Shown here: positions 1-64,000 of the stretch, in pieces
How the letters are laid out: every line of letters starts with the position of its first letter
Position numbering within the stretch: the first letter of the stretch is position 1
DNA from: an uncultured delta proteobacterium
Lineage (GTDB): Bacteria; Desulfobacterota; Binatia; UBA9968
Assembly (NCBI GenBank): GCA_963771465.1
Contig: CAVYTU010000018.1
Coordinates: 64,001 to 128,000, forward strand
Length of the DNA: 64,000 nt
Direction of reading: 5' to 3'
Translations under genes and position numbers: made by a program
Notes under the pieces: generated by a model
What the model was told of the DNA's origin: nothing
Database searches by the model: none
What the model saw: the letters and a program-made list of their open reading frames with translations, nothing else

Positions 1-2
1 GC

Positions 3-758
3 ATCGTCGGCAAAGCGATCGCCGGGATGCCGCGGGACCGTGTGGTGATTTCGACCAAGAAGACATTGCCGACTCCCGATCAGGCGAATCCGGAAGCCGA
101 GATTATCAACGGCTTGGAGCAAAGTCTTAGGCTGCTTGGCACCGACTACATCGATATTTATCATCTGCACGGTGTCGAGCCCAAGGATTTTGAGTTCGCG
201 CAAGACCGCCTAATGGCGCCAATGCGGCGCTTGAAAGAGCAGGGCAAGATCCGTTTCATCGGCGTCACCGAAAACTTTGGTGTCGACACGTCACACACGA
301 TGTTGACGGACAGCCTTGAGAAGAATTTGTGGGACGTGGTGATGGTTGGATTCAGTTTGCTCAATCCGTCGGCGCGGAAGACTATTTTTCCGCTGGCCAT
401 GCAGCGCGGTGTCGGTGTGCTCGATATGTTCGCCGTGCGGCGCGCGCTCAGCCAGCCTAAACGATTGAAAGAGATGTGCGCTGAATTGGTCGAGAAAGGC
501 GCGATTAGAAAAGATGCGCTGGATCTAAACAATCCGCTAGGTTTTTTGCTCAAGGAAACCGACGCCGCGACCCTGCCGGAAGCCGCGTACCGTTTTTGCC
601 GCCATGAGCGCGGCGTCGATGTCGTTCTAACCGGCACCGGCAATCCTGACCACTTGCGGGAAAATGTCAGCTCGATTCTCAAGCCGCCGCTGCCCAAAGC
701 GGCATTGCAGAACCTTGAGAGTTTATTTGGCGGAATGGATTCTTTGACCGGCGGTTAG
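3..758 (+). CDS. Aldo/keto reductase (5'-truncated by window edge)
   Basis: The frame is open from the window start (IVGKAIAGMPRDRVVISTK). AKR motifs SLRLLGTDYIDIYHLHG, GKIRFIGVT and VLTGTGNPDHLREN. Confidence 0.85.
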   Translation: MVGKAIAGMPRDRVVISTKKTLPTPDQANPEAEIINGLEQSLRLLGTDYIDIYHLHGVEPKDFEFAQDRLMAPMRRLKEQGKIRFIGVTENFGVDTSHTMLTDSLEKNLWDVVMVGFSLLNPSARKTIFPLAMQRGVGVLDMFAVRRALSQPKRLKEMCAELVEKGAIRKDALDLNNPLGFLLKETDAATLPEAAYRFCRHERGVDVVLTGTGNPDHLRENVSSILKPPLPKAALQNLESLFGGMDSLTGG

Positions 759-860
759 TCTCGTAATTTGCCCTTTGTTCATTCTCGCTTGTTTTGCCCT
801 CAACTCACCATCCCCAGAGTTCGCGGAAATTGTGGTTGGGAGTGACAAGACCTTGTTCAA

Positions 861-1979
861 TTAAGAAGACGATTCCGGTTGAAACAGTTTCGAGTATTGC
901 TCCCAGGATGCCGGCGCGATGCGGGCGGTTGCGAGATTTTCATCAACATGTTTTTGTTGTTTCATTCCGACCAAGGCAGTGGTTACACCTGGCGTTGAGC
1001 GGACGAATTGCAATGCGCGCTGGCCGTCGGTTTCGAGCCCGGTGAAAGTTTCGTGAATGATTGGCGGCAGATCGTGCGTGAGTTGCCCCTGCAACACTGA
1101 CGCGCTGCACATGACCGTGACGCCAAATTCCTGAGCCGCTTCGAGCAAGGTATGTTGATGGCCGTGCAGCGGCTGATTTGGATTCGACAAGGCTTCGCTC
1201 ATACCGAGATTGAGCGGCAGCTGAATGACCTTGAAGTGATGCTGCTCGCCACCGGCTTTGCCGGCCAGTTCAACTACACGGGCGAGCGACAGATAGTCTT
1301 TGGCATCCGCTGAGTTGCGAAAACAGTTCCAGGTCGCTGTGCCGTACATGCGAATCTTGCCGGCGCTCACGGCGACTTCCAACGCTTCAAACGCTTTGAC
1401 TAGCCGGCCGTCAAACTCGTCCTGCGTGATTTTGCCCAGTTGGGTTTCCGGATTGTGCAGGTAGTAAATGTCGATCGACTCCAAGTCGAGATTGCGTAGG
1501 CTACAGTCGAGCTGATTGAGCAAATATTTTGGCGTCATGCAGTGGCAGCCGCCGACGATATCGGACGCCGTAGCAAGGCCGGGTTTGATAAAACTTTGCT
1601 CGATGTAGGCGCGCGCGTCTTTGGGCGGCGTGCCGTCGTAGGGAATGAATCCGCCTTTGGTGGCGACGACGATCTCGTCGCGGTTGTAGCCTTGGGTCGT
1701 GAGATTCTTGAGCGCCGTGCCGATGGAGCGTTCGCTTCGTTGCAGGCGATAATTGATCGCGCTGTCGATGACGTTGCAGCCGGACTGCACCGCGTGAACC
1801 ACCGCTTTATGATATTCTTGATCGGTGGCGTCATCGTAGTTGCCCAAGTAGGTGCCGATGCCGATGGACGACATCAAGAGGCCTTGAGATTCTCGAAAAT
1901 GCTCCGCTGGAATTTTGCCGTCGAACCGTTTGCGGTAGCGCCCAGTGCCTTCACTTGTCGCCACGCCAGAAATTTTCAT
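861..1979 (-). CDS. Aldo/keto reductase
   Basis: IGIGTY, DSAINY (Asp/Tyr), VATKGG (Lys) and DIYYLHNPE (His) give the AKR catalytic tetrad. The start overlaps the DoxX stop by 4 bp. Confidence 0.9.
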   Translation of the reverse strand: MKISGVATSEGTGRYRKRFDGKIPAEHFRESQGLLMSSIGIGTYLGNYDDATDQEYHKAVVHAVQSGCNVIDSAINYRLQRSERSIGTALKNLTTQGYNRDEIVVATKGGFIPYDGTPPKDARAYIEQSFIKPGLATASDIVGGCHCMTPKYLLNQLDCSLRNLDLESIDIYYLHNPETQLGKITQDEFDGRLVKAFEALEVAVSAGKIRMYGTATWNCFRNSADAKDYLSLARVVELAGKAGGEQHHFKVIQLPLNLGMSEALSNPNQPLHGHQHTLLEAAQEFGVTVMCSASVLQGQLTHDLPPIIHETFTGLETDGQRALQFVRSTPGVTTALVGMKQQKHVDENLATARIAPASWEQYSKLFQPESSS

Positions 1980-2455
1980 TTTGCCCCCTTTCCCTTGCCG
2001 CCACCGCGCAACAGCAGACTATCGAGCCCCATGGTACGACCGGGATTTGCCAGTATGAAGATCGCCAGCATGATGATGAATGTTTGCTGCTGTGCCACCA
2101 TCGCCCCGCCGCGCGCCATCCCAGGACCGAGGTAGTAGTTGATCACCATAAACATACCGACAAAAGCGCTGACCCGGGTAAATAAACCTAGTAGCAGACA
2201 GGCGCCGACACCGATCTCGCCGATCACCACGAGATAACCGACGAGCTCACTATGGGGCACGATATAATTTTGTAGGAAGGTTTTGTACCAGGGGTACAGA
2301 TCGAGGGTGGCGATGTCGCCGATTTGCCGGCCGATCCAGTCGCCCTTGGGAAAGTCGCGCTGAAATTTTCTGATACCTTGAAAGAAAAGATAGTAACCGA
2401 CGTAGATGCGCAGGACGGACAAATACCAGAGATAGGTTCGCTCCTTTAGATTCAT
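1976..2455 (-). CDS. DoxX/DoxD-family membrane protein
   Basis: LRIYVGYYLFFQGIRK, GEIGVGACLLLGLFTR and GRTMGLD are DoxX/TQO small-subunit-like motifs; about 4 TM segments. Confidence 0.8.
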   Translation of the reverse strand: MNLKERTYLWYLSVLRIYVGYYLFFQGIRKFQRDFPKGDWIGRQIGDIATLDLYPWYKTFLQNYIVPHSELVGYLVVIGEIGVGACLLLGLFTRVSAFVGMFMVINYYLGPGMARGGAMVAQQQTFIIMLAIFILANPGRTMGLDSLLLRGGGKGKGAK

Positions 2456-2614
2456 CGCGCTCTTTCAAACTCAAACTTGCGCATTTTCAGCATTGGAGAA
2501 TTTCGCCGTCACGCGAAATTTCTCCGGCGCAGACGGATTGGCGCGCGCGGAAACCGGCGCAACCCGAGCGGCAAAACAGCATGAGTCAATCGATTGATCT
2601 AGCGGTGAATACTC

Positions 2615-3382
2615 TCAGAAAGCGTCTTTCATTTTTCTGACCGCGGCGAACACCGAAACTGGGTCAAGGCTGTTCTGTGGCGCAACGGACTGAACGCTCG
2701 CTTGAATTTCTCCACTGTCCCAACGCAAAAACGGATTGGTCTCAATTTCTTCTTCCAGGGTCGCCGGCACCGTCGGCGCGCCGCCGGCGCGCAAGGTTTT
2801 CACCCGCTCATAGCGCGTGACGAGTTTCGGATTGTTCGGTTCCACCGACATGGCGAAGCGCAGGTTGTTCTCTGTATATTCGTGACCGCAGTAGACTTGG
2901 GTGTGCGCCGGCAGGGCCATCAATTTTTTCAGCGATGCGTGCATTTGTTGCGCCGTTCCTTCGAACAGCCGGCCGCAGCCGGCGGTAAACAGGGTGTCGC
3001 CGCAAAATAGATTGTTCTCGAACAGGTAGGCGACGTGACCGGTGGTATGGCCAGGGATGAAGAAAACCTTTCCTTGCAACTCGCCGATGTGAATTTCGTC
3101 GCCTTCATCTACACCATGGGTCATGCCGAACACACGCGCCTGATCGCTCTTATGGCCGTATACTCGTACTTTGTGCGCCGCCAGTATCCCTTCGTTGCCG
3201 CCGGTGTGATCGCGGTGATGGTGCGTGTTGAGGATCGCAGTTAGCGTTGCCTGCTCTTGGGCGATTCGACGCAGCACAGGTTCTGATTCAGACGGATCGA
3301 CGATCGCCGCTTGATGGGTTTTCTCGCACACCACGAGATAGCCGTAGTTGTCTCGCAGCAAAGGAATTTGGGTAATTTTCAT
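2615..3382 (-). CDS. gloB: Hydroxyacylglutathione hydrolase (glyoxalase II)
   Basis: DNYGYL, THHHRDHTGG, PGHTTGH, GDTLFTAGCGRLFEG, YCGHEYT, ETNPFLR. Confidence 0.95.
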   Translation of the reverse strand: MKITQIPLLRDNYGYLVVCEKTHQAAIVDPSESEPVLRRIAQEQATLTAILNTHHHRDHTGGNEGILAAHKVRVYGHKSDQARVFGMTHGVDEGDEIHIGELQGKVFFIPGHTTGHVAYLFENNLFCGDTLFTAGCGRLFEGTAQQMHASLKKLMALPAHTQVYCGHEYTENNLRFAMSVEPNNPKLVTRYERVKTLRAGGAPTVPATLEEEIETNPFLRWDSGEIQASVQSVAPQNSLDPVSVFAAVRKMKDAF

Positions 3383-3627
3383 AGCCTTCTTGTTTGTTCC
3401 GCGTCTTTTACAAAATTATTAGGCCGAGGGTTGTATTGATGACATAATTGAACTTTCGGTCCCACCCGCGCGCTTACAGATGACCCTAGCATAGTTGCTT
3501 AAAACGCGGCAAGTCACTAAACAAAAAGATCTTTTTGCCGATGGATAGAGTTGTGCGGAAGCTTCGGCATAGCGGTCACGGGAATTGCATTAGGAGTCGC
3601 TTTTACGAATGAGGGAAACAATCCGCT

Positions 3628-4083
3628 ATGCTAGACGGCGCTCTTAGGCCTGTTGAAGTCCTACTGGTCGAGGACAATCCCGGCGACGTGCGGCTGACCG
3701 AGGAGGCTTTGAAGGAGGGTAAACTCGTCGTTCACTTGACCGTCGCCCGCGACGGTCTTGAGGCTACTGATATTCTCCACCAGCGCAATGGCCACGCGAA
3801 TGCCAAGCGGCCGGATCTGATCCTGCTCGATCTCAATTTGCCCAAAATCGACGGCCGGCAGGTTCTGCAAGAAATTAAGAATGATCCCAAGCTGTTGCGT
3901 ATCCCGGTGGTGGTTCTCACCACCTCCGAAGCCGACTCGGATATTTTGACGACCTACGGCTCCCATGCCAACTGCTACATCACCAAGCCGGTCGACATGG
4001 ATCGTTTCGTCGACATCGTAAAACTCCTAGAGGAGTTCTGGTTCACCATCGTCAAGCTGCCGTCACACGGAACCGCCTTGTAA
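3628..4083 (+). CDS. Single-domain response regulator, Rcp1-like
   Basis: LLVEDNPGD, PDLILLDLNLPKIDG, VVLTTS, ANCYITKPVD, and the FW C-terminal motif of the Rcp1 type. Confidence 0.92.
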   Translation: MLDGALRPVEVLLVEDNPGDVRLTEEALKEGKLVVHLTVARDGLEATDILHQRNGHANAKRPDLILLDLNLPKIDGRQVLQEIKNDPKLLRIPVVVLTTSEADSDILTTYGSHANCYITKPVDMDRFVDIVKLLEEFWFTIVKLPSHGTAL

Positions 4084-4116
4084 CTCCGCGGCCGGCTACT
4101 CTCGGAGATAATTTAC

Positions 4117-4338
4117 ATGCAGAAAAATGCACTTCGGGATTTGCTGGCCTGCGCTCTCGCTCTAACGATATTTATGAACACGCCGCTAATGGCGCAGACC
4201 ATCAAAGTCGGCGGCGACGGAAGCGCATCGGCGCTGAACAAAAAGATCGTCGAGCGCCATGGCGGCAAAAACTGGGTCGAATCGGAACCAGGAAGAGGAG
4301 CGGCATTTTCTTCACGCTGCCAGCTTAATGCGACATGA
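4117..4338 (+). pseudogene. Chimeric deletion remnant: secreted binding-protein N-terminus fused to a histidine kinase HATPase C-terminus
   Basis: Signal peptide plus [11 protein letters not shown] (PstS-like start), then [23 protein letters not shown] (end of HATPase_c). A 1-nt shift would restore FTLPA*. Confidence 0.65.
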
Positions 4339-6509
4339 CCATTCAATCAAAAGATTGGCAAAGGTACGGGTGGAAAATGGACCCTAGGGTTTCAAAAACG
4401 GTTCCGCTTTCCACGCGCATTAAGAGCCTCTCGAGTCTCCTACCATCAGGCGGCGAGCTGCCGGAAGCGGTGTGGTCGACGCGGCACGGTTTTCTTGTCT
4501 GGCTTACTTGGTTTCATGCTTTGCTGATCGCCCTCATTGGACCGATTTTTGGGTATAGCTGGGAGCTTAGCATTGGCGCCATTTTCCGGGATGACACGGT
4601 TCTCCATACCATTTCAGAGGGACTGATCGTCGCCCTCTTTGCGTTTCTGGGTTGGCAGGTGGGCAGCCGAAAGATTAGCGCCACGCTCGTCGGCATTGGA
4701 TTGATGAGTTCATCGGCGATCTTCGTGCATCTCTCGGGCGGCTACATCGAGCTCCACTTTCATTTCTTCGTCATGCTGGTCTTCATCGCTCTTTACCAAG
4801 ACTGGGTTCCCTACCTGCTCTCCGTCGTCTTTGTAGCCCTCCATCACGGCGTATTGGGAGTCCTGTGGCCTGAAGGAGTTTTTAACCACCCCGCAGCTCT
4901 CAATGCACCCTGGACTTGGGCCGGGATCCACGCCTTCTTCGTCCTGTGGTCTTGCGTTGGGAGCGCGATCGCCTGGCGCTTCAATGAGATCGCTTTCGCG
5001 CGCACTAAGTTGATTCTCGACTGTGCGGGAGAAGGCATCTTCGGTTTAGACCCGGAGGGGAAGATTAGCTTCATTAACCCGGCAGCGGAAAAAATGCTCC
5101 GCCTGGGTCCCAACGCCAGCATCGGCAAGCAACTGGGTGAGATCCTTCGGCACACCACCGCGGATAGCGCCGCTTTTGCGGTGGAGACTGAGCCGATTCT
5201 GGCGCCGCTCGGAGACCGGATTTCTCGTAGCGGGAGCGACGAGATTTTCTGGTGCAACGATGACACATTCTTCCCGGTGGATTACACCAGTATCGCCATG
5301 ATCGAACGCGACGAGCTGACGGGTGTGGTCATCACGTTTAGGGATGTAACCGAGCGCCACCGCAGAGAGAGGGACTTGCAACACAGCGAGGCGAAGTTTC
5401 GCGCTTTGGCCGAGACTGCCAACGACGCCATTATTTCCGCGGACAGTCATGGAAACATTATCCACTTTAACGATGCCGCCGAACGGGCATTCGGTTATCA
5501 GGAAAGCGACGTTGTCGGCAAGCCGATAACGTCGCTCATGGCCGAGAGATTCCAAGATGCTCACGAGCAGGGGCTTGCGCAGTTTCTCGCTTCAGGCGAG
5601 TCCCGCGTAATCGGTAAGACCGTGGAATTGACCGGCAGGAGAAAGGCTGGAAGCGAATTTGCCATCGAGATGTCTCTCGCCAGTTGGAAAACCAACGGGC
5701 AAACGTTTTTTACCTCGATCATCCGCGACATCACGGAGCGCAAACAAGCGCAGGACGCATTAGCTGAGAAAGCAGAACAGTTGGCTTTCTCAAATAAGGA
5801 GTTGGAGCAGTTTGCCTATGTGGCCTCCCATGATCTTCAGGAGCCGCTCAGGATGGTGGCGAGTTACACCCAACTATTGGCGAAACGGTACAACGGCAGG
5901 CTGGACAAGGACGCCGATGAGTACATAGCCTTCGCGGTAGACGGCGCCAAGCGGATGCAAGGCTTGATTCAGGACCTGCTCGCTTATTCGCGCGTCGGTA
6001 CCAAAGGCACGGATCTCGCTCCGACTGATTGCGAAGCGGTTTTGGCTCGGACGCTGAAGACTTTGGAACTCGCGGCGCAAGAGGCCGTAGCGATGATCAC
6101 CCATGACCCGCTGCCGACGGTGATGGCCGATGAAATTCAGCTCGGTCAATTGTTTCAAAATCTGATCGGCAACGCCATCAAATATCGCAACGGCAGCGCA
6201 CCGCGCATCCATGTTTCGTGCAAACCCGAAAGCGGCCATTGGCAGTTTTCGGTGCACGACAACGGCATCGGTATCGATCCGCAATATGCCGAGCGAGTCT
6301 TCGTGATCTTCCAGCGTTTGCACACCCGCGACGAATACGAGGGTACGGGCATCGGCTTGGCGGTGTGTAAGAAAATCGTCGAGCGCCAGGGCGGAAAAAT
6401 TTGGCTCGACTCTGAGCCGGGCCACGGCTCGACATTCTATTTTACTTTGCCTCGGCATTCAGGATCGGAGGATGCCAAGCGCGCGGCGGGCGCGGCCTTG
6501 GTGAATTAA
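4335..6509 (+). CDS. Sensor histidine kinase: His-rich multi-TM sensor, PAS, PAS, HisKA, HATPase
   Basis: TM region with [16 protein letters not shown] and ALHHG; two PAS domains ([21 protein letters not shown]); H-box [14 protein letters not shown]; [23 protein letters not shown]. The start may be 4377. Confidence 0.92.
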
Positions 6510-6512
6510 ACA

Positions 6513-8258
6513 ATGCCAGTGAGCCAACCTATCCTGTTGGTCGAGGACAATTCCGGCGACGCGATGTTGCTCAAGGAGGCGTTGCGCGACTTCAATCATA
6601 GGCCGCCCTTCGAGTTGATCCACGTCGATCGGCTGGCGACGGCAATCGAACGCATGAAACAGGAAAGGTTCGACGCGGTTCTATTGGATCTGTCCCTGCC
6701 CGATGCCAAAGGTGTTGAAACGGTAGTGCGCATGCAACGTGATGCCGGAACCTTGCCGATCATCGTGCTCACCGGATTGGACGACGATGCGGCGGCGATG
6801 GAAGCGGTGCGCGCCGGCGCCCAAGATTATCTCGTCAAAGGCCAAATCGACGGCCGTCTGCTCGTGCGCGCCTTGCGCTATGCAATCGAAAGAAAGCGGC
6901 TGCAAGAGGCCATGCGGCTTCACTTGGAGCGCATCACGGCGCTCAAAGATGTCAATGTCGCGCTCACCGCGAACTTGAATCTACCCTCAGTTCTGGAAGT
7001 TCTCTGCGAAACGGTTGGCCGCTTGCTACCCGACTTCGGTATGACGGTGCGTTTGTGGAACCGCGAGCAAGGGCTCTTGGAATCGGCCGCGACGGTAAAC
7101 TACGACGATAGTTGGTGGCAGTCGATGATAACGCAACCCGAACGTAAGGCCACGCTCAGCGAGACCGTATTCGCCTCAAAGCAACCTTTAGTCATCTCGG
7201 ATGTCGCCAACGAACCGCGGCTGCAATATCAAGAATTTTGGCGCCGCACGGGTTTTTCGGGATATCTCGGTATTCCTCTGATCGCGAACGACGAAACTCT
7301 TGGCGTGGTTTCGTTTTTTCCCAAGCAAGGGACCATACTCACTAGCCAAGAAATCGAGTTTCTCAGCGCCTTGGCAAGCCAAGCGTCGGTGGCGATCCGC
7401 AACTCCCAAACCCACGGCGAGATGAAGCGATTGGCCGGCGACTTGGAGCGATCCAATCACGTCAAAGAGGAATTTCTCGGCGTCATCTCCCACGAGCTGC
7501 GCACGCCGCTAAACGTCGTTAGAGGATATGTCGAAATCCTCCAGACCGGCATGTTCGGTGCAATGAATTCAGAGCAGTTGGAAGCGGTGGAAAAAATCGC
7601 CAATCAAACGAGAATCCAGCTGGCGATGATCAATTCGATCTTGAACGCGACGACCATGGAGTCGGAAGTTGCTTCGGTACAGACCGAGGTGTTCTCATTG
7701 GGCGATTTTCTGGAAGACTTCAGAGTCGCATTTCCAGATCCGGCGGACGGCCACCTATACTTTGAGTGGTGTTACTCGCCGAGCCTGCCGGAGATCCGCA
7801 GTGATCGGACCAAGCTCCAATATATTCTGCAAAATCTTATTAACAACGCGGTTAAATATACGCCCCGCGGGATGGTGGCGGTGAGCGCTGAAGTGCGCAT
7901 GGGTGCGCCGTTGGTGCCGGACCCGGAGAATGCAAACTCGCGCAAGTGCTGGCTGAGTTTGCGCGTCGGCGATACCGGGGTCGGCATCGCCGAGGAATTT
8001 CTGCCGGTGATTTTTGAAAAATTCAGCCAGGTCGACAGTTCGACAACCCGAGCCCATGAAGGCATCGGACTCGGTTTGCATATCGTCAAACGGTGCACGG
8101 AACTGCTCAACGGCACGGTGAAAGTCGAAAGCGAACTGGGCAAGGGAACGACATTTTTCGTGACGATTCCCTGCGAGCACGACGCCGACGGGAGCCGCCG
8201 CGGAAGCGCTGCCGGCGCCGCGGCTGTGCGCCATCTGCGGCAGAGCGATACGCTATGA
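6513..8258 (+). CDS. Hybrid kinase REC-GAF-HisKA-HATPase
   Basis: N-terminal REC (LLVEDN, LLDLSLPD, DYLVKG), GAF (YLGIPLIANDETLGVV), SHELRTPL, NNAVKYT, DTGVGI, GIGLGL. Confidence 0.92.
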   Translation: MPVSQPILLVEDNSGDAMLLKEALRDFNHRPPFELIHVDRLATAIERMKQERFDAVLLDLSLPDAKGVETVVRMQRDAGTLPIIVLTGLDDDAAAMEAVRAGAQDYLVKGQIDGRLLVRALRYAIERKRLQEAMRLHLERITALKDVNVALTANLNLPSVLEVLCETVGRLLPDFGMTVRLWNREQGLLESAATVNYDDSWWQSMITQPERKATLSETVFASKQPLVISDVANEPRLQYQEFWRRTGFSGYLGIPLIANDETLGVVSFFPKQGTILTSQEIEFLSALASQASVAIRNSQTHGEMKRLAGDLERSNHVKEEFLGVISHELRTPLNVVRGYVEILQTGMFGAMNSEQLEAVEKIANQTRIQLAMINSILNATTMESEVASVQTEVFSLGDFLEDFRVAFPDPADGHLYFEWCYSPSLPEIRSDRTKLQYILQNLINNAVKYTPRGMVAVSAEVRMGAPLVPDPENANSRKCWLSLRVGDTGVGIAEEFLPVIFEKFSQVDSSTTRAHEGIGLGLHIVKRCTELLNGTVKVESELGKGTTFFVTIPCEHDADGSRRGSAAGAAAVRHLRQSDTL

Positions 8259-8317
8259 ACGGGCTGAAGGGCGCTATTTAACGTCGGGTCGTTGGCGCGA
8301 GCCGACTTTCTAATCGC

Positions 8318-10510
8318 ATGGCCAAAATGCACGCTTCATTGATCGAACCGAACGCCGATACGGTTGGCGACCCGGTTAAAGTTCTCCTCATCGAGGACAA
8401 TACCGGCGACGCACGTTTGGTTTTGGAACTACTTAAAGATGCCGGCGGCGCGCTCTTTGAAGTTACCGATGCCGGTTCGCTTAAGGTTGGGATTGGCCAT
8501 CTCAAGGCAGCAAATTACGATGTCGTCCTGTTGGACCTCTCGCTGCCGGATGGCGTTGGCGTCGAAACCGTGGTTCGTCTCCTAGCCGAAGCGCCAGCGG
8601 TGCCGATCGTTGTCCTGACGGGGCTGGACGACGACCGATCCGCCGTCGATGCGGTGCGCAGCGGCGCGCAGGATTATCTCGTCAAAGGCAAATTCGACGG
8701 TCCGATGCTGGCGCGCGTGTTGCGCTACGCCATCGAACGCACGCGCGCCCAGCAGGCGCAAGCGCGCTACCAAGACCAGACGGCGCTGACCACGATTGCA
8801 ACGGCGGCTAGCCAGTCGCTTCAGCTTGAGGAGATGCTCGAGGTCGCGGTGGCAAAGGTGTTGGAAGTTACCGGATGTGAAATGGCGCATATTCGGCTGC
8901 GTAATCAGAAGACTGGGGAAATATCTTTGGCTGCCCACCGAGGGCTTACACCCGAGCGCGTTGATGCGCTACTCCAGCAGCAGCGGCCGTCGGCAGAACG
9001 CGATGAGATTTTCCGCACGGGAGAAGTCGTCATCCAACGCGAACCGGTGGTTAGGGCGCTTGAAAGCCAATCGGCCCAGATTACCGGTCGGGTCAGGGTG
9101 TGGATTCCTCTAAAGGCGAAAGGGAATGTTGTCGGTATCCTGACTATTGAAACGCTGCGCCGAGAAAAGTTTTCGCGCCGCGAAGTGGAGCTTTTAAAGG
9201 CCATCGGCAACGTCATCGGCGTCGGTGTCGAAAATGCCCGGCTGTTCACTGAGACGCGCCGCCAACTGGAACGCATCCAGGCGCTGCGTGATATCAGTGT
9301 AGCCACCGCTTCGAGCCTCAATCTGTCGCGCGTGCTAAAGATTTTGCTCGAAAAAATCGCCGTCGTCTTGCCGTATTCGGCGTTGGCCGTTCGATTGTTC
9401 GACAAAGCGAGCGGCGAATTGCGGCCCACCGTAGCATGGAATCTCGATCAGGAAGAATGGCAAGAGTCAGCCGGCAAAAACAGCGGCAGTGGGCTCTCGG
9501 CCGTTGTCTTCGAGAAAAAGAGTCCCTTGGCGATTCGCCAATTCTTGCACGATCCGCGCACTCGAAAGCCGGAGCTGTTCCGCCGTCAAGGCTTGGTTTC
9601 CTATTTGGGATTGCCGATGATCGCTAACGGCGAATGCGTCGGCGTGTTGTCGATCTCCACCAAATTCGAACATGAATTTCCCGAAGAGGAGATTCGTTTT
9701 CTTTCCGCGCTGGCCAACCAGGCCGGTATGGCGATCTATAATTCCCAGCTCTATGAGCATATTCAGGGGCAAGCGGCCGAGCTCGAACGGAGCAACAAGG
9801 TCAAAGACGAATTCCTCAGTGTCATGTCGCATGAATTTAGAACTCCGATTAACGTAATCCTGGGTTATTGCGAGCTGATCAAGAAACGAGTCTTGGGAGA
9901 AATCAATGCGGAGCAGGAAAACGCGGTGGCGAAGATCACAGATCGTTCTAAGGATCTCTTGGGATTGCTCTCGGCAATTTTAGAAGTGACTCGAATCGAG
10001 ACTAAGGACATGCGGGTGCTGGCGGAAACGTTCGACCTCAATGAATTCTTCGCTGAGTTCAAAACGAACCATGATCTACAGTTGGCCAAGGATGTGAGTC
10101 TTGAGTGGTGTGGCCCGGAGCAAGCAGTCGCGGTTAACACGGATCCGAGAAAGCTGCGGATCATTCTTGAGCAACTTTTCGCCAACGCCGTGCAGTTTAC
10201 GGAAAGCGGCAAGATCAGCGTCGCAGCAAATCGCAGCGCCGACGCCAAGCATTTTTATTTATCGGTGACCGATACCGGGATCGGCATTCCCGCAGAGTCG
10301 CGCGACGTCATTTTTGAAAAATTTACTCAGCTCGATGGCTCGTCGACCCGCGCGGTCGGTGGTATCGGCCTCGGTCTTTATCTGGTCAGAAATTTTGTCG
10401 CTATATTAGGCGGCGAGCTGCGGGTCGATAGCGGGGTTGGCGTCGGTTCCTCTTTCGCAGTGACGCTGCCAATCGACATCGAGTCGTCGCCCGTCTTGGT
10501 GGAACGCTAA
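8318..10510 (+). CDS. Hybrid kinase REC-GAF-GAF-HisKA-HATPase
   Basis: REC paralogous to the upstream gene, two GAF domains, SHEFRTPI, ANAVQFT, DTGIGI, GIGLGL. Confidence 0.92.
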   Translation: MAKMHASLIEPNADTVGDPVKVLLIEDNTGDARLVLELLKDAGGALFEVTDAGSLKVGIGHLKAANYDVVLLDLSLPDGVGVETVVRLLAEAPAVPIVVLTGLDDDRSAVDAVRSGAQDYLVKGKFDGPMLARVLRYAIERTRAQQAQARYQDQTALTTIATAASQSLQLEEMLEVAVAKVLEVTGCEMAHIRLRNQKTGEISLAAHRGLTPERVDALLQQQRPSAERDEIFRTGEVVIQREPVVRALESQSAQITGRVRVWIPLKAKGNVVGILTIETLRREKFSRREVELLKAIGNVIGVGVENARLFTETRRQLERIQALRDISVATASSLNLSRVLKILLEKIAVVLPYSALAVRLFDKASGELRPTVAWNLDQEEWQESAGKNSGSGLSAVVFEKKSPLAIRQFLHDPRTRKPELFRRQGLVSYLGLPMIANGECVGVLSISTKFEHEFPEEEIRFLSALANQAGMAIYNSQLYEHIQGQAAELERSNKVKDEFLSVMSHEFRTPINVILGYCELIKKRVLGEINAEQENAVAKITDRSKDLLGLLSAILEVTRIETKDMRVLAETFDLNEFFAEFKTNHDLQLAKDVSLEWCGPEQAVAVNTDPRKLRIILEQLFANAVQFTESGKISVAANRSADAKHFYLSVTDTGIGIPAESRDVIFEKFTQLDGSSTRAVGGIGLGLYLVRNFVAILGGELRVDSGVGVGSSFAVTLPIDIESSPVLVER

Positions 10511-10714
10511 AGTCGGCGATCGCGGCGCTGGAATGATTCTATAATTCGCTGCCCGTAGTTGCCGACGGCTGTCAATTCGCTTCCAATGAAGCAATATCTC
10601 GCCATCACCAAGGCACGACTGACACGAAATTTCAGATTGCGGATTTACACCGCCGCATGCTCCGACAAGACTTGATCGTGAATAGCTTCCGCGCTTCTAG
10701 ATAAGCTTTCGCAC

Positions 10715-10744
10715 TTGACCGAGTCATCCCGTCAACTCTATAGT
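10715..10744 (+). promoter_or_regulatory. Putative sigma70 promoter of the FIST gene
   Basis: TTGACC (10715-10720), 18-nt spacer, TATAGT (10739-10744), 9 nt before ATG 10754. Confidence 0.45.
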
Positions 10745-10753
10745 TGCCTCATT

Positions 10754-11941
10754 ATGATTCGAGCTGGAGTGGGGCAGTCGAGCGACGTTTCGACCGCGCG
10801 GGCAGCGGCGGCGGCGATTGAGCAGGCGTTTGCGCAAGCGGGCACTCGACATGCGGACGCAGCGCTGGTCTTTTTTAGCGCCGAACATGGCGCGCCCGCA
10901 AGCGAATTGCCCGAAACCATTCGTCGGTTGGCTGGAACGGATCAAATTGCCGGCTGCAGCGCTGCCGGTGTGCTCACGGCGAACGGAGAAGTGGAAGGCG
11001 AACGCGGGCTTGCCGTGATGGTGTTGTCGTCGGATCAGCTTGAGTGTCGGCCATTGATGTTTAAGCCGCTGCGTGAACACGATGGCATTATTGGCGCCGA
11101 ACTCGCGGCGATCGCGGCGCCGACGGAAGCCTCGGGTTCGCTCCTGGCGCTGTTTCCTGATACTTACAACGGCCAGCCGCAGCGGCTGTTAGAAAGCCTT
11201 CATGACGAACGCGGATTTAGTCCCGTGGTCGGCGCCGGCGCGTCGGAAAATGGCACGGCGCAGGCGACCTATCAGCTGAGCAGCACAGGCGTGACCAGCA
11301 ACGCCGTGGCGGGCATGTATTTTAACGGCTCGTTTCAAACTCACATCGAAATTACCCAGGGTTGCCAGCCGATCACCGACTCGATGGTGATCACCAAAGC
11401 GGAACGAAATCTTATCTATGAGATCAACGAGCGGCCCGCGCTGGAAGTGTTTGCCGGCTTGCTCAAGGGGCCGCTCGCCGACGATCTGCGCCGCGCGCTG
11501 ATGGTCTTGTTCGTCGGCTTGCCGGCGGACCGCTTGATCAATAGCGTGGCGCCGGGCAAATATTTGATTCGCAACATCATCGGTATCGATCCCGACAAAG
11601 GCATACTCGGCGTCGCCGAAGCCGTGACCGAAGGCGAGTCGATTATTTTTGCCATGCGCGACGGCCAGCGCGCGCGCGACGACTTAAATCAAATGTTGCA
11701 ACGGCAGGTCAACAATCTCGGCGGGAGAAAGCCAGCCTTCGGCTTTTACTTCAATTGCTGCGCCCGCGGCAGCTCGCTCTACGGCATTCCCGGCATCGAT
11801 TCCGCTTACATCAAGCAGGCGCTCGGCGATTTTCCCTTGATCGGCATGTTCGGCGGCTATGAACTGGCGCCGCTCGGGCGCGCTAACCATTTATTCGCCT
11901 ATACCGGCGTGCTGGCGTTGATTACCGGCGAGGACGGCTGA
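10754..11941 (+). CDS. FIST N/C domain signal-transduction protein (NosP-like family)
   Basis: IAGCSAAGVL, VVGAGAS, TQGCQPI, EINERPALE, YLIRNIIGID, FNCCARG, GMFGGYEL. Start placed at ATG 10754. Confidence 0.88.
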   Translation: MIRAGVGQSSDVSTARAAAAAIEQAFAQAGTRHADAALVFFSAEHGAPASELPETIRRLAGTDQIAGCSAAGVLTANGEVEGERGLAVMVLSSDQLECRPLMFKPLREHDGIIGAELAAIAAPTEASGSLLALFPDTYNGQPQRLLESLHDERGFSPVVGAGASENGTAQATYQLSSTGVTSNAVAGMYFNGSFQTHIEITQGCQPITDSMVITKAERNLIYEINERPALEVFAGLLKGPLADDLRRALMVLFVGLPADRLINSVAPGKYLIRNIIGIDPDKGILGVAEAVTEGESIIFAMRDGQRARDDLNQMLQRQVNNLGGRKPAFGFYFNCCARGSSLYGIPGIDSAYIKQALGDFPLIGMFGGYELAPLGRANHLFAYTGVLALITGEDG

Positions 11942-12061
11942 AGTACCATTTTCGATTGTGAATTGTCGGAAAAAAGCTTCAGCCGACCGGGCAGTCTTCC
12001 TCCCCTATCTCAAAAGCGGCCCCGCCGACAAAAATTCAAAATTGTTGGGTGGAGAGGTGGC

Positions 12062-13888
12062 TCAGCGTCCGACGCGCTTACGTTTGTTGTTGAGATAGTC
12101 GACCATTATGTAGTTGCCCATCTGGTCGGGGGTGGTGTAGAAGACCCGGCCGGTATTCATGCGTGAAAGCTGATCGACAAACCCCTGGCGGTAGTAATCG
12201 GCGCCGAGCATAAACGTGTTGATCGTGATGCCGCTCTGGGTGCAGCGCTTCACTTCCTTGAGTGTCTCGTGCACGATGCGGCCGTGCAGCATCGCCGAGC
12301 CCCAGCCACTGTGCAGACGGCCACCGCGATCAAGGGTCGCTGCGGTGGGCTCGCCGTCAGTGATCAAAATGATCTGCCGGTTGGCCGACCGATTCGTGCC
12401 CAGAAGCTGACGCGCAAAACGGAGCGCCTCCTTGATGTCGGTGCCATGCTCCATGAAATAGGTTAGCGAGACGATCGACGGCAGATCCTCGGCTTGAATG
12501 AGTTTGGCGTTGGAGCGAAAAGCGACCAGGTGCAAGGTGTCTTGCGGATATTTCGTTTGAATCAAGCGATGCAGCGCCAGGGCGACTTTCTTGCCCGCGT
12601 GGAGCGCGTCGTTCATCAACATCGAGTAGCTCACGTCAATCAACAACGCGGTTTCGGCGACCGTCGAATACTCGACCCGGTGCACGGAAAAATCTTCCGG
12701 ATGAATTCTCAGCGGCTCGCCTGGCTTGCGTCTCTCTAACGCATTGAGCACGGTCTCGCTGATATTGATGTTCATCGGGTCGCCATACTCGTAGAGTTTG
12801 GTTTCTTCCATGTGCTCGCCCTGGGCGCCGCGCGCCGACGTGTTGTGGTTCCCCCAGCGGCTTTTGTTGAGCATCTGAAAGATTTCGCGCAGCGCCTTGT
12901 CACCGATTTTGCGCATGCCTTTCGCCGTCAGCTTTAGACCGTGGCTGCCGCGCATGATGTAACCGTCGTCTTCGAGCATCTGCTCGACGTTCTGTAGATA
13001 TTTCAGATTCTCATAAGCTTCCTCGCCGAGCAGATCACGCAGCTCGTCGAGATTGAGCTCCGACGGATCGCCCATGCCGCGTTGTCCCCAACGCAAAAAC
13101 CGTTCGAGGCCGCGCATTTGGCTCAATATCTGTCCCGCTTCGCCCATGCCCATGCGTTGCGAACCTTGGAACGGGAACTGGTTCATCAGCTGTTCCAGCT
13201 GCTGCATTTGGCTCATCATCTCGCTCATCTGCTGCAGCTGCTCCTCGGTCATGTTGGCCATGTTTTCCAACATGCTTTCGAGGTTGTTGATGGCGTTGTC
13301 CATCATGCTCGGCAAATTGTTGAGAAAGTTCTCGTCTTTCAACAACTCGTTCATGCGGTCGAGCATGTCCATCAGCGACTGCGGATTCTGGCCGCCCATA
13401 TTCGATTGGCCCTGCGGCATGCCGCGCTCGTTGATCTGATTTTGCAGACGCTGCTGCAATTCTTGATAACGCTGATACGCCTCCTGCATCTTCTGATTCA
13501 TCTCGTCCATGCGGTCGGCGAACTTGCCCGACATGCGCTCCATGAAGTTGCGCATCTGTTCGTTGTAGGCTTCCATCTTCTCGGCGAGCTTGGCGAGTTT
13601 TTCGCTCAGCGCTTGCTGCTCTTCGGGTGTGAGCTTAAAAGAATCCGGGGAATATTTATTGAGCAGCTCGCGACGCTTCTCGTCGGCTTGGCGCAGGAAA
13701 TCGCGCATGCCTTTGACCGAACGCTGGCCGTCCTCTGAAGTGAAACCACGGCGCATCAGATCGCGCAGCGCGCGCCGGACGCCTTCTTCCTCGAGCAGGT
13801 GGTCAGAGAGCTGGTTGAGAATATCGTTGGTCGTCGGGAATAGAACCTGCTGCGTGCCGTCCCAATCGGTATAGCGATGAATTCTCAT
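12062..13888 (-). CDS. vWA domain protein with long helical N-terminal region
   Basis: HRYTDWDGTQ N-terminus, LTAKGMRKIGDKAL, complete MIDAS (DVSYS, GTD, ITDGEP). Confidence 0.88.
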   Translation of the reverse strand: MRIHRYTDWDGTQQVLFPTTNDILNQLSDHLLEEEGVRRALRDLMRRGFTSEDGQRSVKGMRDFLRQADEKRRELLNKYSPDSFKLTPEEQQALSEKLAKLAEKMEAYNEQMRNFMERMSGKFADRMDEMNQKMQEAYQRYQELQQRLQNQINERGMPQGQSNMGGQNPQSLMDMLDRMNELLKDENFLNNLPSMMDNAINNLESMLENMANMTEEQLQQMSEMMSQMQQLEQLMNQFPFQGSQRMGMGEAGQILSQMRGLERFLRWGQRGMGDPSELNLDELRDLLGEEAYENLKYLQNVEQMLEDDGYIMRGSHGLKLTAKGMRKIGDKALREIFQMLNKSRWGNHNTSARGAQGEHMEETKLYEYGDPMNINISETVLNALERRKPGEPLRIHPEDFSVHRVEYSTVAETALLIDVSYSMLMNDALHAGKKVALALHRLIQTKYPQDTLHLVAFRSNAKLIQAEDLPSIVSLTYFMEHGTDIKEALRFARQLLGTNRSANRQIILITDGEPTAATLDRGGRLHSGWGSAMLHGRIVHETLKEVKRCTQSGITINTFMLGADYYRQGFVDQLSRMNTGRVFYTTPDQMGNYIMVDYLNNKRKRVGR

Positions 13889-13897
13889 TTGTCACCG

Positions 13898-13925
13898 ACT
13901 ATAGCGCAGTTTGGGATTCTGTCAA
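13898..13925 (-). promoter_or_regulatory. Putative sigma70 promoter of the vWA gene
   Basis: Minus strand TTGACA, 16-nt spacer, TATAGT, ending 9 nt before the ATG at 13888. Confidence 0.55.
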
Positions 13926-14025
13926 AGCCCAAGTGGCGTATTGGCGCCGCCGCTTTGGCGTCCTTCTTGCGCCCTTTGGAATTGCTCGCAACTTCATATA
14001 AATAATGACTCAATATTGGAGCACA

Positions 14026-15135
14026 ATGAAGGACTTTGACTATGTCATCATCGGCGCGGGATTTGCGGGGGCGGCGACCGCTTATCATTTGGCGCGTGCC
14101 GGCGTGAGCCGGATCTTGCTCGTGGAACAAGAGAGCATCCCAGGGTTTCATTCGTCGGGACGTAACGCGGCGATGCTGCGCCAATGCGTATCCGAGCCGG
14201 ATCTCACCGACCTGGCGCGTGCCGGCGCGGCGTTTATTCATCATCAACCGACCGATTGGCCGGAGCCAGTGTCATTCAAACAAAATGGCTCGCTGCTCCT
14301 CGCCAGCGACGCCGGCTGGGACAAGCTCCAGCGCGATGCCGAGATTGGCCGGCAATCCGGTATCGGCGGTATCGAGCTGTGGACCCCCGACCAGGCAAAA
14401 CGCCATGTGCCGCTGCTCAAGCAGGCCGAGTTCGACGGGGCGTTGTGGTGCAGCACGGACGGTATCGTCGACATCCACGCGCTGCTTTCGGGTTATTTAA
14501 AATACGCCGCCGGCAAGGGTGCTGAGATTCGTTACAATTGCGCGGTTCAAGCGGTGAACCATAATGGCGGTGATATCGAGATATCGACGAATACCGGCGT
14601 CGCCAAAGCCAAGGTGTTGGTCAACGCCAGCGGCGCCTGGGCCAATGTTGTGGCGAGATTGGCCGGCGCCACCGAGTTGCCGCTCAAACCTTGCCGGCGC
14701 CATTTGTTTGTCTCGCCGCCGCTCGATTGGGTCGATCGCTCCTGGCCGTTTGTCTGGGACGTCTCGCACGATATTTATTTTCGTCCGGAAGGCGATGGTT
14801 TGTTGCTCTGCGCCTGCGATCAGACTGAGTTGGCTCCCGGCGATCCGCCGGTGGACGAAAGCGTCAGGGAAATGCTGGCGGAAAAGATCGACCGTTACAT
14901 GCCGGCGCTGGGCGATGTCAGTATCGCCAAAGGTTGGGCCGGTATTCGCACGCTGACACCGGATGGCCGTTTCGTCATCGGCTGGGACCCGCAGGTGGAT
15001 AATTTCTTTTGGGTGGCTGGACTTGGCGGTCATGGGATGACCACCAGCGCGGCGGTGGGCGAGCTGGCGGCGCAGTTGCTGATCGGTGGGCGCGGAAAAA
15101 AATCGGCGCCGTTTGCGCCGGAGAGATTCGCCTGA
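14026..15135 (+). CDS. FAD-dependent oxidoreductase (DAO/glycine oxidase/sarcosine oxidase beta family)
   Basis: IIGAGFAGAATA, SSGRNAA, VNASGAWA, WAGIRTLTPDGRFVIG, GLGGHGMT. Confidence 0.9.
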   Translation: MKDFDYVIIGAGFAGAATAYHLARAGVSRILLVEQESIPGFHSSGRNAAMLRQCVSEPDLTDLARAGAAFIHHQPTDWPEPVSFKQNGSLLLASDAGWDKLQRDAEIGRQSGIGGIELWTPDQAKRHVPLLKQAEFDGALWCSTDGIVDIHALLSGYLKYAAGKGAEIRYNCAVQAVNHNGGDIEISTNTGVAKAKVLVNASGAWANVVARLAGATELPLKPCRRHLFVSPPLDWVDRSWPFVWDVSHDIYFRPEGDGLLLCACDQTELAPGDPPVDESVREMLAEKIDRYMPALGDVSIAKGWAGIRTLTPDGRFVIGWDPQVDNFFWVAGLGGHGMTTSAAVGELAAQLLIGGRGKKSAPFAPERFA

Positions 15136-15148
15136 GGATGGAGTCAAG

Positions 15149-15532
15149 ATGCGTTGGAGTATTGGAGTAATGGAGCGTCGGACTAATGGCAAGATCAAAA
15201 TAGCCGCCGCGATGATTGCGTTGGCGGGTTGGTTCATGGCGCATGGCATTTGCCAAGCGGCGCAACCGGCCAAAGTGAGAATCTCTTATTCGAGCCGGAG
15301 CAACTCGATCACGCCGTTTCAGATCGCCCTCAACAAAGGCTTTTTCGCCGAGGAAGGTTGGGACGTGGAGATGATTCAGGTCAATCCACGGTTCGGCGCC
15401 ATTTCGCTCAGCCGCAACGGCGAGATCACCGATCATGAATGGGATATGCTGACGGAAAAAAGGAAGCCGGTGGACGAGGTGCGCGACTTCACGCTGCTGC
15501 GGGACGTGCAAAAAGAATTGAAACTACGTTAG
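15149..15532 (+). pseudogene. Internally deleted NMT1/SsuA-type solute-binding protein
   Basis: Signal peptide and KVRISYSSRS...IALNKGFFAEEGWDVEMIQV joined in frame to the C-terminal DEVRDFTLLRDVQKELK. About 200 aa of the core is missing. Start uncertain. Confidence 0.7.
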
Positions 15533-15566
15533 TGCTGAAGCGCTGTCGCAAGCGAGGAGCAAGACC

Positions 15567-16340
15567 ATGAATATCGAGCGCGGCAAGAAATATTCGCCGC
15601 AAGAAGCCAAGGCGATCGTCGACGGACTTTATGCTAATGTCCGCGAGCGCTGGGAGGAGCGGGTCAATCAACAGCCGTTCATGCAGCAGTTGATGGGGGG
15701 GAAGTTACCGCTTCGGACCTTGCAGATTTTTTTTCGCAACTGGGGCGCCTATACCATCGAGATCAACACGCTGACCGCTTGCACCTATCATCGCAACATT
15801 ACTTTTTTGAAAGTGAACCGCGACCTCATGGGACCCATCGGCGAGAAGATCGCCGACGAGTTCATCCATCCCAAGCCGCCGGGCCATTTCCTGGTGATGA
15901 TGGAAACGGCAAAAGCGTTTGGCTTGAGCGAAGATGAAGTGTTCACTTCGTCGATGCTGTCGGAGTTCCGCGGCAAGATCGATTTCATGCGCGGCATCGT
16001 TTACGAGGGTAGCGCGGCCGAGTGGTATGCGGCGGTGACGACCGAGGAGCAAATCGGCCATTGGTCGGCGGCTTGTTACAAAGCGCTGACGACACACTAC
16101 GGCTTTGACCGCGCCAAGGCGACATACTTTGCAACTCACGTCGAAGCCGACCTCGAAGAGCATGAAGCAGGAGTGATGGGTCATGCCAGCTTCAACCGCA
16201 TGGCCTTGCAACGTTTGTTGGAAACCGGCATGGCCGATGAGCGGCCCACTTATGGCTTGGAATACTGCGCCATGACTTCGGTGGATTTGCACGGTGCGAT
16301 GCTGCGCTCGGCGTTGGAAGAGGCGGAGCGAGGGAATTAA
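15567..16340 (+). CDS. Heme-oxygenase-like diiron oxidase (HDO; CADD/PqqC/TenA fold)
   Basis: PFMQQLMGGKL N-terminus, DE-x8-H (DEFIHPKPPGH), TTEE, YFATHVEAD...H. Confidence 0.8.
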   Translation: MNIERGKKYSPQEAKAIVDGLYANVRERWEERVNQQPFMQQLMGGKLPLRTLQIFFRNWGAYTIEINTLTACTYHRNITFLKVNRDLMGPIGEKIADEFIHPKPPGHFLVMMETAKAFGLSEDEVFTSSMLSEFRGKIDFMRGIVYEGSAAEWYAAVTTEEQIGHWSAACYKALTTHYGFDRAKATYFATHVEADLEEHEAGVMGHASFNRMALQRLLETGMADERPTYGLEYCAMTSVDLHGAMLRSALEEAERGN

Positions 16341-16345
16341 GAGAT

Positions 16346-16433
16346 TAACCACAAGGTTCGGACACGGAAATTTAACCGCAAAGCTTGTCCTGAGCAAATG
16401 TGAAGGAACTGGCATCGCGCAAAGAACGCAAAG
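16346..16433. repeat. Degenerate intergenic repeat (AACCACAAGG/AACCGCAAAG, GCGCAAAGAACGCAAAG) with a REP-like CTTGTCCTGAGC...GAAGGA insert
   Basis: Short direct repeats between the HDO stop and the DapA RBS. Confidence 0.45.
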
Positions 16434-16455
16434 CGAAAAAACTTCGGAGGTTTCC

Positions 16456-17382
16456 ATGATGGAACAAGTTAGAGGCGTGGTGCTGCCGAGTCCGACGGTG
16501 TTTCGCGAGGATGGCAGTGTCGATGAGACGTTGATGCGCGAGCTGACCGACTGGTTTGTCGCTTGCGGCGTGCATGCATTCTTTGTTCTCGGTTCTTACG
16601 GTCAGGGGCCGGCGCTCCATCCGGCGGAACGCAAGAAGGTTGCCGAAATTATCGTCCAGCAAGTGAAGCATCGGGTGCCTGTGGTCGTGCACATCGGCGC
16701 GGTGGATCCGTTTACGGCGATCGAACTCGGCAAACATGCCCAATCGATCGGCGCCGAAGCGGTCGGCCATGTCGGGCCTTATTACTACGCCGACCGTTCG
16801 GAGTATGAAATTATCGAGCATTTGAAGATGGTCGACCGCGCCCTCGGCATGCCGATGCTGATTTATAACAACCCGCGTTATTCCGGTTACAACATTCATC
16901 CGTCGTTCATGGCGAAATTGATCGAAGCGGTGCCGAATATTTTCGGCGCCAAGCTCGCCATGGGCAGTGTCGACGAAGCGATGGCTTATATGAAATTCGT
17001 CAAGGCGCCGTTCGCCCCTTACGCGCTGGCGAGCAATCTGGTCTCGGCCATGTCGGTGGGCGTCGCCGGCACGATCAGCCCGCCGCTGGCGGTGACGCCG
17101 GAGATCGGTGTCGCACTAGTTCGCGCCATCGATGCCGGCGACGCGGCGCGTGCATTGGCGCTGCAAAAAGACGTGATTCGTATCCACGATATATTTCTCC
17201 GTCTCGCCGGCCCGTTCGGCCGGACGATTTACTGTGAAGCGATGCGGCTGCGCGGCTTTGACGTGAAAATGTATCCGCGCTGGCCGTCCAAGCCGCTCAG
17301 CCGGGAAGCATATGATGAGCTGCACGATTTATTCACCGAGTTAAAAATTATCGGCACCCCGGCGCAGGCAAAGAGCGCGTGA
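16456..17382 (+). CDS. Dihydrodipicolinate synthase (DapA/NAL) family class I aldolase/lyase
   Basis: PTVFREDGSVD, LGSYGQ, VPVVVHIG, IYNNP (Tyr), FGAKLA (Schiff-base Lys). RBS GGAGG before 16456. Confidence 0.88.
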   Translation: MMEQVRGVVLPSPTVFREDGSVDETLMRELTDWFVACGVHAFFVLGSYGQGPALHPAERKKVAEIIVQQVKHRVPVVVHIGAVDPFTAIELGKHAQSIGAEAVGHVGPYYYADRSEYEIIEHLKMVDRALGMPMLIYNNPRYSGYNIHPSFMAKLIEAVPNIFGAKLAMGSVDEAMAYMKFVKAPFAPYALASNLVSAMSVGVAGTISPPLAVTPEIGVALVRAIDAGDAARALALQKDVIRIHDIFLRLAGPFGRTIYCEAMRLRGFDVKMYPRWPSKPLSREAYDELHDLFTELKIIGTPAQAKSA

Positions 17383-17401
17383 TGCCAGAATTCGAAAAAC
17401 G

Positions 17402-18337
17402 ATGAAACAGTTGGTTTTTCTTACTCTGCTGCTGTTGAATCTCGCCACCGCCGACGCCGCACTTGCGCAAGAGCGCGTTCGCATGGCGTTGTCCGTGCGC
17501 AACGTGGTTTTCCTGCCGTTCTATTACGCGCGCGATCTCAAGATCTTCGACAGGCACGGCATGAATGTCGAGCTGATCCAGATGCGCAGCGACTTGCAGA
17601 TGGCCGGCTTGGTGTCGGGCGAGATCGATTACACGCCGGCAATCGGACCGGCGACTTATCCGGTGGCCAATGGCGCGCCGATCAAGGGCGTGGCGGTGCT
17701 TTACAAAGCGCCGCTGTTTTCTCTGGTGAGTTCGCCGAGCATTACCACTGCTAGGGAACTCGAAGGCAAGAAGGTTGCCGTGTCGCGCATTGGATCGGAT
17801 AGCCATCGCTTCGGTTCGCAGATGCTCGAACTCGGCGGCGCCGACCCCAAGAAGGTTACGTTCATTCAGACCGGCAACACCACCGTGAGTCTGACTTCGT
17901 TGCAACAAGGCGTGGTCAACGGCGCGGTGCTCAGTCCGCCGTTCACCGGCATCGTCGCCGAAAAGGGCTACCGAGTCCTGGTGCGCAGCCGGCAACTGAT
18001 CGATTCGCCTTGGCTGGGTTTAGTCGCGAACAAACATAAATTGGAAAAGCAGCCGGAGCAGGCACGCAACATGTTGCGCTCGATGCGCGATGTCATCGCC
18101 GCGATCCGGCGTGATAAACCGGCAGTGGTGAATTACATCGTCAAGAATTTCAATGTCAGCGTGGCCAACGCCACCGAGTCTTACGACGATATCGCCGGCG
18201 TGATCATCGATACGATGAGTATGCGCGATGAGCAGATGCAAAAGTATCTCGACGGCTTCCACCAACGCGGCGAGTTGCCCAAGCCGGTGAGCGCCAGCGA
18301 GATGTTCGACTTTTCGCTGCTGCGCAGCTTGAAATGA
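17402..18337 (+). CDS. NMT1/SsuA-type ABC solute-binding protein
   Basis: Signal peptide, IFDRHGMNVELI, LEGKKVAVSRIGS, EMFDFSLL C-terminus. Confidence 0.88.
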   Translation: MKQLVFLTLLLLNLATADAALAQERVRMALSVRNVVFLPFYYARDLKIFDRHGMNVELIQMRSDLQMAGLVSGEIDYTPAIGPATYPVANGAPIKGVAVLYKAPLFSLVSSPSITTARELEGKKVAVSRIGSDSHRFGSQMLELGGADPKKVTFIQTGNTTVSLTSLQQGVVNGAVLSPPFTGIVAEKGYRVLVRSRQLIDSPWLGLVANKHKLEKQPEQARNMLRSMRDVIAAIRRDKPAVVNYIVKNFNVSVANATESYDDIAGVIIDTMSMRDEQMQKYLDGFHQRGELPKPVSASEMFDFSLLRSLK

Positions 18338-18391
18338 CCTCGACTCGGGCCACGCATTCTGAGATCGACACCAGTCAAGGAACCAGCACCA

Positions 18392-19861
18392 ATGGCCATC
18401 ACCACGCATGAACATGGCGGCCACGGCGATCACGGCCATGATCACGAAGGCGCGGTCGGGCCGCACACGCATCTGACCAGCGTCGGCATCGACATCGGTT
18501 CGTCGACCTCGCACCTGATGTTCTCTCAGCTGCTGATCGGCTATCCCTCGGTGCTGCAACGAAAGCCGATGGTGCTCGAACGCAACGTGATCGCGCGCTC
18601 GCCGATTCTACTGACGCCGTTTTCCGGTGATTGGAACATCGAAGCCGGACCGCTCATGCGATTGGTCGATGCGACGTTTGACGAAGCGGGCTTGACGCGG
18701 GCCGATATCGATACCGGCGCGGTGATTATCACCGGCGAGGCGGCGCGGCGCGATAACGCGGCGAAGATCGCCCAGCTGTTTGCCGACGAGAGCGGGAAAT
18801 TTGTCTGCGCCACGGCCGGGCCGACGTTGGAAACGATCATGGCGGCCCATGGTTCGGGCGCAGTGCAGCAGAGCCGCGAGCTGGGATTGACGTTGCTCAA
18901 TATCGACGTGGGCGGCGGCACGACCAAGATTAGCTTGATCCAGGAAGGCAAAATTCGCGGCACCACGGCGGTCAACATCGGCGCGCGCTTAGTGGCGTAT
19001 AACGGCGCTGGGGAAATGATCCGCTTGGAAAAAGGCGGGCGGCGCTTTCTCGCCGCACTCGGAGAGCATCTCGACTTTGGCGCCAAGGTGTCGCCAGCAT
19101 TGCGCGAAGCGCTCGCGAGCCGCATGGCTCATGCGCTGTTCCATGCGCTGACGACGGGGAAGCCGCCTTGGGATGATTTTTTCGTTTCTCCCAGACTGGC
19201 AACGTTGCCGAAGATCGACGGCATTCTTTTTTCCGGCGGCGTGTCGGAATATATTTACGCGCGCGAGCGCGATTCATTCGGCGATCTCGGGCCCTATCTT
19301 GGCCGGCAAATCAGACGCGAAGCGGAGCAGCGCGGCTTTACGATTCTCGAAGCGGGCGAAGGTATTCGAGCCACCGTGATCGGGGCGTCGCAATACACCG
19401 TACAGTTGAGCGGCGAAACCATCTTCGTGCCGCATAATTTACGACTGCCGGTGCGCAATCTCCGCGTCTTTGTGGTTCACGCGAGCTGGGAAGAGCCGGT
19501 GGCCGAGCGAGTCGAGCAGGCGGTGATGCAGATTCTCGGCGAGCGCGATCCTGAAGTGCGCGGCGCGCCATTTGCGCTGGCGTTTTCAACCCCGCCGTTC
19601 GTCGGTTACGGCGCAGTGCAAAACATGGCTCAGGGCATCGACCGCGCCTTTGCGCGCCTTGACCATGATGACCGGCCGGCGGCGTTGGTTTTTGGCCAAA
19701 ACGTCGGCCAAGTGGTCGGTGGCATGCTTTCGGCGAAATGGAGCATGCCTTGTATAGACGAGGTGATACTGTCGGAGTTGGACTTCATCGATATCGGCGA
19801 GGTGGTTCCGGAAGAAGGCTTTGTGCCGGTGGTGATCAAGAGTTTGGCGTTTGGAGTATGA
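18392..19861 (+). CDS. eutA: EutA-like ASKHA ATPase (reactivase family) with His-rich N-terminus
   Basis: SVGIDIGSSTSHLMFS, SPILLTP, TGAVIITGEAARRDNA, FVCATAGP, NIDVGGGTTK, FSGGVSE, IRATVIGASQYT, DFIDIG, VPVVIKSL. Confidence 0.88.
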   Translation: MAITTHEHGGHGDHGHDHEGAVGPHTHLTSVGIDIGSSTSHLMFSQLLIGYPSVLQRKPMVLERNVIARSPILLTPFSGDWNIEAGPLMRLVDATFDEAGLTRADIDTGAVIITGEAARRDNAAKIAQLFADESGKFVCATAGPTLETIMAAHGSGAVQQSRELGLTLLNIDVGGGTTKISLIQEGKIRGTTAVNIGARLVAYNGAGEMIRLEKGGRRFLAALGEHLDFGAKVSPALREALASRMAHALFHALTTGKPPWDDFFVSPRLATLPKIDGILFSGGVSEYIYARERDSFGDLGPYLGRQIRREAEQRGFTILEAGEGIRATVIGASQYTVQLSGETIFVPHNLRLPVRNLRVFVVHASWEEPVAERVEQAVMQILGERDPEVRGAPFALAFSTPPFVGYGAVQNMAQGIDRAFARLDHDDRPAALVFGQNVGQVVGGMLSAKWSMPCIDEVILSELDFIDIGEVVPEEGFVPVVIKSLAFGV

Positions 19862-19877
19862 CCGAGAAGGAGGACCT

Positions 19878-20585
19878 ATGGATTTAGTCAAAGATCTTTG
19901 TGCGACGTTGGATAAGATGGTGAACGATCAGTTCGAGAGCGTCGAGTTCAAGAACTTTCTCGCCGTGCCGCTCACCATGGAACGCGGCCGTTTTTATGTC
20001 GTGCAGAACGCGCTTTATACGAGCAACCGGCGTGACTGTTGGGGCTATGTTCAAGGCGGCGCGCCGTTGGAGGTGAAGCGGGTCATTTGGGCGCACGAAA
20101 GCGACGAATTGATCAATGATCCGCGCGCCGGGATGGATCATTACGCATTGACGGTGAAGCAGGGCGAAGTGATTGGACTCAAGCCCGAAGATTTCGAGAA
20201 AGCTGAAGTTCCAGCCATGGTGCAGGCATGCTTCCACGCGTGGCATCACATCGCCATGCGCAATCATTGGCTGTCGGCCTATACGGCGTCGCATATGCTC
20301 GAGCGGCGTAACAACGGCAAGATCGTCAAAGGCGGCGGCATGTCGTACCGGGTCGGTAAAAAATTTGAGAACGAGCTCGGCATTAACTTAAAGCGCATGA
20401 TCTCGCTGGACGTGCACGTCGTCGCCGACATGGACCATTCGGAGAATATTTCCGAGATGTTCGAGCGCTATGTCAAAACGCCCGAAGACTGCGAGCGGGT
20501 ACTTCTCGGCGCGCGCGATTCGATGGCCATCGACCGCGCCTACCGCGGCGCGCTGGGCTATTATATGGAGCAGATATCGGGTTGA
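19878..20585 (+). CDS. Second heme-oxygenase-like diiron oxidase (CADD/PqqC/TenA fold)
   Basis: DE-x10-H, MLE, HVVADMDH (H-x3-D-x2-H). RBS AGGAGG; starts 16 nt after the EutA-like stop. Confidence 0.8.
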   Translation: MDLVKDLCATLDKMVNDQFESVEFKNFLAVPLTMERGRFYVVQNALYTSNRRDCWGYVQGGAPLEVKRVIWAHESDELINDPRAGMDHYALTVKQGEVIGLKPEDFEKAEVPAMVQACFHAWHHIAMRNHWLSAYTASHMLERRNNGKIVKGGGMSYRVGKKFENELGINLKRMISLDVHVVADMDHSENISEMFERYVKTPEDCERVLLGARDSMAIDRAYRGALGYYMEQISG

Positions 20586-20803
20586 CCAAGGTGATTGCAC
20601 TGCGGCAGCATTAATTGGGTTTCCAAAGGAGCGAGCACCCCTTTGCGATAGTTTAATCAGCGGCGGGGTTAAAACCGCGCCGTGGTCCTTCGTCCCGCGG
20701 AATTAACTTGTCGAGTCGCCCACCCTGGATCGGATTACTGCTCGACTAATCGGCGCTCATTATGCTATAAAGCGGAAACTCGAAAATTTTCTACTATCGG
20801 CGA

Positions 20804-21190
20804 ATGACCCGGCGAAAACCTTCAAAACAAGCAAATTTGCCTGCGGAAGCGGGCATGACGCTGTTAGAATTACTCGTCGTCGTAGCGGTGGTAGGGATTC
20901 TCGCCTCGATCGCGATTCAACAGGTTTCACTTTATCGGGCGCGGGCGTTCGATGCTTCGATGCGCTCCGATCTCAAGAACGCGGCGCTAGCGATGGAAAG
21001 TTACTACGGAGAATTCCTCGAATATCCGAACACGCAAGCCGCGATCCTGTTAGTCGGCTACCGAAATACCAGCGGCGTTTCGCTGACCATCAACGTCACT
21101 TCTCCATCAACCTTTACTCTGACAGCAGCGCGCCCGAACGGCAGCCAGTTGAGTTTTACCTACGACAGTACGACAGGTCTGATTAACTGA
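20804..21190 (+). CDS. Type IV pilin (prepilin G|MTLLE)
   Basis: AG|MTLLELLVVVAVVGILASIAI, SDLKNA...ESYY...YP. 111-aa mature protein without Cys. Confidence 0.88.
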   Translation: MTRRKPSKQANLPAEAGMTLLELLVVVAVVGILASIAIQQVSLYRARAFDASMRSDLKNAALAMESYYGEFLEYPNTQAAILLVGYRNTSGVSLTINVTSPSTFTLTAARPNGSQLSFTYDSTTGLIN

Positions 21191-21209
21191 ATACGCGCCT
21201 TTCGCTTCG

Positions 21210-21632
21210 ATGATAATCGAAATCGCTTCGCCCGTCCCGGCGAATTCACTGAATCTAACTTCTCGCCGTTGGCGGCGGACAATCGCGGCTCGCGGTTACT
21301 CACTTATCGAGCTGCTGGTTGTGATCGCGATTATCTCGATTCTAGCTGCGGTGGCGGTGCCGCAGTTTATTGCTTATAAGGCGAGATCAATGGACGCTGT
21401 AATGCATTCGGATTTAAAGAATGCGGCCCTTGCCGCGGAATCATACTATGCCCTTTACCATTATTATCCCTCTTCCGTTGCTGTGCTGACCGCTTCGGGG
21501 TACGTGTCCAGTCCTGGGGTTGGAGTGACGATTACTATACTAACACCAACCTCATACACGGTTACCGCGTTGGCTTCTGGCGGCACCCAACCAAGTTTTA
21601 CTCTGGATAGTGTGACCGGAGTGATCAATTAG
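21210..21632 (+). CDS. Type IV pilin (prepilin G|YSLIE), Geobacter PilA-like N-terminus
   Basis: RG|YSLIELLVVIAIISILAAVAVPQFIAYK...SDLKNA...ESYY...YYP. 111-aa mature protein. Confidence 0.88.
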   Translation: MIIEIASPVPANSLNLTSRRWRRTIAARGYSLIELLVVIAIISILAAVAVPQFIAYKARSMDAVMHSDLKNAALAAESYYALYHYYPSSVAVLTASGYVSSPGVGVTITILTPTSYTVTALASGGTQPSFTLDSVTGVIN

Positions 21633-21668
21633 TGTGTAAGTCTGTTCCGTCTGCGCGCTGGCGCGTCC

Positions 21669-22400
21669 CTACTTCGCCGTGCGTAGAAAGTAAGTCTGAC
21701 CGGTGACGTATTTCGCCGCGTCGGAGAGCAGGTAACGGACCAGGCCGACGATCTCGAACTTGTGCGTGAGGCCGTCCATTAGCGGTGGGATTTCTTCCCG
21801 TTTCTTGAATTGATCCGGCGTGAAACCGATGCGCGACATCGGCGTATCGGTGGCGCCGGGGCAAACACAGTTGACCGTGATGTTGTTCGGTGCCAACTCC
21901 ATGGCGAGCGATTTCGTGAAGGCGATGACGCCGGCTTTTGACGCCGCGTAGTGCGCCGAGCGCGCCTGGCCGACAACGCCGCGGCCCGAGGCGATACTGA
22001 GAATTCTCCCTTCGTTGCGTGGCAGCATGTGCTTGGCCGCGGCTTGAGCGCAGAGAAACACGCCTTTCAAATTGATGCGCATCAAACGATCCCACATTTC
22101 CTCCGGCATCTCGACGACCGCCATGCGGTCCATCACGCCCGCGCCGCAAAAAACATAATCGACATGAGCATACTTGGCGACTGCATGGTCCATCATTGCC
22201 GCGACACTTTTGGGATCGCCGACATCGACTTGTACAGCGATGGCGCTGCCTTTATTGGTGTTGATCTCCGCGGCAACTTTTTCCGCGGCGTCCTTGGCGA
22301 AATCCGCAACCACCACGTTCAATCCGTCGGCGGCCATGCCGCGGCAGATTTCCGAGCCGATGCCGCCGGCGCCGCCGGTGACGAGAATCGTTTTGCTCAT
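21669..22400 (-). CDS. Short-chain dehydrogenase/reductase (FabG-like)
   Basis: TGGAGGIG, INLKG, YAASK, VNCVCPG. Start at ATG 22400. Confidence 0.92.
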   Translation of the reverse strand: MSKTILVTGGAGGIGSEICRGMAADGLNVVVADFAKDAAEKVAAEINTNKGSAIAVQVDVGDPKSVAAMMDHAVAKYAHVDYVFCGAGVMDRMAVVEMPEEMWDRLMRINLKGVFLCAQAAAKHMLPRNEGRILSIASGRGVVGQARSAHYAASKAGVIAFTKSLAMELAPNNITVNCVCPGATDTPMSRIGFTPDQFKKREEIPPLMDGLTHKFEIVGLVRYLLSDAAKYVTGQTYFLRTAK

Positions 22401-22486
22401 ATCGCTTGCGCTCCAATCAAATATTTGTGCCGACGCTATCACTGGCGATTATCGCCGGTCAACTTGTACCACCTATAGAAGGCTCC

Positions 22487-22790
22487 ATGGATTACGATCT
22501 GAACGTCATCGGCGGCCGCACCGCGGGCATCAATGCGGCTAAGGCGGCGAATAAGCGTGCCATCGTCGAGCAAGAGAATTTTGCCGGCACCTGCTGCGCG
22601 CCAGAAGGGTCTCTTCACTGCTGGAACTATTGTGCCGAGAAGTTCGTTATCGCCACAGGTTGCAAGCCAGCGCGGCCGGCGCCCCGGCGTGGAGTTGGGC
22701 AAGGCCAGCGATGCATTGATTCACTTGAAAGAGCCACCAAAGCGTCTGGTTGTTGTCGGCGGAGCGATTTTCGACAGCCTGGCGAGTTGA
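22487..22790 (+). pseudogene. Eroded pyridine nucleotide-disulfide oxidoreductase (GR/MerA/Lpd family)
   Basis: MDYDLNVIGG.TAGINAA, AIVEQENFAGTC, EKFVIATGCKP, then in another frame LKEPPKRLVVVGG. Large deletions and a frameshift. Confidence 0.7.
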
Positions 22791-22815
22791 CCAAAAAAGG
22801 ATTAAACCGGGCAAC

Positions 22816-24141
22816 GTGAAGCATAGCGACGAGCGCGACAAAACAATTTATCCCGCACTCATCTTGGGGCTGACGACCGCCGCGTTGATTATTGCCAAGA
22901 CCGGGCGCGACGCGTTATTTTTCCAGGGCAAAGGGATCTTTCAACTGCCGGTGGCGACGATGACGATCGCCGCCGCGTCATTGCCGTTGGCGATCCTGTT
23001 CGTCAAGGTCATGAAGACTTGGGGCGCGCGACCGGCCCGGATTGCGATCATGCTGTTTGCCGCCGGGGTGCTGACGCTCACGGCGCCGTTTCTCCAAGCC
23101 GGCGATTCCACCTTGTTGTTTAATGTCTTCATCTTCATTCCCGCTGTTTTCGGCATCATGTTCGCGAGCCTGTGGTTGCTCGCCAGCGATATCTTCGATA
23201 AAACAGCCAAGCCTGATGCGGCGCGCGCTTTTAGCAAGATCGGCGCAAGCTCGCTCGCCGGCGGCATGGCCGGCGGCTTTATTGCCAAGGGACTTGTGCC
23301 GCTAGTCGAACCGAAATGGCTGATTTTCACCGGCGCGCTGATGATTCTCGCGGTGGTCGGCTTGGTCGTGCAAGCGCACAGGAGGTTTCCTACCAACATC
23401 GCGCCCAAGCGGGATCGCGACAACAAAAAGAGCGGTTACTTCGCGCCGCTATCGAAACCCTATACCGTTACGCTCCTTTTCATTGCCATGACCGGCGCTC
23501 TCGCCGGGTTGCTGATCGACGTGCAGTTCTACATTTCCGCCACCGGCGCAAGCATGGGATCGAAAGGCAACGCAAACTTCTTCGCCAATTTTTACATCAT
23601 GCTCAATTTCAGCTCTTTGCTGTTGCAGCTCTTTGCTACGCCAAAGATTCAAGACAAGATCGGCGTCGGCGGTGGACTAATGGTCTTGCCATTCGCGCTG
23701 ATCGGCGGCGCGGGCTTCGCCAGCGCGGCGGCGACGGCGTTCAGTTTGGCGGTGCTGCGCGTGACCGAGGGCGGCCTGCGCTCCTCGGTGCACCGTTCGA
23801 TCTGGGAGCAAGCGTTTATCCCAGTCGATTCGAGCGAGCGCTCCCTAGTAAAAATCGCCGTCGACGGCGTCGGCGCGCGCATCGCGGAGGGCATCGGCGC
23901 CTTCGCGCTTTACATCTGGGTGCAACGAGTCGCGCCCGGCGGCGTAGTCAGCGCGCCGCTCAACACCGTTTGGATGGCTTGGCTCACCTTAGCAACCGTG
24001 ATTGTTTGGCTTTACATCACGCAACGGCTGCGTGCTCAGACGGAACCGGCAAAAGCGCGAGCGGCCGCGACCGAACTAGAATGCCAACGATTCCCCGATC
24101 AATGCCCGTGCACGACCGAACTGGGTAAAGGCATCGCGTAA
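22816..24141 (+). CDS. NTT/TLC-like (Npt1/Npt2 family) MFS transporter
   Basis: IAKTGRDALF, LWLLASDIFD...AARAF, GLRSSVHRSIWEQAFIPV...KIAVDG; about 12 TM. GTG start inferred. Confidence 0.7.
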   Translation: MKHSDERDKTIYPALILGLTTAALIIAKTGRDALFFQGKGIFQLPVATMTIAAASLPLAILFVKVMKTWGARPARIAIMLFAAGVLTLTAPFLQAGDSTLLFNVFIFIPAVFGIMFASLWLLASDIFDKTAKPDAARAFSKIGASSLAGGMAGGFIAKGLVPLVEPKWLIFTGALMILAVVGLVVQAHRRFPTNIAPKRDRDNKKSGYFAPLSKPYTVTLLFIAMTGALAGLLIDVQFYISATGASMGSKGNANFFANFYIMLNFSSLLLQLFATPKIQDKIGVGGGLMVLPFALIGGAGFASAAATAFSLAVLRVTEGGLRSSVHRSIWEQAFIPVDSSERSLVKIAVDGVGARIAEGIGAFALYIWVQRVAPGGVVSAPLNTVWMAWLTLATVIVWLYITQRLRAQTEPAKARAAATELECQRFPDQCPCTTELGKGIA

Positions 24142-24150
24142 AAAGTCTTG

Positions 24151-24217
24151 CTCACCGCGAAGGCACGGAGTGGAAGATTTGGAAAATTAAGAGTCCCACC
24201 TTCATGTCCTTCGTGGT
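24151..24217. repeat. Intergenic hairpin repeat (CACCRCGAAG...CTTCGTGGT family)
   Basis: Shares its termini and the GGAAAATTAA core with 39987-40067. Confidence 0.6.
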
Positions 24218-24247
24218 AAGATTCCTCTTCGCGCCCCGCGCTGTCAT

Positions 24248-24277
24248 TTGACAATTGCCCGCGTCTACCCGTAACTT
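24248..24277 (+). promoter_or_regulatory. Putative sigma70 promoter, leaderless geometry
   Basis: TTGACA, 18-nt spacer, TAACTT, 6 nt before ATG 24284; no RBS visible. Confidence 0.45.
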
Positions 24278-24283
24278 CGCGCC

Positions 24284-25666
24284 ATGGCTACACAACCGGC
24301 AACTTCACAAAGTCCTAGCGTTATCGATCGTATGTTGCGGCTTTTTTCCGACGTCCGCGGCGGCGAGGGTTTTACGGCGCTGCTCTTGATGAGCAATCTG
24401 TTTTTGCTGCTGACGGCTTACCTGATTATCAAAGTTGTCCGCGAAGCGCTGATCCTCGGCGAAGGCGGCGCTGTGGTGAAAAGTTACGCGGCGGCGGGCC
24501 AAGCGCTGTTGCTGCTCGGCGTCGTGCCGCTCTACAGCGTCGTGGCGAGCCGGGTGCGGCGTATTCAGTTAATCAACGGCGTCACTTCGTTCTGCATCCT
24601 GGTATTCTTCTTGTTTTACCTTTTAGGCCGCCTGGGTTTTGCCCTTGGCGTGCCGTTCTTTCTCTGGGTCGGGATCTTCAATCTTTTCGTCATCGCGCAG
24701 TTCTGGTCTTTCGCCAACGATCTTTATTCCGAAGAGCAGGGCAAGCGGCTCTTTCCGATCATCGCCTTTGGCGGCGGCCTTGGGGCGATACTCGGACCGA
24801 AGCTGGCGAGCATGCTCTACCAATCTTTCGGCGCCGCTGGACTCATGCTGCTCGCCGGGGCGATCCTATCGCTGTGCATCGTCATCGCCAATTGGATCCA
24901 TCGACGCGCGACGGTCGGCCAAGCCGCGGCCAAAGCGGCAAATGTTCCGTTGAATAACCAGGGCGCTTTCCGGCTGGTCGTCGGCCAGCGCTATTTCTTA
25001 CTCATCGCCGGCTTGATGGTGATTCTCAATCTAGTCAATACCACCGGCGAGTACATTCTCGGCCAGAAGGTGACTGAAGAAGCGAAGCGCTTTGCCGCCG
25101 CCGAAACCGTGTCGGCACCCAGCGACGCCCAGACGACGACGCCAAAGGTTGCCGCCGAACTTAAGGCGAAGCAGTACATCGCGAGCTTTTACGGCGATTT
25201 TCTCGCCCTGGTGAGTTTGCTGTCGGCTCTCGCGCAACTCTTTTTAGTTTCGCGCATTATTAAATATTTCGGTGTGCCGGCGTCGCTATTTGTTCTGCCG
25301 CTGATCGTTTTCGGCAGCTACTCTCTGGTCGCTATCGCGCCGGTGCTCGCCTCCATTCATGTTGCGAAAGTTATGGAGAACAGCACCGACTACTCCTTGC
25401 AAAACACCGTGCGCCAGGCTTTGTTTCTACCCACCAGCAGGGAAGCCAAATACAAAGCTAAGGCCGCCATCGATACATTTTTTGTCCGTATCGGCGATCT
25501 GCTATCCACCGGCTTAGTCTTCTTAAGCCTGCAACTCTCTCTTACCAGCCGCACTCTAAGTATCATCAATCTCTCGTTGGTGGCTCTGTGGCTATTGCTG
25601 ATCTCGAGAATCGGGCCGAGCTACAGGGCTCTAGCGGCAGCTCGGAACCCATCGGAGCGCGAGTGA
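24284..25666 (+). CDS. NTT/TLC (Npt1/Npt2 family) nucleotide transporter homolog
   Basis: YLIIKVVREAL, FWSFANDLYSEEQGKRLFPIIA, ENSTDYSLQNTVRQALFLPTSREAKYKAKAAIDTFFVRIGD. Confidence 0.88.
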   Translation: MATQPATSQSPSVIDRMLRLFSDVRGGEGFTALLLMSNLFLLLTAYLIIKVVREALILGEGGAVVKSYAAAGQALLLLGVVPLYSVVASRVRRIQLINGVTSFCILVFFLFYLLGRLGFALGVPFFLWVGIFNLFVIAQFWSFANDLYSEEQGKRLFPIIAFGGGLGAILGPKLASMLYQSFGAAGLMLLAGAILSLCIVIANWIHRRATVGQAAAKAANVPLNNQGAFRLVVGQRYFLLIAGLMVILNLVNTTGEYILGQKVTEEAKRFAAAETVSAPSDAQTTTPKVAAELKAKQYIASFYGDFLALVSLLSALAQLFLVSRIIKYFGVPASLFVLPLIVFGSYSLVAIAPVLASIHVAKVMENSTDYSLQNTVRQALFLPTSREAKYKAKAAIDTFFVRIGDLLSTGLVFLSLQLSLTSRTLSIINLSLVALWLLLISRIGPSYRALAAARNPSERE

Positions 25667-25811
25667 ACTCGCCTGGTTTATCTTCACAACGGAATCACAG
25701 TCGTGCTCAGCGGCTAGCAGACGGACAAAACTTTTCTCCGGCACGACCTTTCCACGGATAATCGTACTCTCAATAAATGTTTTCCGGTGGTATTAGGCGC
25801 TGACTTCGGCT

Positions 25812-26732
25812 ATGCATCAAAGCATGCGCATCTGTTCTTTGCTTCCAGGCGCCACGGAAATCGCGTTTGCTCTCGGACTCGGCGAGCAGATCGTTGGTGT
25901 GACGCATGAGTGCGACTATCCGCCGGACGCCCAGCAGAAACCGGTGATGGTCCATAGCGCGGTCGATGCGCAACACATGAGCGGTAGTGAAATCGACCGG
26001 ATGGTAGGCGAACTGCTCGCCGCCGGTAAAGGCCTTTACCACATCGATGCAGCGGCTTTGCTCGCGGCCAATCCCGACGTCATTCTCACCCAAGGACTTT
26101 GCGAAGTCTGCGCCCTCGACTACAACGAAGTCGTCAAAGCCGCGGCGCGATTGCCGCGTCAACCCAATATTGTATCGTTGAATCCACACAGCTTGTCCGA
26201 TCTGCTCGACGATATTTTGCGTGTCGGCCAAGCGACCGAGCGGATCGCAGCTGCGACAAGCTTAGCCGCCGATCTGCGCCAACGGATCGATAGCCTGGGT
26301 CACAGCGAGCCGGACAATCGGCCGCGAGTGGTTTGTCTCGAATGGTTCGAACCGCTGTATACCGCGGGCCACTGGGTGCCGGAGATGGTCGCGTTGGCCG
26401 GCGGTTTCGACGTGCTCGGACAACCAGGCGAACCGTCGGCAAAGATCGAATGGCGCCAGGTGACCGAGGCACGGCCGGAAGTGATTTTGTTGATGCCCTG
26501 CGGCTTCGACGTGCGCCGCACCGTTAAAGAGTCGACGCCACTGAGAAGTTTGCCCGGCTGGGAGCAAATTCCCGCGGTACGATCTGGGAATGTATACGCA
26601 ATGAACGGCAGCGCATACTTCAGTCGCCCCGGCCCGCGCTTGGTGAACGGTCTAGAAATTCTCGCGCGCATTATTCATCCCGAGTCGGTGACCTGGTCCC
26701 TGTCGCCGGCGGACGCCGCGCGGTTTAACTGA
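25812..26732 (+). CDS. BtuF-like cobalamin/iron-chelate ABC solute-binding protein
   Basis: RICSLLPGATEI, VGVTHECDYP, TQGLCEVCA, LEWFEP..AGHWVPEM, YFSRPGPRL. No signal peptide. Confidence 0.85.
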   Translation: MHQSMRICSLLPGATEIAFALGLGEQIVGVTHECDYPPDAQQKPVMVHSAVDAQHMSGSEIDRMVGELLAAGKGLYHIDAAALLAANPDVILTQGLCEVCALDYNEVVKAAARLPRQPNIVSLNPHSLSDLLDDILRVGQATERIAAATSLAADLRQRIDSLGHSEPDNRPRVVCLEWFEPLYTAGHWVPEMVALAGGFDVLGQPGEPSAKIEWRQVTEARPEVILLMPCGFDVRRTVKESTPLRSLPGWEQIPAVRSGNVYAMNGSAYFSRPGPRLVNGLEILARIIHPESVTWSLSPADAARFN

Positions 26733-27147
26733 TACGGATCCCGTAAGTGAAGTGAATAAGCGTGACTGAATGCGACTGTTCGCTTCAGTGTTTTCTTGCT
26801 CTGTAACTTCCCAGTCGTTAACTTGTCAGGATCTTATGTCGCTGCGTCTTGATCGGCATCGATGCATTCATGTGCTGGCGCTGTGCAACCCATGTCAGCC
26901 GATTCCTCGGCCGATAATGGGCGAATTGACTGTACTGCGAGCAACCATTCCTTGGCTTGGTAGTAGTGTTTGCTAAGAATACCATCACGCTACCAGTGAG
27001 AACCGAGGAATATGATATGGAATCCAGTGCCGCGTCGAAGGCCATCGCCCATCGCTACTAAGTTGAAGGAGATCCTCAAATGACTTGTTCGTAATGATAA
27101 AGTTACGCCGAGAATTAGAAACCAATCGAGCCGTTGAGGACCGAGGA

Positions 27148-28326
27148 ATGGCCAGAACTTATCGTTTCATTTCCGCTGACAGTCACTACGAGTCGCCGCC
27201 GGAACATTGGACGCATCGGGTGGCGAAGCAATACCGCGACCGCGCGCCGCGGCGCATCAAGCTTGCCAACGGCAAAGACGCTTTAGCGCTGGAAGGTAAA
27301 CCGCTGATCTACGGCGGCACGAGTCTGTTCGGCGGGCGCGCGCCGGAGGTTTTCGATCCGACGATCTTGGACTACGACAACACGCCGGGCTGCGGTCCGG
27401 CCGCGCAGCGTTTGCGCGAACAGGATATCGACGGTATCGACGCCGAAGTACTTTTTGCCCTCGACGTGCGCAACTCGGCGATCCGCGACAAGGCGGCGCG
27501 CATCGGCGTCGTTCAAGGCTTCAATGATTTCTTCGCCGAAGAATATTGCGCTATCGACCGCGACCGTTTGCTCGGCATGGCCGTGATGCCCAACAGCGGC
27601 GTGGCCGAAGATATTGCCGAGATGGAGCGCTGTAAACGCCTGGGCTTCAAAGGCGCCTGGCTCAGCACATTCCCCAGCGGCAAGAGTTTCCCGAGCGTCG
27701 AGGACGATCGTTTCTGGGCTGCGGCGTTAGATTTAGAAATGCCGCTGGTGATTCACACTGGCTTCCCCACTAAAGTAGGCTCGCGCGATACGCCGCTCTT
27801 CAACTATCCTAAAGAACCGCAGGGCGAGCAGCGGCCACCGACGGATTTCGTCCAGCGTTTTGCGCGCCAGGCGCCGCATCATTCAGGTTCGGTGGAAGTG
27901 AGCCAGATCATTATCGCCGGTGTGTTCGACCGCTTTCCCAAACTGCAAATCTACTGGGCGGAAAATAACGTCGGTTGGCTGCCGTACTTCGGTGAGCAGA
28001 TCGATAAAGAGTATGAGACCAACCATTTCTGGGCCGAGCGGCAAATGGGATTGCCGCGCTTGAAGCGCAAGCCGAGTGAGTATTTGAAAGAGAACGCCCA
28101 CTGGGGATTTTTCGAAGACCGCATCGGCATGAAGCTGCGCCACGAGATCGGTGTCGACCGCATCATGTGGTCGACGGATTTTCCCCACGTCGTGACGCGC
28201 TGGCCGAATTCTCTAAAAGTTTTGGCGACGCAGATGACTGGCGTGCCCGATGACGAGAAGCGGAAAATGGCGGCGGAGAACGCGATCAAGTTTTTTCATC
28301 TCGATCATGTCGAAGCAGCCGGATGA
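27148..28326 (+). CDS. Amidohydrolase_2 family metalloenzyme
   Basis: ISADSH, QDIDGIDAEVLF, GVFDRFPKL...AENNVGW, IMWSTDFPH. Confidence 0.9.
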   Translation: MARTYRFISADSHYESPPEHWTHRVAKQYRDRAPRRIKLANGKDALALEGKPLIYGGTSLFGGRAPEVFDPTILDYDNTPGCGPAAQRLREQDIDGIDAEVLFALDVRNSAIRDKAARIGVVQGFNDFFAEEYCAIDRDRLLGMAVMPNSGVAEDIAEMERCKRLGFKGAWLSTFPSGKSFPSVEDDRFWAAALDLEMPLVIHTGFPTKVGSRDTPLFNYPKEPQGEQRPPTDFVQRFARQAPHHSGSVEVSQIIIAGVFDRFPKLQIYWAENNVGWLPYFGEQIDKEYETNHFWAERQMGLPRLKRKPSEYLKENAHWGFFEDRIGMKLRHEIGVDRIMWSTDFPHVVTRWPNSLKVLATQMTGVPDDEKRKMAAENAIKFFHLDHVEAAG

Positions 28327-28337
28327 TGGGCTTGTCC

Positions 28338-28363
28338 GTCATTCCGGCCATTGAGCCGGAATC
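28338..28363. repeat. REP-like palindrome GTCATTCCGGC...GCCGGAATCC
   Basis: Inverted repeat ATTCCGGC/GCCGGAAT just downstream of the stop codon. Confidence 0.5.
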
Positions 28364-28408
28364 CAGGCGGGGTAGCTTGGGTTCCGACACACGCAAAGGG
28401 AGGCAACG

Positions 28409-29425
28409 ATGATTCGACTCCGTTTAATCATTACGTTAGTCACCGTCGCGTGCTTGTGTGTCGTTCAAGTCCCCATCGCATCTGCCCAAACCAAAATCAC
28501 CATCGGTGTGGCGGCGATGAGCCCGCGGACGATTCCTTTGCTCCTGGCGCAGGAGCAAGGACTGTTCGCCAAGCAGGATATCGAGGCGCGCATTGTCTTG
28601 ATCAAAGGCGCGCCGATCTTGGTCGCCAGTCTGATCTCCGGCGATCTTGAGATCGGTTATACCGGCGGCACATCCGTGCTCGGCGCCGCGGCATCCGGGC
28701 CATACCTAAAAATTCTCTCATCGATATCGAGCAAGCTCACCCACACGATGCTGGCGCACCCGAGTCTCAAAAGCGCCGAGCAATTGCGCGGTAAGCGTTT
28801 TGGCATCCAGAGCATGGGCGGCACCACGTGGATGCACACGATCCTTGGTCTCGAACACGTCGGGCTCGACGTCAAGCGCGACAACATCAACATTCTCATG
28901 ATCGGCGACTCGGTGCTGATTGGCCAATCATTGGAGGCCGGTAGAATCGATGCGGCGGTGCTCGATGGCGGCTTGGCGCGCCGGCTGATCAGCAAAGGCT
29001 TCTCGGTCATTGTTGATTTGACGCCATTCAATATTCCCATGGTCAATCAGGCCGTCGTCGTCACTCCAGATTTTATCCAAAAACGCGGCGAGCTGGCCGA
29101 ACGGATTCTGATGGTGCTGGTGGACAGCTTGGCGTACACGTTGGCGCCGATGAATAAGAACGTTGTGATGCGCACAATCATGCGCCGGCTCCAGATCGAT
29201 GATCCAAAAGTCGGCGAGGAAGGTTATCAGGATCTCATGACGAGCATCGAGCGCAAACCGTTTCCGTCAATCGAAGGTTTACGCAACATCCGCCGCCTCA
29301 TGGCCACGCAAAATCCCAAAGCGGCGAATGTCAAAGTCGAAGATTTGATTGATGCGCGGATAATCCGCAAGCTCGACGAGAACGGCTACATCGACAAAGT
29401 GGCGGCGGGATATGGGTTGAGGTAG
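28409..29425 (+). CDS. NMT1/SsuA-type ABC solute-binding protein
   Basis: Signal peptide, GLFAKQDIEARIV, LRGKRFGIQSMGG, EDLIDARIIRKLDENGYIDK. Confidence 0.88.
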   Translation: MIRLRLIITLVTVACLCVVQVPIASAQTKITIGVAAMSPRTIPLLLAQEQGLFAKQDIEARIVLIKGAPILVASLISGDLEIGYTGGTSVLGAAASGPYLKILSSISSKLTHTMLAHPSLKSAEQLRGKRFGIQSMGGTTWMHTILGLEHVGLDVKRDNINILMIGDSVLIGQSLEAGRIDAAVLDGGLARRLISKGFSVIVDLTPFNIPMVNQAVVVTPDFIQKRGELAERILMVLVDSLAYTLAPMNKNVVMRTIMRRLQIDDPKVGEEGYQDLMTSIERKPFPSIEGLRNIRRLMATQNPKAANVKVEDLIDARIIRKLDENGYIDKVAAGYGLR

Positions 29426-29543
29426 AAGAAAAAATCATGCGCAATGTCAGTTGTCTCTATGCGTGATTCCATAATAGCTCCACTTGAACAATCTCCAATG
29501 TGTCGAACGCGTTTTTCAAACTTCGGCAAAGAATAATCGACCT

Positions 29544-31481
29544 CTATTCAGTGACGGTTTTAAATCCGGGTGCACGGTGCATCCACTCCCAAGCGATCAT
29601 AGCTGCACCGAGGGCGAAGCCAGCGAAGTCGGCGAACAGTAGCAAATTACTTGTTGACGGCAGTAGTAACATCAACGCGGCGAGCCATAGTAAACCGCGA
29701 TTGACCCAGGTTAGCGGGCGAAATAAATAGCCGGCGCAGCCGGCGGCGAGCATGATGATGCCGATGCTGGCGGTGAAGATCGCGATGACAATTTCTTTCG
29801 GCGTGCCGATGAAAATCAGGGCTGGATGCAGCGCGAAAATGAATGGGACAATATAGGCGGCGATGCCGAGGCGCATGGCGGTCCAGCCGGTCTGCCAGAA
29901 GTTCGCGTGGGCGATGGATGCGGCGATGTAGACGGGCAAGCAATCCGGCGGCGTGATCAGCGAGACCATGCCGAAGTAGAAGAGAAAGAGATGCGCGGCG
30001 AGCGGTGGAATGCCGAGTTGTATCAACGCCGGCGCGGCGAGAACGGCGAGGGTGATGTAGACGACCGTGGTTGGTAGCGGCAGGCCGAGGAACAGACAGC
30101 CGAGCGCGGTGATGAGGAGCAGCAAGTAAATATTATTGCCGGAGAGGGTGACCAGCAGCAGAGAGATTTTGAAAGTGAAGCCGGAAAGATGGAGCGCGCC
30201 GATGACAATGCCGGCGAGCGCCGTGATTACGGCGATGTCGAGCAGAATTTTGCCGGTCTCTTCGAAAGCCGCGACGATTTTTTTGAACGACGGGCGAGTT
30301 TCTTTCTGCAGTGCGCCGACGGCCAAGACGCCGATAACGGCGACCATGCCGGCTTTGCCGGCTTCCCAATTTTCGATCATCAGCGTGTAGACGAGAATCG
30401 AAAGGGGAATCAGAAATACCCAGCCCAAGCGGATGACGCTGCGAAATTTGGGAATTTCATTGGCCGGCAGTCCTAATAAACCGCGCTTGGCCGCTTCCAA
30501 ATCGATTTGCGTGAACAGTGCGAGATAGTAGAGCGCGGCGGGAATGGCTGCGGCGAGTGCGATTTGACCGTATGGGATATTTAAGAATTCCGCCATCAAA
30601 AATGCCGCGGCGCCCATGACCGGCGGCGTGATCTGGCCGCCGTTCGAAGCGACCGCTTCGATGGCGGCGGCGAGATGCGCGGGAAATCCCGTGCTCTTCA
30701 TCAGCGGGATCGTGATCGCGCCGTCGACGACGACATTGGCGACCGCGCTGCCGGACACCGTGCCGAAGAGCGCGGAGGAAACCACCGATACTTTCGCCGG
30801 CCCGCCGCGGTAACGGCCGGTGGCGATGAGCGCAAGATCGGTGAGAAATTTATCGCCGCCGACGGCGTAGAGCGCTTGGCCGAATAGGATGAAAGCGACG
30901 ACGACGCCGGCGGCGACGTCGAGGGGCAAGCCGAGCATGGCGTTGGAATCCAAATAGAGATAGCTGGCGATGCGCGCCCACGACGGGCTCTTTGAGTACA
31001 ATATCCCGGGCATGTGCTCGGCGAATCGGGTGTAAAGGATCACGCCGAGCGCAAGCCATGCGAGCGTTCCGCCGGCGACCCGACGGGTCGCTTCGAGCAG
31101 TAGCAAGATCGCCAGGCCACCGAAGATCCAGCGGTCGGGCGAGAGTATGCCAAGACGATAGGCAATGGTCGGATACAAAATCGTCACGTACAGACCGACG
31201 GCGAGACCGCCGAGCGCGAGTAGCCAGTCGTACCAGGGAACGTTGTCACCGACTTGTTTGGGAAACGTTTTGATGGCGAGAAAGACGCTGCCGAGACCGA
31301 GAGCGAGGAACAGCGCGAGATACTGTTGCTTGAAAAAAGTAACTTCGAAGTGGTGATGAATCTCCAACGCCCACAACGAACCGAGCACCGTGATTGAAAT
31401 CAGCAGCGCGCGCAGGATGGCCGACGGCGCGCCGGTGAGCTTGCGAAAACGTTCAGGTGTGGCGGCGAGCTCGTCACTCAT
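29544..31481 (-). CDS. TRAP transporter fused 4TM/12TM permease (TAXI-associated)
   Basis: GRYRGGPAKVSVVSSALFGTVSGSAVANV, EAVASNGGQITPPVMGAAAFLMAEFL, ITPP. Confidence 0.93.
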   Translation of the reverse strand: MSDELAATPERFRKLTGAPSAILRALLISITVLGSLWALEIHHHFEVTFFKQQYLALFLALGLGSVFLAIKTFPKQVGDNVPWYDWLLALGGLAVGLYVTILYPTIAYRLGILSPDRWIFGGLAILLLLEATRRVAGGTLAWLALGVILYTRFAEHMPGILYSKSPSWARIASYLYLDSNAMLGLPLDVAAGVVVAFILFGQALYAVGGDKFLTDLALIATGRYRGGPAKVSVVSSALFGTVSGSAVANVVVDGAITIPLMKSTGFPAHLAAAIEAVASNGGQITPPVMGAAAFLMAEFLNIPYGQIALAAAIPAALYYLALFTQIDLEAAKRGLLGLPANEIPKFRSVIRLGWVFLIPLSILVYTLMIENWEAGKAGMVAVIGVLAVGALQKETRPSFKKIVAAFEETGKILLDIAVITALAGIVIGALHLSGFTFKISLLLVTLSGNNIYLLLLITALGCLFLGLPLPTTVVYITLAVLAAPALIQLGIPPLAAHLFLFYFGMVSLITPPDCLPVYIAASIAHANFWQTGWTAMRLGIAAYIVPFIFALHPALIFIGTPKEIVIAIFTASIGIIMLAAGCAGYLFRPLTWVNRGLLWLAALMLLLPSTSNLLLFADFAGFALGAAMIAWEWMHRAPGFKTVTE

Positions 31482-31555
31482 CGTAAAAGATCGATCCGTT
31501 CAAATCGTCAAGCGCTCGCCCTCGGTTCCAGCCGTTTAAGCCGTTGAAGCGGAAG

Positions 31556-32578
31556 TCACGGATTCACCGCCAGCAGGCGTTTCTGCGCATCGTCCATCTT
31601 GGCGTTCCAAAGATTTTTTTCCTTGTAGAACTGCACGGCGGCGGGATGATAGGGAACCGTCACGTCGGCAGACGCAGCGCGTTCGCGGGTCCAGTCTTGG
31701 AACTGCGCGTGGAGCGGTGGCAGCTTGTCGACGTTATCCCACACGGCTTTCAGCGCGGTTACTACCACGTCGTTGGAGAGGCCTTTGTGGCCGAGCATGT
31801 AAATGTCGAAAGTAAGCACGCAGGTGTCGGCGACGATGCCGGTCGAAAACCCCGATTTTAGCGTCGTTGTCGAGTAACCGGGAACGGCTTTTCTCACCCG
31901 GCCGTCTCCTTGAGCGCTACAATCGAGCGGAACATGGCGCACGCCGACAGCGGCATCGGCTTCTTTTACTTTTGCCGCGCCAATCGCGTGGATGCTGACA
32001 TCGGCGCGGCCTTGGACGACGGCATCGACACCTTCGTTGACAGCAGGCACTGGCACGACTTTAACATCTTCCCATGCGATTCCCGCGCTCGCCAGCGCCG
32101 CGTAGCCGTGATACCAAATCGCAATGTTCGCCGGATACTCGCCGGTAACGCGCTTGCCTTTGACTTCCTGGACGCTCTTTACGCCGTCTTTTTTGGCGAC
32201 GAGGCCGATGAACAGCGGCGAGCCGCGCATGATCAGTCGAGCATTGGGTACATGGGGCAGCGGATTCTTGCCGCCGATCTTGAGCTTTGCCGGCCCTTGA
32301 TAGGCGAGATTGGATTCGACCGCGTTGATGATGGCAAAGTCTAGTTCACCGCTGTCGAGCAGCGGTAACAGGGTGCTGGTGCCGGTATAAGGCTGCACCA
32401 TCGACTGCATCGGTCCCGCGCCGCTGATCACTTTCGCCAAACCAGCGCCGACAGCGTAGAACACGGTGCCGGCGGGGTTGGTGCCGACGGTAACCGAAGC
32501 AGGGAGTTTTTGCGCGTTGACCGCGGCACGGCCGAGCGAGAGTGCCATGATCATTAGCGCGAGAATTTTTATCTTCAT
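31556..32578 (-). CDS. TAXI-family TRAP solute-binding protein
   Basis: Signal peptide from MKIKIL, GTNPAGTVFY, VKGKRV, VPYHPAAVQFYKE. Confidence 0.9.
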   Translation of the reverse strand: MKIKILALMIMALSLGRAAVNAQKLPASVTVGTNPAGTVFYAVGAGLAKVISGAGPMQSMVQPYTGTSTLLPLLDSGELDFAIINAVESNLAYQGPAKLKIGGKNPLPHVPNARLIMRGSPLFIGLVAKKDGVKSVQEVKGKRVTGEYPANIAIWYHGYAALASAGIAWEDVKVVPVPAVNEGVDAVVQGRADVSIHAIGAAKVKEADAAVGVRHVPLDCSAQGDGRVRKAVPGYSTTTLKSGFSTGIVADTCVLTFDIYMLGHKGLSNDVVVTALKAVWDNVDKLPPLHAQFQDWTRERAASADVTVPYHPAAVQFYKEKNLWNAKMDDAQKRLLAVNP

Positions 32579-32648
32579 AATATCCCCCTGTTGTTGTCTA
32601 GCTTTTAGCGTTAATCGGAAAGCCAGACGATAGACTCTGAATTCTCGT

Positions 32649-33674
32649 TTACGGTTTCCACGCCAGCAATCTCTTTTGCACATCATCCATCTTTGCCGGC
32701 CAGGCGCCCGCGTCTTTAAAATAGCGAACCGCAGCCGGATGGTAGGGAATCGTGACCTCCGGATCGACGGCGCGCGCTTTGGTCCACTCGACAAAGCCGG
32801 GATGGAATTGCGGCAGCTTGTCGATGTTGACCCAAATCGCTTGCAGCACGCTGCGCACCACGGGATCGGGGAGTTTCGCATGGCCGACTAAATAGATATC
32901 GTAGGTGTAGGCGCAGAGGTCTTGGAGTATTCCAGACGACGAGCCGCCTTTGACGGTGGATAAGTAATAGCCTGGTACCGCTTTCTTGATTCTTTCTTCA
33001 CCGAGCTTAGAACAATCCAAAGACAAGAATCGAATGCCAACGGCGGCATCGGCTTCCTTCAGTTTCGCCGAGCCGAAGGCGTGCGTCGTCACGTCGGCGC
33101 GGCCCTGGATGAGCGCGTCGACGCCTTCGTTGACGGCGGGCACGGGCACGACTTTAACATCGTTCCAGGTAAGTCCGGCGTTCGAGAGCGAAGCGTACAT
33201 GTTGTACCAGACCGCTAGCTGAGCGGGATACTCGCCGGTAACGCGTTTGCCTTTGACGTCAGCCAGAGTTTTGATCGGCGCATCTTTTCTGACGACAAAA
33301 CTGCTGCGCAGCGGCGCGCCGCGCATGATCAAACGCGAGCTGGCCACATGAGGAAAGGGATTTTTGCCACCGACCTTGTAGTTCACACCGCGGTAAACCA
33401 TGCCCATATCGACCGCGTTGACGACGCCAAAGTCGAGCTCGCCGCTGTCGAACAGCGGCACGAACGTGCTGGTGCCGGCGTGGGGCTGCACTTGCGCCTG
33501 GATCGATGCCGCATCGCTGATAACTTTCGCCAATCCGCTGGCGAGCGCATAGAACAGCGAGCCCGGCGGGTTCGAGCCGACGTTGACGGACTTGGGTAGC
33601 TGCTGGGCGTGAGTGCTTGTGGTGACGAGTAAAAACAAAATCGCGATCAAGCTAGGCATAAAATTTCGACGCAT
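32649..33674 (-). CDS. TAXI-family TRAP solute-binding protein (tandem paralog)
   Basis: GSNPPGSLFY, VKGKRVTGEYPA, IPYHPAAVRYFKD. Start MRRNF with a GGAGG RBS. Confidence 0.9.
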   Translation of the reverse strand: MRRNFMPSLIAILFLLVTTSTHAQQLPKSVNVGSNPPGSLFYALASGLAKVISDAASIQAQVQPHAGTSTFVPLFDSGELDFGVVNAVDMGMVYRGVNYKVGGKNPFPHVASSRLIMRGAPLRSSFVVRKDAPIKTLADVKGKRVTGEYPAQLAVWYNMYASLSNAGLTWNDVKVVPVPAVNEGVDALIQGRADVTTHAFGSAKLKEADAAVGIRFLSLDCSKLGEERIKKAVPGYYLSTVKGGSSSGILQDLCAYTYDIYLVGHAKLPDPVVRSVLQAIWVNIDKLPQFHPGFVEWTKARAVDPEVTIPYHPAAVRYFKDAGAWPAKMDDVQKRLLAWKP

Positions 33675-33837
33675 GAAACCTCCTTGGTCAAATCGGCGGC
33701 CACTGTAATGCGAACCGGAGACAGCGTCAATGATTTTTGTCGAAGAGTTTGAAGGCGAAACAATTCTGAAAGTTGAATGCAAGGCCGACGTTTGACCGGT
33801 TTTTGAGTTATTACGACTCTCTGAACCTTCAGTCTTT

Positions 33838-34996
33838 TCATTTCCCCCACAACTCCTTTGTCGCCAGCCGGGCGCCTTCGGCCATCGCTTCGAACTTGGC
33901 CCAGCAGATCTGTGCGCTGCCGACTCTCGGGCCGAGGCCGCAGTCGGTGCCGGCCATGACGTTTTCTCGGCCGACGATCTTGGCGTAGCGAACTAGATCG
34001 ATCGGCGATCGCTTGCGGATGCTCGACGATGTCGGTGGCGTGGCCAACGACGCCGGGTACGAGCACTTTGCCGGCGGGCAGTTTTACTTCCTCCCAGACG
34101 CGCCACTCGTGCTCGTGGCGCGGGTTGGCGGCTTCGATGGAAATCGTGTTGGCTTTGACTTTAAGAATGATGTCGATGATGTCGCGCAACGGGATGTCGT
34201 ATTTATGCGGGCCGTGGTAGCTGCCCCAACAGGTATGGAAGCGAATCCGATCGGGCGGGATGTCGCGCAGACAATGGTTGAGTGCGTCGACTCTCAGCTC
34301 GGCGTACTTGCGATATTCCGGCACGGTCATCTTCGACATGAACTGCCATCCATCCGGCAAATCAGGATCGTCGATCTGCAGCAAAAAGCCGGCGTCGACG
34401 ATCGCCTTGTATTCTTCATGCATGGCGTCGGCGATGGCGACGAGATACGTTTCGTCGTTCGGGTAGTAATCATTTTTCATCCAGTGTTCGATGGTGCCCG
34501 GCGCGATCGCAGGAAGAAATGCTTCTTCGTATTTCTGGCCATGCAAGCCGGCCTTGAAGTCGGCGATTTCCGCTTTCAATGATTCATCGCCGATGTATTT
34601 GAGCGGCGCGTTACAAAACACCCGTTTGATGTTGTCGCCGCGATGGTAAGTTCGCGCTGCGAAATAGTCGCTGAACTCGGTTAGATCTCTGGCATAGATC
34701 GTCGAAGCTTGGTCGCTCGCTGTTACGTCACGTTCGACGAAGCCGCTCAGCCGATCGCGCGCGTAACGGGAGAAATTCGACTTGCCGACTTCGCCGTCGT
34801 TAATAATATCGAGGCCGCAGGCGATTTGCTTCTTGACGACGTCCGCGACGGCGCCGCGCACTCGCGTGGTGAACGCGTCCTGATCGATGGGCTTACCCGC
34901 TACTTGATCGTTGTGCATCTCCTTCAAATCCGCCGGCTGCGGCAGTGCGCCGGCGTGGGTGGTTAGGATTCGGTCAGTGCTGTATTTCATTGACAT
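33838..34996 (-). CDS. Cobalamin-independent methionine synthase II-like (MetE C-terminal/XecA family) protein; +1 frameshift near 33997
   Basis: TTHAGALP, INDGE, LQIDDP, FHTCWG, IEAANPRHEHEW. The C-terminal AGTDCGLG...WAKFEAM lies in the next frame. Confidence 0.85.
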
Positions 34997-35076
34997 TCCT
35001 TCCTTCTAACGTTTTGAACCGTTCAAGGCTTTCTAAAAGTTCAAGCCGTTCGAGTCGTATGCCGAAAGTAACAACG

Positions 35077-36070
35077 TCAGCGCAGAGTTTCCGCGACTTT
35101 TAGCGCGAAACTGAAATCGAAGACGCGTTCGGGTGGCGCGATCTCCTTGGGTTTGATGCGTTGCGCGGCGACGGCGATCATTTCGCGCTGAAGCTTTTCG
35201 TCGACGGCGCCCGATTGCAGATAGTACTGCAGCGCCGCGTCGTAAATACGGTCCGCGAATCGATCGCGGTCCTTGCCTAGATCGAGGTAAGGCCCTTTGA
35301 TGAATTCCATAGCAAATTTTTTGTCGCTTCGAATCAGGCGCAGTGCTCGCTGGGTTGCGCGAATCATTTTGCTGACAAGTTCTGGCCGCTCCGAAATGGT
35401 ACGCTTTGGTCGTTGTCAGCCCGCCTTGCACGGCGCGGTAAACATCCGCGCCGGCGGCGAGCTTGCGAAAACCTTCGTCGACGGCGAGAAAGGTCTGCGG
35501 GATCTGCAGCATGGTGGCGTCGATGGTGCCGGCCTTCAATGCGACGTAAAGCACGTCGCTCGTGCCCAAGGGCAAAAACGTGACTTGTTCCGTCGGAACC
35601 TTGTTGGCGAGAAAAATCTGCCGGGCGAGAATTTCGGCCAGGGCACCGAACGCGGTAATGCCGAGCTTTTTGCCGCGCATTTGTTGGAGGTTGGCGATGC
35701 TTGGCGCGGCGATCAGATCGAAGGACGGTTTGTCGGTCAATGCAAAGACGACCCTAACATCGATGCCATTTACCGCCGCCGCGACGGCAGTTCCCGTCGC
35801 CGTGCCGAAATCGATGCCGCCCGCCAACATCGCCGGTATGGTTTGAGCCGCCTTGATGAAAATGAGCTCAGGCTCCAGACCCTCTTCGCGAAAGTAACCG
35901 CGGTCGCGGGCGATGATAAAAGGCATGTCCAGGATGCTGCGCGAAACATAGCCGATGCGCACCGGAGCCAACTTGGCTGATTTCTCGGCGGCCTGGAGGC
36001 CTTCGGGCATACTCAGGAGAACGCAAAGTATCGTGCACAACGCGGCTAGGATTGTTTTCGTGTATCGCAT
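35077..36070 (-). CDS. NMT1/SsuA-type solute-binding protein; +1 frameshift at about 35401
   Basis: GYFREEGLEPELI, MRGKKLGI. Removing one base joins LTTTKA to TISERPELVSKMIRA...VFDFSFA. Confidence 0.82.
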
Positions 36071-36130
36071 GAGTCGTACTCCGATCCTTGGGATTGGGAT
36101 GGGAACTCGAAACTCAAGACTCAAACTTTC

Positions 36131-36796
36131 TTAGGCGTAAGCGTCGTAGATGCCGTCGAACTTGGCGATCTTGAAGCGCACCATGTTTTTTGCGGCGATG
36201 CGCACCATTTCTTGCTCGCGGTCGGTGTTGGCGAAGCGCGCGATGGTGTCCGCCGCCATGGCGGTGTGTTCCTTGTCGACTTTGCCGTGAACGGTGAAAA
36301 AGGTGCGCGCCCGGCTGTCGAGGCCGTAGTGTTTTTCCAACGAAGCGTCGAATTCGTCGGAGTAGCGCTGCACCATGGTTTCATTCACCAGGGCGCCGGC
36401 GCGGGTTTCCGCCGGCGCGCCGACGAACATGCCGCGGATGATCGCCGCGGTGTGGGCGACGCACTCAAAGATCATGATGCCGTCGTCGAAGTCTTTTTCG
36501 CTGAGCCCGATCGCCAATCCGAAGCGCTTCATCAATCCGGGATGAGACTGCTCCTCGGTAAATAGTTCACAGAACTGCTCGTACATCGGTTGGTTGTTGG
36601 CATTACGAACCATTAGAAACGCCAGCCCTTTGTTGATCACATGATTCGACAGGTAATGTTGCACGGCGAAACCTTGCAGGCGTTTTTTTGATAGCTTGCC
36701 GGCGCCGAGCTCGGTGAAGAAACGCGTGGTCATCAACTGATCCACACCCGGACTGATGATCTCGCGCATGACGCTTTCGACGAATTGGTTAGACAT
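36131..36796 (-). CDS. Third heme-oxygenase-like diiron oxidase (CADD/TenA fold)
   Basis: RFFTELGAGKL, EEQSH, VNE, HYG...FFTVHGKVDKEH (H-x3-D-x2-H). Confidence 0.82.
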   Translation of the reverse strand: MSNQFVESVMREIISPGVDQLMTTRFFTELGAGKLSKKRLQGFAVQHYLSNHVINKGLAFLMVRNANNQPMYEQFCELFTEEQSHPGLMKRFGLAIGLSEKDFDDGIMIFECVAHTAAIIRGMFVGAPAETRAGALVNETMVQRYSDEFDASLEKHYGLDSRARTFFTVHGKVDKEHTAMAADTIARFANTDREQEMVRIAAKNMVRFKIAKFDGIYDAYA

Positions 36797-36948
36797 AGGC
36801 TTTCCCTAATAAAAGATTTTGTAAGCGAACAGTGGCAGAGGGACGGTTAGACTGTCAAGCGGCGATGACGGCGACCGCGCTTGATTGACAGGTACCGTCG
36901 AGACGACTAAAAGTTCATGGAACTCTATCCTTTCCATCGGAGCCGATC

Positions 36949-37791
36949 ATGCCCATAGCGAAGTTAGCTGATCTTGAAATTTACTACGAACAGCAGGGTA
37001 GCGGCGACGCGATGTTGCTCGCGCCGGCTTCCTGGTGGCCGTCGGATACTTGGAACGTCGGCGTGGTGCCGTTCCTGTCGAGGCGATTTAAAACGATCAG
37101 CTTCGATTGCCGCGGCACGGGCCGGAGTGGTCAGCCCAACGACGGCTACACCGTTAGTCAATTCGCCAATGATTGCATCGCGTTGCTCGCGCACTTGAAA
37201 ATCTCCCGCTGCCACGCGGTGGGCTTCGCTCTCGGCGGGCAGATCGGGCAGGCGATGGCGATTGCGCGGCCTGATGTCGTGGCGACGCTGACGATCGCCG
37301 CGTCGGGAGCAGGCGCAAAAACGCTCGCGGGCGGACAGAGGAGTTTGTCGCCGGATACGGCGCGAGAAATTCACGCCAGCGGATTCGAGCGCTACATCCG
37401 CAACTACATCGAGAACGACACCATGGCTTTCAATGCCAAATTTTATCGCGAACATGGCGCGGTGGTGGCGGCCTTGGCAGATGCCGTGTGGTCGGGGCAA
37501 AGCACGGTGGAGATGTTTCGCCGCCACGAAGACGCGCGGCTTACCTGGGACACGCTGGCAAAAGCGGCCGAGGTCAAAGTGCCGACATTGATTCTCTGCG
37601 GCGCCGACGATGACGTGAGCCGGCGCGGCAGCACGCCGGTCGGCACCGCGCGGCGTTTAGCCGAACTGACGCCCGGCGCCGAGCTATGCTTGATTCCCGA
37701 CACCAAGCATATGACGTTCTGGGACGGTAATGGCGGGCTGATCGCGCTGGAAGATTTCTTGCTGCGCCATCCGATCGATTCAAACCGGTAA
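36949..37791 (+). CDS. Alpha/beta hydrolase-fold protein lacking the nucleophile Ser
   Basis: IYYEQQGSG, FDCRGTGRS, HAVGFALGG, VKVPTLILCGADD, KHMTF. Confidence 0.85.
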   Translation: MPIAKLADLEIYYEQQGSGDAMLLAPASWWPSDTWNVGVVPFLSRRFKTISFDCRGTGRSGQPNDGYTVSQFANDCIALLAHLKISRCHAVGFALGGQIGQAMAIARPDVVATLTIAASGAGAKTLAGGQRSLSPDTAREIHASGFERYIRNYIENDTMAFNAKFYREHGAVVAALADAVWSGQSTVEMFRRHEDARLTWDTLAKAAEVKVPTLILCGADDDVSRRGSTPVGTARRLAELTPGAELCLIPDTKHMTFWDGNGGLIALEDFLLRHPIDSNR

Positions 37792-37921
37792 TTTTCCGTT
37801 TGAGCTGCAAGCCCGTCTCGCGCTACAAGCAGAAACGGAATTGAATTGCGCAAAGGGCGGCCGGCCGGTCGCCCCAGCGTCAGCAGGAACAACAATTGAC
37901 AAAAACTATTACGAGGGAGCG

Positions 37922-38758
37922 ATGCCAACGGCGGATTTGGGCGAGGTAAAGATTTACTACGAAAGCCAAGGCGGCGGTGAAGCGGTGCTGCTCTGTCCGC
38001 CGTCGTGGTGGCCGAGCGATACTTGGAATGTCGGTGTCGTGCCGTTTCTCGCCAAACGTTTTCGCACGATCATTTTTGACTGCCGCGGCACCGGCCATTC
38101 GAGCAAGCCGGATCACGGTTACACCATCGAGCAGTTCGCCCAAGATTGTGCCGGGCTGTTGGAGCAATTGAAAATTTCACGCTGCCACGCGGTGGGATTC
38201 GCTCTTGGAGGGCAAATCGCGCAGGCGTTAGCGATCGAGCGTCCCGATTTGGTCGCGACCCTGACCATCGCCGCCGTCGGCGCCGGCACCAAAGCGACGG
38301 ACGGCGGCCCGCGGGTGATTCGCAACACCGACGAAGAAGAGATTCGCGAACATGGCTTTGAGCAGTTCATTCGCGGCCATGTCGAAAACACCCATATGGC
38401 GTTCAATGCGAAATTCTTCGCTGAGCATCACGACGTTGTCGACGCGCTGTCGGACGCTTTGTGGCGGCGTCAGACGAGCCCGGAGCAGCATCGTTATCAC
38501 TACGAGGCGCGGCGCACGTGGGATACTTTGGGTAGCGCGCCAAAGGTGAAAGTGCCGACGCTGATCCTTTGCGGCGCCGGCGACGACGTCAATCGCGGCG
38601 GCAGCACGCCCGTCGGCACGGCGCGTAAGCTTGGGGAGTTGGTACCGGGCTGCGAGCTTGCGCTGGTGCCTGACGTGAAGCATATGACGTTTTGGGATGG
38701 CGACGGCGCGCTCCACGCGCTGCAAGCGTTCTTGACGCGACATCCGATCGGAAGCTGA
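37922..38758 (+). CDS. Alpha/beta hydrolase-fold protein lacking the nucleophile Ser (tandem paralog)
   Basis: IYYESQGGG, FDCRGTGHS, HAVGFALGG, VKVPTLILCGAGDD, KHMTF. Confidence 0.85.
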   Translation: MPTADLGEVKIYYESQGGGEAVLLCPPSWWPSDTWNVGVVPFLAKRFRTIIFDCRGTGHSSKPDHGYTIEQFAQDCAGLLEQLKISRCHAVGFALGGQIAQALAIERPDLVATLTIAAVGAGTKATDGGPRVIRNTDEEEIREHGFEQFIRGHVENTHMAFNAKFFAEHHDVVDALSDALWRRQTSPEQHRYHYEARRTWDTLGSAPKVKVPTLILCGAGDDVNRGGSTPVGTARKLGELVPGCELALVPDVKHMTFWDGDGALHALQAFLTRHPIGS

Positions 38759-38806
38759 TTGTTGAGTACGGCAACGATGAAGATAGGAATATTGGCGGGA
38801 GGCGAA

Positions 38807-39829
38807 ATGATGAGAATGAAGGCTCCGTTGCTCATTGTTGCCATGATGGTGCTATGGGCGGGGCAAACTATTGCTCAAGTCGCGAACCCGGACCTTATCG
38901 CGCAGGCGAAGAAGGAAGGGCGGGTCACTTGGTACACGACCGTGTCTATTCCCGAGAGCAAGCAGTTCATGGATATGTTTGAAAAGCAGTATCCATTTAT
39001 CAAAGTCGACCTGCTGCGCTCGGGCTCCGGCGCGTTGGTCAATCGAATCATCAGCGAGTATGCCGCGAAAAATTACGTCGCCGATGTCTTGCACGGCATG
39101 TCCAGTCGCGGCGGATTCACCGCCCTCAAGCAAAGAAATATTATTGGCCGTTATGAGTCGCCTGAGCATAAATATCTTCCCGCCGATATGAAGGACAAAG
39201 CGGGTTACTGGGCATCGACGTTTCAAAATACTTTTGTGCTGGCCTACAACAACAGAAATGTGAAACCGGCGGACGTGCCGCGCAGCTACGACGACTTGCT
39301 CAAACCGATGTGGAAAGGGCGGCAGATATTCAACGACACGGATAACTTCGAGTGGTTCGACGGCCTGCTCAAATTCTGGGGCAAAGAGAAAGGGCTCGCT
39401 TACTTTCGCCGGCTGGCGGCGCAAGACCAGATATTTCAGCGCGGCGCTCGCGGCCGAATTCAGCTCGTTGCCGCCGGTGAAGCGCCGTTGGCCTTCGGCT
39501 ATGGGCCGCACGCGCAGAGCTTCGTCAATCAGGGCGCGCCCATCGATTGGGTGGCCTTGGAGCCGGTCGTGGTCATCGTCAACACGGTCAGCATTGCGCA
39601 GCGCGCGCCGCATCCGGCAGCGGCGAAATTGCTAATCGACTTTCTGTTTTCCAAGGCGGCGCAGCTGAAACTGCGCGAACTCAGCCGCATCCCTTCGCGG
39701 AGCGATGTCGAACCCGATCCGCCGCGCCTGATCAAGGGATTCAAGAAAGTCGTTCAGGACATCGAGAACGATACCATGGCCGAATCGATCAAATTGTTCC
39801 AGCAGACTTTCGGTCTCGCTCCCGGTTGA
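38807..39829 (+). CDS. Extracellular solute-binding protein (Fe3+/AfuA-like family)
   Basis: AKKEGRVTWYT, FEKQYPFIKV, LAYN...PRSYDDLLKPMWKG, APHPAAAKLLIDFL. Confidence 0.88.
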   Translation: MMRMKAPLLIVAMMVLWAGQTIAQVANPDLIAQAKKEGRVTWYTTVSIPESKQFMDMFEKQYPFIKVDLLRSGSGALVNRIISEYAAKNYVADVLHGMSSRGGFTALKQRNIIGRYESPEHKYLPADMKDKAGYWASTFQNTFVLAYNNRNVKPADVPRSYDDLLKPMWKGRQIFNDTDNFEWFDGLLKFWGKEKGLAYFRRLAAQDQIFQRGARGRIQLVAAGEAPLAFGYGPHAQSFVNQGAPIDWVALEPVVVIVNTVSIAQRAPHPAAAKLLIDFLFSKAAQLKLRELSRIPSRSDVEPDPPRLIKGFKKVVQDIENDTMAESIKLFQQTFGLAPG

Positions 39830-39986
39830 TTTCAACCGGGCTCACAATGTTCAAATCGTTCAAGCTGTTCAATTCGTCTGAAGAGAAGATCTCGGGGGAG
39901 TTTGGATGCCGACAACACGCGCCGCTCATTGCCGGCGCTGAGTTAGCGCTGAAACCGGGCGTGCGACATATTTCGAACATTCGGTT

Positions 39987-40067
39987 TCACCACGAAGCTC
40001 ACGAAGGACACGAAGGTTTCGGAAAATTAACTCTCCGACCTTCGTCTCTTCGTGTCCTTCGTGGTGA
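39987..40067. repeat. Intergenic hairpin/MITE-like repeat with 11-bp terminal inverted repeats
   Basis: TCACCACGAAG...CTTCGTGGTGA, with three CACGAAG units on the left arm mirrored by CTTCGT(G) units on the right; lies between convergent genes. Confidence 0.7.
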
Positions 40068-40075
40068 GAGGTTCT

Positions 40076-40934
40076 TTAAGCAAACTTCGCCGTCGCCGTC
40101 ATCGCTACATTGCCCGCGCCGTCCAGCGCCCACAATGCCGCAGCTCTACCGTCCGGGTTCGGCGTTCCATTGAGCATGACTTTGCCGCCGGTGTCATAAA
40201 CCGAACGTAAATTTTGAAAATCGAATTGAGTCATGCGCTTTGCCGGTAACTCTCGTCGGCACATTTCCATCAGCAATTGCGAGATCAGCGAGCTTTGCAC
40301 GACTAAGCCCGGCAGTTTCTCGACTTTGGTGACGTAGTCGCGATCGTAGTGAATGCGGTGGCTATTGAACCTTATCGCCGAGAAGCGAAACAGCAGCGGC
40401 GTATTGGGCTCGATCACTTGCTGCCACTGTGCGCTGGGCGGAACGTTCGGCGAACTCTTGGGCGCGGCATCGGCTCGCGCTTCGCTGAGCATGACCATGT
40501 CGCGCTCCTCGACGACGCACAGGCCGCGGCTGGGTGGACAGGCTGTTGCGCTCGATGATCGTCGCTTGAGCGCCGTTCGGGCCGTCGTCGATTTGAATAT
40601 CGGCGATCTCGGTCTTGCGGCTGATCTCGTCGCCGATTCTTAACGGCTCATGAAACGCGACGCGGGTGCCGCCGATGCGCCGGCGCGGCAGCGGTATCGC
40701 CGGCATGAAACCTCCACCGGACGCTTGTCCGTCCTCACGCATCTTGTTGGGCCGGTGCGACGCAGGAAAGAATCCGCCGTACCAACCCGGGGGAATCGGC
40801 GAACCTTTTTCCAGCGGCGGATTTTCCAGTCCCAACGTTGCGGCGAACTTCACCATCGCCGACGCCGTCACCACGTCCGTCGCGGTTTCGCTTTTGCCGA
40901 TATAGCTTTTGAAACTTTCTAAAGATTCAGCCAT
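40076..40934 (-). CDS. Double hot-dog (FAS1/MaoC-like, mesaconyl/itaconyl-CoA hydratase type) dehydratase; +1 frameshift at about 40533
   Basis: PPGWY, DG...GGFMPAIPLPRRRIGG, LLFRFSAIRFNSHRIHYDRDY...PGLVV. One extra C splits the ORF. Confidence 0.82.
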
Positions 40935-41078
40935 TGGGATTGCCTCCACATGTTTTTCTTCATGACACTAATTCGCCGCGGATCACTGTGTCAAGTTGAG
41001 AATGAACTTCAATCTCGGTAGCTCGGAGAATGTTATTTGACAAGGCTAATATCGCTGATTCGCAACGATGACGGAGAT

Positions 41079-41669
41079 CTAAATCAACTTCTTCTCGTGT
41101 CGTTTGGAAGCTAGTCTAGCGCCGCAAAACGCAAGGCCAAGGCAACTGCCAAACTGTACACAAACAATGATCGCTTTTTCCAGAGTAGAGAAAGAATCGG
41201 CCTTCGGAGACATCAAAGGATTGGTAATAAAGAATGACAGCGCAGGAACTATTCCGGCCAGAGCCCACGTTCGAGCGAGCAGACCGCCAAGAAAGCCGAC
41301 GAGGGCAAACATCAAAACGCTAACAGATAAAATGAGTAGAAACCAATAAATGTCAGATAAAAACTGCACGCTAAGGTCAGTGAAGGCTTGTTTATCGACT
41401 TCGGAGAGTTTTCGAAATCCGTGTTCATCAGTAGGGGTTATTCCTCTCGCTTTCAAGAAAGACTCCAGTACTTGGGTGTGTTGTGAGTTGCGCGACCAAG
41501 CGAAACCTCCTATCACCCCTCCTGCGAGGCCCCATATGAGTGGAGTTAGAATGACAGGAGCCACTAGAGCTACTATGTAAACAATTAGTGTGCGCCTAGT
41601 AAACTCGCTTTTAAGGTCCATGAATCTACGTTGTGCGGTTGCGGATGCAGGCGCGAGACTCTTGCTCAC
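41079..41669 (-). CDS. Hypothetical multi-TM membrane protein with lower GC
   Basis: Open 196-aa frame with 3-4 hydrophobic segments; visibly more AT-rich than its flanks. The start may be 41621. Confidence 0.55.
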   Translation of the reverse strand: MSKSLAPASATAQRRFMDLKSEFTRRTLIVYIVALVAPVILTPLIWGLAGGVIGGFAWSRNSQHTQVLESFLKARGITPTDEHGFRKLSEVDKQAFTDLSVQFLSDIYWFLLILSVSVLMFALVGFLGGLLARTWALAGIVPALSFFITNPLMSPKADSFSTLEKAIIVCVQFGSCLGLAFCGARLASKRHEKKLI

Positions 41670-41743
41670 TCTAGTTAATGCACATATCTTGGAGGCCCGC
41701 TCGAATAGTTGTCAAATAATCAAACTGCCTTGCCGGCAACATT

Positions 41744-42034
41744 TTACCGTGTCCGGTTGTACACGTAATCTTCGCGCTCGGTCGTGCCGACGCGTAGCTC
41801 GGCCGGCAGCGGCGCGCGCGTGGCGTTTACTTTGGAATGAACGTCCAACGCGGCTGGGTCGGTCCAGCGTTCGAGAATGACCAAGTTGTCGGAATGAACG
41901 ACGCTTTGAAAAACCTCGAACTGTTCGCAGCCGGGTTCTTTCATGATGTCTTCGCAGCGCGCTTTGTAAAGTTTACCGAGCTCGGTGCCTTTTCCCGGGG
42001 CGGCGGTTATTTTAACGATGAGTCGAACTGCCAT
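41744..42034 (-). CDS. ABM-family (putative quinol) monooxygenase
   Basis: VKITAAPGKG, EPGCEQFEVFQS, LERWTD.AALDVH. GGAGG RBS. Confidence 0.85.
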   Translation of the reverse strand: MAVRLIVKITAAPGKGTELGKLYKARCEDIMKEPGCEQFEVFQSVVHSDNLVILERWTDPAALDVHSKVNATRAPLPAELRVGTTEREDYVYNRTR

Positions 42035-42148
42035 GATATTCCTCCTTGCAATTGGGGCGATCAATTAACGATGCTGAACTATCGTTCAGTTGTGCGGACG
42101 GTGTCAAGAACTAAGAACTCAGCGAGCGAGGGGAAAAAGAGTTGCGCA

Positions 42149-42592
42149 TCAGCGCATCGACCACCAACCTTTATCAATGGTGCGGGCGCAGTATCGGCGC
42201 GGCGAATCGACGGCGATCTTGTTGCCGCTGAGATAGCCGTTGAGTTCGAAACAGATGCGGTTGCCGGTTAGGCGATAATCTTCGACGCTGTACAGCAGGA
42301 TTTCGTTGGCGCCGAGGCTCAACTCGACTTGCCGTTCTTGCGTTACCGGAATCGATGCTTCCGTTTCGACGATAGTGAGTGTGGTCGAGCACAACTCCGC
42401 GCTATCGGAACGCACCATGGCGCGCCATTGGTCGATCTTGCGCGCCGCGGGCAGGGGATCGGGGAACATCGTCAGCGAGATGACTTCGAGGTTGGGCGCC
42501 TTGCCGCACCTGACCAGATAGGGACTTGGCATGGCGCCGCAGCCGTAAAGTCCGAGAACGATTGAACTGAGATAAGCGATGCGTCTGAACAT
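42149..42592 (-). CDS. Hypothetical lipoprotein
   Basis: Lipobox-like signal MFRRIAYLSSIVLGLYG|C; four further Cys. Confidence 0.6.
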   Translation of the reverse strand: MFRRIAYLSSIVLGLYGCGAMPSPYLVRCGKAPNLEVISLTMFPDPLPAARKIDQWRAMVRSDSAELCSTTLTIVETEASIPVTQERQVELSLGANEILLYSVEDYRLTGNRICFELNGYLSGNKIAVDSPRRYCARTIDKGWWSMR

Positions 42593-42630
42593 TAGCTTCA
42601 CTGCGAGATGATCGTTAGTCACGTCATTAC

Positions 42631-43290
42631 TTAATTGGACAAACTTTTTAATATCGGCTCCAACACCTTCCACACGTTGGCGGCGACGATTTCGTGGCCC
42701 TTCGCCGTGGGATGAATGCCGTCCGGTAAATTGAGTGTGCGCACGCCGCCGACGCCTTCGAGGACAAACGGGATCAGTGCGGCTTGGTTTTTCTTGGCGA
42801 GGGCCGGAAAGATCGCGTTGAATTGTTTGGCGTAGTCGGCTCCCATGTTGGGCGGCACCTGCATGCCGGCGAGAACGATTTTTACCGTCGGGTATTTTGC
42901 TTTGGTGCGATCGATGATCGCTTGAAGATTGTTGTGCGTGGTTTCCGCGGGGAGGCCGCGCAGACCGTCATTGCCGCCGAGCTCCAGTATCAGGACATCG
43001 ACGCGATTTTTCAAAAGCCAATTGAGCCGGTTCAAACCGCCGGCGCTGGTGTCGCCGCTCTGGCCGGCGTTGATCGCATTGAATGGCCACCGTTTGGCCT
43101 CGATCTTGGCTTGGATCAGAGCGGGATAGGCCTGCGCCGTTTCCAGGCCGTAACCGGCGGTGATGCTATCGCCAAGAAATAAAATATTCTTCGGCGGCGG
43201 CGCGGCGGCGCCCAACCCTAAAAATAACCCGCCGATGAAGAGAACCGCACGAGTCGTTCGGCCAATGGCATTGAGTTGTGTCGGGGGCAT
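42631..43290 (-). CDS. tesA: SGNH/GDSL arylesterase (TesA-like)
   Basis: LGDSITAGYG, NAGQSGDT, ELGGNDGLRG, DGIHP. Divergent from ybbA-ybbP as in E. coli. Confidence 0.88.
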   Translation of the reverse strand: MPPTQLNAIGRTTRAVLFIGGLFLGLGAAAPPPKNILFLGDSITAGYGLETAQAYPALIQAKIEAKRWPFNAINAGQSGDTSAGGLNRLNWLLKNRVDVLILELGGNDGLRGLPAETTHNNLQAIIDRTKAKYPTVKIVLAGMQVPPNMGADYAKQFNAIFPALAKKNQAALIPFVLEGVGGVRTLNLPDGIHPTAKGHEIVAANVWKVLEPILKSLSN

Positions 43291-43350
43291 AAAAGTTTTA
43301 ACTTTGGGCACCTTGTTTCGCACGAGCATCATTACCACGTTGCCAACAAC

Positions 43351-44061
43351 ATGAGCGCAAGCACCATCCTCAAGGTAGAGCATTTGAGCAAGGATTTTAA
43401 GAGCGGGGACGACACCGTTCAGGTTTTGACCGATGTCTCGTTCGCCGTGGAGGCTGGCAGCACGTGCGCCATCGTCGGCCCGTCGGGCAGTGGCAAGACC
43501 ACCTTGATCGCCATTTGTGCCGGTCTTGAGCGGCCGAGCGAAGGCGCCGTGCTGTTCGACGACGTGGCGCTCCATAAGGCGAGCGAAGAGCAACTAGCGC
43601 GTATTCGCAATCAATCCATCGGTTTTATCTTTCAAAGTTTTCAACTGCTGCCGTCGTTGACGGCGTTGGAAAACGTCATGGTGCCGGCCGAGATCAACGG
43701 TGAAAAGCTAGTGCGCGGCAGCGCCATCGAGCTCCTCGGCCGCGTCGGTCTCGGCCGCCGGCTGCACCATTTCCCGGCGCAGCTCTCCGGCGGGGAGCAG
43801 CAGCGTGTGGCGATCGCGCGCGCGTTCATGAATTCGCCGAAAGTTCTCTTTGCCGATGAACCCACCGGCAACCTCGACACCGAGACCGCCGAGAGCATCG
43901 TCAAATTGATCTTCAACCTCAACGCCAATAGCGGCACGACCTTGATCCTTGTCACCCATGATCGAGAGTTGACCCAACTAGCGGATCGAACGATCAGTCT
44001 GCGCGGCGGCAGGCTGGTCTCGGACAACCAGCGCGTGCTTGTGACCGCCGGAGGCGATTGA
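43351..44061 (+). CDS. ybbA: ABC transporter ATP-binding protein (YbbA/LolD-like)
   Basis: GPSGSGKT, LSGGEQQRVAIARA, FADEPTGNLD, VTHD. Confidence 0.9.
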   Translation: MSASTILKVEHLSKDFKSGDDTVQVLTDVSFAVEAGSTCAIVGPSGSGKTTLIAICAGLERPSEGAVLFDDVALHKASEEQLARIRNQSIGFIFQSFQLLPSLTALENVMVPAEINGEKLVRGSAIELLGRVGLGRRLHHFPAQLSGGEQQRVAIARAFMNSPKVLFADEPTGNLDTETAESIVKLIFNLNANSGTTLILVTHDRELTQLADRTISLRGGRLVSDNQRVLVTAGGD

Positions 44062-44077
44062 CAGGGCAGGCAAACGC

Positions 44078-46615
44078 ATGAGAGGGTTTTTCAAAATATG
44101 GGTGTGGTGCATGGCGCTCCGCGATGGTCGGCGCGGCGCTCGGCCGTTACTGATTTCCATGTCCTGCGTTGTCTTAGCAGTGGCGTCGGTGGTGGTGGCG
44201 TTTTCGTTTCGAGAGAACTTACTGACGAGCATCCAAGCGCAATCGAAAAGCCTGCTCGGCGCCGATCTGGCAATCGATAGCCGCGAGCCGTTTTCCCCGG
44301 AAGATGAGGCGCTGATCCGTTCCCTGGGCGGCGATCAATCACGCCAAATCGGATTCACGTCGATGGTTTACTTTCCCGCCAGCGGCGGCTCCCGCTTGGT
44401 GCAAGTGCGCGCCATCAGCGGCGGCTTTCCTTATTACGGCGCCCTGGAAACCGAGCCGGCTTTTTCCTCGGCGTCGTTCCACGGCGGTGCCAATGCGCTG
44501 GTCGATGAAAACGTCTTGCTGCAATACAACGCCAAGGTTGGCGAAACAATTAAGATCGGCGAATTTGAGTTCTTGATCGCCGGCAAACTGCGCAAGATTC
44601 CCGGTGAAACTTTGGCCTTCTCGCTGATCAGTCCGCGGGTTTATATCCCGATGGATTATCTCGATCGCACCCAACTGGTTCAGAAAGGGAGTTTGGTGCG
44701 CTACCGGGTTTATTTTAAATTGCCCGGTGATACCGACGTCGATCGCTTAGTCGCCAGTCTCAAGGCAAGGCTGCAACAGTTGCAGTTGGAAGCCGATACC
44801 GTCACGCGCCGCGCCGCTTCGATCGCCAACTCGATGGAAAACCTCTCACGCTATCTGAGACTGGCGGTTTTCGTCGCCGTGTTACTCGCCGGGGTCGGTG
44901 TCGCCAGCGTCATGCATGTCTATGCCAAAGAAAAAACCCGCGCGGCGGCGCTGCTTCGCTGTATCGGCGCGGGACCGCGCGAGACCGTCGCGGTTTACCT
45001 CCTACAAGTGATCCTGCTTACGCTGCTAAGCTCCGCGTTTGGCGTGGCGCTGGGTGTCGCGGCTCAGTACGCCTTGCCCCATGCGTTAAAAGATTTCATT
45101 CCAGTGACCACCGTGATGCACATCGCGCCGAACAGTATCGGCGCCGGGCTTGGCATTGGACTCGGCACGGCCGTGCTCTTTGCCCTGATTCCGTTATTGC
45201 CGTTGCGGCGAGTCTCGCCGTTGCTCGCGCTGCGCGCGTCATTCGAGCCGGAGGAGCGGTCGAGGGACCCGTTGGTGCCGCTCATCGTCCTGCTGATCGT
45301 CGCGCTGATCGCGGCATTCGCTATCGCGATCACCGGCTCCTGGCTTCACGGCGCGATTTTTACCGTCGGCGTGCTCGGCGTATTCGCCTTGCTCGGATTG
45401 ATCGCGCGCGGCGGCGCGCTGCTCATGCGCCGGCTGGCGCCGAGCGCGCTGCCATTCGCTTGGCGCCAAGGTTTGGCGAATCTTCATCGTCCTAAAAATC
45501 AGACCCTCGCGGTCACGTTGTCCATCGGCCTCGGCGCTTTCCTCCTGGTGACGTTATACAGCGTACAGAATATTTTGGTCGACCAGGTCACACGGCGCAG
45601 CGGCCAAGGCGATCCGAACATGGTGCTCTTTGACGTGCAAAACGATCAACGTCAGGGAATCGCCAAGCTCTTGCAGTCGTCCAAGATTCCGCTTCATGCC
45701 GAAGTGCCGATCGTCACCATGCGGCTCACCGCGATCAAAGGACGAAGAGTCGAAATTTTGCGCAGCGACACGAAGGAGAGAATTCCCGACTGGGCGCTGC
45801 GGCGTGAGTATCGTTCAACCTATCGTGCCGGCCTCACCGGCACCGAGGAGATCATTAAGGGCGTATGGCAGGGGAAGGTCGGCGAAAACGTCCAGCCGAT
45901 TCCGGTGTCGGTGGAAAAAGGCCTCGCCGAGACACTGAAAGTCGATGTCGGCGATGATTTGCAGTTCGAGATCCAGGGCGTACCGTTGGCGACGCGGATC
46001 GCAAGCCTGCGTGAAGTCGAATGGCAGCGGGTGCAGCCGAATTTTTTTGTCGTCTTTCCAGAGGGAGTGCTGGAGAGCGCGCCGCAGTTCTACGCCATAG
46101 TGGCGCGCGCCGCGTCGACCCAGGCATCGGCGCAACTCCAGCGCGCCGTGGTCGAACAGTTTCCCAACGTATCGGTGATCGACTTAAGTTTGGTGCTCAA
46201 TACGCTCAATCAGATTCTTAGCCGTGTTTCTTACGCCATGCGATTTGTCGCGCTGTTCACGATTCTCACCGGCATAGCCGTCTTGGCGAGCGCTGTGCTC
46301 GGCAGCCGGATGCAACGGCTCAGAGAAAGCATCCTATTGAGAACCCTCGGGGCGCCGCGTTCGTTGGTCTTGATCTCGGTCATCGCCGAGTATCTTTTCC
46401 TCGGCGCTCTCGGCAGTATCGCCGGCGCCGTGCTTGGCGTGGCCGCCAGCTGGGCTTTGAGCTACTACTTTTTTGGCGCCTCGGTCGCGCTCTTCGTGAT
46501 GCCCGCGGTAGTCATCCCGGCGCTAGTCACCGTCGCGACGGTTTTGGCCGGCGTGATGGGCTGCTGGGGACTACTGCGCGCCCCGGCGCTCGAAACATTG
46601 CGGGCGGAAGCGTGA
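44078..46615 (+). CDS. ybbP: ABC transporter FtsX-like permease (YbbP-like)
   Basis: LLGADL, GFPYYG, LREVEWQRVQPNFFVVF, RESILLRTLGA; two FtsX-like halves. Confidence 0.88.
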   Translation: MRGFFKIWVWCMALRDGRRGARPLLISMSCVVLAVASVVVAFSFRENLLTSIQAQSKSLLGADLAIDSREPFSPEDEALIRSLGGDQSRQIGFTSMVYFPASGGSRLVQVRAISGGFPYYGALETEPAFSSASFHGGANALVDENVLLQYNAKVGETIKIGEFEFLIAGKLRKIPGETLAFSLISPRVYIPMDYLDRTQLVQKGSLVRYRVYFKLPGDTDVDRLVASLKARLQQLQLEADTVTRRAASIANSMENLSRYLRLAVFVAVLLAGVGVASVMHVYAKEKTRAAALLRCIGAGPRETVAVYLLQVILLTLLSSAFGVALGVAAQYALPHALKDFIPVTTVMHIAPNSIGAGLGIGLGTAVLFALIPLLPLRRVSPLLALRASFEPEERSRDPLVPLIVLLIVALIAAFAIAITGSWLHGAIFTVGVLGVFALLGLIARGGALLMRRLAPSALPFAWRQGLANLHRPKNQTLAVTLSIGLGAFLLVTLYSVQNILVDQVTRRSGQGDPNMVLFDVQNDQRQGIAKLLQSSKIPLHAEVPIVTMRLTAIKGRRVEILRSDTKERIPDWALRREYRSTYRAGLTGTEEIIKGVWQGKVGENVQPIPVSVEKGLAETLKVDVGDDLQFEIQGVPLATRIASLREVEWQRVQPNFFVVFPEGVLESAPQFYAIVARAASTQASAQLQRAVVEQFPNVSVIDLSLVLNTLNQILSRVSYAMRFVALFTILTGIAVLASAVLGSRMQRLRESILLRTLGAPRSLVLISVIAEYLFLGALGSIAGAVLGVAASWALSYYFFGASVALFVMPAVVIPALVTVATVLAGVMGCWGLLRAPALETLRAEA

Positions 46616-46680
46616 GATGAACTCGTAGCAGGATCGCGGACCCTTCGCTCCGAGTGGACAGGAGAACGGTCAGATCGAAA

Positions 46681-47037
46681 TTATCGTGGGCTCCTGATTT
46701 CCATTTCTAAGCCGTTAGGATCTTGGACGAAGATGGTTGTCAACTTGCCTTCGCTGTCGCGATTCTCGCGCAGGATGTGGGCGCCTTTAACTTTAAATTC
46801 GCTGGCCACTCCATCGATATCGTCGGTGACGTAACCGTAATGGTGTACGCCGACCTCACCGGCTGATTCCATCAATTGGATGGACGGAGCGCCGGCGATG
46901 CGGACGAAACAGAAGCCGTAGCCGGCGCTGCCTTTTCTTATCGGCGTGGCGTGGCCGGCGAAGAATTTTTCGTAGAACTGGATCGACTCGGCAATGTCTT
47001 TGGTATAGATCGCAATGTGTTCCAATTGATAATTCAT
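46681..47037 (-). CDS. VOC/glyoxalase family protein
   Basis: LEHIAIYTKDIAESIQFY, HHYGYVTDDID, FVQDPNGLEMEI. Confidence 0.88.
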   Translation of the reverse strand: MNYQLEHIAIYTKDIAESIQFYEKFFAGHATPIRKGSAGYGFCFVRIAGAPSIQLMESAGEVGVHHYGYVTDDIDGVASEFKVKGAHILRENRDSEGKLTTIFVQDPNGLEMEIRSPR

Positions 47038-47076
47038 ATCGGCCTCGCTAATTAATCGTTGATCCGGCATTGCCGC

Positions 47077-48159
47077 CTAGAAGTTGATCACCGCTTTCAC
47101 CACTGAATAACTGGCCATCGCCTCCATCGCTTCGTTGATCTGATCGAGCTGGTAACTTTTGCTGATCATTTCTTCGAAGGGAAACGTTTTTTTGCGCGAA
47201 GCGAGAAAATCGATCGCTTGGAGCCAGTGGCGCGGCTCACCGGAGCGCACGGTGATGAAAAGCATCTCTTGGGGAATCTTCTCAACCGCGATGTTCGCTT
47301 TGCCGCCGGCGCCGATGTTCAAATAACGGCCGCCGTCGCGAAGTAGCGTGAGCCCTTCGGGCACGGCCATGTTATTGGCCACCTGAACCACGATGTCCGC
47401 GCCGCGACCGTCGGTGTAATCTTTTACCCACTGGCGGCGTTGTTTTTCTTCTTTAACTTCTTCGAGATTCAGAACCGCGTCGGCTCCCATTTTCTTGGTG
47501 ACTTCCAGGCGATTAGCCGGCGCGCCGATGACCAGGACTTTCTTGGCACCGTGATCTTTGGCCACTGCGGTGGCGAAGTTGCCGAGCGGGCCGCTGCCTT
47601 GAATGACCACAGTCTCGTGGCTCTTGATCGCGCCGAGACGGTCGAAGCCGTGCATCACGGTTCGGTAAGCGCAGGCCGAGGCGGCCGCCGAGGCGGATGA
47701 GACTTCGTCGGGAACCTTGATGATCAGACATTCTTTGGGCACGTACATGTACTCGGCGCAGCTGCCGAGGAGATAGGGATGCTGGTCGCTGCGGTTATGC
47801 CCCCAGGACGCGCGTCCGCGACAGATGCAAGGCTGGCAGGCGACCGCGCAATAATAACAAGAACCGCAGGCGACGTAGCTCCAGACGACTCGATCGCCGC
47901 GCTTTATCGGATTGCCAAGGATATCGGTGCGCTCGCCGGCGATATCTTCAACCGTGCCGCAGGGTTCGTGGCCGGTGATGATCGGCAGGGTGTCGCTGTC
48001 TCCCAGTGGACCATGCCACCGGTGCACATCGGTGCCGCATAACGTCGACGCGGTGATTTTTATCAGCAACGATCCCGGATCGAGATCGGGGATCTGCACT
48101 TGCTCGATGGTCAATGGTTTGTTGTGTTCGGTAATTACCGCCGCCCGGCAAGTCGTCAT
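47077..48159 (-). CDS. Zinc-dependent alcohol dehydrogenase (MDR)
   Basis: CGTDVH, GHEPCG, CGSCYYC...C, QGSGPLG. Confidence 0.92.
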   Translation of the reverse strand: MTTCRAAVITEHNKPLTIEQVQIPDLDPGSLLIKITASTLCGTDVHRWHGPLGDSDTLPIITGHEPCGTVEDIAGERTDILGNPIKRGDRVVWSYVACGSCYYCAVACQPCICRGRASWGHNRSDQHPYLLGSCAEYMYVPKECLIIKVPDEVSSASAAASACAYRTVMHGFDRLGAIKSHETVVIQGSGPLGNFATAVAKDHGAKKVLVIGAPANRLEVTKKMGADAVLNLEEVKEEKQRRQWVKDYTDGRGADIVVQVANNMAVPEGLTLLRDGGRYLNIGAGGKANIAVEKIPQEMLFITVRSGEPRHWLQAIDFLASRKKTFPFEEMISKSYQLDQINEAMEAMASYSVVKAVINF

Positions 48160-48222
48160 GGTATTACTCCGCAATGGTTTTTTCTTTGTTCACGCCCGCC
48201 GCCTCATGCCTCAAGGCCAAAT

Positions 48223-49308
48223 TCACAGTGGCAGTTTGTAGAACGTCTCGGCGTTGCGCCAAAGCATGCCGGCTTTATCATCCGCTGTGATCTCGCCGCT
48301 TTCCATCAGTTCGCCGAGGTCATGCTTGCAGCTTTCATGGGTGACTTCGTGGGGGAAGTCGGACGAATAGAGAAACGGTTTGTTGCCGACGAATTTGATA
48401 GCGAAGGGCAGGGTCAACTCTTCGGTTTCGATGCCGAGATAAAAGCGGTCGTCGTCGATCAGTTTTTTAATATAGTCGCTCGGCTCGTCGTCCTCACGAA
48501 TGCCAAATTCGCTGGCCGGGATATGTTGGAAGTGGGTTTCATGCGACGCGTGCAGTCTTTCGAGCAACAACAGCAGCCAGGCGACGCCGCCTTCCAAGAA
48601 GGCGATGCGAACTTTGGGGAAGCGGTCGAAGATGCCGTTGTAAAGAATATCGGCGCAGTTGATCGTCAAGCCCCAGGGGTGTCCGAGAGCATGCACCGGC
48701 ACGTACATGTTCATGTGATCCATGCCGAAGCGGTCATGAGCGCCGCCGTGCACGGCGAGACAGCAGCCGAGACGGTTGGCTTCTTCGTAAACCGGCCAAT
48801 ACATTTTCGAGCCGAGCGGATGGGCCAAGCCATTGGACGGCATCATGGCGCCGAGCATGCCAAGCTCGGTAACCGCGCGGCGCAGTTCCTTGGCGGCTTC
48901 CTGCGGGTCCTGCATCGGCAAAATTCCCATGCCCTTGAAGCGCGGGTTGTGCTTCACGTAGGTCTCGCTCAGCCAGTCGTTGTACGCTCTGGACGATGCG
49001 ACGGCATAATCCAAACTGACGATCTTACCATAGGCGAGCGCGACGGTCGGATAGAGCACGGTCCAGTCGATGCCGACATCGTCGAGAAATTCGAGCCAGC
49101 CTTTGGGGCCCACCGGGGCGCGCTGGTCACGCTGCGGCGGGGTTTCAACCGCACGACCTGAATGTAAGTGATCCAACGGCGGGAAGACCATGCCCTTGCG
49201 CGCCGCGATGTCGCGGTAGGGTGATTCCATATGGTCGATGATGCCCTTGTTGTCTTCGATAATATGGCCGTCGCCGTCGATTATTCGTGTGTTGAGATTT
49301 GTGCTCAT
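48223..49308 (-). CDS. Amidohydrolase_2 family metalloenzyme
   Basis: IDGDGH, VLYPT, AYNDWL, AVHGG, FLEGGVAW, YSSDFPH. Confidence 0.9.
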   Translation of the reverse strand: MSTNLNTRIIDGDGHIIEDNKGIIDHMESPYRDIAARKGMVFPPLDHLHSGRAVETPPQRDQRAPVGPKGWLEFLDDVGIDWTVLYPTVALAYGKIVSLDYAVASSRAYNDWLSETYVKHNPRFKGMGILPMQDPQEAAKELRRAVTELGMLGAMMPSNGLAHPLGSKMYWPVYEEANRLGCCLAVHGGAHDRFGMDHMNMYVPVHALGHPWGLTINCADILYNGIFDRFPKVRIAFLEGGVAWLLLLLERLHASHETHFQHIPASEFGIREDDEPSDYIKKLIDDDRFYLGIETEELTLPFAIKFVGNKPFLYSSDFPHEVTHESCKHDLGELMESGEITADDKAGMLWRNAETFYKLPL

Positions 49309-49482
49309 CCCAAATCCTTCCTACTTGAGTTCGAAACTGATTAACCGGTGCCGGCAGAAGCGACTTGCCTCATATAATCCGACTCGGCGGGCGGTATCAA
49401 GTCATCGGGTCCGTTGTATCTCGCCTTCCGTCCCGCTTTGATATAAGAAAGAGATATTCCGATACAGACAGTTGGAGGCGAC

Positions 49483-49731
49483 ATGGCTGAAGAGACGGTA
49501 GAACAAAAACTGGCGCGGTTAGAAGCGGAGAATCGACAGTTAAAAGAGCAAGTGGATCACAAAGGCCAGTTGCGCATGAAGGTCAGTGAAAAGGGCGGGC
49601 TGTCGATTTATGGTCTGGGCCGATTCCCGGTCACGCTCTACAAAGAACAGTGGAGTAGGCTGCTCGACCACGCTGAGGAAATCAAAACATTTCTAAAAGA
49701 CAACGATCAACAATTGAAAGCGAAGCAGTAG
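49483..49731 (+). CDS. Small hypothetical protein (coiled-coil start plus KVSEKGGLSIYGLGRFPVTLYKEQW domain)
   Basis: GGAGG RBS and an upstream TATAAG -10-like box; the sequence looks like a conserved hypothetical family I recall but cannot name. Confidence 0.8.
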   Translation: MAEETVEQKLARLEAENRQLKEQVDHKGQLRMKVSEKGGLSIYGLGRFPVTLYKEQWSRLLDHAEEIKTFLKDNDQQLKAKQ

Positions 49732-50059
49732 CTTGGCTCTGTTCTGGAAACCTGGCACCGATTCGATTTTATTCATCATTGGCGAGTTCGCTGCCGAGCG
49801 TGGCGACGTAATGTTTGCGTGAGTACTCGGTAATTCGCTCGCGGTAAACACGCGGCAGACGGGGTCGGATTCTCCATTTTGATTTATTTGGCAGTTTAAT
49901 CGCTAATTTGGGATAAATCAGTAGTTTCTAATACTCCGTGATGTTTTGGATTTCGAAATTCCCGCCAGAATTCCTTTGGCAAAATGGGTTCAAAGACGTA
50001 AAATACCTGGGTTCCGGCGCCCCAAGCGCATGGTAATTTCACCCGAGGCCTAAAGCCCA

Positions 50060-53000
50060 ATGCGGACACGAGAAAAAGTCGCTGTATTGCTCATACTCGC
50101 TACCCTGATTCTGGGTGGGCTAATCGCCTACTCTTTGCAGGGCAACGAGGTCGAATCAAATTTTGTCCGCTGGCAATATTGGCGCACGGTTGGTCAATTT
50201 CTGTCCTCCCCAATAACCTTTTTGTTTGGCGACGCTGCTGGCAGCGGTAAGGCCGTGCTTTACGGTGGCCTGGGCCTGTTTGGCCTGGTCGTCATGATCG
50301 TGCTGCTTAAATTGTTCCGCGACGGCGAACTCGTGGCGTTACGACAGCACCTGAGAACCTTGATGTCGGCCAAAAGTGAGGCCGAGAGCTTGCTGCAAGC
50401 GGAAATGTGGAAAGGCAAGCATGAGCGGCAGGCTAAAGACAGCGCCATGCAAGATCTCGAGTCCAGTATCGAGCGGATCGAGCTGTTACTCAGTGATCTT
50501 GGCGAGAAGGAGCAGCTGTTAAAAACCCGCGAGTCTGAGTTGATGGCTCTCAGAACGGCTGAGATGGCACGGCCGGACGCCGGAGCGGCAAGCGGTCAAT
50601 CCGCGGATCGATTACTGAAGGACGAGCTTAGGAAAAAGAACGAGTATGTTCAGGCGAAGGATGCCGCCATCAAGGAGCTCGAACAGCGGTTACGTTCTAA
50701 AACTTCGCTCTGGGAAAGTCAGTTGCGGCAGAAAGATCTGCTGATCAAGGCCCAGAGCGGCGAATTCGAGCAATTGCGATCCCAAGCCATCGACCTAAGC
50801 GCGCAGCTGCGCGAGATCGAAGGCGCCAAGAAGCGCGCTGAGGATCTACTCGAAGACGAGCTGAAAAAGAAAAAGCAAATACTCGAAGCCAGTGAGTCAG
50901 CCAGCAAAGCTGAGGAGAACCGCCTCAGCGAGAAAATTCGCGCGTTGGAAGTTCAAGCCGCGGATCGCGAGCGTGTGGTAAAAGGACGAGAATCGGATCT
51001 CGCGAATCTTCGTCATCAACTCGCCGACCTCAACGCCGGCAAGCAAAGCGCGGAGCGTGCGCTCCAGGAACAGCTTGAACAGGCGGAAAGAGACCGGCAG
51101 GATGGCGCCGGCATCGCCAAAGAGCTCGAACATCGGCTGACTGCGAGTCTTCAGGCCCTGAACTCTGAGGTTGAGGAGAAGAGTCAGCTGATTCAAGCGC
51201 GCGACGGTGAAATCAACGCGCTCCGTTCGGAACTTAAGGTGGTCGCGGCGCGATTGAACGAGAAATCGAATGCCCAAGGACATACCGAAGAACTTTTGCG
51301 CGACGAGCTGCGGCAGGAAAAGCAGCGCAGCGACGATCGCGATGCGGCGAATCGAGAGTTGCAGGAGCGCTTCAACAAGGAAGCGACAAACTGGGAAAAA
51401 CAACTCAGTCAGTTACGGGATGCGTTGCAGGGGCGTGAAGGCGAGCTTAAAGCAGTCAAGACTCAAGTTACGACTATGACCGGTCAATTGCACGAGGCGG
51501 TAGCTGCCAAAGTGCATGTTGAAGAATCGTTGAATGAGCATCTTCGTAGAGACAAGCAGCAGCGCGAAAACCGGGACGGCGCCATTCGCGAACTAGAAGA
51601 ACGTTACGGTAACGAGCTCAAAGCCTTGGGAGCCCAACTCGGCGAGAAAGATGAATCTCTTAAGATTCGCGATAGCGAGCTACGGGCGCTGCGGAATCAA
51701 GTTAAGTCCCTTGCCGAGCAGTTGAGCAAAGTCGAGTCAGCCAAGGAACGCGCCGCGGCGCTGCTCCAAGATAAGATTAAAAACGAAAAGCAACTCAAGG
51801 CGTCGAGCGATTCGGCGCAACGCGAGTTAGAGCAAAAATATAAAGTCAAAATCGCTGCTCTGGAGCTGCAGCTCGGTGAAAAATTACAATCCGTGGGCAG
51901 CCGTGATTCGCAAGTCATGGCGCTCAAGTCTGAATTGACCGCGGCAAACCGGCGTATGAGCGAACTCACCGCGGCTAGAGAAAAGGCCGAGAGCCTGTTT
52001 CAAGAAGCCGTGCGCGAAAAGGCCGATCTCGCGGTAGCGAAAGACACTGCGGTCAATGAACTCGAAGAAAGTTTTAGCGGTAAGATTCTCGCGTTTGAAA
52101 ACGCACTCAATGAGAAAGCGCTGCAGCTCAAGGGTCGTGAGGCCGAGTTAGCGGCTTTCAAGAATCAAGTCGCTGAACTGAGTGCGTCGAAAGAGCAGAC
52201 CACAAAAGAGCTCCAAGAAGAACTGCGCAAGCGCAATGAACTGCTGCAAGAGAAGGAGGCCGACGCAAAAGCGCTGGAGACACGCTCCGCCGAGAAAGTC
52301 CGCGCTCTCGAAGGCGAACTCGGTGCGCGCCAGGAATTGCTCGGCAGCCGCGAGACCGAACTGGCGGCGCTGGCGGCGAAGGTCGCCGATCTTACGAGTC
52401 AGCTCAACGATGAGAATACAGCCAAAGATCAGTCCACACGGTCGCTGCACGAAGAGCTGCGCAAGCGAAACGCCTTGCTTCAGGAGAAAGACGCCGCGGC
52501 AAAAAGTCTGGAGGCGCGCTTTACCGACAATATCCGTTCCCTGGAGCGGGAGGTGAAACAGCGCCAGGAGCTGCTCACCGGGCGGGAAACTGAATTGGCG
52601 GCGCTGACGCCGAAGATCACCAGCTTGACTGCGCAGCTCGCGGACGCAGGTGCTTTGAACGATCAAGCAGCGCGACGTCTCCGCGAAGATATCAAGAAGA
52701 AGAATGATCTGCTGCTGTCCAAAGAAGCCGCTATGAAAGGGATCGAGCAGCGTTTGACTGGCACGGTTCGGTCCCTGGAAAGTCAGCTCAATGAAAAGCA
52801 AGAGCTTCTGAGCACCCGAGAGCTGGAGCTTGAAGCGCTCATGTCGAAGGTCAGCACTCTTGCCGGACAAGTCGGCGAACTGGAGGCAGCGCGCGAGCGT
52901 TCGGAACGATTGCTCCAAGAAGAGGTGCGAGAAAAATCGGCGCTCTTGGAGGCCAAGGAGTCGTCCATCGGCGATATCGAAGAACGTTTGAGCGGAAGAG

Positions 53001-53434
53001 TTAAGATGCTCGAACGTCAACTGAGCGAGAAACAACAACTGTTGGAATCGGGCGGCAGCGAGCTGGGCGAGACGCGCGAGCGGATGCTCGCCATGGGCGA
53101 ACGGCTTAAGGAACTCGAGACCGCCAAGACTGAACTTGAGGACTTGCTGAGCGAAGAACGACAGAAAAACGATAAGGCTCTCATGGTCCTGAAAACCAAA
53201 GACGAAGGTTTCGGGGAAGATGCCAACGGTCATTCGAATGGCTTGGAGAGTCTTATCAGTGAACGGGACGAGCTGGTCAAGGCTCGCGACAAGTTGATCA
53301 CGAATCTAATGACCGAGCTCAAGGAAAAGAAAACCCAGCTGGCGCGCCATGAGATCGAAGTATGGCAAGGCATCGAACGGCGCGGTGTGTGGAAAAATCG
53401 CCTTTCGAAAATCGGCATTCGCCTCAAGGATTGA
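50060..53434 (+). CDS. Membrane-anchored long coiled-coil protein with 78-aa repeats
   Basis: Two N-terminal hydrophobic segments, then about 1000 aa of E/K/L/Q/A-rich heptads. No Walker motifs. Confidence 0.85.
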   Translation: MRTREKVAVLLILATLILGGLIAYSLQGNEVESNFVRWQYWRTVGQFLSSPITFLFGDAAGSGKAVLYGGLGLFGLVVMIVLLKLFRDGELVALRQHLRTLMSAKSEAESLLQAEMWKGKHERQAKDSAMQDLESSIERIELLLSDLGEKEQLLKTRESELMALRTAEMARPDAGAASGQSADRLLKDELRKKNEYVQAKDAAIKELEQRLRSKTSLWESQLRQKDLLIKAQSGEFEQLRSQAIDLSAQLREIEGAKKRAEDLLEDELKKKKQILEASESASKAEENRLSEKIRALEVQAADRERVVKGRESDLANLRHQLADLNAGKQSAERALQEQLEQAERDRQDGAGIAKELEHRLTASLQALNSEVEEKSQLIQARDGEINALRSELKVVAARLNEKSNAQGHTEELLRDELRQEKQRSDDRDAANRELQERFNKEATNWEKQLSQLRDALQGREGELKAVKTQVTTMTGQLHEAVAAKVHVEESLNEHLRRDKQQRENRDGAIRELEERYGNELKALGAQLGEKDESLKIRDSELRALRNQVKSLAEQLSKVESAKERAAALLQDKIKNEKQLKASSDSAQRELEQKYKVKIAALELQLGEKLQSVGSRDSQVMALKSELTAANRRMSELTAAREKAESLFQEAVREKADLAVAKDTAVNELEESFSGKILAFENALNEKALQLKGREAELAAFKNQVAELSASKEQTTKELQEELRKRNELLQEKEADAKALETRSAEKVRALEGELGARQELLGSRETELAALAAKVADLTSQLNDENTAKDQSTRSLHEELRKRNALLQEKDAAAKSLEARFTDNIRSLEREVKQRQELLTGRETELAALTPKITSLTAQLADAGALNDQAARRLREDIKKKNDLLLSKEAAMKGIEQRLTGTVRSLESQLNEKQELLSTRELELEALMSKVSTLAGQVGELEAARERSERLLQEEVREKSALLEAKESSIGDIEERLSGRVKMLERQLSEKQQLLESGGSELGETRERMLAMGERLKELETAKTELEDLLSEERQKNDKALMVLKTKDEGFGEDANGHSNGLESLISERDELVKARDKLITNLMTELKEKKTQLARHEIEVWQGIERRGVWKNRLSKIGIRLKD

Positions 53435-53488
53435 ACGGCTTTACAACTGTGTTGAACGCGATTGACTGCCGTTAATCGTGCTCCGTGC

Positions 53489-54047
53489 TTATTTATTTTT
53501 TCCCGTACAGGCTGTCGGTATAGCCGCTCCTGTCGAATTCTTCGACGAAGCGCGCATCGATGAAATCACTCGGCTTGGCCGCTCTGGCCTTGGAGTCTTT
53601 GAGCGCGAGCTCGTCGAGTATGGTTTTGACTCCCTCCGGGCTGGGATACTGTTTAGCCGGCAATTCCTTTTCGTCGATGGAACTCTCATAGGGTTCGTTG
53701 TAAGAGCTCCTTGTCCTCCAAGCAGATATTTTGCCGCTATCTTCAAACCCAAAGCGCGATCGGTCTTGAGGCGGTGTACGGCTTCAATGTAGAACTTTAC
53801 GAAGTTGCGCACGACGAGAGGATGCTCGCGCAAAAACTTCTTGGTCGTGACGCCGCCTTGATGCTGGTAAGCCAAACCCAAAGCGGCGACATCGGCGAGC
53901 AGATGAAATCTGCGCATAGAACATCGCCGGTGGCACCAACGTGCTGGCGGAAACCCGGCGCGCCTGCCGTGCTTGGGCCTAACACCTGGAAAAGATGTAA
54001 CCATCGTCCAAACCGGGAGCACCCCCGAACGCATGGCCGCGCTGGAG
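53489..54047 (-). pseudogene. Degraded NMT1/SsuA-type solute-binding protein with an internal inverted segment
   Basis: Minus-strand fragments STLVPPAMFYAQ, FHLLADVAALGLAYQHQGGVTTKKFLREHP and DFIDARFVEEFDRSGY in shifting frames; LGLTPGKDVTIVQTGSTPERMAALE on the plus strand. Confidence 0.75.
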
Positions 54048-54089
54048 ATAAATTATTTCTCATTCAATCAATGCTCCAATCGATGGGCG

Positions 54090-54132
54090 GACAGAAAATC
54101 AGAAGTCAGCGGTCAGAAGTCAGAGGTCGAAA
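54090..54132. repeat. Degenerate heptamer tandem repeat (TCAGAAG/TCAGCGG/TCAGAGG)
   Basis: ACAGAAAATCAGAAGTCAGCGGTCAGAAGTCAGAGGTCGAAA. Confidence 0.6.
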
Positions 54133-54149
54133 GTGAGCGAAGGGTTTGG

Positions 54150-54764
54150 TTATTTGAGTAAGTAGCTCGCCGATTGCGCGATGCGCAGGATGCTGATGCC
54201 TTCGCTGTCTTCGACGTATCGAATGAAGCGATATTTATTTTCCAGCTCGTCGTATTTGAGCGGCGGCGCTTCGGCCCGGCCGGCTTCGATGCTGGCGCAG
54301 ATAAAATGCGGACCGGCGGTTTGCAAGGCGTGCTGGACGGCGTCTCTCAGTTCCTCGACCGAATTCGCCGTGCGCGAGCTTTTGATGCCGGCGTTGAGCG
54401 CGATGCCGGCAAAGTTAATATTGCCGGCCGTCGCCACTGTCGGTTCGCCGCCGGAAGATTCGTATTGTTTGTTGTCCCAGCAGATGTGGATGAGATTTTT
54501 CGGCTGGTGCAGACCGATGGTTGCCAGCGAGCCCAAATTCATCCACAACGCGCCGTCGCCGTCGAACACGAAAACTTTGCGTTTCGGCAAAGCCAGCGCC
54601 AGGCCGAGACCGATAGACGAACAAAGGCCGAGGGTTTTAACTTGGATGTTGCCGTCGCTCGGCCTGACGGCATTCCATTCATTGGTCGCGCCGCCGGCGG
54701 TGGTGACGAACAGTTCGTCTTTGATCAGCGGCGCGATCGCTTGCAGGCATTCAAATCGTTTCAT
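54150..54764 (-). CDS. comE: ThDP-dependent decarboxylase beta subunit (sulfopyruvate decarboxylase ComE-like)
   Basis: LGLCSSIGLGLALA, DGDGALWMNLGSL, DNKQYESSGGEPT. Confidence 0.75.
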   Translation of the reverse strand: MKRFECLQAIAPLIKDELFVTTAGGATNEWNAVRPSDGNIQVKTLGLCSSIGLGLALALPKRKVFVFDGDGALWMNLGSLATIGLHQPKNLIHICWDNKQYESSGGEPTVATAGNINFAGIALNAGIKSSRTANSVEELRDAVQHALQTAGPHFICASIEAGRAEAPPLKYDELENKYRFIRYVEDSEGISILRIAQSASYLLK

Positions 54765-54776
54765 AGGGGTTCCCGA

Positions 54777-55271
54777 TTACAGCACGGCGCGGGTCAGTAA
54801 GAGCGCCACCGGACGCTTCGATGTGCTCGCCAAGGTCACGGCGCCGGCGATGTCCTGCTTCACTTTAGCCGGGTCGCGCATGACGACGTGTTTAATGCCC
54901 AAACCTGCCAATACCGGTTCGGTGACCAGGCCGACCATGTGAAAGCCATTGTCGCCGATATCGCCGGCGTAATAGATCAGCAGCAGCACGGGAATGCCAA
55001 ATTGTAGCGCGGTGGTGGTAAGACCATTGCAGCTGTTTAATAGGCCGCCGTTCTGCATCAACATCGCCGGTTTTTTTCCGCCTAGGTGTGCGCCGGCGCA
55101 GACGCCAATGCCTTCCTCTTCGCGGCCCACCGGAACGTGCGCGATCTCTTTATCTTCGTAAAGCAGATTGATCAGTTGCAGCATGTTGATGTCGGGAACA
55201 CTGGCGACCAGATCGATGCCCGCTGCTTTGAGCCCGGCGATAATATTTTGCGCTCCGTCGATCGTGCCCAT
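54777..55271 (-). CDS. comD: ThDP-dependent decarboxylase alpha subunit (ComD-like)
   Basis: ASVPD, REEEGIGVCAGAHLGGKKPAMLMQNGGL.NS.N. Confidence 0.75.
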   Translation of the reverse strand: MGTIDGAQNIIAGLKAAGIDLVASVPDINMLQLINLLYEDKEIAHVPVGREEEGIGVCAGAHLGGKKPAMLMQNGGLLNSCNGLTTTALQFGIPVLLLIYYAGDIGDNGFHMVGLVTEPVLAGLGIKHVVMRDPAKVKQDIAGAVTLASTSKRPVALLLTRAVL

Positions 55272-55419
55272 GAATGTTGAACCTCGGCTCTCTTCTAGAG
55301 AACCGCACCGGCGGTGTCAAGGTTTGGCGCTGAAAAGATTGACACTTAGCGGCCGATTCTGTTAGCAGAGAGTGCGTCCAACGAGCGGAGTGCAGCAAAT
55401 TTTTTTTGAGTGAGGAAAT

Positions 55420-56385
55420 ATGCTTAAGCACGGCTTTAGAAGATTGGTTTTCATGGTTGCGTCTGCGATTTTCATTGCACCATTGCCCGGCGCGGAATAT
55501 CCCAACAAGACCATCCAGATTATCAATCCATTTCCACCGGGCGCGGTGACCGATATCGTCGCGCGTCTGTTGGCGCCGAAACTTGCGGCAAATCTCGGTC
55601 AGCAAGTGGTCATCGTCAACAAAGCCGGCGGCGGCGGTGCCGTGGGCCTTCAAGCGGCTAAAGACGCCGCGCCGGACGGCTATACGATTCTCGTCACACC
55701 GCCGCCCATCGTGCTGATTCCGATCGTCAACAAAAACTCGACCTTCACCGTGAAAGATTTCGTGCCGCTCAACTTGGCGACCACGAGCCCGAATACCACC
55801 GTGGTCAAAAGCGACGCGCCGTGGAAAAGCTTCGAGGAGTTGATCGCCGAGGCAAAGAAATCTCCCGGGCAGCTCACCTATGGTACTGCCGGTCCCGGCA
55901 CTACGCCGCATTTCATTGGCGAGCTGGTAAAGTTGAAAACCGGCATTGACATGACCCATGTGCCGCTGGGCTCGGAGTCGGCAGCGGCCACCGCCGTGTT
56001 GGGCGGACATGTTAACGTGGCGTTTTTAACTTTGGGCACGACCCGGAGCCACGTCGAAGCCGGCACTATGCGCGCGCTCGCGGTGGCGTCCAGCCGGCGG
56101 CTGAAAGATTTTCCCAATGTGCCGACGACGGTGGAAAAGGGTCATCCTGAGCTTAACTTGAAAGTCTGGGTTGGTTTCTTCGCGCCGGCAAAGACGCCCG
56201 CGGCAGTGGCAAAAAGACTCGCCGCGGCGATTGGCGACAGCTTAAAAGATCCGGAAGTCGCGGCGAATATCGAGAAGGCACAGGCGCTGATCGAAAACCT
56301 CGATGCCAACGAGTTCGGCAAATTTCTCAATGAGGAAGAGAAAAAGTGGTCCGAGGTGGCGCGGGCGGCCAAGATCGCGCAGTAG
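55420..56385 (+). CDS. tctC: Tripartite tricarboxylate transporter binding protein (Bug/TctC)
   Basis: YPNKTIQIINPFPPGAVTDIVAR, NKAGGGG, APDGYTIL, PNVPT. Confidence 0.9.
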   Translation: MLKHGFRRLVFMVASAIFIAPLPGAEYPNKTIQIINPFPPGAVTDIVARLLAPKLAANLGQQVVIVNKAGGGGAVGLQAAKDAAPDGYTILVTPPPIVLIPIVNKNSTFTVKDFVPLNLATTSPNTTVVKSDAPWKSFEELIAEAKKSPGQLTYGTAGPGTTPHFIGELVKLKTGIDMTHVPLGSESAAATAVLGGHVNVAFLTLGTTRSHVEAGTMRALAVASSRRLKDFPNVPTTVEKGHPELNLKVWVGFFAPAKTPAAVAKRLAAAIGDSLKDPEVAANIEKAQALIENLDANEFGKFLNEEEKKWSEVARAAKIAQ

Positions 56386-56408
56386 CCGACTTTCGAACAA
56401 AAATACGC

Positions 56409-56480
56409 TCACCACGAAGATCACCCACGACACGAAAGTTCAGATGATCAATACTCCGAACTTCGCGTCTTTCGTGATGA
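56409..56480. repeat. Intergenic hairpin repeat (TCACCACGAAG...TTCGTGATGA family)
   Basis: Same termini and CACGA units as 39987-40067; lies between tctC and tctB. Confidence 0.6.
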
Positions 56481-56546
56481 AACTCTTTAATCGATTGTGG
56501 CTCAGCCGCGCACTGCCAATTCACCACAGCCACATTCTTTATTGAC

Positions 56547-57002
56547 ATGAGACGGGCAAATATCACTGTCGCGCTGGTGTTTGTCAGCGTCTCGATATTT
56601 TTATTGTTTGCGGCGGGCCGGTTTAACTTTGGCACACTGCGGGTGCCGCAGACCGGGTTCTTTCCAAAGACGCTGGGCATTCTCTTGTTGCTGTTGTCGC
56701 TGGTGTTGCTCGTGCAAGCGCTGCGCCAGAAAGCGGTCGAGCCGGGCGGAGTGAAAATTGCGACCGAGGGCTGGATTAGAATCGCTTCAACTCTGGCGAC
56801 CATGATCGGCTTCGCTCTCGTGCTTGAGTGGCTGGGCTTTTTGCTCAGCACGTTTGTGCTCATGGTTCTCCTGCTACGCGCCATCGAAGCGCCGCGCTGG
56901 TCGAAGGTGTTCACCGTGGCGTTGGTGACGGCGCTCGCTTCCTATGGTCTGTTCGCGTGGCTGCTCGGTGTGGCGCTTCCCGCCGGCATCTTAGGATTCT
57001 AA
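56547..57002 (+). CDS. tctB: Tripartite tricarboxylate transporter small subunit
   Basis: GTLRVPQTGFFP, LGFLLST, LFAWLLGVALPAG. Confidence 0.88.
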   Translation: MRRANITVALVFVSVSIFLLFAAGRFNFGTLRVPQTGFFPKTLGILLLLLSLVLLVQALRQKAVEPGGVKIATEGWIRIASTLATMIGFALVLEWLGFLLSTFVLMVLLLRAIEAPRWSKVFTVALVTALASYGLFAWLLGVALPAGILGF

Positions 57003-57003
57003 A

Positions 57004-58494
57004 TTGGATATTCTCACCAACGTCGCGCTTGGTTTCTCGGTGGCGCTCACGCCGACGAATTTATTGTTCTGCTTTCTCGGCTCGCTGGTCGGAACCTTGG
57101 TCGGCGTTCTGCCGGGCTTGGGTCCAGTCGGCGCCGTGGCGTTTCTCCTTTCGCTGACTTTTAAGATGGAGCCGGCGAGCGCGATCATCATGCTCGCGGG
57201 AATTTACTATGGCGCGATGTACGGCGGCTCGACGACGTCGATCCTGGTCAATATTCCCGGCGAGACCGCGTCGGTCGTCACCTGTCTCGACGGCTACCGG
57301 ATGGCGCGCCAAGGACGAGCCGGCGCGGCGCTGGGCATCTCCGCGTTCGGCTCGTTCATCGCCGGCACAGTGGGCGTCATTGGCTTGATGTTTCTGGCGC
57401 CGCTACTCGGTCGCGCGGCGCTGAGCTTTGGCCCGCCGGAATATTTCGCTCTTACTCTGGCGGGACTGACGTTGGTTGCCTATCTATCACAAGGCTCGAT
57501 GATCAAAGCGTTGATCATGGCGCTACTCGGTTTGCTGTGCGGCACGGTCGGCATGGACCCGATCTCCGGCGAACAGCGCTTCACCTACTCGACGCTGACG
57601 TTGAGCGACGGCTTCGGACTCGTGCCGGTAGCGATGGGGCTGTTCGGTATCGCTGAAGTCTTGGAGAACTTGGCGGTGCTCAGCACGCAGTCGGTTTACC
57701 AGGCCAAGATTCACGGCCTGCTACCCAACCGCCAAGATTGGCGCGACAGCGCCGCGCCGATCGCCCGCGGCTCGGCCCTGGGTTTCTTTCTCGGCATTCT
57801 TCCCGGGCCGGGGCCGGTGATCGCGTCCTTCGTTGCTTACGCCATGGAAAAACGGTTGTCGCGCTACCCGGAAAAATTCGGCACCGGCGTCATCGAAGGC
57901 GTCGCCGGTCCGGAGGCGGCGAATAATGCCGCCACCGCCGGTTCGTTCATACCTTTGCTTTCGCTCGGCATTCCCACGAGCGCGATCATGGCGCTGTTCA
58001 TGGGCGCGCTGATGATCCACGGCATCCAGCCCGGCCCGCTGTTTATCGCCAAGTATCCCGAACTTTTTTGGGGCTTCATCGCCAGCATGTACGTCGGCAA
58101 CGTCATGTTGCTGGTCTTGAATCTGCCGCTGATCGGCATGTGGGTGCGTTTGCTGAAGACGCCTTATGTGATTCTTTTTCCGTTGATCTTGCTCTTCTGT
58201 CTGATCGGCGTTTATAGCCTCAACGCCAACGTTGTCGAGATCATCCTCATGCTAGCGTTCGGCGTGGCCGGTTTCTTTTTACGCCGAGTCGGCTTCGAAG
58301 GCGCGCCCTTTATCCTCGCCATGGTGCTCGGTCCGATCATGGAAACTTCATTGCGCCAATCGCTCCTGATTTCGCGCGGCAACTTCATGATCTTTGTCAA
58401 TCGGCCGATCTGCGCCGTGCTAATGGTATTGACCGCGGCGTTTCTGCTTTGGCCGATATTCACGCGGCAGAGAAAAGACGATCGGATGACATGA
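57004..58494 (+). CDS. tctA: Tripartite tricarboxylate transporter large subunit
   Basis: GVLPGLG, YYGAMYGGSTTSILVNIPG, AGPEAANNA, GIQPGP. TTG start. Confidence 0.93.
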   Translation: MDILTNVALGFSVALTPTNLLFCFLGSLVGTLVGVLPGLGPVGAVAFLLSLTFKMEPASAIIMLAGIYYGAMYGGSTTSILVNIPGETASVVTCLDGYRMARQGRAGAALGISAFGSFIAGTVGVIGLMFLAPLLGRAALSFGPPEYFALTLAGLTLVAYLSQGSMIKALIMALLGLLCGTVGMDPISGEQRFTYSTLTLSDGFGLVPVAMGLFGIAEVLENLAVLSTQSVYQAKIHGLLPNRQDWRDSAAPIARGSALGFFLGILPGPGPVIASFVAYAMEKRLSRYPEKFGTGVIEGVAGPEAANNAATAGSFIPLLSLGIPTSAIMALFMGALMIHGIQPGPLFIAKYPELFWGFIASMYVGNVMLLVLNLPLIGMWVRLLKTPYVILFPLILLFCLIGVYSLNANVVEIILMLAFGVAGFFLRRVGFEGAPFILAMVLGPIMETSLRQSLLISRGNFMIFVNRPICAVLMVLTAAFLLWPIFTRQRKDDRMT

Positions 58495-58521
58495 CCGCAA
58501 AGCGCGGTTGGTTGTAGCCTT

Positions 58522-59760
58522 TCAATCCTTCTTCGCGCGTTGAATTTGAAACCGACGCACTTGCGGGAACCACGCTATGACCAGGCCGACGATCGCCAAA
58601 GTCGCCAAGCCGCCGGTGAGCGCCGAAAGCTTCGTGCCGATCCAGGCGGCCACCACGCCGCTCTCGAACTGCCCGAGCTGGGGGCCGCTGCTGGTAAAGA
58701 TGCTGTTGATCGACGACATGCGACCGCGCAGCGCATCCGGGGTGCTCAACTGATTGGCGGTGGAGCGCAGAATTGAACTGATCGTATCGCCGGCGCCGCA
58801 TAGCGCGAGCATCAACACGGAGAACCAAAAAATTTCCGAGCCGGCGAACAATATGGTGGCGACGCCGTAGATGGCGACGCCGATGAGGATCCACCGTCCG
58901 GTGCGCCGGATCGGCGGCAGCAAGGTCATCGCCACAGCGGCGACGAGCGAACCGACGGCGCGCGAGGCGTAGAGCAGGCCGAGGCCGCGCGGGCCGACTT
59001 GCAAAATGTCGCGCGCGTAAATCGGAAACAGACCACGCACGTTGCCGAAAAAAGTCGCGCCGAAATCGAGCACCATCAAGGGCAAAATCACGCCGTGACC
59101 GCGCACGAAGCGCAGGCCGTCACGCAAAGCGCTGAGGGACACACTGCGCCACCCGCCGCCCTCCGGTATGCTTGTTTTCAAGGACGCTAGCGCGCCGAGC
59201 ATGGCGAGCCAAGAGAGCGCATCGACCAAGTAACAGGCTGCCGGACCGTACAATGCGAGCACGATGCCGGCCAGCGACGGCCCGGCGATCACCGGGACGT
59301 AGCGTTGGGTTCCCTGGAGCGCCAAGGCTTGGGGCAACGCTTCGCGCGGCACCAAGTTCGGAATCATCGACTGGCGCGACGGTTGTTCCATCGAGGTGAA
59401 AAGCGCCAGGAAGACGGTGGCGACGTAAAGCATATGCGGCGATGCTCTGCCGGCGAATGTCAGCATGGCCAGCGCGGCGGAGACACAACACAGACCGCTC
59501 TGGGTGCACATCATGAGCTTACGCCGGTTGACCGCGTCGGCGAGCAAGCCGGCGAAGAGTAATAAAATAGTTTGCGGTATCGCCCGCGCCAGGCCGATCA
59601 TGCCGATCTGCAACGGCGAGTTGGTCAGCTCGTAAATCTGCCACGCCATCGCCACGGTGGTGAACTGGCTACCGATGCCGGATAACATCGAGCCGATCCA
59701 GAAAAGGCGAAAATCCCTATTGCGGAAGGGTGAAAAAGTGTCTCGGTCGGTGCTGCTCAC
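58522..59760 (-). CDS. MFS transporter (EntS/DHA3-like)
   Basis: FRNRDFRLFW, AMAWQIYELTNSPL, GLLADAVNRRK, TPDALRGRMSS, LGQFESG. GTG start. Confidence 0.9.
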   Translation of the reverse strand: MSSTDRDTFSPFRNRDFRLFWIGSMLSGIGSQFTTVAMAWQIYELTNSPLQIGMIGLARAIPQTILLLFAGLLADAVNRRKLMMCTQSGLCCVSAALAMLTFAGRASPHMLYVATVFLALFTSMEQPSRQSMIPNLVPREALPQALALQGTQRYVPVIAGPSLAGIVLALYGPAACYLVDALSWLAMLGALASLKTSIPEGGGWRSVSLSALRDGLRFVRGHGVILPLMVLDFGATFFGNVRGLFPIYARDILQVGPRGLGLLYASRAVGSLVAAVAMTLLPPIRRTGRWILIGVAIYGVATILFAGSEIFWFSVLMLALCGAGDTISSILRSTANQLSTPDALRGRMSSINSIFTSSGPQLGQFESGVVAAWIGTKLSALTGGLATLAIVGLVIAWFPQVRRFQIQRAKKD

Positions 59761-59906
59761 TTGACGGTCGGTTTCTAATCGCCGCGATTCGATCTAACGG
59801 TCGTCCCAGCGCTCGCTCGGCCAGTGGCTGGGGCCGTACTGCGAAATCGACGTGGAAAAGCAATTGTGCTTTTCCCATGAAAGTCTGAGTTTACGCTTGG
59901 GCGACG

Positions 59907-60875
59907 CTATCGTTTCATCTCGGCCAAGACTTCTTTCAACAAGCTGTAGTCCACCACTTGGGCCAGCGGAACGGCTGTCTTGAGCTTTGCTTGCTCGCGC
60001 ATGAGCTCGATGTCCGTGCGCACGGCGTCGTCGGTGGTCGTGCCGTCTTTGGAATAATTCTTGACGATCTCGCGAAGCGACGCCTCTGCGGTTTTGCGGT
60101 CGAGTTGGAAGTCTTCCATGATGAACGGAATGACCTTTTCGTGATTCGCCGGGTCGCGGGAAAAGTCCATGCCGCGTAGAGATGCGCGGATCGTCCGTTT
60201 CACCTGGGCGGCATTGGATTTAATGCGCGCGTCGGACGTGCCCAATCCGGCCAACACCGTGCGTAGATAGTCGGCCACGTTGCCAAGACTGCGGTAGCCC
60301 AACTCCTCGGCTTTGAAGTTGAACGGAATCGATAGCATCGCCGCGGCGGCGGCACCGCCGTGCAGCGACGCGAACGCATTGGCGGTATTACCCGCGGCGA
60401 TCAAAACAATGTCCTGGTCGGGAGTCATGCCCGCCGCTTTCGCCATGACGCGCGCGCCAACGGCATCGGTGGCGGCGATAGCGGTCACGGCGATCGCTTT
60501 ACCTTTGAGATCCTGAATACGCTTGGTCTCAGGCCGCGCCATCAGGTGAAAGATCGGTTTGTCGAGGGTGAACATCAGCGCTTTTACCGGCACACCAGTG
60601 GCCGCGCCGCGCAGCACAGTACCGCCGGCTGCGATATATTCCATTTCACCGGTCACCACGGCAGTCAGTTGCACGTCCGCTTTGCCCACCGGAAAGCTCG
60701 CTTCCAGTCCTTCGTTTTTAAACAGGCCGAACTTGTCGGCCAAATAGTAATTCAAAAACGTCATGCTCTTGGACGGCATGGCGATGCGGATCGGTTCGGC
60801 CAGCGCGATGCTCGCGCCGAGAAACTGGATGAGACAATGCGCGATCGCTAATCGAAAGCAACGGCCGTATCGCAT
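59907..60875 (-). CDS. NMT1/SsuA-type ABC solute-binding protein
   Basis: GLFKNEGLE, DLKGKAIAV, VVDYSLLKEVLAE. Confidence 0.88.
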   Translation of the reverse strand: MRYGRCFRLAIAHCLIQFLGASIALAEPIRIAMPSKSMTFLNYYLADKFGLFKNEGLEASFPVGKADVQLTAVVTGEMEYIAAGGTVLRGAATGVPVKALMFTLDKPIFHLMARPETKRIQDLKGKAIAVTAIAATDAVGARVMAKAAGMTPDQDIVLIAAGNTANAFASLHGGAAAAAMLSIPFNFKAEELGYRSLGNVADYLRTVLAGLGTSDARIKSNAAQVKRTIRASLRGMDFSRDPANHEKVIPFIMEDFQLDRKTAEASLREIVKNYSKDGTTTDDAVRTDIELMREQAKLKTAVPLAQVVDYSLLKEVLAEMKR

Positions 60876-60885
60876 GATGCTCGCT

Positions 60886-62016
60886 TCAGACCTGGCTCTC
60901 GAGTATTTCCAAGCCATCGAGACGATCGATCAAATAGAGCAAGCCGTTGTCAGCGCGATAAATATCGTTGCTCTTGACGGTTTTCTGCCCGCGTCCCGGA
61001 TTGGGCACGTAGTAACCGACTTCCGCCAAACTGTAGGGATTGCTGATATCGACGACTCGCAATCCGCCGCTAAACCAGGTGACGAACATTTTGTTGTCGT
61101 AGACTTGCTCGGCGGGTTGGTGCGCGCCGTATTGGTGTCCCTGAGCGATGGTGAAAGCTGCCTCGGGATTATACGTCGCCACCGATACCGGCCGCTTTTC
61201 GTCCGTGATGTCGACCATCCACATGAACGCCGGCGGCGTCGGCGCGAGCTTGCCGGCTTCTTCGTCGACCACCACCATCATGTCGCGGCCCATGAGTTTC
61301 CATGGTATCGGCAGCGTCGTGTGGATCGGCGAAGGGTAGGACGGGGACCAGTTGAGGCCGCTGATAAATTTCGGTTTGCTCATGTCGGTGATATCGAGAA
61401 TCACGAAGCCGCCGTGCCAGTAACTGACGTAGAGCCGATCGCCGTAGCGAATCGGATGGTGGCACTGGTGCGCCGTGCCTTCCCACCCCGGTGTCTCTCC
61501 GCCGCCAGTCCACTGGCCGGGCATCCACCAGCGGCCGACTTCGGTCGGGCGCGTCGGGTCTTTCAAATCCAAGATCATCGGAATGCGTCCAATGTATCCT
61601 TCAAGGTGAACCGAAATATAAGCGTAGCGTCCATCGAAGGTGAAACGATGTACGCCGCCGTGGGTTTCAAAAAACGCGATCTCTTTGGGCTTCTCGCGGT
61701 TGGCGATGTCGTAAATTTTCAGCCCCGTCGGCAGTTTTTCTTTGCCGCGGTATCTTTCCAAATTCACCAGCATGACATCGCCGCTCACCCGCACCTTGTG
61801 CGAGTGCACACCCTGCGGGATTTCGATCTCTGCGATGATCTTCGGATGCTTGGGATCTTTGACGTTAAGAATCGTCGTGCCATGCGGCGGGTCCATGTGG
61901 CCGACGTAGGCGTAGCCGTTCTCGACGACGACTTGCCCGCCACCTGCTATGTCAGTGCGGCCGACGAGTTTTACGTTCTTGCTGATGCCAAACACTGGCG
62001 CGCTTCCTTCGCTCAT
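60886..62016 (-). CDS. LVIVD-repeat beta-propeller protein
   Basis: Repeats YAYVGH..TILNVKDPKHP, LKIYDIANREKP, FVILDITDMSKP, LRVVDISNPYS. Confidence 0.85.
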   Translation of the reverse strand: MSEGSAPVFGISKNVKLVGRTDIAGGGQVVVENGYAYVGHMDPPHGTTILNVKDPKHPKIIAEIEIPQGVHSHKVRVSGDVMLVNLERYRGKEKLPTGLKIYDIANREKPKEIAFFETHGGVHRFTFDGRYAYISVHLEGYIGRIPMILDLKDPTRPTEVGRWWMPGQWTGGGETPGWEGTAHQCHHPIRYGDRLYVSYWHGGFVILDITDMSKPKFISGLNWSPSYPSPIHTTLPIPWKLMGRDMMVVVDEEAGKLAPTPPAFMWMVDITDEKRPVSVATYNPEAAFTIAQGHQYGAHQPAEQVYDNKMFVTWFSGGLRVVDISNPYSLAEVGYYVPNPGRGQKTVKSNDIYRADNGLLYLIDRLDGLEILESQV

Positions 62017-62159
62017 GACTGTTTCTCCCGTTCTGATTGAATGTGTCCTTGTACCAATACCGAGGCGACGCGGTCAAATTGAACCATCACTGATTGACGA
62101 CCGGGCGAGAGTTTTGCGCAAACTTGCCAACTTCGAATAGGCGGGAGATGACCGTCTCG

Positions 62160-62633
62160 TTAGCTGTTGCCCTCGCTTTTGGTGGCATCCTCAAATTTGA
62201 TCAACGTCGCGCCGGTGGCGTCGGAGAGACTGGCGATTATTTCCGCGGGGATGGCTTGAGCTTTGATCGCGTCTGGCCGCTCCGGATGGGGCGCTGCCCA
62301 GACACGCTTTTCGAAACCATCGAGGGCAAGCTCGCCGGCCTTGAGTATTCTGTGCCGCACGGTGAAGCTGCTGCGTCCCCATGCGCCGACTTCGCTTTCG
62401 ACCACGACTTCATCGTCAAAGCGGCAAGGCATGACGAAGCGCGCGCCTACGTCGACGACGGGCAGACCGACGATGCCGTATTTTTGCCGCATCGCTAACG
62501 GTTTCAAGCCGGTGCGCTCGAAGAGGCAGCCGGTGCTGGTGTCAAAGATGATGAAATATTGCGGGTAGAACACGATCCCAGCGGGATCGCACTGTCCCCA
62601 TTCGATGCGTAGCGTGCGTCGGTTGACTAACAA
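62160..62633 (-). CDS. 4-hydroxybenzoyl-CoA thioesterase-family hot-dog protein
   Basis: IEWGQCDPAGIVFYPQYF, PCRFDD, GRSSF. TTG start. Confidence 0.88.
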   Translation of the reverse strand: MLVNRRTLRIEWGQCDPAGIVFYPQYFIIFDTSTGCLFERTGLKPLAMRQKYGIVGLPVVDVGARFVMPCRFDDEVVVESEVGAWGRSSFTVRHRILKAGELALDGFEKRVWAAPHPERPDAIKAQAIPAEIIASLSDATGATLIKFEDATKSEGNS

Positions 62634-62839
62634 GGCGTGCTCCGTTTCCTTTTGTCGAATCCGTCTCTCAATGGCGAAAGATTTTATCGACTAATTTACA
62701 ATATCTCACTTTCGATAATTTCGCAGTCAATATATTCGCATTTCGCGTGAGCCATTCGACGAAGCAAATTGTTCCCGGGTCGCCTGGCGCATTTGAAACA
62801 ATTGACAGGTCTTGCGACTGGTGTTAGCAAGAGCCATCG

Positions 62840-63823
62840 ATGCAGCGCCAGCCGATATCATTTCTCCTCGGTATTCTTCTGCTGTTCAGCTTGCCATCGG
62901 GGATCGCGGCACAAGTCGTACGCATCGGTTATCCATCCCTCGCCACCGGCTTCGCTGCTTCCTGGGTGACGGCTGACAAAGGCATTTGGAAAAAGCATGG
63001 GCTGGAAGTCGAGTTGATTTATCTTCGCGGTGGAGCGCGGACGGTTGCCGCGCTGATCGGTGGCAGCGTCGACTTTATTCTCGGCTCGGACCTGGGCGTG
63101 GTGACCGCGATTCTTCAGGGCGCGAGTCTTACGCGCGTCGGCGTGACCACCAACACGTTGGGCTATTCCATCGTCGTACAGCCGAGTATCAAATCCGTGC
63201 GCGATCTCAAAGGAAAAATCATCGGCATCACGCCAGGGCGGGACGCCGCCTATGCACGGGTGGTTAAGCTCTTACGCGACAACGGTATGGACCCGGCCAA
63301 AGACGTCACTTTTCTGTCCGTCGGCGACGGCGGCCCAGCGGCGCGAGTCGTGGCAATGTCGACGGGGGTAATCCACGCATCGATGTTCACGCCACCGTCG
63401 GACATGATTTCCGAAAAGGCCGGCATGCGAATTCTAGCAAAATTAGACGTTGCCAATGTCGGCGGCGGCATCAACACAACGCCGGCGTTTGTGCAGAAGA
63501 ACCGGCCGCACGCGTTGCGCTTTTTGCGCGGTTATATGGAAGGCATTCAATATTTGAAATCGCACAAGGACGAGAGTTTGAAGATATTCTCCAAGTACGT
63601 GCGCAATCCCGATCTCGCCATCATGGCTTATCTCTACGAAGAAATTTCCACCCGAGCGGAAAAAGAGCTGCGGCCGCAGGCCGAAGCCGTGCGTGCAATG
63701 ATTGATTTGGCCGCTCTCGACTTCCCGCAAGCAAAGAAGTTGACGGAGAAAGATAACACGGACTTGAGCTTGATCGACGAGATTCAGCGCTCCGGGTTCA
63801 TCGATCAGCTTTACAAAAAATGA
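62840..63823 (+). CDS. NMT1/SsuA-type ABC solute-binding protein
   Basis: GIWKKHGLEVELIY, DLKGKIIGI, GMDPAKDVTFL, SGFIDQLYK. Confidence 0.88.
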   Translation: MQRQPISFLLGILLLFSLPSGIAAQVVRIGYPSLATGFAASWVTADKGIWKKHGLEVELIYLRGGARTVAALIGGSVDFILGSDLGVVTAILQGASLTRVGVTTNTLGYSIVVQPSIKSVRDLKGKIIGITPGRDAAYARVVKLLRDNGMDPAKDVTFLSVGDGGPAARVVAMSTGVIHASMFTPPSDMISEKAGMRILAKLDVANVGGGINTTPAFVQKNRPHALRFLRGYMEGIQYLKSHKDESLKIFSKYVRNPDLAIMAYLYEEISTRAEKELRPQAEAVRAMIDLAALDFPQAKKLTEKDNTDLSLIDEIQRSGFIDQLYKK

Positions 63824-63889
63824 AAAGGTCAGGGGTAAACGGTGAGGAGCCGAACCTGCGCGATCTTCTATGATACGCTTTTCTGAGAA

Positions 63890-64000
63890 ATGACTCCCTG
63901 GTTTCAAAAGTGGCGCGAACTGCGCCACACGTTTACCCACACACCGCAAGCGCTTCAGTTGGTTTGGCAGACTAACCGTTGGGCCACCGGTGGATTGGGC
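63890..64000 (+). CDS. 5' end of a CDS, possibly an ABC exporter (permease/ATPase fusion)
   Basis: MTPWFQKWRELRHTFTHTPQALQLVWQTNRWATGGLG is open to the window edge; the ALxLVW motif is typical of ABC exporter N-termini. Confidence 0.5.
   Translation, partial: MTPWFQKWRELRHTFTHTPQALQLVWQTNRWATGGLG

Follow-up and report, generated by a model that had tools for sequence, protein, structure and literature searches.

Gene organization of the locus

The window, i.e., the whole 64,000-nucleotide (64 kb) stretch of DNA analysed here, carries a run of six co-directional ORFs on the + strand, which an ORF check placed with gaps of 34, 115, 19, 54, and 16 nt. The six genes, gaps, and domains reported in the first-pass annotation were borne out by the ORF coordinates and by Pfam. 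The run is preceded by the operon's first gene, which encodes an FAD-dependent amine/amino-acid oxidase of the DAO family (14005..15135, +; PF01266, 1.5e-77). It begins with what is left of an NMT1-type periplasmic binding protein (15149..15532, +; a weak PF09084 match, 1e-3), followed by HDO1, a candidate haem-oxygenase-like dimetal oxidase (HDO) (15567..16340, +; PF03070 and PF14518), a DHDPS/NAL-family (DapA-like) class I aldolase-type enzyme (16456..17382, +; PF00701, 1.7e-48), and an NMT1/SsuA-type periplasmic binding protein (SBP) with a signal peptide (17402..18337, +; PF09084, 1e-16). The last two genes encode an EutA-family ASKHA ATPase, here called EutA-like (18392..19861, +; PF06277, 3.4e-110), and HDO2, a candidate CADD-like 3-His/3-carboxylate dimetal oxidase (19878..20585, +; PF14518, 3.6e-11). 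The 16-nt spacer between them (19862..19877, +) holds a GAAGGAGG ribosome-binding site, as read from the sequence. An RNA library contains a near-identical contig that covers positions 19835-20248, which is weak evidence. The gene arrangement is found again in other genomes and in metagenomes, and it is thus far beyond chance.

Orthologous operons carry, together with HDO2, a second HDO2 paralogue (HDO2') and a bicupin, and have a cytoplasmic NMT1-like gene before the ATPase. All three have been lost from the window, whose operon contains no cupin. What the window holds is best read as a shortened version of an operon that one family of Candidatus Binatia has conserved. In full, this operon runs FAD oxidase, (SBP), HDO1, DapA-like, SBP(s), cytoplasmic NMT1-like, EutA-like, HDO2', HDO2, and bicupin.

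Variable accessory genes

The FAD oxidase is a single-copy gene in the genome. Its best NCBIfam matches, namely N-methyl-Trp oxidase, sarcosine oxidase beta, and ThiO, are all far under the cut-offs. It heads the orthologous loci, including the minimal FAD-EutA-HDO2 forms of L024 and L117, and the earlier proposal that this upstream amine oxidase may belong to the system is upheld by its position as their conserved first gene. In the binding protein remnant, only N-terminal (~66 aa) and C-terminal (~42 aa) parts match the full-length SBP of the ortholog L022. These parts correspond to L022 positions 3103-3300 and 3877-4002 with 576 bp between them, and hence the internal part of the gene has been deleted in frame. 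The intact SBP scored under the TIGR01728 cut-off, and the operon has no permease or ATPase gene to go with it. The DapA-like enzyme scored 113 bits against a TIGR00674 cut-off of 206 and is to be read as a DHDPS-family member only; its scores as an HpaI-like enzyme, KDG aldolase, or NanA were likewise under the cut-offs.

The minimal loci have no SBP, the DapA-like gene is missing from L024, L112, L116, L117, L141, and L164, and some orthologous loci, L024 and L117 among them, lack HDO1. The binding protein(s), the aldolase-type enzyme, and HDO1 are dispensable, variable accessories, possibly of an oxidative pathway that would start with the FAD oxidase. Since they are absent from the minimal forms, the scheme first put forward, in which the SBP captures a substrate and the aldolase cleaves the product, is not the conserved core of the system.

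Candidate dimetal oxidases

CADD (CT610) is a self-sacrificing Mn/Fe p-aminobenzoate synthase, and other HDOs include BesC, UndA, SznF, HrmI, and PolF. HDO1 aligns to the CADD structures 1rcw and 8va9. On 1rcw, its H107, a helix-3 Glu, H191, and D195 fall over H88, E142, H174, and D178, which we take to be the numbers of the CADD ligand positions. E98, H107, H191, D195, and H199 are kept in 13/13 HDO1 orthologs, and the Glu aligned to CADD E142 completes the ligand set E, H, E, H-x3-D-x2/3-H. Similarly, E77, H88, E142, H180, D184, and H187 of HDO2 are invariant across 119 HDO2/HDO2' sequences. The CADD-type ligand set noticed earlier in both HDOs is therefore confirmed as a retained 3-His/3-carboxylate set. 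The HDO2 model (pLDDT 90.3) has the predicted haem-oxygenase-like seven-helix fold, and its top Foldseek matches are CtCADD 8va9, 8vag, and 1rcw (TM 0.74-0.83), with further matches to BesC, PqqC, HamA, PolF, UndA, and HrmI. CADD is thus the closest structural match of the HDO2 model and has the ligand set in common with it, but the two are only 16% identical. In HDO1, a Cys is aligned with Lys152 of CADD, a residue that presumably has a functional role. As CADD family p-aminobenzoate synthases, HDO1 reached 30 bits against a TIGR04305 cut-off of 200 and HDO2 gave no TIGR04305 match. By their sequences, HDO1 and HDO2 are candidate HDO-type dimetal oxidases, for which metal binding and O2 activation are predicted.

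The EutA-family ATPase

In ethanolamine ammonia-lyase, EutA drives the release of damaged cofactor at the expense of ATP. EutA-like matches PF06277 over residues 27-487 (profile positions 2-474 of 475), a full-length family match, and it resembles E. coli EutA (b2451, PF06277) in family over the full length, length class, C-terminal ending, and ATPase motifs. It scored 193-293 bits against the canonical EutA equivalogs (NCBIfam NF007991-NF007994), i.e., under all four cut-offs of 598-952, and the branch between it and E. coli EutA is ~4 changes per site. All 113 sequences compared keep the motif residues D34/G36/T39, D172/G174-176/T177/K179, and G282/G283/E286, and no invariant Cys was found among them. 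The model (pLDDT 86.7) shows a predicted ASKHA-type core with a disordered tail, and its best Foldseek matches are HgdC, Ppx/GppA, MreB, PilM, and DnaK. The two-lobed fold and the phosphate-1, phosphate-2, and adenosine motifs place EutA-like in the ASKHA superfamily.

The histidine-rich N-terminal tail (residues 1-28; ~18392-18475, +) proved real, with 7-9 His before the first ATPase motif, and is kept in orthologs. E. coli EutA has ~6 residues before that motif, whereas the tail of EutA-like proteins spans 20-40. Of 72 tails scored, 44 contain at least 3 His; the window clade has the most (7-9), and one clade has 0-1. The window clade stands on a long stem (1.64). In it, 11 residues that are conserved elsewhere have been replaced in a clade-specific way, 7 of them within residues 49-96.

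NTP-dependent metallochaperones with His-rich tails include HypB, UreE/UreG, CooC/CooJ, and COG0523, and XylT-type proteins reactivate Fe(II) ring-cleavage dioxygenases. The concept of a dedicated accessory protein with a His-rich metal-binding tail, by which a labile metal site is filled or repaired, may be common to these systems and EutA-like. However, the HypB-type NTPases are P-loop G3E GTPases and XylT is a ferredoxin, whereas EutA-like is an ASKHA ATPase with a putative metal-handling tail. Foldseek places the HgdC/BcrAD-type ATP-dependent activators of radical enzymes (1hux, 4eht) near the top of the matches to the ASKHA core, and these proteins are also ATP-driven enzyme helpers; they bridge a [4Fe-4S] cluster with conserved Cys, whereas EutA-like has no invariant Cys and possesses an extra C-terminal domain. 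The logic of EutA itself, ATP-driven restoration of a partner's cofactor site, is plausibly common to EutA-like.

Absence of B12 enzymes

The genome searched (6.9 Mb, 99.36% complete) holds five EutA-family paralogues with ~40% mutual identity. EutB, EutC, methylmalonyl-CoA mutase (MCM), and microcompartment (BMC) shell proteins were not found anywhere in it, which extends to the whole genome the earlier observation that the 64 kb lack eutBC, shell, and other B12 enzymes. Diol dehydratase was not found either, a weak negative because its model was silent in every control genome too. EutB was found in 0/41 sampled genomes of the order, while each of the 19 genomes by which this order is represented in the class sample has 3-9 EutA-family genes. 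The view of the ATPase as a non-canonical EutA is strengthened by the missed NCBIfam cut-offs, the long branch, and the absence of EutB from both genome and order.

These data bear directly on the possibility that EutA-like is a genuine adenosylcobalamin-enzyme reactivase with its client elsewhere in the genome. The full-length PF06277 match would agree with it, but every equivalog cut-off is missed, the branch to E. coli EutA is very long, no candidate client (EutB, EutC, MCM, or, as a weak negative, diol dehydratase) was found in the genome, and EutB is missing from an order with several EutA-like genes per genome. This possibility is close to refuted, and the sequence evidence indicates that EutA-like is not a B12-enzyme reactivase.

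Genomic partners of the ATPase

Members of this large orphan branch of the EutA family, which would comprise ASKHA-type ATPases with His/Asp/Glu-rich N-terminal tails, appear to adjoin non-B12 metalloenzymes, most often a ~390-aa bicupin. The bicupin lies within 400 bp of 47/88 EutA-like genes and within 3 kb of 7 more, and so it, and not an HDO, is the family-wide partner. Within this genome, 3/4 of the other EutA paralogues come after a bicupin. Several tandem bicupins often stand beside one ATPase (three in L075 and four in L079), and in one clade the order is UbiD, EutA, a NicO-type Ni/Co transporter, and a small cupin. EutA-like proteins thus have bicupins and HDOs as neighbours, unlike EutA with EutBC. 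The operon of the window resembles the common EutA-like and bicupin pair in its ATPase family, tail, and lack of B12 enzymes, and its orthologous operons also carry the bicupin. It differs in that the ATPase constantly precedes a CADD-like HDO, the bicupin has been lost, and the clade is long-stemmed. In the tree, this clade is nested among bicupin-adjacent clades.

Seen from HDO2, an EutA-like gene lies upstream in 62/63 evaluable metagenome loci. Seven genomes of the order have an EutA of at least 75% identity; HDO2 lies within 2 kb in six, and in the seventh the contig ends too early. The EutA-like and HDO2 linkage is thus conserved in the lineage, in the metagenomes as well as in all evaluable ortholog genome loci. 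These loci are close kin with common synteny, and therefore the counts overstate the independent support. An HDO of any kind was found in 6/79 genome loci, all of them orthologous. In a more distant subclade (EutA 59-63% identical), HDO genes are present in 5/6 loci, and the bicupin is directly upstream of EutA in 5/5 of the HDO-containing ones. The bicupin is kept in 59/70 evaluable orthologous loci, and the HDO2 tree shows at least three losses of it. The cupin-less or remnant loci that could be judged have EutA in 9/9 cases, and among cupin-less loci its dN/dS is 0.07-0.16 (purifying selection). The best match to the operon-type bicupin in this genome is 45% identical, i.e., its ortholog is gone, and at least nine further bicupin paralogues exist, most without an EutA of their own.

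HDO2 also occurs without the ATPase. Homologues with 62-67% identity are found with bicupins in the sister family as HDO2'-HDO2-bicupin with no EutA nearby, and none was seen within ~7 kb of them in the three sister-family loci inspected. HDO2 homologues are present in 15/17 genomes of that family and the window EutA clade in 0/17. Likewise, L167 keeps HDO2', HDO2, and bicupin and has no EutA. The frequency of bicupins, their presence in orthologous operons, and the EutA-less sister loci cut against a dedicated HDO partner. Hence, the proposal that the ATPase was repurposed for the HDO operon stands in part: the protein is not EutA and its linkage to HDO2 is conserved, but the bicupin is the main partner and the sister family has HDO2 without EutA.

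Possible role of the ATPase

Given that no B12 enzyme was found and that the family is normally paired with bicupins, EutA-like is probably an ATP-driven metal-enzyme helper. It may be a chaperone that acts on a partner's metal centre by insertion, exchange, or restoration, in parallel with the freeing of damaged cofactor from ethanolamine ammonia-lyase by EutA. As the bicupin and HDO2' are lost from the window, HDO2, which follows after 16 nt and has a strong ribosome-binding site of its own, would be the only candidate client left in cis. The explanation we tentatively prefer is that EutA-like is an ATP-dependent maturation/repair factor for non-B12 metalloenzymes, with HDO2 as its sole remaining client in cis.

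Another possible, though rather doubtful, explanation is that the ATPase serves bicupins only, its place beside HDO2 being an inherited operon order (ancestrally EutA-HDO2'-HDO2-bicupin, or bicupin followed by EutA and, further on, HDO) and its survival being due to trans action on other bicupins. Since the clade is nested among bicupin clades and the bicupin is so often kept in orthologous loci, directly upstream of EutA in the distant subclade, the bicupin may be the true and only client. Its family-wide adjacency and the EutA-less HDO2'-HDO2-bicupin sets of the sister family and L167 point the same way, and because the additional bicupin paralogues mostly lack their own EutA, trans action on cupins could explain the retention of the gene. 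Against this, the operon's own bicupin has no ortholog in the genome, 3/4 of the other EutA paralogues have an adjacent bicupin of their own, and the ATPase has stayed intact beside HDO2 under purifying selection after at least three independent bicupin losses; the short spacer with its strong ribosome-binding site also argues for HDO2. The ASKHA superfamily contains many kinases and phosphatases of small molecules, and EutA-like could be a catalytic enzyme of this kind, a kinase or an ATP-dependent substrate activator feeding cupin, UbiD, or HDO enzymes. The intact nucleotide motifs of the ASKHA core and the varied partners, all acting on small organic substrates, would be consistent with it. 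This is improbable, as EutA, the sole characterised relative, acts on a protein-cofactor complex, the His/Asp/Glu-rich tails and the NicO neighbour point to metal handling, and one ATPase with tandem bicupins is easier to explain as their common helper than as a step of a pathway.

The maturation/repair factor has a narrower form, in which the His-tailed EutA-like protein would be the first dedicated HDO accessory protein, an ATP-driven loader or repairer of the labile (possibly Mn/Fe) cofactor of HDO2, recruited from an ancestral family of bicupin-servicing chaperones. We regard this form as unlikely. In a 2026 review, the cofactors of many HDOs are described as labile and hard to reconstitute, and the HDOs studied so far as needing no protein effector (PMC13108848).

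Significance

An order with 3-9 EutA-family genes per genome and no ethanolamine lyase implies that, for a large branch of the family, the annotation is wrong. EutA-family genes are automatically annotated as ethanolamine-lyase reactivases. If the branch serves the ATP-driven maturation or repair of cupin and dimetal oxidases, its members would form a metallochaperone class that is new and has an ASKHA instead of a P-loop scaffold. If true, this would also bear on a practical problem of HDOs, many of which have cofactors that are labile and hard to reconstitute, and for which no protein helper is known (PMC13108848). Soil metagenomes hold HDO2 in abundance and in very conserved form, with 605 homologues and at least 85% identity for the top 120 of them, and therefore the system likely matters ecologically.

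Organization of the operon

The six co-directional ORFs of the first-pass annotation, with spacers of 34, 115, 19, 54 and 16 nt, are reproduced exactly, coordinates included. By Pfam, an upstream FAD oxidase (14005-15135; DAO, PF01266) is followed by the remnant of a solute-binding protein (SBP) with a weak NMT1 match (PF09084), the haem-oxygenase-like dimetal oxidase (HDO) HDO1 (15567-16340), a DapA-like aldolase (16456-17382; DHDPS, PF00701), an NMT1-type SBP (17402-18337; PF09084), the EutA-like ATPase (18392-19861; full-length match to PF06277, 3.4e-110) and HDO2 (19878-20585), and both HDOs match the Haem_oxygenas_2/TENA models PF14518 and PF03070. The SBP remnant is explained by an in-frame internal deletion, since its alignment to the intact SBP encoded in L022, an orthologous operon from another genome, is confined to the N- and C-terminal ends. 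The HDO2 start lies 16 nt past the EutA-like stop and is preceded by GAAGGAGG.

Scans of 13700-21800 detected no promoter exceeding the shuffled expectation, and the terminator and promoter scans of the same interval found no convincing operon boundary. Every operon gene is partly covered by near-identical contigs assembled from soil libraries labelled as RNA, four in number, and one contig spans the EutA-HDO2 spacer. As such contigs cannot demonstrate co-transcription and DNA may be present in the libraries, they are a weak hint of expression, and the uncovered stretches are uninformative.

On the 5' side lie a FIST-domain protein (10715-11941, +) and a coiled-coil/VWA protein (12062-13888, -), and the VWA gene is the conserved left-hand neighbour that bounds the operon in loci L024, L112, L117, L167 and L185. 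On the 3' side are two type IV pilin-like genes with N_methyl and ComP_DUS matches (20804-21190 and 21210-21632, +). Almost every orthologous locus has a pilin gene in the corresponding place, with the gene of a double-cupin protein of about 390 aa (bicupin) on one side and an SDR gene on the other.

The two dimetal oxidases

The claim that both HDOs carry a CADD-type ligand set stands. In the alignment of HDO1 to CADD (1rcw, 8va9), His107, a helix-3 Glu, His191 and Asp195 fall on CADD ligands. In HDO2, the residues E77, H88, E142, H180, D184 and H187 show no variation among 119 sequences of HDO2 and its paralogue HDO2', which is present in orthologous operons and gone from the window. The AlphaFold model of HDO2 (pLDDT 90.3) has CADD as its top structural match (TM 0.74-0.83), followed by BesC, PqqC, HamA, PolF, UndA and HrmI. 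A CADD-type pABA synthase identity was dropped on the family model score.

The genome holds 26 matches to PF14518, 22 of them above the cut-off. A third in-window match lies at 36131-36796 (-), and six are clustered at 164.8-187.1 kb of contig C19. The genome carries an unusually large set of candidate dimetal oxidases.

A EutA-family ATPase without a B12 client

The first-pass annotation had called for a genome-wide search for eutBC and other AdoCbl enzymes, and the 6.9-Mb genome (99.36% complete) yields no EutB, EutC, methylmalonyl-CoA mutase or microcompartment shell protein; diol dehydratase was not found either, with a model that is silent in every control genome too. The same genome has five full-length EutA-family genes with a mutual identity of about 40%. 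Among the 151 genomes sampled from the class, 19 have EutA-family genes, with 3-9 copies each, and all 19 belong to three families of the window's order, in which none of 41 genomes yielded EutB. A canonical B12 reactivase is set aside because EutB and EutC are lacking in the genome, the protein falls under all four NCBIfam EutA equivalog cut-offs, and, in a tree of E. coli EutA and 88 orphan forms (89 sequences), about 4 changes per site separate the former from the latter.

A sequence search of the PDB found no solved EutA structure. The EutA-like protein was modelled with pLDDT 86.7, its first 18 residues being disordered. The best matches of the model, HgdC, Ppx/GppA, MreB, PilM and DnaK, point to an ASKHA-type core, and further residues are without a counterpart in them. 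As the nucleotide motifs are unvarying in 113 sequences, the protein is likely an active ATPase; an iron-sulfur activator of the HgdC kind was discarded as unlikely, since no cysteine is invariant among these sequences.

The tails N-terminal to the first ATPase motif are mostly rich in His, Asp and Glu. Among the 72 ORFs scored (16 of the 88 fell outside the simple motif pattern and were excluded), 44 have at least three His and 16 at least five; the window clade is highest (7-9), and one alphaproteobacterial clade has just 0-1. Many orphan EutA-like proteins start with Met-His-Asp or Met-His-Glu, which resembles the MHE motif that binds Ni at the N terminus of HypA; the window clade starts with MAITTHEH instead. 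No internal branch of the EutA-like tree is longer than the one that bears the window clade (1.64), which is nested among cupin-adjacent clades. At 11 positions conserved elsewhere, 7 of them in residues 49-96, this clade has replacements of its own.

Linkage of the ATPase to HDO2

An HDO of any kind is found in only 6 of 79 EutA-side genome loci, by an HDO profile made from own-genome paralogues, which may overlook highly diverged TenA/PqqC-like proteins beside the other EutA-like genes. These six are the orthologous operons L019-L024, mostly titled Candidatus Binatia, with EutA 71-83% identical. Their order is FAD oxidase, an SBP in some, HDO1, DapA-like aldolase, one or more SBPs, a cytoplasmic NMT1/phosphonate-binding-like protein, EutA-like ATPase, HDO2' (42% identical to HDO2), HDO2, bicupin and pilin, and then SDR on the opposite strand. 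The window form, with its twin L099, is intermediate and is without the NMT1-like gene, HDO2' and bicupin. Minimal forms consist of FAD oxidase, EutA and HDO2 (L024, L117) or of FAD oxidase, HDO1, EutA and HDO2 (L112). In L020 (2309-4822), the cytoplasmic NMT1-like and EutA-like genes form one ORF of 837 aa owing to a one-base difference from L021 just 5' of the stop codon; the fusion may be genuine or may stem from misassembly.

Among 80 metagenome loci sampled from the HDO2 side (HDO2 84-100% identical), the EutA-like gene stands 5' of HDO2 in 62 of the 63 that are evaluable. The single exception, L167, has kept HDO2', HDO2 and bicupin and is missing the EutA-like gene. HDO2' is present in 66 of 77 loci, and its state changes at least seven times, by gain or loss, on the HDO2 DNA tree. 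The HDO link is hence specific to this lineage and robust within it.

The order-wide survey sets the limits of the link. Of 41 genomes, 26 encode an HDO2-like protein (E <= 1e-60) and 15 a member of the window EutA clade (E <= 1e-130). In the sister family, HDO2 homologues of 62-67% identity are present in 15 of 17 genomes and the window EutA clade in 0 of 17. In the three sister-family loci inspected (L179, L180, L184), the order is HDO2', HDO2, bicupin and an operon-type bicupin of 77-78% identity, and EutA-like genes are absent from the neighbouring 7 kb or so. The tandem bicupins there differ from each other (for example, L180:8763-9821 and 9866-10936). In seven genomes with EutA at least 75% identical, HDO2 lies within 2 kb downstream in six, and the seventh contig stops just past HDO2'. 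In a subclade of 59-63% identity, from six genomes, five of the six loci have a divergent bicupin directly 5' and an HDO1-like gene 3' of the ATPase, and three of these five additionally have an HDO2-like gene; the sixth, and two copies of 52-55% identity in another family, have neither bicupin nor HDO. The layout typical of the family, with bicupin beside the ATPase, thus occurs in the more basal subclade. From the sister-family loci, this subclade and the order-wide counts, HDO2'-HDO2-bicupin looks like an older unit which the ATPase joined in one family.

Bicupins and the wider family

Sampling of the wider family retained 80 of at least 573 EutA-like relatives, and 88 EutA-like ORFs were compared (79 loci from other genomes and five own copies). 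In the window's own genome, a bicupin lies immediately 5' of three of the four other EutA-like paralogues. This genome also has at least nine further bicupin paralogues, which share 34-45% identity with the operon type, together with numerous paralogues of the cytoplasmic NMT1-like protein; most of these genes do not adjoin a EutA-like gene. The bicupin has no close characterised relative, with just weak matches to 5-aminosalicylate and gentisate 1,2-dioxygenase models and none in the PDB.

Other clades keep different company. One adjoins the 3' side of the ATP synthase operon. Another stands alone without bicupin (L016:8626-10227, on own-genome contig C12, and 11 related loci), and its surroundings are conserved: DUF4175 and TPR-peptidase genes run divergently from it, and TPR, ferredoxin-like and oxaloacetate-decarboxylase-alpha-like genes lie 3' of it. 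The tail of this clade has a conserved DE(N/D)HPMWRSERI stretch. In Rhodospirillaceae MAGs (L042, L044, L052, about 6400-10600), a UbiD-family decarboxylase, EutA-like protein, NicO-type Ni/Co transporter and 124-aa cupin follow one another, which hints at nickel or cobalt handling.

Proposed role of the ATPase

The EutA-like protein belongs to the EutA family of ASKHA ATPases, is intact and under selection, and has a His-rich tail but no B12 client; metalloenzymes are its constant genomic company, and in this lineage it constantly adjoins a CADD-like dimetal oxidase. It may act on the EutA principle, whereby ATP opens the partner enzyme and a cofactor is exchanged or restored, the cofactor here being a metal centre, which the His-rich tail would hold or deliver. 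In the window, the client would be HDO2. A 2026 review describes HDO clusters as labile and states that none of the HDOs examined to date requires a protein effector (PMC13108848), so that the idea has appeal but no precedent.

In the chief alternative, which is not much less likely, bicupins are the clients throughout and the window ATPase acts in trans. Across the family the partner is indeed the bicupin, which lies within 400 bp of 47 of the 88 EutA-like ORFs and within 3 kb of 7 more, and three or four tandem bicupins may accompany a single ATPase (L075, L079). The window's genome retains no ortholog of the operon-type bicupin (best match 45%). Within the lineage, bicupin is present in 59 of 70 metagenome loci, absent in 8 and a remnant in 3, with at least three losses on the HDO2 DNA tree. 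The ATPase is kept in all nine cupin-less or remnant loci with a judgeable upstream side, and eight ATPase genes from such loci give pairwise dN/dS of 0.07-0.16 (dS 0.5-2.7). The observation in the first-pass annotation is confirmed, and its interpretation, an ATPase repurposed, for example to load or reactivate HDO diiron sites, is partly supported: the lack of a B12 client and the retained EutA-HDO2 adjacency favour it, but the family-wide partner does not.

Literature searches, with subscription journals outside their coverage, returned by title solely Listeria RNA regulation for EutA with 'heme oxygenase-like' and nothing for 'heme-oxygenase-like diiron' with chaperone. For EutA with cupin, the records seem to deal only with the canonical eut operon or with 'Eut' genes of ectoine metabolism. 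Neither the EutA-bicupin pairing nor, under EutA-like and EutA reactivase/ASKHA, the orphan forms were found.

The gene set of the operon, with FAD amine oxidase, bicupin of faint dioxygenase likeness, DHDPS-type aldolase, NMT1-type binding and cytoplasmic proteins and SDR, would at a guess suit the breakdown of an organic acid that bears an amino or hydroxy group. The ATPase belongs to a widespread, undescribed branch of EutA-like proteins, and what is new is its tie, within one lineage, to CADD-like dimetal oxidases, a tie that outlasts the loss of the bicupin.
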